Source of the DNA: Balanoglossus misakiensis
Taxonomy: Eukaryota > Animalia > Hemichordata
NCBI GenBank assembly: GCA_040954595.2
Contig: CM082576.2
Span: 18,337,028-18,401,027, forward strand
Reading direction: 5' to 3'
DNA: 64,000 nt
In this document: positions 1 through 64,000 of the stretch, piece by piece
How the letters are laid out: every line of letters starts with the position of its first letter
Position numbering within the stretch: position 1 is the stretch's first letter
The notes under the pieces: generated by a model
Seen by the model: the letters and a program-made list of their open reading frames with translations, nothing else
What the model was told of the DNA's origin: nothing
The model's database searches: none
Translations under genes and position numbers: made by a program

Positions 1-3000
1 CAGGTGACACAAGTGACCCCCAACTTAGGCTTTTCAATTGTAGTCCCAACCATGCAAACGCCAAGTCTGTACCTGCTCAGGATGCCAAGATATAGGAAAG
101 TAGGTCAAAGGTCAACTAAGGTCACCCAAAATGTGGGCAAGAAATTTTGACCCCATACTGGTCCATGTCTCACAAGAACAAAACCTCTAGCCCTAATAGT
201 TACCCCGGAATTAGGTATGCACATAATTCATGAGTTCACGCAGGTGTTACAGGTGAGCCAAAATTTTGCCTGTTATTTTGGTCCCATTGTGCTCACTGGC
301 CAATAGACAGTCACTGTACAGGATCGTCGCACAGACCAGATGAATTCCACACTAAGACGTGTACATAGCTTAACTATAGAGGTATAAGTAAAGGTATAAA
401 TTTAATGTAAAAAATTAATATAAAAAAATCAGTCGATTTTTCATATTATTTTTTTTCGCTGCAAATGATTGACAAATTCTAGGGTAGCTGCACACCAAAG
501 TTGGAGATGATCGGCCTAACAGATTTTGAGATATGTATGCGTATTTAGCCAAAATAATATGTGGTCATAGCTTTACTATGTAAAGTATAGGCCCATGGCT
601 TGGGCGAAAAATATGGAAAATAATACTTAAAAATCTTCTTCTCGAAATTGACATGGCCTATAGCCTTGACATTTGGCATGTACAACCCTGGCCAGATGGT
701 CTACAAAGTATGTTAACAGAATTTTGATATGTCCATTCATATGCAAATTAGGCCAAAATTAAAATTGTGCCCATATATGGTCATCAGGTCACGTGACTTA
801 TTAAACATTCACAAGGGTACTGCACCAGCTCTCATTGGCCTGCACCATTGTGCCAACTTTGAAATTTGTAGGTTCAGCCGTTTTCCGGATCTAGCTGGCC
901 GAAAAAACTACACAAGAAAAAAAAAGAAGAAGAAGAAGAAGTAGAAGAAATATAGCTGCAAGCAGCAATGGCGGGCCCAAGCCAACATAGCACATAGCAA
1001 CATAGCAATAAGCATATCTGCTCTGGATGCCAAGATATGGAAAAGTAGGTCAAAGGTCACCTGAGGTCATCCAAAATTTGGGCGAGAAATTTTGACCCTA
1101 TACTGGTCCATGTTCATCAAAAACCAAACCTATAGCCCTATTGGTTAGCCTGGAATTAGGTATGCACATAATTAATGAGGTAGGCAGGTGTCACAGGTGA
1201 CCCCCCAATTTGGCTTTTCAATTTTAGTCCCAACCCTCCAAACGCCAAGTCTGTACCTGCTCTCGATGCCAAGATCTGGTAAAGTAGGTCAAAGGTCACC
1301 TGAGGTCATGCAAAATTTGGGCAAGAAATTTTGACCCTATACTGGTCCACGTTCAACAAAAACAAAACGTATAGCCCTATTGGTTAGCCTGGAATTAGGT
1401 ATGCACATAATTAATGAGATATGCAGGTGTCACAGGTGACCCCTATTTTGGCTTTTCAACTTTAGTCCCAACCCTCCAAACGCCAAGTCTGTACCTGCTG
1501 TGGATGCCGAGATATAGGAAAGTAGGTCATAGGTCACCTGAGGTCACCCCAAATTTGGGCAAGAAATTTTGACCCTATACTGGTCCATGTCCCACAAGAA
1601 CGAAACCTCTAGCCCTCTTAGTTAGCTCAGAATTAGGTATGCACATAATTAATGAGTTAAGCAGGTGTTACAGGTGAGCCTAAAATTGTGCCTTCTATTT
1701 TGGTGCCATTGTGCTCACTGACCACAAGACAGTCACTGTACAGGACTATTGCACAGACCAGAATTCCACAATAAGACATGGACATAGCTTAACCATAGAG
1801 GTATAATTAAAGGTATAAATTTCATTAAAAAATTAATATAAAAAAATCGGTCGATTTTTCATACTATTTTTTTTTGCTTAAAATTATTGACAAATGCTAT
1901 GCTAACTGCACACCAAAGTTGGAGATGATTGGCCAAACAGATTTTGAGATATGTATGCATATTTATCCAAAATAGTATGTGGTCTTAGCTTTACTATGGA
2001 AAGTATAGGCCCATGGCTTGGTCAAAAAATATGAAAAATAATACTTAAAAATCTTCTTCTCAAAATTGGCATGGCCAATGGCCTTGACATTTGGCATGTA
2101 GAACTCTGGCCATATGGTCCACAAAGTATGTTAACAGAATTTTGATATGTCAATGCATATGCAAATTAGGCCAATTTGAAAATTTTGCCCATATATGGTC
2201 ATCAGGTCACGTGACTTATTAAACATTCACAAGGGTACTGCACCAGCTCTCATTGGCCTGCACCATTGCGCCAACTTTGAAATTTGTAGGTTCAGCCGTT
2301 TTCCAGATCTAGCTGACAAAAAAAACGACAGAAGAAGAAGAAGTAGAAGAATATAGCTGCAAGCAGCAATAGCGGGCCCAAGCCAACATAGCACACAGCA
2401 ACATAGCAATAAGCATATCTGCACTTGATGCCAAGATATGGTAAAGTAGGTGAAAGGTCAACTGAGGTCATGTTATATTTAGGCAAGAAATTTTTACCCT
2501 ATACTGGTCCATGTTCAACAAAAACCAAACCTATAGCCCTATTGGTTAGCCTGGAATTAGGTATGCACATAATTAATGAGGTAGGCAGGTGTCACAGGTG
2601 ACCCCCAATTTTGGCTTTTCAATTTTAGTCCAACCCTCCAAACCCCAAGTCTGTACCTGCTCTGGATGCCAAGATCTGGTAAAGTAGGTCAAAGGTCACC
2701 TGAGGTCATGCAAAATTTGGGCAAGAAATTTTAACCCTATACTGGTCCATGTTTAAGAAAAACTAAACCTATAGCCCTATTGGTTAGCCTGGAATTAGAT
2801 ATGCACATAATTAATAAGGTAGGCAGGTGTCACAGGTGACCCCCAATTTTGGCTTTTCAATTTTAGTCCCAACCCTCCAAACACCAAGTCTGTACTTGCT
2901 CTGGATGCCAAGATCTGGTAAAGTAGGTCAAAGGTCACCTGAGGTCATGCAAAATTTTGGCAAGAAATGTTGACCCTATACTGGTCCATATCCAACAACA

Positions 3001-5087
3001 ACGAAACCTCTAGCCCTCTTAGTTAGCCCAGAATTAGGTATGCACATAATTAATGAGTTAAGCAGGTGTTACAGGTGAGCCCAAAATTTTGCCTGTTATT
3101 TTGGTCCCATTGTGCTCACTGCCCAATACACAGTCACTGTACAGGACTGTTGCACAGACCAGAATTCCACACTAAGACGTGTAATGTTCATAGCTTTACT
3201 ATAGAGGTATAAGTAAAAAGGTATAAATTTAATTAAAAAAATTTATATAAAAAAATCGGTCGATTTTTCATATTATTTTTTTTTCGCTTAAAATGATTGA
3301 CAAATGCTAGGCTAGCTGCACACCAAAGTTTGAGATGATCAGCCTAACAGATTTTGAGGTATGTATGCATATTTATCCAAAATAATATGTGGTCATAGCT
3401 TTACTATGTAAAGTATAGGCTGATGGCTTGGGCGAAAAATATATAAAATAATACCTAAAAATCTTCTTCTCAAAATTGACATGGCTTATGGCCTTGACAT
3501 TTGGCATGTAGAACCCTGGCCATATGGTCCACAAAGCATCTGAACAGAATTTTGATATCTCCATTCATATGCAAATTAGGCCAAATTGAAAATTTTGCCC
3601 ATATATGGTCATCAGGTCACATGACTAATTACACATTCACAAGGGTACTGCACAAGCTCTCATAGGCCTGCACCATTGTGCCAAATGTGAGATTTGTAGG
3701 TACAGCCGTTTTCAAGATCTAGCTGGACAAAAAAACGACACAAGAAGAAGAAGAAGAAGTAGAAGAAAAAACCCAGTAATACCAATAGGGCCCAAGCCTG
3801 CTGGGCTTGGGCCCTAAATATAGCTGCAAGCTGCAATAGTGGGCCCAAGCCAACATATCACATAGCACATAGCAACATAGCAATAAGCATATCTGCTCTG
3901 GATGCCAAGATATGGTTAAGTAGGTCAAAGGTCACCTGAGGTCATGCAAAATTTGGGCAAGAAATTTTGACCCTATACTGGTCCATGTTCAACAAAAACC
4001 AAACCTATAGCCCTATTGGTTAGCCTGGAATTAGGTATGCACATAATTAATGAGGTAGGCAGGTGTCACAGGTGATCCCCAATTTTGGCTTTTCAATTTT
4101 AGTCCCAACCCTCCAAACGCCAAGTCTGTACCTGCTCTGGATGCCAAGATCTGGTAAAGTAGGTCAAAGGTCACCTGAGGTCACCCAAAATTTGGGCAAG
4201 AAATTTTGACCCTATACTGGTCCATGTCCCACAAGAACGAAACCTCTAGCCCTCTTCGTTAGCCCAGAATTAGGTATGCACATAATTAATGAGTTAAGCA
4301 GGTGTTACAGGTGAGCCTAAAATTTTGCCTTTTATTTTGGTGCCATTGTGCTCACTGACCAATAGATAGTCACTGTACAAGACTATTGCACAGACCAGAA
4401 TTCCACAATAAGACATGGACATAGCTTAACCATAGAGGTATAAATAAAGGTATAAATTTAATAAAAAAATTAATATAAAAAAATCGGTCGATTTTTCAAA
4501 TTACTTTTTTCCGCTTAAAATTATTGACAAATGCTAGGCTAGCTGCACACCAAAGTTGGAGATGATCGGCCTAACAGATTTTGAGATATGTATGCATATT
4601 TATCCAAAATAATATGTTGTCATAGCTTAACTATGTAAAGTATAGGCACATGGCTTGGGCGAAAAATATGAAAAATAATACTTAAAAATCTTCTTCTCAA
4701 AATTGACATGGCCTATGGCCTTGACATTTGGCATGTAGAACCCTGGCCATGTGGTCCACAAAGCATCTGAACAGAATTTTGATATCTCAATTCATATGCA
4801 AATTAGGCCGATTTGAAAATTTTGCCCATATATGGTCATCAGGTCACATGACTTATTAAACATTCACAAGGGTACTGCACCAGCTCTCATTGGCCTGCAC
4901 CATTGTGCTAAGTTTGAAATTGGTAGGTTCAGCCGTTCTCCAGATCTACCTGGCCGAAAAAACTACACAAGAAGAAGTAGAAGAAAAAAGCCAACAATAC
5001 CAATAGGGCCCAAGCCTGCTTGGCTTGGGCCCTAAAAATCAGGATAATAACAATAGGGCCCAAGCGCTGCATGCGCTTGGGCCCTAA
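1..5087 (+). repeat. Head-to-tail tandem array of ~1.3-1.5 kb units (Helentron/HINE-like), each with 2-3 internal ~240-bp sub-repeats, a (GAA)n tract and, in some units, a terminal GGGCCCAAGC..GCTTGGGCCC hairpin
   Basis: Units start ATATAGCTGCAAGC at ~950, 2351 and 3818. The sub-repeat CTCTGGATGCCAAGAT recurs at ~240-bp spacing (1021/1261/~1499; 2661/2900; 3895/4135). Hairpins lie at ~3786-3816, ~5004-5034 and ~5054-5086. The array runs off the left edge. The Helentron/HINE assignment is inferred from this architecture. Confidence 0.85.
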
Positions 5088-5555
5088 TTATCGCAAGGTC
5101 ATTCATGCTAATAGGCTTAAACGAGCTTATCTCAGGCCATCAGAGTTTAACTCCTATTTTCATCATCAGAATCAGAAGAGGAGAATGAACCATTGCCACT
5201 CTCGCATACCAACAACCCTCACTTATCTGGTAATGAAATTTCTTCTAGGGTTGAGCAATCAGACATTAATTCACATACACAGAATGATTCACGTCATTCT
5301 TCAGATACGGAATCGGACGATTCCAATTAGCAAGCTAGCGATACTTCGTCTGACTCTTATTACGAAGTTGAAAGAGTCTTTAAAGGACGTTATAGAAATG
5401 GGAAGTTACAGTATTTAATAAAGTGGAAGGGGTATTCAAATAGGAATAATACCTGGGAAGACGAAGAAAACTTAAATGAGGTTGTTAGAAAAGGATTGCA
5501 GAAAAATCCTGTGAAGATAACGGGGAAGCCGATAATAGCGTCTTTCAACATTTAA
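5088..5555 (+). pseudogene. C-terminus of gypsy Pol: integrase tail, acidic linker and chromodomain; disrupted
   Basis: The frame from 5352 reads [43 protein letters not shown], a canonical chromodomain pattern, and stops at TAA 5553-5555. There is a 1-nt frameshift near 5160 and an in-frame TAG at 5328. The ORF track misses this domain. Confidence 0.88.
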
Positions 5556-5799
5556 TGAAAAGTTAGCGCCGTATTTCAGCAGGACCTTGAACCTAGTCAC
5601 TGGAGTGTTTGTTGTAGTATGATAGTACGCGTACGAGGGGGCCCCCGTGTGTTAGAGTGTGTATTAGAGGTGACATAGTTTCTTGACCTGTTGTTTACGT
5701 AACTAAAGAATTTCATTCATGAGAACTTGTTTATGTAACCAAGTATGCCATTGATACAAGTTAATCACTTCATGCCTGGCTATACACACTTGAAGCTGT

Positions 5800-5899
5800 C
5801 CATACTTTATTATTTTTATTCTTTGCTTTGCTTTTCCTTTCTTTATTTTATTGTTTTTCCTAGTTTCCCTATATTTTCTTTTGCATTCGTTACTTTTAG
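5800..5899 (+). promoter_or_regulatory. Splice acceptor for env subgenomic mRNA
   Basis: A ~95-nt polypyrimidine tract ends in TTTTAG (AG at 5898-5899) immediately before the env reading frame, which has no ATG ahead of its signal peptide (the ORF track starts at TTG 5903). Confidence 0.75.
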
Positions 5900-5902
5900 G
5901 CT

Positions 5903-8900
5903 TTGGTGCATGCCCTGATCTTCGTAGCATGTTTCACCTGCCTATTTCAAGTCGCCAGTAGTGTGAATCCAGACTTGGTCGTTCGGCAGAATTTTGGAGT
6001 CATCTTTGAGCCTGTCGCTTTGGTTGAAGTTGCTCATTCCCACTGGCACGTTACCTTCTCGGTACCAAGGTTCAACTTTTCTGGTATAGACGATCTCATT
6101 ACTTCCATGCCTGATGAATATCCCTGTGCAGGACCTACTCTACCTCGATCTTGCTCAATACACGATAGGTCTCTGGAGGCCTATCAGAAAGAAACTGTCC
6201 AATTGCTCAGGGATGCTCATCGGGTTAGACGTGAAATTAATGATGTATTAGGGACAGATGATTTTGAGGATAATCAAAGTTCCCGTTCTAAGAGAGAGGC
6301 TTTTATACCAATTATTGGCAAATTATCTAAGTCCTTATTTGGGACAGCCACGTCAAAAGATGTCGAGATTTTGGCCCAGCACGTACAGCAAGCAGAAACA
6401 ACTGCCAATAAGAACAAACGGTTTATTTTGAATTTTGAAAAGGGATTAAATACCGTTGTTCAACTTACTAATAATAGGATTGATAACTTATGGCAATCTT
6501 TTAGTGAGACTCATAGTACAGTAATGGCCTTGACGTTAACTGTAGAATCATTGAGGGATTATATTAATATGGGGGCTGAGGACCAAGTAATAATAGCAGA
6601 CGAGATTAACTTAATACATGATGTATTAAACCGTAGGACCACATACTTGTTGAGGTTATTATTTCTAGCCGAGGGAAGGTTAGCTGCCTTAAAAACGTTA
6701 GTATTAGGTCATTTGCCTCCTGAGTTGGTCAGCACATCGGACATCCGACAAGCACTTCAATCCATCACTAAATTTCTCGATCGCAAATATCCTCACTTTC
6801 ATATAGCTCATCAACATCCTAAATATTATTATGAACAAGGTCAAATAATGTTTCACCACACAAATGCCAATTTATACATCAAGTTGACCGTTCCATTAAC
6901 CAAGATGGACACCATTCACCAACTGTATAGGGTTTTGTCCTTTCCGGTTCATCTCCCTGATTCCTTTGGTTCCCGACAGCCAGATTCTGTGTTTGATAAT
7001 GGAGTCACTGAGATCCAAGAATTACCTTCATATTTTGCTGTGGCAACTGACGGATCCATTTACTTTGAATTGACAAGTGATCAATTTTCATGTTGTACTG
7101 GTGGTAAGGTGAAGCGGTGCATTACACCTTTTCAAGTCTATAAAAAGGAATTTGATCATTGTAGTTGGCATCTGTTTCAAGACAATGTGACTGGTATAGA
7201 CGCACATTGTCAAACATCATTGACTCTTCTTCCGGAAAAGACATCACGTGTTATTCAACTCACTGAATCTAAGGCTTTGATTGAAGGTTCCACTTATGAT
7301 TGGAAATTCCATTGTAATAATCAATCCATAGTTCCTCTGCGAAAATGCAACTTTTGCATTGTTGACGTTCCTTGTGATTGCAAATTACATTCCGCTGATT
7401 TATATTTACCTGCTGTAATTACAACTTGTCAGCCGAACTCTTCTATTTCGGTGGTTCATGCAGCCAATATTGTCTATCTTAACTCTTTCTATCCTATGAA
7501 AGCCCTTGGTAACTTCTCTGGTATTTCTACTTTTAATAAGCCTTGGATCACACAACTTCCTAATGCATTGGTATTGCAACAGCAATGGAATCGTTCTCTA
7601 ATGGTCGACAAGAATATTAAGGTTGACTTAAAAAGGGCAGCTCAAGTTATCAAAGACCATGAACAAGCGTTCATTAGCCCTATAGATGAGGCTGCCTTCT
7701 CTTATGATTGGACAGACATATTAACCAATTCCTTTTCTATGAAACTTGCAATTCCTGCAGTTGTTGTTATAGGACTATCTTTACTATTCCATATCTATCT
7801 CTTTCTCCGCATACGAAAGTTGGCACTTGCTGTAATGATATTGAAAGTACCCAAAGTGGTTCATGCTGCCACCCCACCACAATTTCTCTATTGGGACACA
7901 ACCAACATGCCTGTCACAGATTGGATTACTCCGTTTGACTTCGCCTCACACCTTTCTGTTGACTTGCAGACGCTTCGAACTGTTATTCTCGCTATTGTTG
8001 TCCTCGTCATCACATACAAAGTGTTGAAGTTGGCTCTCATACAAGGTCGTAAATACCTTTTCGGGCATTTTGTGAAGAACTCATTCATCTGTCGCAATTC
8101 TCCTAAGGCCAACATTTACTTAGAATTGGCATCCACCACAGACACCATTTTACTTTTCATTGACACCATCCGCTACTCTCCGTGTTCGGTTCGAACGCCA
8201 CCACTCACATCGGATAGTTTGACTATCTCGGAGAAATCATTGTTGTCAAATTATTTGCGGATATCATGGTCTCCACTGCAGGTTATTCAGTGTGACGGTG
8301 CTAGTCCTTTGATCACCAATGATTTGGAATTGAAAAGTAAAATACGTCTCCCATACTTCACTTATCGCCAACTAAGGTCGCTTCCATTACCCTCCCTTCG
8401 TCTACGCCTCTTAGCGGGTTATTCTCAACATTCCATCTACTCTGAGATTAAAATCATTGATTCTCAAACCCCTACTTCTAGGTTGCAGACTGTTCACCTA
8501 GAATTACTTGAAATAAGTCGAGAAATTGCCCATCTCCGACGAGCTTTCGGCATTTTGCCACCAGCTTGTCACTCAGTTTCTGACCTAGAGAGTGATGTTA
8601 CACCTTTCCACTACGGACACGACGACGAACCCAACATCCATAGACAGCGACGGAAAATCCAACGTCGCATCCCCAAACATCTAAAATACCCTGAAGAGGT
8701 ACTTGACAAACCACGATACCGCAATGTATCAACTGACGATACAGACGACGACAAAGACGGTCACTCTTATCGGAATAGAACAACCCACAAGGCTCAAATA
8801 GGTATAGTCAAAATAGAATCGGAAGTCCAACCTACGAAAGGTTATAGAAATTTGCCATTTATTGAAGAGGGGCCACTCCCTCCACCTCCTCCGCCACCTC

Positions 8901-9070
8901 CACCCCCTCTACCACCAAAAACGTCCGCTTCTGTTTCGGCGGTTGCCTCTAAAACTTCTCGTGTAAGGGAAACTAAGGACGTCAAATTAAAAGTCCACAT
9001 TCCCATGGAGAGGAAAGATACTAGTCGTAGTGTACGGGACGCCATGATTGAGTACGGCTCACCCCCTTAA
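5903..9070 (+). CDS. env: Envelope glycoprotein, class I fusion protein of baculovirus-F/errantivirus Env type, with extended C-terminal region
   Basis: Uninterrupted 1055 codons. Hydrophobic signal peptide; furin site RSKR (6284-6295) followed by fusion-peptide motif EAFIPIIGKLSKSLFGTATSKD; heptad region; Cys-rich ectodomain with N-glycosylation sequons; TM LAIPAVVVIGLSLLFHIYLFL (~7745-7810). It lies between pol and the 3' LTR. Confidence 0.9.
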   Translation: MVHALIFVACFTCLFQVASSVNPDLVVRQNFGVIFEPVALVEVAHSHWHVTFSVPRFNFSGIDDLITSMPDEYPCAGPTLPRSCSIHDRSLEAYQKETVQLLRDAHRVRREINDVLGTDDFEDNQSSRSKREAFIPIIGKLSKSLFGTATSKDVEILAQHVQQAETTANKNKRFILNFEKGLNTVVQLTNNRIDNLWQSFSETHSTVMALTLTVESLRDYINMGAEDQVIIADEINLIHDVLNRRTTYLLRLLFLAEGRLAALKTLVLGHLPPELVSTSDIRQALQSITKFLDRKYPHFHIAHQHPKYYYEQGQIMFHHTNANLYIKLTVPLTKMDTIHQLYRVLSFPVHLPDSFGSRQPDSVFDNGVTEIQELPSYFAVATDGSIYFELTSDQFSCCTGGKVKRCITPFQVYKKEFDHCSWHLFQDNVTGIDAHCQTSLTLLPEKTSRVIQLTESKALIEGSTYDWKFHCNNQSIVPLRKCNFCIVDVPCDCKLHSADLYLPAVITTCQPNSSISVVHAANIVYLNSFYPMKALGNFSGISTFNKPWITQLPNALVLQQQWNRSLMVDKNIKVDLKRAAQVIKDHEQAFISPIDEAAFSYDWTDILTNSFSMKLAIPAVVVIGLSLLFHIYLFLRIRKLALAVMILKVPKVVHAATPPQFLYWDTTNMPVTDWITPFDFASHLSVDLQTLRTVILAIVVLVITYKVLKLALIQGRKYLFGHFVKNSFICRNSPKANIYLELASTTDTILLFIDTIRYSPCSVRTPPLTSDSLTISEKSLLSNYLRISWSPLQVIQCDGASPLITNDLELKSKIRLPYFTYRQLRSLPLPSLRLRLLAGYSQHSIYSEIKIIDSQTPTSRLQTVHLELLEISREIAHLRRAFGILPPACHSVSDLESDVTPFHYGHDDEPNIHRQRRKIQRRIPKHLKYPEEVLDKPRYRNVSTDDTDDDKDGHSYRNRTTHKAQIGIVKIESEVQPTKGYRNLPFIEEGPLPPPPPPPPPPLPPKTSASVSAVASKTSRVRETKDVKLKVHIPMERKDTSRSVRDAMIEYGSPP

Positions 9071-9389
9071 AGAGAAAGTATAACGGTATTAACTATAAGT
9101 TAAAACAAGACTAACGATAACAAAAGATGGAATATATGAATATATGAAAAGACTAAGGACGAGAAATTAAAATTTGTTTTTACTTAACGAGTAGGGCGCC
9201 ATAGAAATTAGCTTAGTTTTTTTACATATATACGTATTTTATATTAACCTTGTGCACATGTGTGTGTTTTGCTTATATCCGCTTCGTTTATGTATTTTTT
9301 ACTTTTTCATTTTTACTGAGATTTGTATTCTTCATTGAGTATTTTTTTGTAACGATCAATGCGGGTCGCATTGCTTTAAATGAAGGGAG

Positions 9390-10109
9390 TGTTACGATAT
9401 ATAAAAATAGGAAAATTAAGAATTTCGCTCATAATAAAGAATTGTAATTTCTATGATTAATTTCCAATTAGATTAGTAACTCTGTGTATAGAGGTCAATA
9501 ACTCCATGTATAGAGGTCAAATACTTTTAGGTAAGACATTAATTAATAGCCACAACATTTAATTACCTTGGAGATATCGAGTACCTTACAAATAATGAGA
9601 CCTGGGAATTTCAATCAACGAATGAGTTTTACTTACATATTTTACGTAATGTACCTCTATATTATTAAAATACGAGGGAGGAGATGTTTGCATACGATGG
9701 TTGCTAGTCCTTGTATTTGATCACCTTCAGTTGGTCGTGATCTTGACAGACATAATTTCTTCTTTGAGAACCGACAGCCAATCCGAAGGATATTTCAGTG
9801 TGTAATAATTTTGTAATTAGACGATCAAGAATATGCCGATGTGTTGTAAAGTTGTAATTGGACAATGAGAATCACGCTATGATGAATCTTTGATTTCTCT
9901 TCTTTCTCAAAGACATATAAACTCTGTAATTTCTTGCTTTTAGGTAGAACAACCATCTTGCAGACAACCGTGTGTTGTAAAGCCTTTGCACCAGAAATAA
10001 AGCATTCTGACTCCCACTACTTCCAGTCTCAACGAGTCTCTACTTTGGTAGATCCTGTACACCTCTTTGCTACTGCAAAGTTAGAGTACCATCTGGTCCA
10101 GCCGTAACA
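9390..10109 (+). repeat. 3' LTR (720 bp) of the env-bearing gypsy element
   Basis: 7-bp terminal inverted repeat TGTTACG/CGTAACA; preceded by the PPT; TATA-like CATATAAA at ~9914 and AATAAA at 9996-10001; satellite sequence resumes at 10110. Confidence 0.9.
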
Positions 10110-12071
10110 GTGCAAATAAGAGTTCCCTGCAACGCAGCGGTGTAAATAAGATTTCTCTGCACCGCAGCGATCTGACCGTTCTTTATTCACTCCTCGGGGA
10201 TAAAAACGTTTTATTACGGCCTAAAAACGCAGCGTAGATATTGAAATAAACTGGATATATGAAAATAATAAAAATTACAATGATAATGTCGTTAAAAGTT
10301 CTCACGAAAAAAAGAAATAAAAAAGTGGTCTCGAACCAACATCAGTTAACACCTTCAGGTAAAAGGTTAGCCTTCGTGAACCATTCGCCATCATGATGTG
10401 TACTCGAAAAAGGCGGAAATTTTCCGCACTATATTGCAGCATAACTCCAATGATCTTATTTGCATCTCAACGGTGCAAATAAGAGTTCCCTGCACCGCAA
10501 GGATCTGACCGTTCTTTATTCACTCCTCGGTGACAAAAACGTTTTATTACGGCCTAAATAACGACTTTTTCGCTCCTTGGTTGGTCATGCGGACGGAAAG
10601 ACACGGTTATAGCGAGTTTATCTTTCTCTCTCCTGAGCACTCCGTATTCAGACTTGCCCAAGTGAACTGCGAAAAAAAATGACCAAGTTTCCGAGCATGT
10701 TTCTTATACCCGACAGATAAAAAAACGCAGCGTAGATATTGAAATGAATTGGCTTTATGAAAATGATAAAAATTACACTGATAATGTCGTTAAAAGTTCT
10801 CACACAAAAAAAAAGAAATAGAAAAAAAAAGTGGTCTCGAACCAACATCAGTTGACACCTACAGGTAAAATGCTATCTTTTCTGAACCATTCGCCATCAC
10901 GTTGTGTATTCAAAAAATCGGAAATTTTTCGCACTATGTTGCAGCATAATTCAAATGATCTTATTTGCACTAGTCTAGAATCTATCCGTTCGTAGTCGCC
11001 CTACTACCGTCTAGGAACGCGTAACCAAAATCTAGTAAGGCCATAAAAATGGTAATTTGAATGTGAATAGTCTCCAACTGAGCAGTCTGACGTCAGAGAA
11101 GTCAATCACTTACGTTGACCGACTACTGATTGGCTATCAATGTTAATGAGGTGATGACGTTGAATGTTAATTATGTTTACAATGTAGCTCCGCCCCGAAT
11201 GATACATAATCATGATCACGTGGTGACGCTTGATGTCAGATTGTTCAGTTGGAGACTATTCACATTCAAATTACCATTTTTTATGGCCTTACTAGATTTT
11301 GGTTACGCGTTCCTAGACGGTAGTAGGGCGACTACGAACGGATAGATTCTAGACTAATTTGCACCACAGCGGTGCAAATAAGAGTTCCCTGCACAGCAGC
11401 GGTGCAAATAATAGTTCCCTGCACCGCAACGATCTGACCGTTCTTTATTCACTCCTCGGCGATAAAAACGTTTTATTACGCCTAAATAATGACTTTTTTG
11501 CTCCTTGGTTGGTCATTCGGACGGAAAGACACGGTTTTAGAGAGTTTATCTTTCTCTTAGCTGAGCACTCCGTATTCAGACTTGCCCAAGTGAACCGCGA
11601 GAAAAAAATGACAATGTTTTCCTGCATGTTTCTTATACCCGACATATACAAATCGCAGCGTAGATATTGAAATAGTTTGGATTTATGAAAATGTAAAAAA
11701 TTACAATGATAATGTCGTTAAAAATTCTCACAAAAAAGAAATAGCAAAAAGAGCTCTCGAACCAACATCAGTTTACATCTTCGGGTAAAGGGCTAGCCTT
11801 ACTGAACCCTTCGCCATCACGATGTGTACTCGAAAAAGTCGGAAGTTTATCGCACTATTTTGCAGCATAACTCCATTGATCTTATTTGCACCGCAGCGGT
11901 GCAAATAAGAGTTCCCTGCACGGCAGGGGTGCAAATAAGAGTTCCCTGCACCGCAACGATCTGACCGTTCTTTATTCACTCCTCGGCGATAAAAATGTTT
12001 TATTACGGCCTAAATAACGAATTTTTCGCTCCTTGGTTGGTCTTGCGGACGGAAAGACACGGTTTAAGCGA
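10110..12071 (+). repeat. Satellite B (~530-bp unit with variable 29-bp sub-repeat GCGGTGCAAATAAGAGTTCCCTGCACCGC), left block
   Basis: GATCTGACCGTTCTTTATTCACTC recurs at ~10169, 10502, 11431 and 11958; the same unit continues after 22921. Confidence 0.9.
10971..11356. mobile_element. MITE (386 bp) with ~125-bp TIRs and 8-bp TSD (hAT- or Academ-like)
   Basis: Termini TAGTCTAGAATCTATCCG...CGGATAGATTCTAGACTA; TSD ATTTGCAC at 10963-10970 and 11357-11364. Confidence 0.92.
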
Positions 12072-12612
12072 AACACAACGACATAGAAATCCCAATTTCC
12101 GAAAAACAAGGTTTTTTGAGATTTTTTTGACAAAATACCTAAAAATCCTTAATAAATTACATTGATTCTTGTATATTATCAACCAAAAATTAAAAAGCTA
12201 ACAAATATAACTTTGAACTGACTTTTTTTCTTAATTTTATTCTAGAATCAGGAAAACACTGGAATTTGTGTCTTTGGTTAATATTTAGGAAAAACATATA
12301 TTTGGAATAATTTCCCGGAATTGCCTTGTCAGACTTTTAATTTTCCTCAGAAAAAAATACGCACAACTTATACTTGCTTTTATCCTTGGACAAATACTTA
12401 TTTTTTTAACATTTGTTCAGAACTTGTAGCAACAAATGTTGATGAGGCAAGTTTTTTCTTGGAAATATACTAACACGCAAAGAATGGCTTTTTGGATAGA
12501 ATAGTTCTATAGAAAATCAGAGTTTTATTGCACTTAAAAATAATACATCAAAAATTGACAAAGAAAAATCAGAATTTCTAGGCATTCAAAAGTGTACTTA
12601 ATTTTTCTATTG

Positions 12613-13250
12613 AAAAAAAACATGTTTTCTTTTACTGTATCTCTGCCAATCGGCAGAAAGTCTGCCTCTTAGCCTTCCAAGCAAGATACAAGATAGTCAA
12701 CTCTGCCAATTGGCAGAGGCTAGAGACAAGATGGCTGACTCTGCCAATTGGCAGAGACACACATTACACATCCACTCGCTTAAAATATAAAAACTCCTGG
12801 AAATTTTACAATGAAAACTTTTCTGGGTCCAAAATGGTTATAAGAGTGGCTTGGCCAATCATAGAGCATCTCCATTGATGTCGTTGTTCCCTGAAAAGAA
12901 AAAAAAGCATTCCATACGTAAAATATAATAAAAGCGCGACTTTGAAGGTTGTTGAACAAACATCAAATACATGTTACATAACTTACAATAAAGAACGCGA
13001 TCACAACACAGGTGTGTGGTCGGAAAGGGTGGTCTTTCCTGACACACATGCCCATCGTTGAGGAATGTTGCTGGCTACAAAAAAAACATGTTTTCTTTTA
13101 CTGTATCTCTGCCAATCGGCAGAAAGTCTGCCTCTTAGCCTTCCAAGCAAGATACAAGATAGTCAACTCTGCCAATTGGCAGAGGCTAGAGACAAGATGG
13201 CTGACTCTGCCAATTGGCAGAGACCAGAGACAAGATGACTGACTCTGCCA
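12613..13250 (+). repeat. 466-bp tandem duplication plus 38-bp minisatellite (CTCTGCCAATTGGCAGAG core)
   Basis: CATGTTTTCTTTTACTG at 12621 and 13087; segment 12757-13080 recurs at 21002-21325 (identical 62-aa ORFs at 12859 and 21104). Confidence 0.85.
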
Positions 13251-14138
13251 ATACTTCCTTTTCGAGATCAGGAACGAGATTCTCGAACAGGGCGCGATTA
13301 TAGTTCAAAACGAGGCTGAGGGTGACCAACGCAATGCTACGACAGGCTGTTCGCTGAGTGACAGTGAAAGCAGCGTGGACATCAGTCACCGAACGCGTAC
13401 TCTCAGTCTGTGTGCACAGTACATGCTGAATCACAGGTAAGAAACTCAATTTTTCGAAACTTAACTATTTCATGGTGAGGATAATTCCGAGGAGCGTGTC
13501 AAAACATGTTTCGTTTTGATTTTTTTCGGAATCTGTCGCCGGCTTTGGTGTAGCCCGCGCCCGGCCCACGATCGACCGTCCGTGGGTACGGGCGGAGGGG
13601 ATCATCGTTAGCCGTACGACCACGTACGTCGCTGTCAGACGTTAAATGTTGTGTTGTGATTGAGTAACGGAGGTTGCATGATTTCAAGAGCCTTGCATAT
13701 ATGACGATTGGAAATTTTCATTTAGTCGTAGCGTAGTTAGTAGACGGACTGTTGCACTGCAGCCATGGCAACTGTCCCGGAAGTTGTTGGGTTTTGCGTG
13801 ACCTTGCAGACTGTTTACAATGTGGGACGACTGTAGTCTGTGGCAGACGCACTCACTCGATATTGCATGATTGGTTATTTGCATAACTTGTTAGGTCCTT
13901 GGTCTCGCGAATTTGACTGACAGGTCATCTGCTATGATTTGAAATTGTGTGCCCCTGTACATGTAATTTTGTTGTGGGTTGAACAGGTTCTCTTGTCAAA
14001 CTATGGCAACAAATGACGTGCCTACTAGTACTACATCTAAACTTTACACGTTTGTAATAGTGTAAACATTTTTTAAATTGGGGTAGAACGAAGAAAATAA
14101 TCCATAACTCTTTCACATTTGTTTCTGCATGTAGCAGC

Positions 14139-17100
14139 ATGGAATCACAAAACGTTGACCGGAGCAGCCAGACATTGGCAGCACTGAAGGGAAAGGTTTG
14201 TGTTTCTTCTTTGAATGGTATTAAACAGCTAACTACGAATCAGCTTAGGGCCCTGTTGACGGAGAATGGTGATTAATAGAATCTCACACTCCCAAGGACC
14301 TGGGATCGTATTTCTCACACGAGTTGGGGATATTTTGTCCCACACGAGCCGCAGGCGAGTGTGGGACAAAATATCCCCGACGAGTGTGAGAAATAGGATC
14401 CCAGGTCCTTGGTGTGTGAGATTCTTTTTCTCACACGACCAGAAATTTGCGATATTAACATTTATTTACAACAAAATAACTCAATCTATAAAATACCGAC
14501 TGATAACTGCATGACCGGCCATATATTGATCCGCCCCGCGAAACATAGTCCCCATTATATCACAAGTTTAAAGTACACACATGCTACAAAAATGTGCCCA
14601 ACACATTAAAATATGGAAATTGTTTCCTGTGGCATAAATTCGCGCGATATCTAGAAAATACAACCGTTTTTGCGAGTCTGTCGCCAACCACGTACACCAC
14701 TGTCGTCTGCACATGACCTGATCACATTGTAGTTCCGGTTCGTGTACAACACATCACACAATTGGATAATATTTGCTTGTTCTGAGGGGTATGAATATCA
14801 TTATCCAATCAGAGCTCGTGTCAGAAAACACTTGTCTGTGTGCGCATTAACACAGAGTGTGGGATAGATTTGATCCCACACTCTCTATCCCACACTCCCA
14901 GCGGCCAGGAGTGTGAGAATACCAAGTTCCATCTAAGTGTAGGAAAGCAGATCTTGTACTGAGGGCATATGCAGTGATGTCTTCTGTAGGCGAATGTAGA
15001 ACCAGAAACTTACCCTGTGATGTGGAAACAAATAGGGACATTACGTATGGAGACTTGTTAAAAGAGACAGTAGGAGGAACATGGCTGAGAGACTTGAGAA
15101 AGGTTCCACCATTGACATTTATTCAGCTCTATGAATATTTAGTGATAAAGACAAAAAGATATCACATGAATAAACTTGACGTTGGCAGGATTAAATACAA
15201 GAGACTTAAATCATACAAATACTTCTATGAAGGAAACATTAAGGATATGCAGGTTATGGTGAAAGACCAATATAAGTATTTAAAGGCTAAAGTTCTACCT
15301 TCAATGAAACCAAAGCCATACATGGCAATGATTGTCTTTTCCATAAGCTCATGAGAAGTTGTCAAGGCAGCCTGTGAATGTCCAGCTGGGTAACTGAAAC
15401 TTTATTCACAAGCACAAGATGTGCATTTTTAGTTTCCTGCTACAAGATTTCTGTGGGCAGTGAATCTTAATGTTGCTCTGATATATCACCTTTTTTTGTT
15501 ACACTAGAATTACAGAATTATAAACAAATATAGAGCTTGTGCTCTTAAGGAAAAAGTACCCATGTTTTTGGCTGTTGATTTCATTTTTTTTTTAATTTTG
15601 TTATGTTAAAAGCGACAGTAGCTGTAACTTCTGAAGACTTTTCTGTTCATCTTTAGCAAAAACACTTCCCAGCATTTATATGAGAGCTTTAATTGTTATT
15701 ATTGTTTGTTAAAACACTCAGATAGTATGCATGCTTATAATTTTACATTTAGGAGTTGGTTCCCTTTAACTTAGGTTTTTCTGTAGTACATGTATGACAT
15801 TGTGTAACTTTTGTGTTGGGTACTATCATTTTAGTATCATAAAAATAAGCATGGAAGCATACACTGGCCTGATTATTGTAACCTATATGTTTACAGACGT
15901 TGAAATTATGGACTTGGAAAATGTTCACATGTTGGTGGTGTTCTGTTTGCATTGGAGGACTTCCATAGACGTGGACTTCATGATCACCCAGAGCCGTTAT
16001 CATGTACATCAAGACTCTCTGTATGGGTTGTACCCAGGAATCTCAAGGTAAGTTGCTGAATTTCAGTATTACTGCATCAATACATGTGTATACATGTATG
16101 ACAACACATACACATGTTGACTGGCCATGAAGGGAGGGTAGCAGCATATATTTGTCTCTTGAACCCTCATTTATACATGGCTGTATTTTATATTTTGGTA
16201 TCATCACTTGATATATCTGGTATCATAACCTTTGTCATGTCTGTTTCTATCCTTTTCAGGTTGACCCAAAACCTCTAAATGAAATCACTATATTTCAGCC
16301 TCATTATGGGAGGTCAGGTAGGCTTATGTGTCAGTCATCTTCAAGATATGATGTCAGGGCACCTCAAGATCGACAGCTGGGTGAAAGATTTCCAGAGCTC
16401 TGCAGCACATTACAGCAGTGTCTGCAATCCTCCTCGTTTTTCCTGTTTCATGACCTTCAACCACTGCAACATCTAGAGTGTACAGAAGTTGATGTTCCTG
16501 TCACAGTTGATATTACTGGTACTCAGGGTACCATGCCATTCAGTAATGACTATGAAATTAGCTCAACATCTTTCAAGGACATGGTTGATTGCCAAGTGAA
16601 CAATATGAAAGTGTCAAATGATGAAATAAATGCCATAAAATTGAAAACAAGGGAATGAAGGGACTCGACAGAATGGTTAGAGATCAGAAAAACCAAACTC
16701 ACTGCTTCAAATTTTGGTATGGAAATAAAATGTAGAGTGGAACCATCTAAGTATCTTAGAAATATGTTGTACAGAGATATCAAAACCATGTCCATGAAAT
16801 ATGGCAATATTTATGAACCTATTGCAAGACAAAAATACATTGAAATGAAAAAGAAAGTGGGTACTGATATTGATGTTGAAAAAGTGGGATTATGGTTAAG
16901 TTCAGAGAAGCCATATTTGGGTGCAAGTTTTGATGGCCTTGTGAAAGGAGATCCAGAGGGAGATGTGATATTGGAGTGCAAATGCCCATCATCAAAAGCA
17001 GGTATGACTGTTGCTGAGGCATGTAAACACAAATCATTTTGTCTTCGCTTAGATGAGGGGGGTCCACACTTGAAAACAAACCATGCTTACTGGCATCAAG

Positions 17101-17336
17101 TTCAAGGTCAAATGTATTGCACAGGAATAAGATGTGCTGATTTTGTCATTTTTTGGGGTGAGGAACTACCACTCTTTATTGAAAGAATTTATTTTGATGA
17201 GTGCTGGTGTAGAACATCACTGCCAGCAGTAGATTATATCTATAGAAGGGCTGTTTATCCTGAGCTGCTAACGCGGAGAGTTGAACGTGGTCTCACTTTA
17301 TACACGCAGTTGGGTTGGAAGCCATATGTATCATAA
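14139..17336 (+). pseudogene. ISL2EU accessory gene: SAP-like motif, SWIM zinc finger and YqaJ/lambda-exonuclease domain; spliced, disrupted
   Basis: ATG at 14139; the frame is restored by removing 14276-14921 (LTTNQLRALLTENGDYQVPSKCRKADLVLRA). SWIM CECPAG..CSH spans an intron. YqaJ motifs WLEIRKTKLTASNFG, GASFDG, ECKCP and YWHQVQGQM. In-frame TGA at ~15352, ~15901 and ~16656. Confidence 0.85.
14276..14921. mobile_element. Non-autonomous element with a long terminal hairpin (Crypton-associated type)
   Basis: A ~70-bp-arm hairpin is centred on CACGAGCCGCAGGCGAGTG (~14343-14361) and the element ends GTGTGAGAATA. Its removal precisely restores the host exon (GAT TAC CAA). Confidence 0.75.
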
Positions 17337-17940
17337 TTTAGCTGTATGTTAAAGGGACTAATTCTGCCAATTTACGAAATGAATAAACGCAGAATCCATA
17401 CATGTATTTACATGCCATAAGTGAGTGTATTTTTTATTAAAACATATTTACAAGTGTTCACTGCATATTACATTTGATACATTTAATAAATTAGATAAAT
17501 CACACAACTTTTTCAATGAATTCTTTGACCTTTGTATACAATGGTATATGTGTGTACCCATAAATAAGTCATTACAATGTCAAAAGTTATTTCATATTAA
17601 TATTAAATGGTCACAACTTGTCATACTTCATTCTTGCATTTTTTGATCAACTATGTACAATAAAGATAAATCAGTTACACTGATACAGAATAAAATCTCT
17701 TACAATGAAACAGGACTGTATGTTTCCTTGATCCAATGAAAGAAAAAATCTGAATGAAAATTTAATATTATAAAGTGCACATTTTAGTGTCAAGTTGACC
17801 TTTTGGACAGACTGGAAGACACAGTGACAAGAATAATATTTAAAGGACTGGCTGACAATCGTGAACTTGATTCAGTGATATTTTAAAGTGGGGTCAATGA
17901 GAACATGCATGTCCTGCATGATCTTATATCATATTAATTT

Positions 17941-20159
17941 CTATTGAGGGGCAATGGTCTTTGGCGGAAGTAAAGGGGGAAGGAAATTTGTCAAATATGC
18001 ACATACTGTCACTAACTCATTGGTGATGTGTTTTAGGGACAATGGAATTACTCCATCAAGGATATGGTAATTTTTCAATCTTCCAATAGCCCTTTCAACA
18101 TGTATCCTTACACTTGCAATGTTGTTGGTCTCTGTAACTTCAGCTGAACTTAGCTGGGCACGGTCCCTCTTAAATGGAGGTATATTTAGAGTTACTCCAG
18201 GTGGTAGAACATCCCCAATTTCAAATCCCCTGTCTGCCATGACATTATCTCCTTCATCAAGTTTTGCAAGAATACCACAATCTTTAGTAATGTTGTGATC
18301 AGAGACCCTCCCACCCCACAAATCAGAAACAAATATCACCTGACCATTTGGGGAAATTCCAACCAAAACCTTCCACGTGTTATGGTGTTTATAGGCTGAC
18401 CATGTTTGTGATTGAGCAAGCATGGAGGAAGGCACCTCGATAAAGAATTCTGTGCAATCAAGTACCACACGTGTTGTAGGATATAGCTCAAATGCATGGG
18501 GCATATTCTTTTGTATAGAGTGCTGAGAAGGGAAGGGAAACAACAACAAAAGCTCATGTGTAAGGAAAATAATCCATGTAGTGAAAATTTTAGATACAGA
18601 AGATGGTGATATGCCAAATCTGTCAGCCAAATCCTTCACAAACAGTCCAACCCTACATCTGACTAAAACCATAATAAATTCATCTAATAAAGTAAGCTTG
18701 CGTTTTGGTCCCGGTTTTGACTTGGAATGATCTTGATAGGGCACGGATTGTTTCATCTGTTTTTCACCCTTCCAATATTGCAGTTTGGTGGCTTTAGGTT
18801 CAGGGTAATGAAAAAATGCAAAAAACTATCATAATTTGGAAAACCTGTATAAAATTAGACTGCACTGTCATCTTTGAAATTATCAACACAAAATTTTCTG
18901 TTTTTCAATTCATCAACCTCAATTTGTAGTTGCCCAAGTTTGGATTTTAAGTTTTGTATTTCTGCAGTACATTCTGATACTTTTTTCTCTAAATATAAAA
19001 TATAATCATTACACATAAAGGAAGGCTTAGTAAAACAATACGAATGTTCTTCAATGTGTTGTGGTGGCTGAACAAATGGCTGTGCGTGGTGGTTGAATAA
19101 AAGCACTATCTGTCTGTACAGCAGCATCTTTCAAACCAATCTGAAAAAAAATAAAAATCACTCAAAATATAACAATATGTTGTAACAAGTACAAATCTGA
19201 GATGTCACTCACACGTCACAGACTATTATTTTTAAAGTGGCAACTACATAACATTTATACATTTAAAAATTTGAACCTTTCTTCAATATCACACTATATC
19301 GGAGAAAAAAATACAAAACATGTTTGAACAAATTATATATTTAAGTTTATTTCAATTGGGAAAAATATTTTCTTATTTGACTATCCGGGGGTAAAGTTTG
19401 GTGATGGTTTTTTTTAAATAACTAAGGTAAAGAGTCTCCATTAATGAATGATGCTTACCTTCTTGTTTTCTTTCCTATCTTCAAAGTCTAACCTTTTAAC
19501 TGCTTTTGGTTTTATCAGGTTTCTCTGTTTTGGATGTTCTCGCCGTATAATTTTCTTAGCTGGCTGCACAGAATTCGGAACAGCTCCTACAGTAAGTTAA
19601 AGATTGATGAACTATTTAGAAATGTATGTTTAAATACATATTAATGCAACACACAACATTCTTTTACTCTTGCAGTGCTCATTACATAGCTGCCAGCAAA
19701 ACACAAATGATATTTTCACTGGCAATAGTATGCAAATAAAGTGTGAAAATAATCCCCATTGAAATTGTACCAAATTATATCTAGTGACTTTGCAGAGGCA
19801 ACTCACTAATTATACTTTTTCAAGTACCGTAAATTTCTGCCCCCACAAATGCAATGTCACAAACCATAAATGTTTACTAACAAGCTTTACTTGCCTGGTC
19901 TCAATTTCCATATCTTTGCTCCAAATGATACTGATATGTCTTCCTTTTTGAAGTGGTTATGGCAGACAACAGTAGAACCTCGAACATGAAAGCCATCTCT
20001 TCCATCTTGACGACATATCTTACTGCACCAGAGGTTCTTTGTTGATGGTTTACTGGGAAACCTGAAAAAATGGATTCCAGTTGGGTTTCCTTTGCTGTCC
20101 CTGGCAGTATTTGTACATCCATATGCACAGCACTGCTTACCTCTACTGATTCTGGGCAT
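17941..20159 (-). pseudogene. ISL2EU transposase (THAP, coiled coil, HTH, DDE_Tnp_4/HARBI1-like), 3 exons, disrupted
   Basis: THAP exon CCAYGC..FFRFP..W..CHNHF (20159-~19892); middle exon ~19588-19461; catalytic exon with LDCTE, YKHHNTWK, MADRGF and RIHVERAIGRLK. Stop and frameshift near FYTGFPNY (~18810-18860). Confidence 0.88.
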
Positions 20160-20841
20160 CTGTCAAAATAACAATAAAGCATATTATATATTAATAATAA
20201 TAATTCGACTGAGGTATTGGTAATGACGCTGTCAAAATTTTAGGTGGCCATCATGTATTGTACGTATACTAGTTATTTATCACCATTGCAACGTACGCGA
20301 TGATTGTAGAGGTCACTTCCGCATTCAATGACTTTGTCTGCCTGCAGGCCGCAACCAAGCGCACAGACAACTTTGATTCAATGTTAGGCTACAACCATTG
20401 AAGCTGAACGTACGCGGCAATAGATTACGGAGGAATATGCTTCCATCAACAATGTCAACCACAGCCAAGACCCTGCCGCAGCTAAGCTAAATAATCAGAA
20501 AGTTTCACTTTGCTTGCTTTTCTGCGCGCTACGGCGTACGGCTTGTCAGTTTTGTACTTGTCGTCTGCAGTTTCCACAGTCAAATTACAGTCAACTTGCA
20601 GTAATGCCTTGTTTCCCGACACTGAAATATCGTGAACATTCACAAAACCTTCTAAAATGACTAATCAGTAAAGTTAACTCTCTTTGAAAACAATATATCT
20701 TACCTTAGTGACTTTTTCCGTACGTGAATGTGAGCTACCGTACCAGTGCCAACAACCGCAGCCATTATCGCGCTAGCTAGCTAGCTGGTCACCTTCAGCC
20801 TCGTTTTCGTAAATCTCGCGAGAATCTCCAAACTCGAGTAT

Positions 20842-21001
20842 TGGCAGAGGCTAGAGACAAGATGCCTGATTCTGCCAATTGGCAGAGGCAAGAGACAAGA
20901 TGGCTGACTCTGCCAATTGGCAGAGGTCAGAGACAAGATGGCTGACTCTGCCAATTGGCAGAGGCCAGGGACAAGATGGCTGACTCTGCCAATTGGCAGA
21001 G
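20842..21001 (+). repeat. 38-bp minisatellite, continuation of the array split by the ISL2EU
   Basis: About four units of GACTCTGCCAATTGGCAGAGG..AGACAAGATGGCT. Confidence 0.9.
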
Positions 21002-22282
21002 ACACACATTACACATCCACTCGCTTAAAATATAAAAACTCCTGGAAATTTTACAATGAAAACTTTTCTGGGTCCAAAATGGTTATAAGAGTGGCTTGGC
21101 CAATCATAGAGCATCTCCATTGATGTCGTTGTTCCCTGAAAAGAAAAAAAAGCATTCCATACGTAAAATATAATAAAAGCGCGACTTTGAAGGTTGTTGA
21201 ACAAACATCAAATACATGTTACATAACTTACAATAAAGAACGCGATCACAACACAGGTGTGTGGTCGGAAAGGGTGGTCTTTCCTGACACACATGCCCAT
21301 CGTTGAGGAATGTTGCTGGCTACAAAACTTCACGGGACGGCGACACAGTCACCATACATCACGGAAACAGAGAGACCTAGTGGACGACAATCACCTTATG
21401 GGTGTCCTTGTAAGCTTGACACGTTTTCAATGGCCAGAACGGTTCACCCTTGCGCTTGTTGATCAGCCTGGAAGTTTTCTTCGATTCTTGTTTATTTACT
21501 TAAAGTGCACCTGTCTTCTTCCACAAGATAGCAACGCTATAACGTTGGACGTCGACAGTTTGCGCTGGACACTCTGCTCAAACCCGGGTTTGAATCGCAT
21601 CATTGAGAACTTTGCGAAAACCGTCGCTGTCCACAGAAACAATAGAAATTTCCGACAATCCGGAGATTTTTATTGTTCCATAGATATGTTTGGCGATTCA
21701 CACCTTAGCCGCGGGGGTCGCCACCTTTGTGCCTGGATATATCTTATAACCCTTAACCTTTACTATTCAAATTAGTATTAGAGAATAGATAAACCATTAT
21801 GTTTAGGTTGGGCCAACCTTGGGAAAGGCGCTTCAATGATTGAGTACTAGTATGTTTTCAGTAAAAAAATACGAACTGACGGATATATGTTACTGAAATC
21901 TTACATGGGTTATAATTTTTCAGTATGACTACTTTCTAGTATTTCTAGCTAGTAAAAGTCCAATTACTTCGCCTACTTGACCGGTGCTTTAAATCAGGAA
22001 ACCCTTCAATTGAATGGAATCTACCAAGTGACTGTGCCAAAACTAACTACAAGCCTAAACTGGCCCGCGGCGTTCGAGGTCAGGGCTACTGCCAGGTTGT
22101 TCGGCCGTGTATCAGGGCCGTCTTCTGCGCCCGCCAGCATGTCGATTAATGGCAGTATTTTTTTCATCAACCAGTACGTAATTTGATTCAAGTGACGAAT
22201 ATGTCGTGCTCAGCGATCGTGCGCTCGAAAATACGTGCTCACTTGTGCAATTTGATAGCGACGATGAGCAGGAACTGGTACG

Positions 22283-22622
22283 TCAGCCTGGAAATCTTGC
22301 CGATTGTCAGTAGTCTTGTACAGCCTGAAAATCCTGCCAATTGGCAGGGAGTCTTATACAGCCTGGAAATCTTGCCGATTGGCAGGAGTCTTGTACAGCC
22401 TGAAAATCCTGCCAATTGGCAGGGAGTCTTATACAGCCTGGAAATCTTGCCGATTGTCAGTAGTCTAGTACAGCCTGAAAATCCTGCCAATTGGCAGGAG
22501 TCTTGTACAACCTGGAAATCTTGCCGATTGGCAGGAGTCTAGTACAGCCTGAAAATCCTGCCAATTGGCAGGGATTTCTAAGTCGTTGCGGTTTTCCTGC
22601 CAATTGGCAAGATTTCAAGCTA
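22283..22622 (+). repeat. 37/38-bp alternating minisatellite (TGCC(A/G)ATTGGCAG core), subterminal in the 12072-22921 element
   Basis: CAGCCTGGAAATCTTGCCGATTG alternates with CAGCCTGAAAATCCTGCCAATTGG with a ~75-bp period. Confidence 0.88.
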
Positions 22623-22921
22623 TACAAGATTCCTTTCCCATTGACAATTAAACTGCGCTCGTTTTTCTGTTGAAAAAAGTCAAATCAAATTTAGCATCGC
22701 TCAAAGTTACTTTTTTATTCAATAAAAATATTAATGAGGGTCTTTAATGTAACATTTATGCACTTTTCCATTGAAAAATCAATTTCAAAATTTCCCTTTG
22801 ACAACCATGGGTTTTTTTCAAAGGAATTTCGTAATTTTTGTTTAGGCTGACATTGATATTTCCATACAAAATCCGATTTTATCTTCGTTTTCGAAAATTG
22901 GGATTTCTATGTCGTTGTGTT

Positions 22922-24783
22922 GCTAGTTTATCTTTCTCTATCCTGAGCACTCCGTATTCAGACTTGCCCAAGTGAACCGCGACAAAAAAATGACCAAGTT
23001 TCCCTGTATGTTTCTTATACCCGACAGATAAAAACGCAGCGTTGATATTGAAATGAATTGGCTTTATGAAAATGATAAAAATACACTGATAATGTCGTTA
23101 AAAATTCTCACAAAAAAAGAAATAGAAAAAAAAGGTCTCGAAACAACATCAGTTGTCACCTTCAGGTTAAAGGCTAGCCCTCCTGAACCATTCGCCATCA
23201 CGATGTATACTCGAAAAAGTCGGAAATTTTCCGCACTATATTGCAGCATAACTCGAATGATCTTATTTGCATCTCAGCGGTGCAAATAAGAGTTCCCTGC
23301 ACCGCAACGATCTCACCGTTCTTTATTCACTCCTCGGCGACAAAAACGTTCTATTACGGCCTAAATAACGACTTTTTCGCTCCTTGGTTGGTCATGCGGA
23401 CGGAAAGACACGGTTTTAGCGAGTTTATCTTTCTCTCTCCTGAGCACTCCGTATTCAGACTTGCCCAAGTGAACCGCGACAAAAAATGACCATGTTTTCC
23501 TGCATGTTTCTTATTCCCGACAGATAAAAAACGCAGTGTTGATATTACAATGAATTGGCTTTATGAAAATGACATAAATTACACTGATAATGTCGTTAAA
23601 AAATTTCACACAAAAAAAGAAATAGAAAAAAAAGTGGTCTCGAACCAACATCAGTTGACACCTTCAGGCAAAAAGGCTAGCCTTCCTGAACCATTCGCCA
23701 TCACGATGTGTACTCGAAAAAGTTGGAAATTTTCCGCACTATATTGCTGCATAACTCCAATGATCTTATTTGCACCGCAGCGGTGCAAATAAGAGTTCCC
23801 TGCACTGCAGCGGTGCAAATAAGAGTTCCCTGCCGCGCAACGATCTGACCGTTCTTTATTCACTCATCGGCGACAAAAGCGTTTTATTACGCCTAAATAA
23901 TGACTTTTTTGCTCCTTGGTTGGTCATTCGGACGGAAAGACATGGTTTTAGAGAGTTTATCTTTCTCTTAGCTGAGCACTCCGTATTCAGACTTGCCCAA
24001 GTGAACCGCGACAAAAAATGACCATGTTTTCCTGCATGTTTCTTATACCCGACAGATAAAAAACGCAGCGTTGATATTGCAATGAATTGGCTTTATGAAA
24101 ATGACATAAATTACACTGATAATGTCGTTAAAAATTTTCACACACAAAAAAAAAGAAATAGAAAAAATAGTGGTCTCGAACCAACATCAGTTAACTCCTT
24201 CAGGTAAAAGGCTAGCCTTCCTGAACCATTCGCCATCACAATGTGTACTCGAAAAAGTCGGAAATTTTCCGCACATTAAGAGTTCCCTGCACCGCAGCGG
24301 TGCAAAATAAGAGTTCTCTGCACCGCAATGATCTGACCGTTCTTTATTCACTTCTCGGCAATAAAAAACGTTTTTTTTACGGCCTAAATAACGACCTTTT
24401 CGCTCCTTGGTTGGTCATGCGGACGGAAAGACACGTTATTAGCGAGTTTATGTTTCTCTCTCCTGAGCACTCTGTATTCAGACTTGCCCAAGTAAACCGC
24501 GACAAAAAAATGACCAAGTTTCGCTGCATGTTTCTTATACCCGACAGATAAAAACGCAGCGTAGATATTGAAATGAATTGGATTTATGAAAATGATAAAA
24601 ATTACAATGATAATGTCGTTAAAAGTTCTCACAATAAAAAGAAATAGAAAAAAGTGGTCTCGAACAAACATCAGTTGACATCTTCAGGTAAAAGGCAAGC
24701 CTTCCTGAACCCTTCGCCATCACGATGTCGTTAAAAGTTCTCACACAAAAAAATAGAAAAAAGTGGGCGCTTGGGCCCCTAAC
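22922..24783 (+). repeat. Satellite B, right block, ending in GCGCTTGGGCCCCTAA
   Basis: Unit anchors at ~23309, 23842 and 24330. Confidence 0.9.
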
Positions 24784-25479
24784 GATTCAGAGAGTTTTAC
24801 AGCTACTCAAACACTTCTCAGTACTTTTCCTATTGATAGTACCATGTCTTCACACAATGAAATTTCAGGTCGGCCTTCATCAGTCACTAACCTATGTACT
24901 CATGGTGTTCCACTCAACATGAATGTTTAGATGATGTTGTGTATGCGTCTGAGAATCCAGCTTGTGACGACGGCACACACTGTTTAGGTATTCCAATTTC
25001 ACCTAAACCGATAGTTACAAATATTACAAGTCAGGATAAACCATACTTTCATCATGATCAAAAATTGTCCAGCTGTGATACGTTCGCAAAAATTCTAGTG
25101 TGCCACAAAAATTACAATCTGAATCCTCCCACGATTGCCACTTGGGCATGGCCCAGGCTAATAACAGCGATTATGACTCTAAAAACCGACATTGTGATGG
25201 TGGCATTCATAATGCAGACTCCCAATTTCCCCACCAGTCATCAACAATAACAATCATGACATGCCTGTTGATATATTGTCCAACATGCCACAACATCCAC
25301 AATCCGGGTCCTCCTACAATAGTAATTGTGATTTTATCCAGGCAGGTATCATAGATGATATGCAGCATACCTCAACAAAAGATACACTTTCAGATCCGCA
25401 TATGGCAGATTGTGATTTTGAACAAAGTCACAGCGCTCACATCCCAATAGAGTATTGGCCATCTCCATTGTCCCCCACA

Positions 25480-26438
25480 GCCTCACTGTCTATTCAAAAT
25501 CATGTCAAAATTTACAGTTCAAATTTACCCAATTACAAAGGGTGCCGCGTTCCAGTTCAGTCAAATCTATGCATTCCAATTTGGCGAGCTAAACTACAAG
25601 GGTATGATGACTATGCAGTTTGTGACTTCTTAGAATTTGGATGGCCATTGAATTACACATTATCCCATCACCCACTTCCAGTTTCCACCAACCACAAATC
25701 AGCAGTGCTGTACCCAGATCACGTAGACAGATATATCTCTAAGGAGGTAGCCCTAGGCGGGTCAGTGGGGCCCTTTCACGACAATCCCTTTGACAAACCT
25801 CTTATGTTATCCCCGTTATGTTATCCCCACTTCAAACTGTTGACAAGAAGGATTCGCCGGATCGGCGGGTGGTTATCGATCCGAGTTTCCCTATCGGCCA
25901 CTCAGTGAATGATGGGATACCTTCTGATTTCTATTTGGATGGGCCTTTTTCCTTGACTTACCCTGGCGTCGATGATCTCACTAAGCTTATCAGAATAAAA
26001 GGCCCTGGTTGTTTACTTTAAAGGCGTGATTTGAAACGGGCTTATCGCCAAATTCCTGCTGATCCGCATGACTATTTCCTATTGGGGTATAGGTGGAGAG
26101 AAATGATTTTCTTTGACACTAAATGCCCTTTGGGTTACGAATGGCCTCCATTGCATGCCAGCGCACTACCAATGCAGTCCGGTATATATCACAACAGGAG
26201 GGAAGCGATTGTGTGAATTATTTAGATGATTTTGCTGGTGCGGAATCAGTCGATAAGGCTGATTTTGCATTCACTCAGTTGGGCAATTTACTTATTGAGC
26301 TTGGTCTTGATGAATCACCGGGAAAAGCTTGTTCCCCGTCCCCAGTAATGACCTTCCTGGGTCGGCAATTCAATACTATTGACATGACTATGAGTGTGCC
26401 ACAGCAGAAATTTGAAGAAACTAAACAGTACCTCCCCA
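25480..26438 (+). pseudogene. DIRS/Ngaro-type reverse transcriptase fragment, truncated by the EnSpm insertion
   Basis: Consecutive frames give FLEFGWP..NHKSA..GPF, RRVVIDPSFP..SVNDGI, DLKRAYRQIP, MPFGLR and NYLDDFAG. A short duplication near 25802-25828, a stop and frameshifts disrupt it. Confidence 0.85.
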
Positions 26439-27261
26439 CACTGTAAAAATAGCGGACGCCAGACGCGTAATTACGTGTTCAAACTTTAGACGTTGGTGTT
26501 CAAATTTGAACACATAGTGTTCATAGTGTTAACGCCATGTTAAATATTGCACACACTTAACCTGCACACAAGGCGTTAACAACCCATCCCCCTCAAGTGT
26601 TCAAAACCAATGCAAGATCGTAATTTTGCAATATGTGTGAAAGAATCAACAATTTTCGGTTGTTTTAGTCCAATATGGTTTTGTCAAATTTGCAATTGCC
26701 TGGCTGCCCGGCAAACATATACGATTTTGATATAAGGTGTGGCACACCAAGTGCACGAAAAATATCTCCGGTCTGCAGTTGCCAAATGCATGTTTTTCCT
26801 GAAAAGAAGGTCCACACAATAGTTTCAGATATTTAGTTCCGGTTGAAAATTTGAAAAATTGCAAAAAAACATTAGAAAACCATTTCGTTTTGTTACTTCT
26901 AACATTGGCGTGCAAGGTGGCGTTCTATCCCTAAACACTTGGTGTTTAATTTTGGAGCCCTTTTTTTCATTTGTGGAAACGCGCGAATGCATGAGGTGCG
27001 CTGCAGAAGGCAGTCGTGCGGAAGCAAGACCAGACTTTGGTAAGACATTTTTGAATGAAACACCAAAACCTTCTATGAATATGTTGATACACGTCATTGT
27101 TGGAGCTTCCCATCGGCTTTTAACGTCAAATTTATTCATCATCAGACCTATCAACGGTAGCGGGTAGTGAAGTCTGCACCTTACTGCACTCTACTGTTGC
27201 ATTTTTCATGAGCATTGCATAATCATATGTCCTTTTCTTCAATGAATTCATTCTTTATTTA

Positions 27262-29735
27262 ATGTTTCCAATGGAAGGGGACTCATTAATGTGTAATTTG
27301 TGTTCTTATAGCACGAATTTCTTTGATTATTATCAAACACATTATATAAGGCGTCACAAAAACGATCCCAACTTTTCAGTCTCTTGTGGTATAGGATCAT
27401 GTAGTTATACTACCCACCGATGGAATACGTTTAAAGTTCATGTCCACAGAAAGCACAGAATAGTCGATATTCCAAGACCTGCACCTCTTGGAGATGCAGG
27501 CGACATCGAAATGGCAGATGTTGACAATCCTGTGCCTTTCAATGACAGAGATGGTTTATCTTTTCAAAATGCCATGTTTACTCTGGCCTTAGAGGCAAGA
27601 CACAATCTGTCCCAAATAGCAATAAATGATGTAGTTTCATCCATGGGCATATTGCTTGATGCACAGCAAGAATACTTCAAAACAAAGTTAAAGCAAGAAC
27701 TTGATGAACGGGGAGTTGATTCTGAATTTGTTGACAATTTCACTGCTGATCACATGTTGAATGGATTGGATACACAGAGTAAAAGGTTGGTGTTTTATGA
27801 GAAATGTGGATATTTACCTTTTGTGAAGCCTTTCGAGGTTGGGTTGGGGATAGATCATGTAACAAGGAATAACTGCTTGCTTGAAAAAGAAAAAGTTGGC
27901 TATTACATTCCCCTTTGTCAGTCTTTGCAGAAGTTGTTGGAGTTGCCAGAGGTATGGGATTTTGTTCAACATCCACATGTTTCCCAAAATGAATTCAAGT
28001 TCGACATTTGTGATGGGGACTATATTCGAAATAATCCCCTTTTCCAGCAAAATCCCGATGCATTGATGCTAATCTTGAATACTGATGATTTGGAAATTGT
28101 GAATCCATTAGGGAGCCATACTAAGAAGCACAAAATAACAATATTTTATTATTTGTTGGCAAATATTCCACCTCAATATCGATCAAGGTTAAGTGCAATA
28201 CAACTTGTTGGAATAGCAAAAACAAGAGACATCAGAGAAAGTGGAGCTTTAGAGAAGATGTTAAATGATTTCATCACAATGGTAAATCAAGTATCAGGTG
28301 TAGGTGTTGATATGGTTATTGGAGGTAATCACCATCACGTTCATGGCCGGTTAGTGATTGTTCCAGCTGACACTTCTGCTGCAAACTGGCTTGGAAAGTT
28401 TAAGGAAGGAGTAGGCTTTGCATATAAAATATCAGAATGTGTGACTTGTCTGTTAATGACCTTAAAAACAGGTTGCTTGATTCTACATGCCCAATGAGGA
28501 ATGGTGAAGTACATAAACAGCGTTGTGAAACGCTGGAGGAGCTTTCAAAGCGTACTCGGAGATATTGGAGCAAAATGTGGGGCATTAATGGTACAAGTTG
28601 TTTGATGAAAATGGAAAACTTTTCAATCACAACTGGCTTGGTACAAGATCCGATGCATGTGTTTTTGGAAGGAATAATTCCAAGAGACCTATCCAGTCTG
28701 TTGTATCATTGTGTCTACAATTTGAAGTTGTTCTCACTGAAATGGTTTAATGGTCAAATAAACAAATTTCCCTATTCATACATACATCGGAAAAGTAAGC
28801 CTGAAGCTACATTTGATAAAGGGGATGTTGAAAACTGTTTGGCGGTGAAACAATCATCATCAGCTCTGTATACACTGTGTCAAATCATCCCTTTAATTCT
28901 CGGACAAAAGGTAACACAACAAAATGAAAACTCGGTAAATTTTCTCAGACTTGTACAAATTATCTTGTTATGTACAAGCACCTATTGTACTAGAGAAACG
29001 GCACAAGTTCTTCGCATCCTTATTGGAATTTACCTCAGGACAAGCCAGGCACTATACCCTAAATCATCATTTATCCCCAAAAAACACTACACAGTACATT
29101 TCCCTAATCAAATGCTTATGTATGGCCCACTAAGACACCATTGGTGTGTGAGGTTTGAAGGCAAGCACTCATTTTTCAAAGCTGTGAAAAGAAAAAACTT
29201 CAAGAATCTTCCTTACTCTCTTAGCATGCATCATCAGTTGTACATGTGTCTGAGACAAACTGGAGTTGATGGAGAAATGTCTTGTAACTTTCTATATGAT
29301 GGTGATGTGGTAAAGAGTGGTCGTGAGTTCAATTTCAGCAATGATTATCCTGCTTTGGTACATGACATGAGTGTTTTATGTGAAAAAGAACCATGTGATG
29401 AATGGCTAATGTACAGAACTACATCTATCACTGTCCATGGTCTTGAGTTTCAATTGGGTTGTGCCCTTGTACTTGATTATGAGGAGGATGAACCATTGTT
29501 TGGTTTGGTAAGGGATATAATAGTATATGATAAAGTGAAGTATTTTGTAATTGAGTGTACAGCCACGCCATCTGTGTTTGACATTCACATCCTTCACTAT
29601 GTACTGGAAGCAAATGGCAGACACAATATTCACTCGGTTCAGTCTCTGAAATTTCAGTGGCCTCTAAATGTATACAGATATGATGGGAAGCTGGTTACAT
29701 TGAACATCAATGCCCATGTATGTCAAATATTATAA
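27262..29735 (+). pseudogene. EnSpm-type transposase with two N-terminal C2H2 fingers; one frameshift near 28430
   Basis: Motifs DICDG, DDLEIVNPLG, YYLLANIPPQYRS, DPMHVFLEG, PKKHY..H..YGPLRHHWCVRFEGKH; two overlapping ORFs of 411 and 432 aa. Confidence 0.85.
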
Positions 29736-29802
29736 CTCCAAATTATTTCTACTAAATTTGAAGGACATTTGGCATCAAAAACATTATTAACAGTTTATTA
29801 AC

Positions 29803-32414
29803 ATGCCTGTTTACATAGTCTGGAATGCTGACAGAAGCATTAAGAAGTGCGTTGCTGCAAAAACACTGGAAGATCTGATAAAAAAGGTAAGTTCAAAACA
29901 GTAATATGTGTAAAATGTTTAGGTTTTATCTGTACTCTCATTCCTTGAAAAATAATTGTGAAATAATAGAAACATTTTTTTGTTCTTTCCATGCCTGGCA
30001 TACTAAACACATATTTCAATGATATGCATCATTGCATGGACATGTTTTGTTTGATTTTTCATCGTGACAGTTAAGACATCACTTTTAACGTGATTGAACA
30101 TGAAAGTCACCCCTATTTCTGAACCAGGACATCTGATCTTTCTTAAGTCACACGTCACCCTATTACTTATTTTTGCATTATTTGCAGGATGTGAAAAGTT
30201 GGATTTAAGGTGGCATTGCATGAAAAGTTGTGATTTTTGCCAAATTTTACTTTTTTACATAAATCGGTAGGCCTAATACTCACCCACATCCTGACTAATA
30301 CGTCTTGGCGGAAATGGTGCACAATCACCCCCAAATAGCACTTTTCTGAATGAGTTCACAGCTTAACAAATAGGTGTCAACAATGCAAATGGCCGTTTTT
30401 CTCGGTTTGCATTTTCGCTGCTTTTGACAACTTCGGACTAAAATAGCTTCGCCCTGCATTGGCCGAATTTGCTCAAATTTTGACAGGGAATTGTGTATGA
30501 CCCATCCAACAAAACGCTAGTTTTGTTTGTCGATAAAGTGTCCCTGGCGGGAATAAACTCTGATTCAATACAACTCACCGTGAATTTGATCAAATTTTCA
30601 GAAAATCTAACTTTCAAACGCTGTTACTCCTCAATGGAAGCAGATAACGCAAAACAAAATTAGCGTTTTTTTGCATGTGTACTTTAGTTTCGAATGACAT
30701 ATTAAGATGCATGATGCATGGTCAACTTTTTTACCTATTTCAAATTTCATGACATAATATCAAAAAATGGTTTTTTTCACCCAAAATCGCCACCATTTCC
30801 GGGGATCAATAATATTTGCAACTCAAACAAAAGTTCAAAATCTCAGCTTCCAGAATATATATGGTTTATGGGGGTTTAAACTTTGTCTTTGATGAGAAAT
30901 AGGCCTCTGAAAAAGTCTCGACGGTTTCATGCAGTGCCACCTTAACTGGAAATGTAAGAATCGTTACAGAAGCAGACGGTACAGAAATTAAAGAAGATGA
31001 TATACTGGTAGAAATGGCAGGGGAAATTTTGATTTTCCTGAAAGATTCTGAAGTTAGGGTAGAAAGAGATAGGAATGAATCAAGACCAATACAGATCTCA
31101 CATCCAAGTGAAAGCATGACATCACCATAAGGCGATGCAGACAGAACTGGCCACTTAAAGATGACACCCACCAAACCTCCTGCGGAAGATGCTGAAGTCG
31201 GAGAACCAAGTGGAACACACAGCCAGTGCGCTAGTCCAACATTTCAGCATACAGGTAAGTAAATAGCTACGCTGTGCATATTGTTCAATATGTCAAATTG
31301 TCAATCTGTATTTCCTTAGAAATCATGTACATGTACATGTATTAATTTGCAATATTTTTTCAGTAAGTGTTCCTCTTTATCTGTTTGTTTGAATCTTGAC
31401 AGGAGATGTTCTTCAAACTATCCTCGATAGTAGCCTGCCAGCATTTTCACCATTAGTCATACAACATTTGAGGGAGAAGAACATTGAGTTGGTATGGAAC
31501 AAGTTAATTGCAGAAACAGCTGAGTATTATTATTCAAGATGCCCTGAGATTGGAGAAACCAGTCACTATAGAAAATTGGGTGAAAAAATGTATCTTGCTT
31601 GGCCATGCATAAGGATGGAGTCAGGAAACCATCCCTTGGTAAGATATACCATCAGTGGTTCATAATCACCAATCTATTATGATTTTACTTTGTCTATATT
31701 TGCTACTTCTTGAAACAACAGAAACTTAGACTTAACAATTTCATGTAAAGGTAGCCTTCTCCCCATTAACCAATTAATTTACAAATGGTCAAACTCTAAT
31801 TTCAGTGATTTTTTCTCTAGTCCTTCTTCTCAAAAGCAGTATCACAGAAGATAAGGCACATACGTCACAGTTTGAAAGTCAAGAGTAAGCTACCAATGCG
31901 TCCGGATACCCCAAAAGCCACACCAGGCACGAGATTCAAGTCAGCCGTAGCAGCTCCATCAGCTGAGAAATCAGAGGAGGACATCAAGGCACTTGTCACA
32001 GAATTAAGAGAGGAGTGGTCTAAGAGCAAGAACAGTAGAAACACAGCCAATATCAAGGCTTTATTGAGGGAGACAGTCAAGTACAGAGATGAAATACTAA
32101 AGAAGAATGACAAGCGTCTGTTGAAGGATGTCGTGGAAGAGTTTCCCTGTTTCACTGATGGTGTTTTTGTAAGTTAAATTCAGATGATGATGTACATTCA
32201 CCCAGTATCCTCCTAATATTGAGACTTTTATCGACCATACACCCACTGTGTCACTGTTTGTAACGTCTTTCCCCCCATCCAACAGGTGTTATTTGAATTT
32301 GCTGTCAGATTTGGTAATGAAAGGTTAAAAGAAATATCTGAACAAATGAAGAAAGTAATTGCAACAAGTATGGTCATGACAGGGAAAACTGTGGATGAAG
32401 GAAACAGCACAGAT
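29803..32414 (+). pseudogene. EnSpm second gene, spliced, with N-terminal CIDE-N-like domain; interrupted by a Kolobok-type insertion
   Basis: Exons 29803-29886, 30188-30208 plus 30946-31254, ~31403-31638, 31821-32168 and 32286-32414 with GT-AG borders. The reconstructed N-terminus is MPVYIVWNADRSIKKCVAAKTLEDLIKKGCEKLDLTGNVRIVTEADGTEIKEDDILVEMAGEILIFLKDSE; it needs one extra A in the run at 29881, and there is a TAA near 31128. Confidence 0.72.
30209..30941. mobile_element. Kolobok-type non-autonomous element (733 bp)
   Basis: TTAA TSD at 30205-30208 and 30942-30945; 17-bp TIR GGTGGCA(T/C)TGCATGAAA. Confidence 0.88.
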
Positions 32415-32540
32415 GTAAGTAACATATTAATTGGTGGTACTGATGATTTCGGATTTTGTAGCAGCATCAACCACAAGAGTAGGGTGCTTTATTGGTTGAT
32501 GGACATTGTTTCCTGAACCCTGTCAACTCTATAACATGTA

Positions 32541-32667
32541 CAGTCAATCCTTTCTATAGTGGACAGTCAAGGGACTTTCCCATACTGACCTTTGTAAACA
32601 GGTCAATAAATGGAAATGTAAAATGCACAAGAACTGTACAAAGTGGCCAATAAAACAGGTTTGACTG
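32541..32667. mobile_element. Tc1/mariner-type MITE (127 bp)
   Basis: TA TSD; termini CAGTCAATCCT...AGGTTTGACTG. Confidence 0.65.
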
Positions 32668-32970
32668 TATCTTACATACCGTATAATGTAATCCAGCATT
32701 GAGATGCATCAAATCCTGGTGGTGATATCATTATTAGGCTTGTTGAAGCAAACATAGTGTGATTTTTTAAAAACATTTTGTATTATGTACAATGTTGTCC
32801 AGATACAAAAATATGCCAAATTACCTTGTCAGAGTATTTACGAATCACTTGATCTTGTATTTTTTCAGGATCCTGGTATAATATTGGAGATTGTACAGTT
32901 TGTTGAGAAAGAAACCAAATTTGACCGTGGTGGAAAGAATACTCAACGTTGAACGCTGAATCACTATATA

Positions 32971-33891
32971 TGTGGCTGAAGCCATGCAAAAACAAAGGAA
33001 TTTCGTATTTTTTAATTATGAGGGATATGCACGAACAGTTTGTTGCTTTGAAACCTTACTCCATAAAAATAGTTCCCTTTTTGTTACGAGTTTCGATATT
33101 GTAGACTTTTAATTTTCACAGAGAAAGATGTTGTGACTTTATGTGTACCTTTGAAGGTCATTGTGAACACATCGACAAACCATATTTCGCCCAAAAGTTT
33201 TACAAGTAGTCCATCTACGATTGTCATATCACTACACATTTTTTCCTCGTGTTTTCGACTTCGCTATGGGACGGTGAAGTACACTCTCGTCTCTCGTTTC
33301 GCACCCTTCGATATTTCGTTCGTATTTCGAAACTTCCCGACCACAAGGCTTTACAAGTCGCCAGCGAGGTAATATATCTTTCGGTATTCTTACAGATATG
33401 AATTGTATTTCGTGAAACTTTATTGTAATTAGACTTTGACGAGTTGTCTGCATCTTGTACATCAGTCACGTACATCGAACTGTGTTGCTTGCACATATCT
33501 GTTTTCGATTGAAATCATTCTCGATTTTTGTATATGTAATTCTTTCGATTTGACATTTTTGTATTTGTATTTATGTTTCAGTTTTTACGGTCTTGGTCTA
33601 TTCGAGACAAGGTCTATTACGGTCTAAGACTATTCGGTTTACTCGGTCTTTTCGTACCACGGTTTATTCGGTCTATTCGAATCAGTCTCGGTCATTCTCG
33701 AGGTCTATTTGGCCTATTCGCATCGAGGTCTGCGCACATCTCGTCTTTCGAAGTCTTTCGACTATTGTGTACAGTCTCGTACGGTCGCTTTCGGCGATCG
33801 CTCGATCGATTCATCGATAATAAACCGAAGACCCGTATATGGAAACTCGACTCTGACTTTTGAATATTACGGAAAAGCTTTGGCGGTCACA
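32971..33891 (+). repeat. 5' LTR of BEL/Pao element (921 bp)
   Basis: Near-identical to 40866-41777; followed by GTAAAAACTCGG. Confidence 0.95.
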
Positions 33892-34581
33892 GTAAAAACT
33901 CGGGCGCAAGTAAAAACTCGAGTGCGAGTAGGAACTCGGACCTTCGAAACAGAACTCGGAACGGACGTAAGTCTTTCAACGATCAGCCTGCTGTTCGATC
34001 TGGAGGTAAAATTATCGTCCTACATCATTGTGTGTGACGTCATCGGTTCATCCGAAGACTCGTCGTCGAGGGCGCTGTTACATGGTTCAGCCAGTATTCG
34101 CCTATTACCCTACTGTTGAATCAACCCATGAAGACTACAGACTGCAGAGAAGAGTGAAGATGTTCAGCGACTGTTAACAGAAGCAGCAGATTGAACATTC
34201 TGGACGCTCTCCTTCGGAATTAGGACAGAATATTGAACATTGACTTTGAACATTAATATTGAACTTTGAACTCTGAGCACATTTCCTCATTGTCATTTTG
34301 GCTTGTGTGCATGTGTGATTTGAACATTCAGTTTTATCAATGTCCCCAAATTGTGCACATTAGTGTCACTCGTATCAGCCTTTGCGATACAAAGAGTCTC
34401 CTTTGTTGAAACTCACACAGTTTTGTATTTGTCAAAGTGTTTGAAATTTTTCACTGTCAGTACCCGGCATCAAATTGCTTGTGTAGTTACTCCCTCGGGT
34501 TTAGATTTCCAAATTTGTATCAACTCTGAATAGTCACAGTGATCGTTTCAGCTCTCTAGTTGTGTTCACCCAAGTTCAACT

Positions 34582-37500
34582 ATGGCCGAAAAGGACACAC
34601 AGGAATCAGTGCCAACCGCTGATGATCAAGGTAAGCCTGATGAAACAGATCAAATTGTAACAAAAGCAGAGATTCATGAAACTGAAATGGATGAAAATGT
34701 GTATACATTACGCAGATCAGAACGAGTACCCAAGCTTACTGAGAAAGCTAGGGAAGGTAAGTTAATTGATTTGGAGAAGCAGTTCTGGCGTACTCACAAT
34801 CGGTTGTTGTCATTTGTGAAAAACCCTGACATATTCGACAAAGAGTCTGTAGAAAACATATATACTATTTTGAAAGAAATAGAGCGCGAGCGCACTGTTT
34901 TGATTGAAATTCATGATCAGATACGCGCCGTGTCGGACACCCCCTTAGAGGATGTATTGAAAGCCGTCGATCGTTTGAATTTGCGCGTGGATAGTGCCAT
35001 CAATTATGCACAGCGACTGATTGCGCGAGCCGATGCTCATAGCTCGGTTTCATTCGGATCCGTGCCTTCGCATCACACAAAGTCGAGCTCTAGGTCATCC
35101 AAACGATCCAGCTCTTCCAGTACGTCATCAGTACGGAGAAACGCAGCTGTCAGGGCAGCTGCCCTACAGGCGGAAATCGAAGCAAAACATGAAGAGACAG
35201 CACATGAAGAGGAATTGGAACACTTAGAGGCAGAAGAAAAAAGACGACAAGCGGCAGCTGTGGCAGAAGAGAGAAGACGCCAAGAAGAAGCTGAGGCAGA
35301 AATACGTCGTAGGAAAAGAGTGTTAGAAAGACAGAAACTAGTAGGAGAACTGCATGTGGAGAAAGCGAAGATAGCTGCTTGTGAAAGAGAAGAACTACTC
35401 GACAACCTGCCATTAGCGAAGACTGTGTTTCCACCGGTGACGAGCGAGTTACCTATCGTGAAGACCGAACCGATCAGCCAGTCGACACCAGCTGCTCACA
35501 TTCCCACGCGTACTGTAAAAACAGAACCAGTCACCCCGCCGACTACCAAGCCGTCGACGTCGCAACCGAAACCACAAGATTATACACTACGTGCAACAGC
35601 AAATGAATATCGCCCATCGGAGAACAGAGAAGACCTCAAGGTATTGACAGAAGCCTTGGCAACATCTGTGTCCTTGAGCAGACTCGCTACACCCGAACCA
35701 CCAATATTCATGGGAGACCCACTTTCTTATCCAGATTGGATATCGTCTTTCATCACCTTAGTTGAATCACGAGGGGTCCCACCAATCGAAAGAATCCATC
35801 ACCTGAAGAAGTATTTGGGTGGACCTGCTAAGGAAGCAGTCGCCGGATGCTTCTTACTCCGAATTGAAGGAGCATACGAAGAGGCAAGAACCATTCTGGA
35901 AGAACGATACGGTAATTCTTTCGCCGTAACAGAGGCCTTTAGAGAAAAAATTGAAAGATGGCCGAGAATCCCCGGCAAGGACGGGAAGGCATTGCGAAAG
36001 TTCGCAGACTTCTTGAAACAATGCCGGATTGCGATGAAGGATATCCCAGACCTCGCAGTGCTGAACGATATCCACGAAAATAGGAAAATGCTCCAGAAGT
36101 TACCGGACTGGCTCGTAAACAGATGGAGCAGGATCGTAGCAAAAATAAAAAGGGCTACGAACGCATACCCCCCATTCGAAAGATTTGTCTGCTTCATGGA
36201 GGAAGAGGCAGATATTGCATGTGACCCATTGACCTCAATCGGCTCGCTGAGGTCCCCAACGGACAGAGACCCGGAGAAAACTCCGACCAGACCACAGCAA
36301 AACCAGGGGCGGTAAACCAGTCGTGTGTTTTCTGCAAAAAGACTGGGCACGCTATACAGGAATGTTATAGCTTTGCTTCCACGCCTATGTCTGAAAGACA
36401 GGAATTTGTTCGAAAGAGCGGTTACTGCTTCGGATGTCTTAACACGGGGCACATCTCAAAGAACTGCAAATCCCGTGGCGTGTGTAAAAAATGCAGTAGG
36501 AAACATCCCACCAGTCTGCATTCCGACGAAAAAATTGTCCAGCCGAGGATGTTTAATTCGTCCATGAACGAAACCATGAGCACTGTTCAGTCTCCAGTGC
36601 GAGACTACAGAAAAGAAACCACACCCGAAACGAAGAAAGCGGACTGCTATGGTGTGACTTGCCCGCGAGGAAATTCTATTTCGTCGATGATCGTTCCAGT
36701 GTGGATTTCTGGATACGAAGAACCGAACAGAGAGATTCTAGTGTACGCGCTGTTGGACACTCAGTCAGACACTACTTTCGTGTTGGATCATGTCGCTGAA
36801 CAGCTACACACAGCATCTGAGCCAGCAAACCTTCGTATGACAACCATGACAACGAGCAACAAGGTTGTCACCTGTCACAAGTATCGCAAACTCAGAGTTC
36901 GCGGGTTTGACTGTGACAAAATAGTTCCGTTGCCCACTACGTATTCGCTTGATTACATACCAGTGGAAAAATCGCACATACCCACTAGTGATATGGCCAA
37001 TGGGTGGCCTCATCTTAGAGAAATCGCTACTCGTATTCATCCTCAACAGAAATGTGAAGTTGGTCTGTTGATAGGTTATGATTGTCCTCAAGCCCTAGCA
37101 CCTCGTAGCTGTGTCACAGGCAGTGGAAATCAGCCATTCGCAGTAGAGACAGACTTAGGATGGAGCATCGTCGGACATCTTACACATCGAGATGAAAGGG
37201 AAGATGTCTTCAGTTTTACCCATAGAGTACTTACAAAGGTGATACCAGACGGTCTACAACCAGGTGTAGACAGTCAGCAGAGACTTCGTAAGGAAGAGTC
37301 TCATTCGTCGGCAGTTCGTTATGCCTTTAAGACCACAGCCAAGGAGCAAGTCCTCAACCCTTTGGACGTGGTGAGAATTCTCGAATCGGACTTCAACGAA
37401 CAAAGAGTTGAAGAAACTGCCATGTCTCAGGACGACATTCGATTTTTGAAGATCATGGAAAATGGTATTTCGAAAGAACCAGATGGATTCTATACAATGC

Positions 37501-40500
37501 CACTTCCATTCAGACAAGATAGACCAGCGCTCCCAAACAACAGATGTATAGCGCAGCAGAGACTTCAGTACTTGAAAAGGCGCTTCAAGTCAAACCCAAA
37601 GTATCTGAACGACTACAGAAACTTCATGGAAGACATTATCGCGTCAGGAGATGCGGAACTGGTCGACGACAAGAATACACATGATGGATCGATGTGGTAT
37701 ATTCCACACCATGGGGTGTATCACCCTAAAAAACCAGACAAAATTCGTGTCGTGTTCGATTGTAGTGCAAGGTTCAAGGGAACGAGCCTCAACGATCACT
37801 TGTTGCAGGGACCGGATCAGATAAATTCCCTCATCGGTGTACTTTGTCGTTTTCGCAAAGAGAACATCGCAGTCATGTGTGACATCGAGCGAATGTTCCA
37901 CAGATTCAGAGTCAAGAAAGATGACAGAAACTATCTCTGATTCCTTTGGTGGAGAGATGGTAATGTCGACTCGGAACCAGTTACTTACAGGATGAATGTT
38001 CACCTATTTGGCGCTGTGTCCTCGCCAGGATGCGCGAACTACGGACTTCGACAAGTGGCCAAAGACAACCCACAACATGGTAAGAGTGCAGTAGATTTCG
38101 TCGCAAAGAATTTCTATGTTGATGATGGTCTCCATAGTCTCGAGACGGCATCAGAGGCTGTCCAACTTATACAGGATGTTCGCAACCTTTGCGCAGAAGG
38201 AAATTTACGTCTGCACAAGTTCATATCGAATGACAGAACTACGATGGAATCTGTCCCTATTTCAGAGCGTGCCAAGAACGTCAAGGATTTGGATTTGTCG
38301 TTCAGTGAGCTACCTATCGAAAGAGCACTTGGAATCGAGTGGCGCGTTGAGTCAGACTCGTTCCATTTTTCGCCTATCGTCAAGATGCACTCGCCTTCTC
38401 GCCGTGGAATACTTTCGGCAGTAGCATCTGTTTTCGATCCTCTCGGATTTCTCGCACCTTTCGTACTTCGAGGAAAACGGATCTTGCAAGAGATGTGCAA
38501 GAAAGGAACCGATTGGGATGATCCCTTGCCAGACGATTTACGTCCGAGGTGGGAATCATGGCTTGCTGAGTTGCCCAAGCTAGACGACTTGAAGATAAGA
38601 AGGTGCTTCAAGCCGCAACATTTCGGACCAGTGAAGAAAGTTGAGCTTCACCACTTCTCGGATGCCAGCCTGACAGGTTATGGGCAGTGTTCGTATATCA
38701 GACTAGTCGACAGTCTAGATAATATTCATTGTTCGCTCGTGATGGGAAAGGCTAGAGTCGCCCCTTTGAAACCCATTACTGTTCCTCGATTGGAACTTCA
38801 AGCTGCTGTTGTCTCTATACAGGTCAGCAATCTACTGAACAAAGAGTTAGATTACCCAGTGATGGAGAACTTCTACTGGACAGACTCGAAAGTGGTACTC
38901 GGCTACATAGGAAATGATGCTCGCCGCTTCCACATATATGTCGCGAATCGCATACAAAGAATTAAAGAATCATCTCAGCCAGAGCAGTGGCGCTATGTCC
39001 ACACTGAGGAGAACCCTGCAGATCATGCATCTCGTGGACTCGGCGTTGATGGACTGATGAAGTCCAATTGGTTTAGAGGTCCTGCCTTTTTGTGGGACAA
39101 AGAGCTTCCTCTGTCCACTCGGGTAGGCGCACAGGTGTCAGCAGATGACCCCGAGGTAAAGAATACCAGAACATTGATGACTTCCTCGACTGCAACGTCA
39201 TCCATGTTACATCGTGTAGAGCGATTTTCGGATTGGAACAAGGTTGTAGGAGCATTCGCCACCTTGTATCGCTATGTATCCGGGAAGGGAAAGCGAAAGG
39301 AAATCGCTTCCGGAGAAACAAGACAGAAAGCTACCATGGCCATCGTGGCATGGGCCCAACAGGAAGCTTTCAAAGAAGAAATAGAGTCATTGAAATGTCG
39401 CACCTCAGAAGACAGTGAACCCTCAATGGTGAAACGTAACAGTCACCTGTACCCATTGAACCCATACCTAGATGATCAGCAGATACTCAGAGTTGGAGGC
39501 AGACTGAGTAGATCCTCCATGCCTGACTATGTCAAGCACCCTATTATTCTACCTCGAAAGAGTCACGTGACTACACTGCTTATCAGATGGTGTCATGAGC
39601 AAGTGGCCCACCAGGGACGTGGTATTACAGTGAACAAACTCAGATCGTGTGGATTCTGGATCATCAACTGCAACGCAGCAGTCGCTTCGTATATACACAA
39701 GTGTGTTCAGTGTAGGAAACTCAGAGGCAAGGCCAACACACAGAGAATGGCAGATTTGCCCAAAGATCGTCTCGAGCCATCGCCGCCATTTACCTATTGT
39801 GGAATGGACTGCTTTGGACCTTTCGTCGTGAAGGAACGCCGCAGTGATGTGAAACGATATGGTGTCATTTTCACTTGCCTAGCGCTTCGAGCCATACACA
39901 TAGAGGTTGTCGAAGAAATGTCAACCGATGCATTTCTGAATTCGCTTCGCACATTCATCGCTATCAGAGGACCCGTACGACACTTGCGTTGTGATCGGGG
40001 ATCCAATTTCGTAGGAGCCAGGAATGAGCTTCAGCTTGGATTGCAAGCTCTCGACGAAGGAAGAATTAAAGATGTGTTGTCCAAACGACAGTGTGAATTT
40101 GTTTTCAATTCACCCTCCTCGAGTCATATGGGAGGCGTTTGGGAACGTCAAATACGGTCGGTCAGAAACGTTCTCGCAGGAATTTTGGAAAAGATGGGAT
40201 CCAGATTGAACACTTCGTCTCTTCGTACTCTGATGTACGAAGCAATGGCGATCGTGAATAGTCGACCCTTATCAGCAGAAAACTTGAACGACCCTACTGG
40301 ACCGATGCCTCTTACTCCAAATCAGCTGCTGACTATGAAATCGGATGTGATTTTGCCACCGCCAGGCAACTTCGTCAGAGAAGATCTGTATGCCAGGAAA
40401 CAATGGCGTGCTGTTCAGTATCTTGCGAACGAGTTCTGGACAAGATGGCGTAAGGAATACTTACAGAATCTACAGGCCAGACAGAAGTGGCAGGAAACAA

Positions 40501-40760
40501 AGAGAAACCTTGAAGTTGGAGATATTGTACTTCTGAAGGAAGATGACACTGTGAGAAATCAGTGGAGACTTGCAAAAGTAATAGACACTTTGCGCGATGA
40601 TGATTGTTTGATACGCAGAGTCACTATCCTTGTGGGTGATCCCAACCTCTCGAAACAAGGACAAGGTAAGAAAGTAGACAAGGCAACAATTTTAGAAAGG
40701 CCTATTCATAAGCTTGTTTTATTGGTAGAAAATCCCGAAGCAGAAAAAATGCTAAGGTAA
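34582..40760 (+). pseudogene. BEL/Pao Gag-Pol (gag, CCHC knuckles, aspartic protease, RT, RNase H, integrase) with a frameshift near 36300 and a stop at 37938
   Basis: CVFCKKTGH and CFGCLNTGH knuckles; ALLDTQSD; WYIPHHGVYHPKKPDKIRVVFDCSA; FYVDD; LHHFSDAS; ENPADHASRG; integrase H-H-C-C, DCFGP, CDRGSNF and GGVWERQIR. Confidence 0.93.
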
Positions 40761-40865
40761 GTTGTTCTCAGCGACACAGGGGAGAGCTGAGAAATAGCTT
40801 GGACGTATCTGGTAGTTGTTTTCAGTGTTTCGATTAGGTAAAATCAATGTGATTTTAGGGGGGAG

Positions 40866-41777
40866 TGTGGCTGAAGCCATGCAAAAACAAAGGAATTTCG
40901 TATTTTTTTAATTATGAGGGATATGCACGAACAGTTTGTTGCTTTGAAACCTTACTCCATAAAAATAGTTCCCTTTTTGTTACGAGTTTCGATATTGTAG
41001 ACTTTTAATTTTCACAGAGAAAGATGTTGTGACTTTATGTGTACCTTTGAAGGTCATTGTGAACACATCGACAAACCATATTTCGCCCAAAAGTTTTACA
41101 AGTAGTCCATCTACGATTGTCATATCACTACACATTTTTTCCTCGTGTTTTCGACTTCGCTATGGGACGGTGAAGTACACTCTCGTCTCTCGTTTCGCAC
41201 CCTTCGATATTTCGTTCGTATTTCGAAACTTCCCGACCACAAGGCTTTACAAGTCGCCAGCGAGGTAATATATCTTTCGGTATTCTTACAGATATGAATT
41301 GTATTTCGTGAAACTTTATTGTAATTAGACTTTGACGAGTTGTCTGCATCTTGTACATCAGTCACGTACATCGAACTGTGTTGCTTGCACATATCTGTTT
41401 TCGATTGAAATCATTCTCGATTTTTGTATATGTAATTCTTTCGATTTGACATTTTTGTATTTGTATTTATGTTTCAGTTTTTACGGTCTTGGTCTATTCG
41501 AGACAAGGTCTATTACGGTCTAAGACTATTCGGTTTACTCGGTCTTTTCGTACCACGGTTTATTCGGTCTATTCGAATCAGTCTCGGTCATTCTCGAGGT
41601 CTATTTGGCCTATTCGCATCGAGGTCTGCGCACATCTCGTCTTTCGACTATTGTGTACAGTCTCGTACGGTCGCTTTCGGCGATCGCTCGATCGATTCAT
41701 CGATAATAAACCGAAGACCCGTATATGGAAACTCGACTCTGACTTTTGAATATTACGGAAAAGCTTTGGCGGTCACA
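40866..41777 (+). repeat. 3' LTR of BEL/Pao element (912 bp)
   Basis: Visible differences from the 5' LTR are one extra T in a run and absence of a 10-bp duplication (GTCTTTCGAA). Confidence 0.95.
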
Positions 41778-41865
41778 ATATATCCACATGTAGAATAATA
41801 TAAATGGTGTCTTGTATCAAATATAATTAATGGAAAAAGGGCAGCGACACAGAGACTTTGTCCCT
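41778..41865. mobile_element. Right arm of a Kolobok-type MITE (same family as 62827-63175) that was the BEL target
   Basis: GTTGAAC..TCACTATATA|TCCACATGTAGAATAA...GACTTTGTCCCT-TTAA matches 63070-63179 once the BEL element is removed. Confidence 0.8.
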
Positions 41866-43215
41866 TTAACCGCACATTTTCCCTGCTGCTTGCTAGTTCA
41901 GGGTCCCGTTTTACCACTGCCAGGAGTGGTAAAACAGTATTTTACCATAGCTCTCGTCCAATCAGAATCGCGGACGGTAGCATGATATAATATAATATAA
42001 TATATATATAAATATATAATATAATTAGGGGTTATCCTCGTGATGTCCGTATTTTGACTCGTTTTACGAAGCGCAACTCGGCAAAATACGGACATCACTT
42101 GAATACGACGCGTTATCGACCAAAATCCGTGTAATAACCCCTTTATCATACATGCTTTGACTGTTTGCATTTGGAATCGCCGAAATAAGCAGCAAAAACG
42201 ATAGAAATCTATAATTTCCCATTCGTTTTATTGGCGTAATCATACTGATATGATTGAGTTGTGAGTTGACGTCGACCGTATCACCTAGTGATATCAGCCC
42301 TCGTAAGGGCTATACCATTAATTTAGAGGGGTTCAATTGGGAATTTAACACTGAGAGTTTTTATCATTGAACTGTCTTTGTAGATTTCAAAACACTGTTG
42401 TGTTTTATTCATAGTGTGTGTATACGACCAGTAGACTCAGATATTAGCTTTGAAAGAAAATCATGTCTAATATTCGAAAGTAGAAACATGGACGACCCTT
42501 CAGAGTAATCTTGCGGTCCATAGAGCGTCTGTGCTGCATGACCTGCTTTCCAGTGATCAGCTGTTTTTTCAGCGCGAAAAATGCAGTTAATTTGGACTCG
42601 ATCATTCCCATGCATCTACAAATGCAATCTGGATATTTTAGCAGTTTAGGAAAGTTTTCAAGTGAGAAGATGAAAGATAGGGTAGACAGGACAAGAAGTG
42701 AGTACAGTGTATATAGTGATAACTTGATTTATTGGCAATGTCTTGAAGCAATTTTATGAAATTTATAATAAACATTCAAAATGTATTAAATGGTATTTTT
42801 GTTTTCATTTTTAAAATGGTTAGGGCCTGGTCAGAATTAACAGGGGGGGGGGGGGGGGGGAGGCCGGTGGATTCAAAATCTGCATGCATGAAAAATACTG
42901 ACCCTCCACCGATTTCTTGCACAAAAAATGCTGACCCTCCCCCTTCTCCATGAACAAAATCAAGTGACCCTCCCCACAATATCTGATGATTCATTCTGAT
43001 TTGTACAATCAGAGATTACTCAGTCAAACCAGGCAATGTTCACATGTGTACAGAAAATTGTAGACCACTATTAAATACACCTCAGTTAGTTATTTGCTTG
43101 TTTCCTCCAAAGTGTGACATTTGCAATACATGAATACTTTGATTCCTATGGCTTTTAAATATTGATTTTGAAATTTCCACTCTCGTTCTTCAACGTACTT
43201 TTCCTAGATAAATAG

Positions 43216-46200
43216 TTATATGTACTTCATATCATTGTTAGTATCTAAAACAGAAAAAGTTATTAAATGGACAACCTCGATGATACAAATCATGGAGAAT
43301 TGTGGGTAAAATATCGTACTGTGCTCCCCTTCCCTTAAGAAATTATTTACAGTCTTCAATCCCAAAAAAAACTGTCTTCTCCAGTAGGCTGTTGTCCTCC
43401 TTCCATAACGACTGAGCAGCACAGGTTGTTCAGGTTGTTCTGTGTCACTGTCTGAGGATTCTCCAATTTCAGCGAGCACCATATCATCTTCTGTGTCAAT
43501 ATCAGAATCAGTACCATCATGCGTCTCCGAGTCATCCTCTCCATCTGACTCTTCATCAGCTGGCTCTTCGTCTCTTGTCACACTAGTTTTGTCCCCTTGC
43601 AAGAAAACCTGTGATATACTTGCATTAATGAGTCTTACTTTCTCCATTTTTTTTCATTCTTTTGATGTCTCCTAGATTTTTTGCTACAATGTACTTGTCC
43701 AGCACAGCCACTTTCTGCTTTTGTATTTGGCCACTTTCATACAGATTTAGCCAGTCAATATCTACATAGTCCTTCTGAAGCTCTTCTCTTGTCTGTTGTA
43801 TGTTTTGATTCTTTCGTTTTTCTTGCATTTCCTTCAGATGTTGGAGATGCTCTATGTATCTCCGTACAAGCGGCTCCTTCACTATGAACTTTTCTGAGAA
43901 CTCTTTCACTTTCTCATTCTTGTCATTTGAAAATTTCTCCTGACTCAATAAAATATAGAAAATAAGGCAATAACATAGGTTAATTTAACTCTAAAATAAT
44001 GCATGCATAGGAATTAGCCTGACAAGATGGCCAACCTGATATGGCTTTTGCACTATTCAGTCAAGTATAAGAAAACACATTGATAAACTATGGTCACAGG
44101 TGTATTTTGAACCTAACATACCTGCTGCAAATTGCCGTTTAAGCTGTACCCTTGGATGAAAATCATCAATTTCTCTGACATTATCATCATCTGTTATTAA
44201 TGGTGTAGTGCACGGATCCAAATAGTGAAAGTCTGGTAGCCTGTGTTTGTCTGGCATTGGGCAAGGGATTCTTTGAAGGTCAGGGTCAAATCCTCCTTGA
44301 GCACAGTATTCACATACTTTGCCTGAAAAAATACAACATTGTGAGCACAGACTCACACACAAGGGATCATACCAGCATTTGGTGACATTCACAATCATCA
44401 TTCAATGAATAGTATTTATATGATGCACTAAAACTGTCTATGCATACTTGGACACAGACTATTGAGTGAACACAGGAAATATCATTGAGTAAACATTGAA
44501 TCAATAAATATTGAATTTCACTGTATGAAATGTAACTCAATATAATGTGAAATGCCATATATTGCTACAGAACAGGTAATTTCTGTACTGAGGTAAACTC
44601 AGAATGCAAACATTCAATTGACAATAATCTCGCAAAATTTCAGTAACCTATTAACACAAAAACATTTTTAATGATTGTTTTTCAAAACAGTCAAGAATTT
44701 ACAATATTACTAATTAAAAAAATATGAATGTAAATATGAAATACTCTACCAGTAGACTGTAAACAGCTCCCCTTCAAGTACTCCAAGAACATTTCACCAA
44801 CATAAAAGTGGTCCTGCATAAACTGTTCTAGACGATGAAAATAACCATGACCAGGTAATTCCATTTTTTTTAAATGTGAACTAGTCGATGCACAGGCTGA
44901 CAGGTACTTGGTGTTGAAAAAGAACTGGTTGTCTGGAAGAAAATGGACATGCAGAAATGTCATGTACAGCAGTATTACATTTGCCACTTTTCTGAGTTTT
45001 TTTTCTTCAAATATATATCATGTGTGCAACAGCTTTACCTAAGGAAGTTGAACAAAGCAGAGGTAAACATGGAATTAGTTTAGTTTATAATCCCAAAAGA
45101 AGTGAACATTTGAGTCCATGGAATGGGTGCAGCATTAAAAGACATTCTAGTATTTATCAAGAATTAACACTACACCTTTTCTAGCAGTGATGTATCTCTT
45201 CATGTAATCACCAGCTGGCCCTGGTTCATCATCTATCCTCATCTGTACCTCTTTAGACACATGCCATACATTTTTCTCCATGCAAGTTTTCTCCAGTTCT
45301 TTTGTCTGGTCAATTGTTAGGCTGTTTTTTCATCCCTTGTCATGTTCTCATAGGGTTAATGATAATCCCACTTCAGGGCCGTTCCATCAACAAGAGCTTC
45401 TCCTATGTTTCAAGAGAAATACAAAATAATTAAGAGCCTGATATAAAAAGACAGTGAATAAGGCCTATAGGCCTATATGCAAATGAATACGCTACAGAAT
45501 AGTATTCCACAACAGGTGAAAACCGGATTTCAAATATGCACCACGGTACAAACAAACCAATGTGTTGAAAAACGTCCACAGAAATGCATGTACTCCTATG
45601 TATGCACTCACAAACGCGTATTTCTTTGTACTGTTATCACATGACTTCTTGCGCATATGTTTTCAATGGAACACTACAGTAGTCTGTGCACAACATTTTA
45701 ATTCCGGAGTAGCCCTACTGCTTACCTATTGCAGCATTTGATCTTTCTGCCTCATTTTGACCAGAATCCCCAGGTGCTCTGTGTAGTCGTATCATGCGGT
45801 CAGTTCCATGAATTCATATAAGTTCAGCATCTCTATATCTCACTTCCACATTGCTGACACCAACACCTGGTCCTGCATCAGTCGTCTTGAGAATATTGCC
45901 ATACATAGGTGCTTGAACAAAAGAGAGCTTCTGTATGATAATATCACATATGTCAATCAAGCCAGTCAAACCAACAAAAAGGGCATCTTTGTTAATGGTC
46001 CTGAAAAGTAAAAGATAACAAATAAGATAAGCATTCAAAAGTGACTAAAAGCGATAGTTCCATTTTTCCAAAAGGGGAAATCTGACAGTAATGTTTTGCT
46101 GTGATATTCAACATCAGGGTTCGATAACAGAGCCAATGACTGAACTCATTAAATAATTTTACAAATGCACCTTATTTCTCCCAGCAGTGACTCTGCATTT

Positions 46201-49200
46201 TGGATAAGCTGTTTCACTGGCTCTAGCAAATCTGATGAACTCTCCTCCTGTCTTCTTTTCAGATATTCATCCAATCTTGTCCATGCCTGCTCCAAATGAT
46301 GATGCAACCAAGCCAGCCTGTCACCTTCATATTTGCGAAATACACATTTTGATCAGTTGTCACACATTCAACATCTTCTTGTACAGTTGTATCTATAAAC
46401 AAAAGTAGTTATAAAGCATGAATTGAACTGCATAACTAAAGGATGGATAATCACCAACAGGATTGTCCTCTTTAGCTGACAAAGGGGACTATGGTACAAT
46501 AAAATGCATTAATTAAAGGGACATTAGATGTAACTTTGGCTATTTTTTTCAGTATTTTGGATCTGTGTATATCAGCTTTACGTTTCCCTAGATCATGCTG
46601 AAATGCCTAGTATTCTCACTCTCAACATAACCTGTATATGTGAAATGACACTGTTATTGTTGACAAATGAATTCTAGTCTGGATTAGAATACAATTTACA
46701 ACAATAACAATGGTAATTATATTCATATAGGTTGTGTTGAGAATCTATACACTGGGTATTTGATCATGATTCAGGGATCCAGCGTAGTTGAAAAACACAA
46801 CAAAAATACTGAAAAAAACTTTTGTTTTGACTTGTCCTGCCTACTTGTTTCAAAAACTATTTATTTTTGCAAAAAAACAAGACTTGGGGTATTTAATAAT
46901 AATTGCTTCAGTGGCAGAGCAAACCTACCTTTAAAGTGGAAGACTGTATCATGGACTTGTGCATAGAAAATCTTCAAAGCCTGGTTATTTGAAGAATGTC
47001 CTTGTTGCTTCTCAAAAAGCTCAGGCTCTTCTCTCCTACAAACCAAAATGTATGGAAGTAGCTCCACACTTAGTATTTGTAAGGCAGGATATGTATCTGT
47101 ATCAACTATACAAAACTCAAAATTTAATCATACTTTGGTATTGTTAGAATGTTACCTTAACATCAAGTAGTCAGAGGCCCAGACACTTCCACTGCTCCCA
47201 ATGAAATGTTTAGGTCGAATCACCACCACAGTTTGATCCTTTTAATTGACAAGTTCTTTATTTCCTTATAAGGGAATAAGAAAATTAGGAGATAATGTAA
47301 AAAGGTCTCATAAAGACAGGTTGATTCTGATTGGTCAATTCCTATATTAAATTACTCATTTCCCAAGTGTACAAGAAGTACATATGTGAACAATGTTTTG
47401 GATTTTTATATTTGGCAATTTAGATATCTGTACTAAGTATATTCAGCAAACTAGTGCATTAATCACACTTACCTTCAACAGTTACAGTTTTGGCAGAGAT
47501 GAAGCGGAATGAGGTCGGAGTGACATGTACTTCAGGCGTACTAAAATCATGTTGAGGGAGTTTGTTCTGTTTTTCCGGGTTTGTAACATCATAGATTACA
47601 CCTTTCTTAACATCTCTTGCTCCAACTATTAAACCAAAACAGAAGACAAAAACTGATTACATTTCATGTCACACAGCTTCATGCTTTCCAATGATATATA
47701 GTTCATATGGGTTTTTCACTATTTGAAAGAAGAGACTGTTTGGAAAGGGACTGTTTCTTGTCCTGGGCCCTTAATCCATGAATCAACAAAATTTTACTCA
47801 CCATCAGTTCCTGGTCTTAGGTAAGCTTTATCATCCATACTGATCATAAGGCTGTTTGACCATTCCGAATCGCTAAACATATTAAATTTAGCATTCTTCA
47901 CATGTGCCCTCTGATGATGAGTGGACTCCGTTGAATGTAGCTCAGTCTTTGGTGGCTTTCTGGCACAAAACAAGGACTTCCCCATGTGTGCTTTTGCCTG
48001 TATGGATCGTACATTTCGAGGACAGCCTCTATTAAGAACTGTTGTTGCTGATTTGATTAATTTCTTTCCCCTTTGGAGCAGCATGTAATTCGCTAGGGAC
48101 AGAAAATTTCTCTTCTTAACACGGTGGTGAGAGTAAAGTGTAATATTATGTCTTCGCCCATGTGCTGTACTTTTTTCTTCAACAGCTTTTGCGATGAAAA
48201 GTTCATCCTCTGTATCTAGAAGGCGAGGTGCACCTCCTCCAAGCTTTCTACGCTTTACCCGATTTTCTTCCAGCAATGTTTGAACGATCCGCTTCTTAGA
48301 TTGCAGGGCTCGTCTCCTACTACTTTTATCTTCTGGAGTTAACAATAATGCTAATTCCCGCTTTCGTTTTTCTAAGCAATCTCTCTCTGCACATAGATCA
48401 CTTCTTCTTTTATCAGACAAACTACAACTGTCTAGTCTGGCATCAACATCTTCTATTTGCTGTACTATTTTGTTAATCTTTTCCTTCACCCTACGAACAA
48501 GGACATCTTGGGCTGCTTCAGTGGCATTTTTGAATTCTTCTGCAGAAACTAACACTTTGGAAAGAAACTGTACAGCTCTGTTTGGTTTTACTCCAAGCAT
48601 TTGCATGTCATTTCTTGAGTTTGATGCAAAAAGAACAGCTTTCACAACAGATTTATCATACTCTGTGTCCATGGTTGCAATGATATCATGCAGGGATTCG
48701 ATTGTCAAAGGAAATCTTGCAGTATCTTTGCGATCTGTAGCATGTTCTAGTTCTACGAACAAATCAGTAAAGCTAACAAAACTGTTATTGAGTATGATAT
48801 ATCTACACCCTGCCAGTGTGACAACTGTTACATTGAGTACGTGGTCAGGATGTAGCAGTTGGTCACGGAATTCATGTTCAGTTGGCTGAGTTTCAAAAAA
48901 TCCGCAATACAGTCCATAGGCATCTTTGAAGGGTAAATACCCTTTCACCTTTCCATCAAAATCACTTCTCACCATCAATTGGTGTACAACATACAGCAGG
49001 CCTTGGACGATTTTCTGTTTTTCGGGCGCTTTTCTGTGCACGTCCAAGAGTGCCTCGAGCTTCTCCTCACATTGTTCCGGTTTACACGTTTGTTGTGATA
49101 CACGTTCGTACCCGCCACCAACCTTGGACTGCTTCCGCGAGGCACTTCTCCTCTCCGAAAATGTCAACTTGACGCGATCTTTCTCGCTTTCTTTAGAAGA

Positions 49201-49224
49201 CGGACCGAGAGCGACATCAGCCAT
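43216..49224 (-). pseudogene. Multi-exon Zator-like DDE transposase with long N-terminal extension and acidic C-terminus
   Basis: Exon 1 49224-47802 (AHGRR..SMDDKAYLRPG); exon 2 47625-47473 (LPQHDF); a later exon gives TDAGPG..RAPGDSGQNEAERS. TGA near 45814 and a homopolymer frameshift near 43650. The 3' end is approximate. Confidence 0.75.
46517..46929. mobile_element. Degenerate palindromic TTAA-flanked MITE in a Zator intron; a related copy starts near 63908
   Basis: Imperfect palindrome centred on GAATTCTAGTCTGGATTAGAAT (~46680); TGTTGACAAATGAATTCTAGTC recurs on the opposite strand near 63968-63989. Confidence 0.45.
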
Positions 49225-49464
49225 TTTGATTTTGAACAGTAAAAAGGTCACATGTGTATTTATCGCGGGAATTTATCGCGCGCTTGGTACATTCACACCA
49301 AAGGTGGCATTTTTGCATTAAAATCAGTATTATGTGATTTTTTATCACTGAAATGTAATTTAATTTTCGTTTTGTGAAATATTTTTTTAAAATCTTGAGC
49401 TTTCGGAAAAGAGGTGAACTTCCCATCATAACATTCTACACACGTGTACCTCCATAGTGTCATC

Positions 49465-51252
49465 ATGGCAGTGGAAGAGCAGCCAACATCTGATGAGAGC
49501 AACATTGCTGATTTCTTGCAAATGTGTGACCTGCACAATTACACGCAATATTTTTTAGACGCCGGTGTTCAAAAAGCAAAGCATCTAGTTGATGTTGATG
49601 ACGACGACCTTAAAGATATTGGTAAGTGTGGAATCTCATCTCATCTCAGCTCTGTCTGCGGCTGCGGAGTCAGTCGCTGCCTGTAATCAGACAGGCAGTG
49701 TGTGTGTTTTCATGCATCGCCCTGCAACTTTGACCGGAACTTTAATTTTGACACCTACCGTAACGTCTACGATAGCTTTTAGCGTTTAAAACTCAGATGA
49801 AATTGTAGCTGGGGTTTAATATAAACAATATTTCTACCCAGTTTGAAAAATGTTATATACCTCTTAGATCTAGAATATCTGCCGATTAAAAAAATGCATC
49901 TATTCTTAGTTGTACATTATTTTTTATGGAAAAAAGTGCTCTGAATCACAGGTGCAATAGCTAGTGGCAATGTGTAGAGATGACCATTTCTTTCAAATTT
50001 ATATCCCTGAAAATTGCATCAACAGATATTAGAAATAAATGCAGGCTGCTTTTATACTTTTATACTCGTTTGATAGACAACAATTAAGAATTAAATTTGG
50101 CTTTTCTGTAATAATGCATAAATCAAATATCATATATCATGTATTGGGATATTGACTGATGTTTTGCCTTGTGCATAAAATACCCATGTAAACTTGTATG
50201 TAGTCATTTAGCCTTTTATCCGTATTTTTATTGATTTCAGGACTGTCTATTGAAATAAAGCGACTCAATAGGTTCAAAAGGAGCATTCTGAAACACCCAA
50301 TTCCCAGCAAGGAGTCATTTCTCCAACCCAGCCAATCCAAGTCAGGTGCAGGTGAGAGCAGCAAGCAGAAACCGTGGATGCAACCTAAATATGGTTATAT
50401 TCCTAATGGTAAAACAAAGCGGGCAGTCTTCATGAACCGGGTCTTACCAGACTTTTACTCAGCAAATTTTAAGTGGAGCAAAAACACAAGAGACTTCTGC
50501 AAGAAGTTTCATGAAGAGGGACGGCGTCAATACGAGTTGGAAATGAAATTTGAGCGCTTCCAAAATGATGTGGAGAAAGTGACAAGCACTAACAACCCAG
50601 CAGCTTTTGGTGTCGTTCTTGCTTCTGAGATTTTAAAACCTCATCACAGCAGAATTATAGAACAGAATGAACATAAAGTTGGAGAAATCAAAATATCTCT
50701 TCAACAAGAGAAAGATAAACTTCTTTCTGATACCCAGCAATGCTATACAAAAAATGGAAAAATAAAATCTGGCCACGAGTGTGCCGTCCATTTCAACACC
50801 AAATGTTTAACTTTAATTGAAGAGTTGAATAAGCAAATTGAAGAGTTAGAAATAAAGTTGAAGGACAGGAAGCAGAAAGTACATGAAATGTTTTCTTTTC
50901 ATTACATGAAGCACACAAGTATTAAACGTAAATGAAACCAAATAGGAGGCTAGCTAAGAAACGTAGAGAAAACAGAGATAATGCTGGCAAAAGAAGAGTA
51001 GCTAGTATTATTGCCCCATCATGTGACATACATAATTCTGTCATCACAGATGACAAAATTCATTTTGAAGGTGTCGGAAGACTATATCTAAGAGATGTGA
51101 AATACATAAAATTACTGAAAAGAGAAAGCAAAATCACAAATGGTGCATTTGATTTAATCGCAGATTGCTTGTCCCACAAAGACTGGGCCATAAACTTTCA
51201 CAGTGACAATGACTACAACAGCTGTGATGCTGATGATGATAATGATGACAAC

Positions 51253-51284
<32 letters not shown>

Positions 51285-51345
51285 GGGGAGGGTGGATGAG
51301 GAAAAGGAAGAGGAGGGGAGTGGTGACCATCAAGGGGATGGGTAG
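49465..51345 (+). CDS. Zator accessory gene: N-terminal SAM-like domain, coiled coil, basic stretch and poly-Asp/Glu tail (2 exons; 1-nt frameshift near 50931)
   Basis: Exon 49465-49621 (GTAAG donor) joins TTTCAG|50241 in phase, giving IADFLQMCDLHNYTQYFLDAGVQKAKHLVDVDDDDLKDIGLSIEIKRLNRFKRSI. Confidence 0.7.
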
Positions 51346-52241
51346 AATGCATTGTTTTACAGTAGTAGCAGTAACAGTACTTTAATAGCGGTGACAGCAT
51401 ACTAGTATAAATAAACCGAAGTGTCTTATTATTGGCTAGGTGGCAGCGTCCGAGTCCATTTTTATTTGGCAGAGATTATTGAGGCATTCTGCATGTTGTC
51501 ACATTGTAAGAGCAAGATGGGGACACCCCAGCGCAGTCGTCACAATGACAATATGCAGAAAGCATCAATAATCTCTGCCACATACAAATGGACTCGGACG
51601 TCACCTTTTCATAAAAAACTGTATATTTATGTATTAAGTTATTTTTGCGAAAAGTACATTTCTTACATAAGTTCTTTTATGATTGTGTTTGTTCTGATTA
51701 AAGATTTGTATTCATATATTCATATTTAAGATCACATACTGGTACATGTGTATGTTTTGTGAGTTGTGTGGTGTATTTTGTAGTACAAGGGATGTCAATA
51801 TATCCATACATGAGTGCCTATGAGCGCAAGTCTCTTTTCAGTATTTCTCTGTAACACTTCAAATTTTGAAACATTTTCGGTGTCATCCTTGCACAAAAAT
51901 TAGTGACCCTCCCCTTGACAAGTGCCCAAAATGTAGCGGCCCTCCCCCAAACCGTTGCATGAGAAATGGTGACCCCCCCCCCAATCGCACCGGCCTTCCC
52001 CCTGTTAATTCTGACCAGGCCCTTAACGGCGAAATACTGAACTTACAAACATAACAGTCCTAGCTTTAATATGAAATATAGTGTGAACACTTGAACAGGC
52101 AACCCCTAAATATGAAACTCAGTTCACTCAACATTTAACACTCAGAGTCACTGTCCGAATCTATAACATAAATCCGTTTTCTTATTGGCTTATATTGCGA
52201 TGCGTTGTCGCCCATGTTTGATCTCAGTGGCTGGTTGATAT

Positions 52242-53930
52242 TTATACTGAAGTGAATGTACCGCCCGTTATCGTTTTACCAGGGCCAAACAGTGAACTTG
52301 AATGAACATTACGGGTGTCATCTGATGACTGTGCAGTTGTTGTGTCCGTTTGCGGGTTAGGCCTAGTTGACGATGGGGCCGATTTCATGTTGCTCATGAT
52401 GGAGGACATTTTTAGCTGTTGTTTCTGTGACACTGTGGCGTAGTGAGTGATGCTGTTGACGTTCTTGTGTGCTGTCCGTTGCATGATATGAGTCGAGGGT
52501 ACATCCACGTTGTTCAGTTCTGTAACTAGGGTCGTCCGAGCTGAATGGTTCGTTTTCTTACTGCTAAGATTCGCCGCTTGTGCCATAATTTTCATCAGGC
52601 CTCTGAGGGAGTTGATGCCCAGTCGCTGATTCTTGTACCAGTTGTTCTCGTCAGATGCATTGTATTTGTGATTTACGGCGAGGTAAACTGGACTAACGGC
52701 AGCCATCATTGACGTTGGACCCATTTCGGTAAACTTCTTAAAAGCTGCAACCGGACACAGTTCTGGGTTTGATTTATTTTCGTACATTCTGGGCTTTATT
52801 TTTCTCGTGTTTCGTGGGTTTTCTCCTTGTCTTGTTATTGTCTGTCTCTCGATGTTGTATTCGATATATTTCACGATATCGCCATCGATGACTTCGGTGC
52901 CCTCGACAATATCACCCAGTTCCATGGTGTAGGCCGAACTGGGTTGTTAGAAACCACCACACGGTATTCTGAAGTGCTGCTGGGCGATGCATACCAAGCT
53001 GTCCAGTATTGTAAAGTGCATCGACGTCGTCGGCAGTTAGTGGCTCGGTTTTATTGGGTGCGTTGCCCTAGCCCATAGCTTTTAGGTTCTTCTTTTAGCA
53101 GCGAAGACTCGTCTAGCGCCCTCGAAAAGAGCATCCGTTTTAATATTCCACTGATATTTATTTTCACGTAATAGTCGGTCGATTGAATTCAGGAAACTGT
53201 GCATTGTCGCTGGCTCATATTCAGTAGCCCGGAGACCAGGGCGTCGATCTAAAATACAACGCCCGGGGACAGTCGAGCAATGTCATGCTGAGCTGAAAGA
53301 TAGTAGCCCCGGCTACGATCAGGGTCGCTTAGTAACGAATGGATAACGAGTGATCTATCAAATGTTGACGGGCGCCAGTGGTTGGATGATATAATTAACA
53401 AAGCTTGGTTATGAATATTCATACTCCTTCAAAACCACTCCCACATCCCATCGCGGGAATTTCACGCCTCTATTTTCTTATTTAGAATGCGATGATGTCA
53501 TTTGGTTTACATTGAGTGACCAATTAGCTTACATGCAAGATTTACCGCCCGTGTCGTTCTGCGCACAAAATTCTGTGCGTAAATAGAGACTGTCACCGGG
53601 CGTTTCTTTTCGACGCCCTGGTCTCCGGGCTACATATTCAGTTCAATCTCGTTTTCTGGTATTTGCTCAGTAGTTGGTCCAGTTCGTGTGGTGGGATAAG
53701 ATGGACTTCACGATACTCTGACTGGGTCAAATTAAGCCAAGTTTGAAGCTGGTTCATGTCAGTTCGGTGTTTCTGATTATGTTCTTTGGGATTTGGTGCC
53801 TAACGAAATCAACCATTTCTTCATTTGAAACTTGACAATTTCCGTACCTGTCGTTGATGTCATTGTTGTTGTTACTGCTGCCGTTCGCGTGACTTGGTGT
53901 TATTGGCGGCACCGGTGTTGTTGTCGTTTC
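52242..53930 (-). pseudogene. Crypton (DUF3504-type) tyrosine recombinase, decayed
   Basis: Motifs YEPATM..SIDRLL, GQLG..PAALQNTVWW, LCPV, WYKNQRLGIN, TNHSAR and AHKNVNSITHY. The first catalytic Arg region after FGL is deleted; stops, frameshifts and a MITE insertion are present. Confidence 0.85.
53225..53632. mobile_element. MITE (408 bp) with 9-bp TSD (AcademH-like by TAG terminus and TSD length)
   Basis: TIR TAGCCCGGAGACCAGGGCGTCGA; TSD CATATTCAG at 53216-53224 and 53633-53641. Confidence 0.88.
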
Positions 53931-54607
53931 GTTTTGACCTTGAGGATTTGGACCATTTGCGTCTTGTTGATAAACGTCCCGCCACATACAGGATTTGTTG
54001 CCGTGCTGTTTCATTATCTGAGTAGTAAAACACATTGTTGTCGAGAAGATCGGAGACGAGCTGTTCAAAACGGACAACTAAACTGCAAAATTCACGCGTC
54101 ACTACGCATACGCGAACGCCACTGCCTGCCATCAGACGTACGCGTATTTACGTGTAACTAAACCTCTCTATGGAAAAGAATTTGGCTTTACGTCAACGTC
54201 TGTTTGTGTGGAACGCGCACTCTGTATTCGAATTTTGAGCGTGTACATCATTATTCCGCGTCGCTGCACTGCAACTAGGGATTCACTTGCCGGGCGACAT
54301 TACAAATTGATGACCAAATTTCACATAAAATGACTAAAAAGAAATAAATGCGTTTTCGTTTGTCATTATGAGATTTCAAGCTAACAAGGCATACACATAT
54401 TTCGTAGATAATATGAATTTTTGTTGCCCAAAATGAGAATAACTTTTCACGTTCGCAACTAACGTGAAAACATCTATCTCCATGTAAAAACGCGAAGTCT
54501 TTTATGTGAACGTCAAACTTTACACAAAACTTGATGATGTCATAACAGAAATTCGTGACGTTGCGCGTTCACGTTCGCGTATAACGTGTAGACGCACCTC
54601 TCTATTA

Positions 54608-56674
54608 GGCTGCGCAAATTCAAAACTTTGTTTGACGTCACCCCAAGACCCCAAAACCTATGAGGGGTGGGGGGGGGGAGGTGGTCAACAAAACAAACTA
54701 ATTATATATTCCAAAATATGCAAATGAGATATTATGAGAAATTGAAAGCAAATATCCATTGAAGAAAACCCTTGTCCTTAAACTTTAAACATATTTTACA
54801 TCTAAATTATTCCACAGACGTTTACAGTGTCACGTTCTAAGATACTGAGTAAACAGTAAATTCAATATTAATGCACATACGCATATATCAGTTGAACAAT
54901 TTTATTGAAAAAAGTTTCAGCCAAACATTTTGACAGTCACAATTTCCATTTGATGAAGTCCATCAGTTCTGTACAACTTGCTCATGAAAACAGTCAAAAC
55001 ACAACATTTTCTGGCGAAGTGGAACTGTTGAAAATTTAACAGTTGAAAATTTAACAAATTTAACTCTAATTCTGGCTCACAACACACGTTCCATAGAGAG
55101 GATGACTTGGTTTTACTAGTACCCCGCCACAGGTATAAAGACCATCATCTAGGAATACCTGAAGTTGCTGTTTTTTTTGCTGTGAATCAAGCCTCTTTGC
55201 AGATAAATACACCTATCAAAGAGAAATAAAAAACAGAGAAGTCTTAGTTGTATTAATTTTTTAATATACATGTACATATACATAGAAAACACATAACAAG
55301 ACACTGTTAATGTCTCAGTGTACGAGGTTCAGTCCCTTTCTCTTCACTTTTTCACAATACACATTATTTACTACATTGTATGGCTTGCAGTGTGGTACAT
55401 TGACAAATGAGAAAGGAATATCCAATTTACAATGGATATTAAAATGTCCAATATAGTACTGTATACAATGCTTTACCATACCCGGGCTTTTTGCAATCTA
55501 TGCAGGGCACCAGTCCACAGCTCCAACTTTTCACCACTCAGCCTGAAGTTGATGTTTTCTGCATCAAGTACCAGTCCCTTTCTGCTGGGGCAATTAATTC
55601 CACGTGTTGGTCTGCCTTGGACTTCTGTAAACCTTTCAAAGTGGTCCCCACTTTCATCCGGAACAGGATCTTTTGCAAAGAAAAAAGTATAAATTAAATG
55701 GATGTTTACATGACTTTACAGGTACTACAGCATAAACTGTACTTACTTAGGCCAACACTACAGAAGGCAAAGCTGTAGAGTTATAACAGAATAGTGCCAA
55801 GTTCTGTGCTACTAAATGATACAAAAATCAGAGTTTGTAATTCTACTCAAACAAAATTTATTTTAGCAAATTTGTTTTCAGTCTATATGTGAAATGCAAC
55901 AAATTGGCTCAGACAACTTGTTCTGGGCTGCAGTATGGTCATACACAACATTTATTCACTGACATACAACAAAATTGTAAATAAAATAATGTTTTACTAA
56001 CCTTGGATCACATGGACAGCCTTGAAATCACCTTTCATTCTGACCATGGAGGTACCTCCATAATTCTGACTGGTCTATTAACATCTTTCTGAGTTTGCAC
56101 TACGTCAGCGTTGGTATTTTCGTCTCCTTTTGATTTTACATCAAAAAGAATGTAATACTTGTGGAACCGATCACACGTTTTTGCGATAGACAATCGTGGA
56201 CACACCTCTATCTTCTCACCTTCACCACATTTTTCCGACTGTAACAGGTAACAAGACGTTCTGCCATCTTTTGCAATTTTTGTTTTGAACCGATCGTGTT
56301 TAGTCTGACTAAGGAGAACTAGCCCTTTGTACAGCGCAGCGAAGCTGTCATTTGGACTGACTTCGAAGGCATACCAATCTATTGCCACCTTCTTGTTCTG
56401 TGTAACTCTGCAACTTATAATTTCGCGTACTCTCGTTTTATGAACATCTTTTACCATCTTTCTCCAATTTTACCCACAGGCGACTTTGAAACCTACAGAC
56501 GACACGTTCTCGTCATGCAACAACCACGGTTGATAGGAGGACACAGTGAGACGAACAGACATATGACATCAATGACCCCGTTTGACCTCATTTGCATATT
56601 TGTTTGTATTTGCGAAATTTCTCGTAAACCTAGGCGCGCGCTGACGTCAAACATAATTTTGAATTTGCCCAGCC
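54608..56674 (-). mobile_element. Internally deleted TWA-TSD element (Zator-like) retaining N- and C-terminal transposase exons but no DDE core
   Basis: Imperfect 33-bp TIR GGCTG(C/G)GCAAATTCAAAA..TGTTTGACGTCA; TTA TSD at 54605-54607 and 56675-56677. Minus-strand exons 56457-56002, ~55669-55480 (DPVPDESGDHF..CIDCKKP) and ~55212-55065 (LYTCGG). Confidence 0.75.
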
Positions 56675-57011
56675 TTATCATACATGCAACGCCTGTATTT
56701 GGCACCTTCTACACACGCGATTGTGCAGTACCTTGGGCAAAGCTTGGAACAATGTTGCAAAAAGCTTTGTGCTGAAGCTTGCTACAAGAGTTTGCGTGCC
56801 GACCTTTGCTGAAGGGGTCGTGTCGTGTGCCAACCTTCGCTGAAGCTTCTTATTACTAGCCTTAATTGAACCTAAGCTGTACTGACCTTTGAGAAACCTT
56901 ATAATTCCAATCTTTGGCCAAGCGTCTTCAAAGCTTGGTGAAAAAAATTCAACAATGCTTTACTAAACAAACCTTTAAACAAGCTTAATTTTTTAAGCTT
57001 TGTTGAAGATG

Positions 57012-57161
57012 TTTATTTTATTTTCATCCAAATCAAGTCACAACAAACTCTCCTTGTAACTTTTATAATATAGAGATTAAATGAAATTGTAGTGATACAC
57101 ATGAGTATAAAAGTTACAAGGACAGTTTGTTGTGACTTGATTTGGATGAAAATAAAATAAA
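57012..57161. repeat. 150-bp palindrome (~55-bp arms), MITE-like, no clear TSD
   Basis: TTTATTTTATTTTCATCCAAATCAAGTCACAACAAACT and its reverse complement ending at 57161. Confidence 0.8.
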
Positions 57162-57639
57162 GGTAATCATGTTCAAATAATACACTACAGATTAAGTAGT
57201 TTTTTGTCCAGTTGTCAGTAACAATTTTTTTCTATTCAGAATTAATTAAAATTGTTTTACTGGTCTTACTTACATGAGCGAATAATAATTTAATGTTTTA
57301 AAACTGTTGCATTTATTTCAGGAGTGTGAACATGAAAAAAAATCAAAAGAAGACTGGCGAAGAGAAAGACAGAAGCAAGGTAATTGAAATGGTCTACAAT
57401 CAATGCAAAGAAAATGCTGTCAGTTTGGGCCTTGAAATGATCAAAATGGCATTTCTGAATAACATGTGTATTTTATTTTATTTTCAGGACAAAGAGAAAA
57501 TAAAAGAGTTGGAGGAAGAAATTGAGAGACTGAAAAGGGAAATCGGGGGGAGGTTAATACAAGGGAAGAGAGGGTGGAAGCTGTAAGGGAAATTGGGAAA
57601 TTAAAAAATTTAGAAATTTACAGGCATGCAGATCTCCTC

Positions 57640-58814
57640 TGCCAAAACCAAGACAGGTAGTCTGTTCAAAATTTATCAGACATAGATTTACCTAATCTAT
57701 TGTCATAATGGAATCTTGTCTTGGTTTCCTTCTTGAGGAGATTTGTATGCCAAATACTGGAATCCAAAATAACACTCAATATCTTGCCCATGCCGTTGAA
57801 CTTCTTTATACTGCCAGGAATCCTAAGTTTGTGAGTAGTTATTTCTGCAATTCAAGTTATTTTATTTAGTTTGACCAGAAGTCGCCTGGCAGTTGATCTC
57901 ATGGGCCACGTAACAGCAGGCCCATGTTATGATGTCATTAACAATATTCTTTTCAAAGGTAATTTTGATTTTCCAGATGCACCTGAGGGGTGAGTTGAAT
58001 TTTCTTTTGATAATGAACAACATCTTTCTAAAAATTGCATTAACAGAAATGGTAATTCAGTTACTTTGGATATTTTACTAACATTATTGCTTCTCAGCTG
58101 GACCCAGAATCATCACTGCAATATGATTCTGGGTTGAAGCCAAGTCAGTGGCAGAAGGTTTCAGAGACAGATGTTTCCAATACAGAGGGCAGCAAGTATG
58201 ATGAGTTTGATTCAGTTGTCAAAGAGTCCATTGCTTCTTATGTTGATGATTTAATTTTATCTTCTGTAGCCACTATCAATGTAGAAAATGCACCACAGAC
58301 TGACTCTATTGACACATACTTACAACAAAAACAACAGACTGACAGCGTCGAGATTTGCCCCAAGTGTGGTTTCACCCACACGAAGGGCAAATCGAGAATT
58401 GCTAAGTGTCGAGGTTGTGGCAATCGAAGGGAACCATTTTGCATGAGTGTGTTGGTGAAGTAAAGGTTGCTCACATGGGAAAGTAAACTTCCAGAATTGT
58501 TAAAAAGCCCCCAAAACAAGCAAATAAAGCAAATATTTATGTTATGTCTCCTATTTTTGTAAATCCTAATTGTTTCAAATCAGTGAAAGAAATTCTTAAT
58601 CACATTGGTAAACTTGCAAAAATCAAACAATATTTTAATCATGACGAGGGCAGTGGAGATTATTGTACATATATGGAATGGGTTATAATCAGGTGTGATG
58701 GCTTGCCATATGTAATTATTCGGAAAATTTTATCAGAAGATCATGAGGGAATATTTTCATGGGTTGTTTTAAGGACGGGCCTTTTACATGAAGAAATCAA
58801 TGCAGTCAAATCAT
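57640..58814 (+). pseudogene. Heavily decayed transposase fragment, probably Academ-related
   Basis: Frames give FSFDNEQ, CPKCG..CRGCG, PIFVNPN, WVIIRCDGLPY and GLLHEEIN; many stops; cut near 58814. Confidence 0.5.
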
Positions 58815-60345
58815 ACACGGGTTTCATAAGTCTAGCGCCCTCTTGTGGCTATCATGAATTTGACCTCAAAGCGAGGCCACTGGGTGTACGCCCCTGATGA
58901 GTTGATGACAGCTCGTAAACACAGGCTCAGCGGTTTGTTGACGGAAGTGGCGACGCCGATAAAACTTTTCAAGGTAAGAATTTCTCGAATTCGCAGCTGT
59001 ATTTTTGTTTTCAGTCATATTTTAAGCACCTTCTTGTTTAGCTTCTGAGATATTATAGCAAAAAAAGTGTGAATTTCTTTCAATTTTTGCGATCTCAAAA
59101 TTTTTTTTTGGAGCGACCGAAAAAGAGCACGCGATACGGTTACTTGGGTTTTAGTGTAACTGTTACTTCGATCGACTCAGCGGAAAAAAAAATAAAAGTC
59201 GATATACAGTAAATAAAACTATAATTTGTGGTACTATTTAGTCTCAAGGTGGCATTATGCCATAATGTGATATTGTGGTGTGCATTTTCAGTACTGAATA
59301 AAAGTTTCGAAGGGACTGTGAATATAAAACTGTCAGATTGTACACTAGTACTAAAAAGGTGACCGTGATCTCTATGATAATTTTTGATAACTGCTCATGT
59401 TCAATGGAATGAATGTTTTTTTTTTTCAGTCATGGTTCATAACTGTTGTGTACCGTTCTGTACAAGACCTGGGTACAGAGGAGAGAATGGGGAGAAAATT
59501 TCCTTTTTTTCTTTTCCAAACGATAAAATGCGAAGAAAACAATGGATAACAAAAATCAAGAGGGATGAAGGAAAATTTTTCAAAATAACACATCACACAA
59601 AGGTTTGCTCAAGGCATTTCACAGATGAGGACATATCAAGAACCCTTGCCAATAAATATTTTCTCAAACCGAATGCTGTACCATCACAGTTCAAATGGAC
59701 ATCCACAAAACAAGCACGAAAGTTACCAACACCAAGAACAGCACCACAGAAAAATACTTTGATGGAGGTAAATGAAAATCACAGCATGCATCCAAGTGGT
59801 AAATTGTCTACTGTAAGTGATTCCGCCACAGGAGACCTTCACGAGAGATGTCAGCTGGGAAGCACTGAAGTACTTCATCAACAGACACTTGGGTGTCATG
59901 AAGTTGACCAATCACATCTGGGCATCTCATCTGGAAATCATAGGAATGAACAGCAACTCCTTGAAAAAATTGAAAGACTTACTTTTGAAAACCAGAGACT
60001 TATTAACAAAATTGCTGATGTAGAGTTTTCAAATGCAAAAACCATTGAAATGCTTAAAGAAAAAGTAAAACTATTGAGGGAGGATTTAATTAAAAAGGAT
60101 TTAGAAATAAAGAATTTGAAAAGTAATCAATTCAACTTTGAAAATATGAAAGAGAGTGATGAGGTAATTTCATTTTATACAGGATTTCCAAATTTTCTGG
60201 TGTTAATGGATGTCTTTGAATTTATTGACCCTGGTAAAGTGGGAGAAAATATTAACTACTGGAATTCAACAAATAAATTACATGATACTGATAAAAGCCA
60301 AGCAGACAAGAAAATGGGTCGCCCTCGGACCCTACGGCCAATTCT
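58815..60345 (+). mobile_element. 5' fragment of a second ISL2EU-type element (THAP transposase N-terminal half, 59432-~60343)
   Basis: MVHNCCVPFC..FFSFP..W..VCSRHF..AVP THAP, coiled coil, FYTGFPNF and GRPRTL, then an abrupt break. It starts after an AT at 58813-58814 where the upstream transposase homology ends. Confidence 0.75.
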
Positions 60346-60495
60346 CGCTGCCTTAAATAGGTTTTCACTTGTTGCTAGGGGGTCAAATTCACGGGAAGTT
60401 GAAATGCATCATGGGAGATTGGTCGACACTTTTTGGGCGGCCATCTTGAATTTTAGTGTTTTGTATGCTGTTGTTTCGACTGTCGTCTGACAGAG

Positions 60496-62795
60496 ATGGT
60501 ATTCAAGTGTGAATCGGCAGAATGTGGATCGGATTCCAGGAAATTGAAACACTTAAACAGACATCCATGGATGTCGACAGTTCGTTGGGTCAAATGGCCC
60601 CGTAATCGCTATGCAAAAGCTCGATGGAAGAGACTGGTGCGGAGGGAAGGGAAAGACTGCTGCAACAAGATACAGGACGTGTTAAAAATCAACAAGCGAT
60701 CGCGACTGTGCTCCAGACATTTCGACAATTTTCAACTTGATGAAAGAGGGTTTGCGCAAGGCGATCCCAAATATTTTGAGTGGAACAACTGGGGGAAAGT
60801 GAAGAATACACGCTCGTCATCGACCCTGATAAAACTCGACAAGGCGAGGTCATCTGATCATGGAGCAGCGGAGCCGCCAGAGATCGTACCAGACTCAGAG
60901 AGAGAGACATTACGAGATGGGCGTAAGTTTCAATGAAAGAATTGTTCTTTAATCTGTTGCTAACATGTATATACATGAAAGAATCAAGCTTCAATCGCAC
61001 AGAGGTATTGAAAGCTGAATCTTATATGCATATTATTAGACGAGTTTTTTTCCTCCAGTGCTTGCAAATACAATGTAGCCTGGTATCTAGACCACTGTGT
61101 GTTTTAGATTCACACACTACTATCTAAAACACACTGGGGTATGGATACCAGGCTAGAACAGAATTGGCAAATGCACATGCATTTTTTGAAATTCCCCTGC
61201 TTTGATGGGAAAGTAGGTAAAACTAGAATGGTTTTACAGTTAGCTCAGCCTTTGTCCAAGGATGGTGATAAATGTGATGAAAAATTTTTGACATTGAAAT
61301 TTTCTTTACAGGTATGGAGCCTTTGGTTCAGTGCTGGATTGGTATGCCTCAGCCCACTGATCATGATTATATACATACTACTTCTCCAAACCTTTCCGAC
61401 ATGGCCACCCAGACCGATCTGACTATGGAAGACATCCGTGAAATGGAATGTTTTGTTAAACCAATACCACCAGGAAAGCGCATTGTTGATGTCATTACAA
61501 AAACTGATGAGAGAGTCAACTTCTATACTGGAATCCAGTCAAGAAGTGTTCTTGATGGTATGTATAACTTATGCCTTCAGTGTTCTTATTTTAAAGGGAA
61601 CTATTTCTACCCACTTGATTTAGTACTTACTAGTGTTATCCCTATCTTGGAAATGCACATGATTATGGCACTTCCCCTGTATGCATGTAACAATCATAGA
61701 CAATGCAAAATGTACTGCTCAGTAATACTTCATCTGTGTAAACAAACAAACAAATCAACATATACTTTTATTGGATGAATTCAATATACAGGTATAACTA
61801 TAAGTACTGCTGTGGATATGTTGTTGAATATGTGTGTTTCTGTGTTTTTTTATACTGCTGCAGGTATTTACAACTCAGTCAAATTTGGTGTTGACTGTAT
61901 GAAGTTTTGGAGTACCTCAGACAGTGCAAAAAAAAAGAAGTATGAAAAAACTGGTGGTCGGCGTCCAGGTCAGCGGCAAGAATTGCAGCCATTCTTCCAG
62001 TTCATCATGTGTTTGATGCGTATTAGATTAAACCTGCCTCTGCTCATTTTGGCTGATTTGTTTCATGTTAGCACTTCAACTGTATCCAAAGTGACAATAA
62101 CATGGATATCTTACTTGCACCAAACCCTTGTTCCAGCACTCTTGATATGGCCATCTCAGGAACAGATTCGTGGTTGGATGCCATTAGATTTTAGAAAGGA
62201 TTTTCCACACACACGAGTGATATTGGACTGCGCTGAATTTTTTGTTGATAGACCCAGGAATAAGAAAGAACAATACAAAACTTATTCACAGTATAAGAGC
62301 CACAATACATACAAATGTTTGTTTGGGATTGCACCATTTGGAGCTTTTACCTTTGTAAGTGATTTATGGTCAGGTAATGTTTCAGATAAATATATAACTG
62401 AACATAGTGGATTGATTGAAAAAATTGATGCTGAAGATGCAGTAATGGCGGACAGGGGTTTTCAAATTGAGGATCTGCTTTTAAAGCGTGACGCTGTTTT
62501 GATTGCACCCCCTTTCACAAGAAAGTGGTATAATGGAAAAAAGAAAAGGTTAAATGTTAAAGAGATAAAAAGAACAAGAAAGATTGCTTCTTTACGCATT
62601 CACGTTGAACGTGCGATCCAGCGAGTCAAATGTTGGCGTATCCTTAAACATCACATTCCCTGTAGTCTTCAAAATGTTTCATCAATGATAGTACAACTGG
62701 TTGCAGCTTTGTGTAATTTGAAAGGGCCATTGTTTTACAGTAAGGATGACAGGCGTCTCCGAAAATACAAGTCAAAGCGGAAAATACCTTGTTAA
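60496..62795 (+). CDS. Intact 3-exon THAP plus DDE_Tnp_4 transposase, 534 aa
   Basis: Exons 60496-60922, 61312-61557 and 61864-62795 with GT-AG borders sum to 1605 nt in frame. Motifs LCSRHF, DHDY, FYTG, LDCAE, YKSHNTYK, MADRGF and RIHVERAIQRVK. Confidence 0.87.
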
Positions 62796-62826
62796 ATACA
62801 CTCCGCTTGTTTCAATGCATAATTAA

Positions 62827-63175
62827 AGGGACAAAGTATTTCTCTCGCTACCCTTTTTTCATTAATTATATTTGATACAAGACACCGTTTATGTTATTCT
62901 ACATGTGGATATATAGTCAAAAATCAACGTTTGACCACACACACCTTTCATCCAACTTGTAGACACAATAGTGAAAACTCGCCAAAATGAATAATCGGTG
63001 TTTACCATTTATTCATTTTGGCAAGATTTTTACTCTCAAATCCTATAAACGGGATGGAAGTTGTGTGTGGTTGAACATTGATTCACTATATATCCACATG
63101 TAGAATAACATGAACAGTGTCTTGCATCAAACATAATTAATGGAAAAAGGGCAGCGTGAGAGAGACTTTGTACCT
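62827..63175. mobile_element. Kolobok-type MITE (349 bp)
   Basis: TTAA TSD at 62823-62826 and 63176-63179; TIR AGG(G/T)ACAAAGT extending into ~90-bp imperfect arms. Confidence 0.87.
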
Positions 63176-64000
63176 TTAATACTGCCCGTAATAGATGGAA
63201 TATCTGACATGTGTGTTCCAATTTTCATGTTTAATACGGAGTACCACATCCATTCATGTGTCCCTTAATATGAAATGCATGTATAAATTGACTACACTTG
63301 CATCATAGTTCATAACAGTGAGTGTATCAGGAAGGGTTGTGTCCACAAACTTTTTTCCTTTCTGTAATATATGAAAATGTTAACTAGGACCACAAAATAG
63401 TTTACCACCATTGTCAAAGTCAGTTTTTTTAAAGGTTTCAATTTTAATCTTCAGTTAATATGAATTTCAACCATTCTAATGAACTGAATGAACTGAAGTG
63501 TCGATTAGGAATATGTACTTAGTGCATCTGTTTTAACAAATGAATCAACCTGACGTGTAAATATTTATATTCTATTAATTTTATTGGAATTCATATAAAT
63601 AAATAATATTTGAAAGAAGTTTTGATTTTGTTTTATGATCTGTATGATGATAATCATAGGATGATGGGTACACAATACATGTACACACCACATTAACTGA
63701 TACACACAACAATAATTTCCATGAATTTCCTTTGCCAAGAATTTTATTTACAGTGGTAGGTTCATTCTAAAATAAGACTACAAGAATGGTGAATGGAAAG
63801 AATCATCTATACAGTGTATTAGCCCTGCCATACCAGACTGTAATGTATTGGTCATGAACATAGTATATTAAAAGTTGTGGATAATCTATTGCAATGCCCC
63901 TGTTTAAAGCTTCATCAGCTGTAATTTTTCAGTATTGTTATTGTGCAAAATTTAAATTCAAGTCCGGACTAGAATTCATTTGTCAACAACAAATGTTACA

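What the first reader, a model, noticed from the sequence alone, without database searches (positions are those of the whole stretch)
5088..10109. Retrovirus-like gypsy element combining a chromodomain-integrase with an F-type env
Seen: an integrase tail and a canonical chromodomain ([23 protein letters not shown], aromatic-cage residues present; missed by the ORF track), then a 1055-codon class I fusion protein, PPT and LTR. Known: chromoviruses generally lack env, and insect errantiviruses with baculovirus-F-like env generally lack chromodomains. Inference: this may be a potentially infectious invertebrate retroelement lineage that targets heterochromatin, which fits its position inside a satellite array.
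Basis: partly seen in the sequence, partly recalled or inferred. Interest (0 to 1): 0.85.

Follow-up and report, generated by a model that had tools for sequence, protein, structure and literature searches.

The report
Broken chromodomain errantivirus with F envelope
This is the broken 3' end of a retrovirus-like jumping gene, likely from an acorn worm, that carries both a histone-reader-type chromodomain and a virus-type fusion protein; the pairing is real but already published for many marine invertebrates, so it is most likely a new member of a known group.

Summary
Observation confirmed: a canonical chromodomain (Pfam 54.5 bits), a 1056-codon F-type env (predicted fold matches RSV/hMPV and baculovirus F), a purine tract and a 720-bp LTR. 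One high-depth contig from the same organism joins chromodomain and env, so they belong to one element. The novelty claim fails. Chary and Hayashi (eLife 2026, PMC13524379) list 28 chromodomain-carrying errantiviruses; of the 19 whose env type I checked, 17 are F-type, one from the acorn worm Ptychodera flava. The nearest env found is also from P. flava (64% over 296 aa). The satellite argument fails too: the left-hand 'satellite' is a tandem array of HINE-like (Helentron) elements. High-depth copies lack it at that point, so it likely landed in the integrase later. Two additions: env lacks a start codon and likely is spliced at a strong acceptor; and a TAG stop just before the chromodomain is shared by the high-depth contigs, either programmed readthrough (about 15%) or a founder lesion. 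RT and the integrase core are absent, so Ty3/gypsy membership is inferred. The scan's notes hold no look-alike on other DNA.

The parts
1..5087 (-). Tandem array of about four HINE-like (non-autonomous Helentron-type) units of about 1.3-1.5 kb, 90-93% alike, each with 238-bp central repeats; not part of the retroelement, likely inserted into its integrase at a TT
   Evidence: TT at 5087-5086, 11-bp subterminal repeat 5085-5075, its inverted copy 5065-5055, (CTT)n microsatellite, 3' subterminal repeat plus short palindrome near 3850-3818, 2383-2351 and 982-950; runs off the window's left edge
5086..5155 (+). Last ~23 codons of a likely integrase C-terminal module, cut on the left by the HINE-like array; frameshift near 5150-5160
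   Evidence: motif resembles integrase tails of L005 and L006 by eye; not detected statistically
5160..5327 (+). Acidic, serine-rich linker in the chromodomain's frame
   Evidence: a similar linker precedes the chromodomain in L003
5328..5330 (+). In-frame TAG between linker and chromodomain, also present in the high-depth contigs of both runs
   Evidence: the 5 other letters and 1 gap between 5086 and 5920-5960 are all listed and none falls in this codon
5331..5555 (+). Canonical HP1/CBX-type chromodomain (5361-5483) with aromatic residues intact and a short C-terminal extension; no Met
5806..5899 (+). Long pyrimidine tract ending in AG: predicted splice acceptor for env
   Evidence: 83% pyrimidine over 92 nt; the only one of 3665 AG sites in the window that reaches 82%
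5900..9070 (+). F-type (class I fusion) env, 1056 codons stop to stop: signal-like start, furin-type site, fusion-peptide-like segment, two hydrophobic regions, and a ~340-aa tail ending in a polyproline stretch
9378..9389 (+). Purine-rich tract (polypurine-tract-like) abutting the LTR
   Evidence: sequence
9390..10109 (+). 3' LTR, 720 bp, TG...CA with 7-bp terminal inverted repeat; no second copy in the window
   Evidence: LTR contigs lie at about 2.2-2.3 times the depth of internal contigs in run X1 (a hint only)
10110..12071 (+). 3' flank: a different, very abundant repeat of ~500-bp units with 30-bp sub-repeats, the likely insertion site of the retroelement
   Evidence: further copies at 22922-24759

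Best explanation
This is the 3' end of an LTR element carrying a chromodomain and an F-type env, most likely a young, multicopy Ty3/gypsy 'ancient errantivirus' of the published chromodomain-bearing kind in a likely hemichordate host, and this copy is broken. How it would work, step by step. Shown: the order integrase-like tail, linker, chromodomain, env, purine tract, LTR, and the F-type predicted fold. Inferred from other families: genomic RNA gives Gag and Pol; env is made from a spliced RNA that joins an upstream start codon to the acceptor at 5898-5899; furin cleaves Env, which would fuse a particle membrane with a neighbouring cell as in Drosophila gypsy; a chromodomain on the integrase would bias insertion to methyl-lysine chromatin as in MAGGY. 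In this family a TAG precedes the chromodomain, so most integrase molecules would lack it and targeting would be weak or lost unless the stop leaks. History, inferred: this copy inserted into a ~500-bp repeat, and a HINE-like array later landed in its integrase at a TT.
For: Chromodomain. F fold; 1454 relatives at E<=0.001. Linkage: one 2804-nt contig at depth 418.5 spans 5086-7842 in run X1. Youth: X1's three main internal contigs differ from the window at 10 letters over about 4330 bases. Host and kin: nearest env is a Ptychodera flava protein, 64% over 296 aa, sister to the window's at 100/99 in a 24-row tree. Published kind: 28 of 139 rows carry a chromodomain; 17 of 19 checked have F env, including Pfla_errantivirus_1. 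Relatives: of 5 metagenome loci, L003 has a chromodomain above the Pfam cut-off upstream of env, L005 and L007 weak ones, L006 a gypsy-type integrase (rve, H2C2, weak SH3_Tf2-1) with a chromo-like tail by eye, and L004 has only 602 nt upstream. Splicing; spliced env-F is the rule in insect ERVs (PMC12992720). HINE: against PMC7492417 and PMC4067079.
Against: No RT or integrase core lies in the window and no genome is held, so the Ty3/gypsy placement and the clade rest on env kinship and architecture. The integrase tail failed both statistical tests. I did not show that the P. flava proteins belong to Pfla_errantivirus_1. The three runs are one sample, held as contigs that drop rare variants, and depth is no copy number. 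The acceptor is in phase 0 in the window but the best candidates in 4 of 5 relatives are in phase 1, and 13% of random 100-nt stretches hold a comparable weaker AG. The shared TAG departs from the published picture of a chromodomain at the end of Pol.
Confidence: 0.82

Rival explanations
1. The TAG before the chromodomain is a programmed leaky stop: the family makes mostly a short integrase and a little integrase-chromodomain fusion, which tunes how many insertions go to methylated chromatin. This is compatible with the best explanation and changes only the role of the stop.
For: The stop is in the high-depth contigs of both runs. The chromodomain behind it is intact, has no Met of its own and stays in the linker's frame. 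A C follows the stop, a context reported to favour readthrough for TGA (10.1101/2022.12.06.519325). Stop readthrough is used between gag and pol in Tj1 (PMC4600332).
Against: The family is so young (0.2% differences) that a dead chromodomain would still look intact. Neither of the 2 relatives that could be read has such a stop: L003 is open for 48 codons before its chromodomain and L006 has integrase and chromo-like tail in one 621-aa frame. No unusual RNA structure follows the stop (z +1.2). The context matches 5 of 6 positions of the recalled yeast readthrough motif and not the recalled TMV-type motif.
Confidence: 0.15
2. A new, undescribed infectious lineage that targets heterochromatin, shown by its seat in a satellite.
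For: Both domains are real and linked. The 3' flank, the likely true insertion site, is a very abundant repeat. The env tail is about 200 aa longer than in most relatives. Without RT a separate origin cannot be excluded.
Against: The architecture is published, a hemichordate example included. The left array likely postdates the element. One site in a window full of transposons says nothing about preference. The shared stop argues against constitutive targeting.
Confidence: 0.07
3. A chance chimera: a chromodomain-bearing element and an env-bearing element nested or fused at this one locus.
For: The window copy is truncated and lies among many nested transposons.
Against: A single contig bridges both at the same depth as the rest of the internal region (418-425 in X1), and L003 repeats the order at 27% env identity.
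Confidence: 0.02

Closest known systems
Chromodomain-carrying 'ancient errantiviruses' of Cnidaria, Mollusca, Annelida, Nemertea and Hemichordata, such as Pfla_errantivirus_1 of Ptychodera flava (Chary and Hayashi, eLife 2026, PMC13524379)
   Same: Chromodomain after the integrase, F-type env with furin site and fusion peptide, LTR; the nearest env found is from P. flava (64% over 296 aa).
   Different: This copy is truncated and frameshifted; a TAG shared by the high-depth contigs separates the chromodomain from the integrase; the env is longer (1056 codons against about 780-900 in most hits). The paper's main text does not mention splicing, readthrough or heterochromatin (0 hits each).
Insect errantiviruses (Drosophila gypsy, ZAM; PMC12992720)
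   Same: F-type env; env likely made from a spliced RNA.
   Different: No insect row in the paper's sheet carries a chromodomain; this env matches the baculovirus F model only weakly and groups with marine-invertebrate sequences.
Chromoviruses (MAGGY, Tf1/sushi; passages in PMC4600332 and 10.1101/2022.12.06.519325)
   Same: Canonical chromodomain behind the integrase; MAGGY's binds H3K9me2/3 and steers insertion.
   Different: They lack an F-type env (recalled); the paper places chromodomain errantiviruses basal to, not inside, chromoviruses; RT placement could not be tested here.
HINE / DINE-1 non-autonomous Helentrons (Cg_HINE of oyster, PMC7492417; PMC4067079), for the left-hand array
   Same: 5' subterminal repeat with inverted copy, microsatellite, central tandem repeats, 3' subterminal repeat with palindrome, TT target, tandem whole units.
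   Different: 238-bp central repeats, longer than the 140-180 bp typical of the oyster set; inner units lack their 5' end; no autonomous partner was sought.

Membership tests
Errantivirus in the broad sense (env-carrying Ty3/gypsy; PMC13524379) | Env of F or HSV/gB type downstream of pol | tested here: met
Errantivirus in the broad sense (env-carrying Ty3/gypsy; PMC13524379) | Furin site followed by a hydrophobic fusion peptide, and a membrane anchor | tested here: met
Errantivirus in the broad sense (env-carrying Ty3/gypsy; PMC13524379) | Pol classified as Ty3/gypsy by RT and integrase | not testable with these tools
   No pol in the window, no genome held; indirect support from the gypsy-type integrase of env relative L006
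Errantivirus in the broad sense (env-carrying Ty3/gypsy; PMC13524379) | LTR-gag-pol-env-LTR order | tested here: inconclusive
   3' half in the expected order with purine tract and LTR; 5' LTR and gag not in the window
Chromodomain-carrying ancient errantiviruses | Chromodomain coded between integrase and env on the same strand | tested here: met
Chromodomain-carrying ancient errantiviruses | Placement in that clade by the RT/connection tree | not testable with these tools
   RT absent; the env tree joins it to a P. flava protein
Intact errantivirus (the paper's inclusion rule) | Full-length RT and integrase in continuous ORFs, no large truncation | tested here: not met
   This copy is cut at 5086 and has a frameshift and a stop; it is filed as a broken copy, not as an intact element
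Chromovirus | RT/IN placement within the chromovirus branch | not testable with these tools
   RT absent; not filed as a chromovirus
Chromovirus | Chromodomain fused in frame to the integrase | tested here: not met
   TAG at 5328-5330 in the window and in the high-depth contigs; readthrough not excluded
HINE (left array) | 5' subTIR plus IR, microsatellite, central repeats, 3' subTIR plus palindrome | tested here: met
   against passages
HINE (left array) | Insertion at TT | tested here: met
   TT on the minus strand at 5087-5086, where the high-depth contigs start to match; the far end is outside the window
HINE (left array) | Autonomous Helentron partner sharing the subTIR | not tested
   no genome held

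The most novel reading that the evidence does not exclude
This envelope-bearing family uses a leaky TAG to make two integrases, a common one without and a rare one with a methyl-lysine-reading chromodomain: a translational switch on insertion-site choice. Two full-text searches found readthrough only between gag and pol.
Probability: 0.15. Interest if true: 0.65.

Novelty: new member of a known kind. Interest (0 to 1): 0.24.

Why it matters
As it stands it adds a young family, likely from a hemichordate, to a group for which the published survey lists a single hemichordate element, and shows a likely splice acceptor for env that the survey did not discuss. Whether these chromodomains steer insertion, and whether these Env proteins make particles infectious, is untested outside Drosophila according to that paper's discussion (for env). 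If the shared stop proved to be programmed readthrough, it would be a new way for a retroelement to ration chromatin targeting.

Tried and rejected
No genome is held for the window, so copies, RT and insertion sites could not be pulled out. Sequence search of the PDB with env gave nothing meaningful (2 matches at E 0.6-1). The word-based protein search found only 2 weak env relatives and 1 chromodomain protein among 293 candidates; the integrase-tail search had 1 candidate and no hit, so no close Pol relative could be read across the stop. BLASTP of the tail against L006 and a three-sequence profile against 2712 six-frame segments did not pick out the tail. Scans with the window's env alone confirmed 0 of 90 metagenome and 0 of 5 viral candidates; the chromodomain scan of viral contigs gave 2 loci of 16, of which L001 is an env-less gypsy element and L002 was not examined. 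No RNA holder was listed, so splicing and expression are untested. The env tail had no usable Atlas hit. RNA structure after the stop was no more stable than shuffles. A separately spliced chromodomain exon was considered: three weak AG candidates lie between 5160 and 5360, nothing more supports it. Copy number from depth was rejected as a measurement; an unrelated contig at depth 21.6 in X1 and 91.9 in X2 would imply some 17-19 copies only if it is single-copy, which is unknown. Complex prediction was not run. Earlier scan notes: 0 look-alikes by sequence, 0 in this genome, 0 for the first word set, and none of the 8 shown of 16 for the second concerned an F-type env.

Full report
What is in the sequence. 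On the + strand the stretch holds, in order: about 23 codons that resemble the end of a gypsy integrase (5086-5155), a frameshift near 5150-5160, an acidic serine-rich linker, a TAG at 5328-5330, a 74-codon frame with a chromodomain, a 340-nt gap, a 1056-codon frame (5900-9070), a purine-rich tract and a 720-bp LTR ending at 10109. The chromodomain scores 54.5 bits on Pfam Chromo (cut-off 25.1) and matches 67 PDB sequences led by HP1/CBX proteins, with Y11, W32 and Y35 opposite the aromatic residues of CBX1 (their cage role is recalled). The integrase tail is the weakest part: it resembles the tails of L005 and L006 by eye but BLASTP and a small profile did not detect it. No other pol piece lies in the window.

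The env is F-type. Pfam Baculo_F is under its cut-off (20.1 against 24.1 bits), but a full HMMER scan found 1454 relatives at E<=0.001. A model built on the query and 97 of the 150 listed relatives has mean pLDDT 82.7. Its best solved matches are hMPV and RSV F (E 5e-10, TM-scores only 0.27-0.30 over the query). Among predicted viral structures it matches chuvirus-like glycoproteins, an abalone herpesvirus protein and baculovirus F (E 6e-26 to 2e-15). A furin-type site at residue 129 is followed by a hydrophobic peptide, and hydrophobic segments lie at 611-650 and 685-716.

Env likely is spliced. The frame has no Met until codon 70 and opens directly into a signal-like stretch. It begins right behind an AG that ends a 92-nt tract of 83% pyrimidines, the only one of 3665 AG sites in the window to reach 82%. 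Four of 5 related loci have an AG with a 20-nt tract of 70-95% pyrimidines 60-75 nt before the env match; these are in phase 1, the window's in phase 0, and 13% of random 100-nt stretches hold an AG at 75%. Insect errantiviruses make env from spliced RNA (PMC12992720, passages). Two P. flava gene models join gag-like sequence to the env start; these are predictions. No RNA run was available to test this.

Chromodomain and env belong together. Two DNA runs of one sample hold 86% and 79% of the stretch's words. In X1 one contig of 2804 nt at depth 418.5 spans 5086-7842, and the next internal contigs lie at 420 and 425; the two longest LTR contigs lie at 932 and 963. The three main internal contigs differ from the window at 10 letters over about 4330 bases, plus two gaps; a minor variant differs at 34 of 391. 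This fits a young multicopy family, though depth is no copy number. The frameshift, and a short in-frame gap in env, look particular to the window's copy, since the high-depth contigs differ from it there. The TAG before the chromodomain is shared: all differences between 5086 and 5920-5960 are listed and none touches it. Of 5 related loci from metagenomes, L003 has a chromodomain at 44.2 bits upstream of env, L005 and L007 weak ones (14.9 and 16.9 bits), L006 a gypsy-type integrase ending in a chromo-like tail seen only by alignment, and L004 has too little upstream DNA.

The 'satellite' is likely a later insertion. The left 5 kb consist of about four 1.3-1.5-kb units, 90-93% alike, each with 238-bp internal repeats. 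On the minus strand a unit reads TT, an 11-bp subterminal repeat, its inverted copy, a CTT microsatellite, the central repeats, a second subterminal repeat and a short palindrome. That is the anatomy given for HINE/DINE-1 non-autonomous Helentrons, which prefer TT and can stand in tandem (PMC7492417 and PMC4067079, passages). The high-depth contigs start to match the window at 5086, and their first 28 (X1) and 142 (X2) letters lie on nothing in the laid stretch, which included the array's end. So the dominant copies do not have the array there. The 3' flank, the likely true insertion site, is a different abundant repeat of about 500-bp units. One site in a window full of transposons cannot show targeting.

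Comparison with what is known. A full-text search led to Chary and Hayashi, eLife 2026, PMC13524379. I saw its abstract, passages, the first parts of sections 5, 6 and 9, all of section 14, all of supplementary file 4, and part 1 of 34 plus row searches of file 1; no figures. [quoted passage not shown] Its chromodomain sheet marks 28 of 139 rows positive by my count. I could read the env type for 19 of the 28: 17 F-type and 2 HSV/gB-type; 9 were not looked up. One is Pfla_errantivirus_1 from the hemichordate Ptychodera flava, chromodomain-positive and F-type. The window's nearest env is a P. flava protein, 64% identical over 296 aa, and the two are sisters at 100/99 in a tree of 24 rows chosen from the top hits, while the other top hits are mostly 21-31% identical. 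The host is therefore likely a hemichordate; I did not show that these proteins belong to the paper's element.

Mechanism. Shown: the parts, their order, their linkage and the predicted F fold. Inferred: Ty3/gypsy replication, spliced env, furin cleavage and membrane fusion as in Drosophila gypsy, and chromodomain-guided insertion as in MAGGY (PMC4600332, passage). The shared TAG means that plain translation would end the integrase before the chromodomain. Most likely it is a lesion in the founder of a young family that spread without targeting; the alternative is programmed readthrough giving two integrases. For readthrough: the shared stop, an intact Met-less domain in frame, and a C after the stop (10.1101/2022.12.06.519325, passage on TGA contexts). 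Against: youth explains intactness, 0 of 2 readable relatives have such a stop, and no structure follows it. The paper's prefilter allowed up to five stops per ORF, so its elements do not settle the point. Two searches found no report of readthrough between integrase and chromodomain; the library lacks most subscription journals.

Verdict. Real feature, correctly seen; a new, broken member of a published kind. Interest 0.24. The readthrough reading (probability 0.15) would deserve about 0.65.

Noticed in passing
window 7730-9070 (env residues 611-1056): Env has two hydrophobic regions separated by a short T/P-rich stretch, then a ~340-aa tail. The first ~150 aa of the tail align with four of five full-length relatives; the last ~190 aa, with a polyproline run, have no counterpart. 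The stretch after the first anchor looks by eye like an internal signal-peptidase site, which would release a second small membrane protein. No usable Atlas hit.
   Followed up: partly
P0014, P0153 (Ptychodera flava gene models): Both join a gag-like segment to the start of env; this may reflect a real gag-to-env splice or a gene-prediction join.
   Followed up: no
L005:517-891, L006:1670-1912, L007:70-276: Env relatives carry degenerate chromo-like tails that lack part of the aromatic set and end in a basic stretch; published chromodomain counts may miss such forms.
   Followed up: partly
window 34543-40760: BEL/Pao retrotransposon on the + strand (DUF1759, Peptidase_A17, DUF5641), in three frames; no env looked for.
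   Followed up: partly
window 16659-18825 and 59381-62795: Harbinger-type DDE_Tnp_4 transposases with YqaJ and THAP partner frames.
   Followed up: no
window 52242-52946: Tyrosine-recombinase/DUF3504 frame on the - strand, Crypton-like by recall.
   Followed up: no
window 10971-11356: 386-bp near-palindromic element with 79-bp perfect terminal inverted repeats, inserted into the 500-bp repeat; MITE-like.
   Followed up: no
window 22922-24780: Further tandem copies of the 500-bp repeat, ending at 24769 in the same 10-bp motif as the HINE-like array's subterminal repeat; the two repeats may be related.
   Followed up: no
window 27223-29735, 47794-49272, 50204-50935: Long frames (243-492 aa) with no Pfam match at E<=0.001; likely transposon-derived.
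   Followed up: no
BFVD entry A0A145VUZ2: An uncharacterised abalone herpesvirus protein is the second-best structural match to this env (E 2e-23, 16% identity), hinting at exchange of F-type genes between marine viruses and these elements.
   Followed up: no
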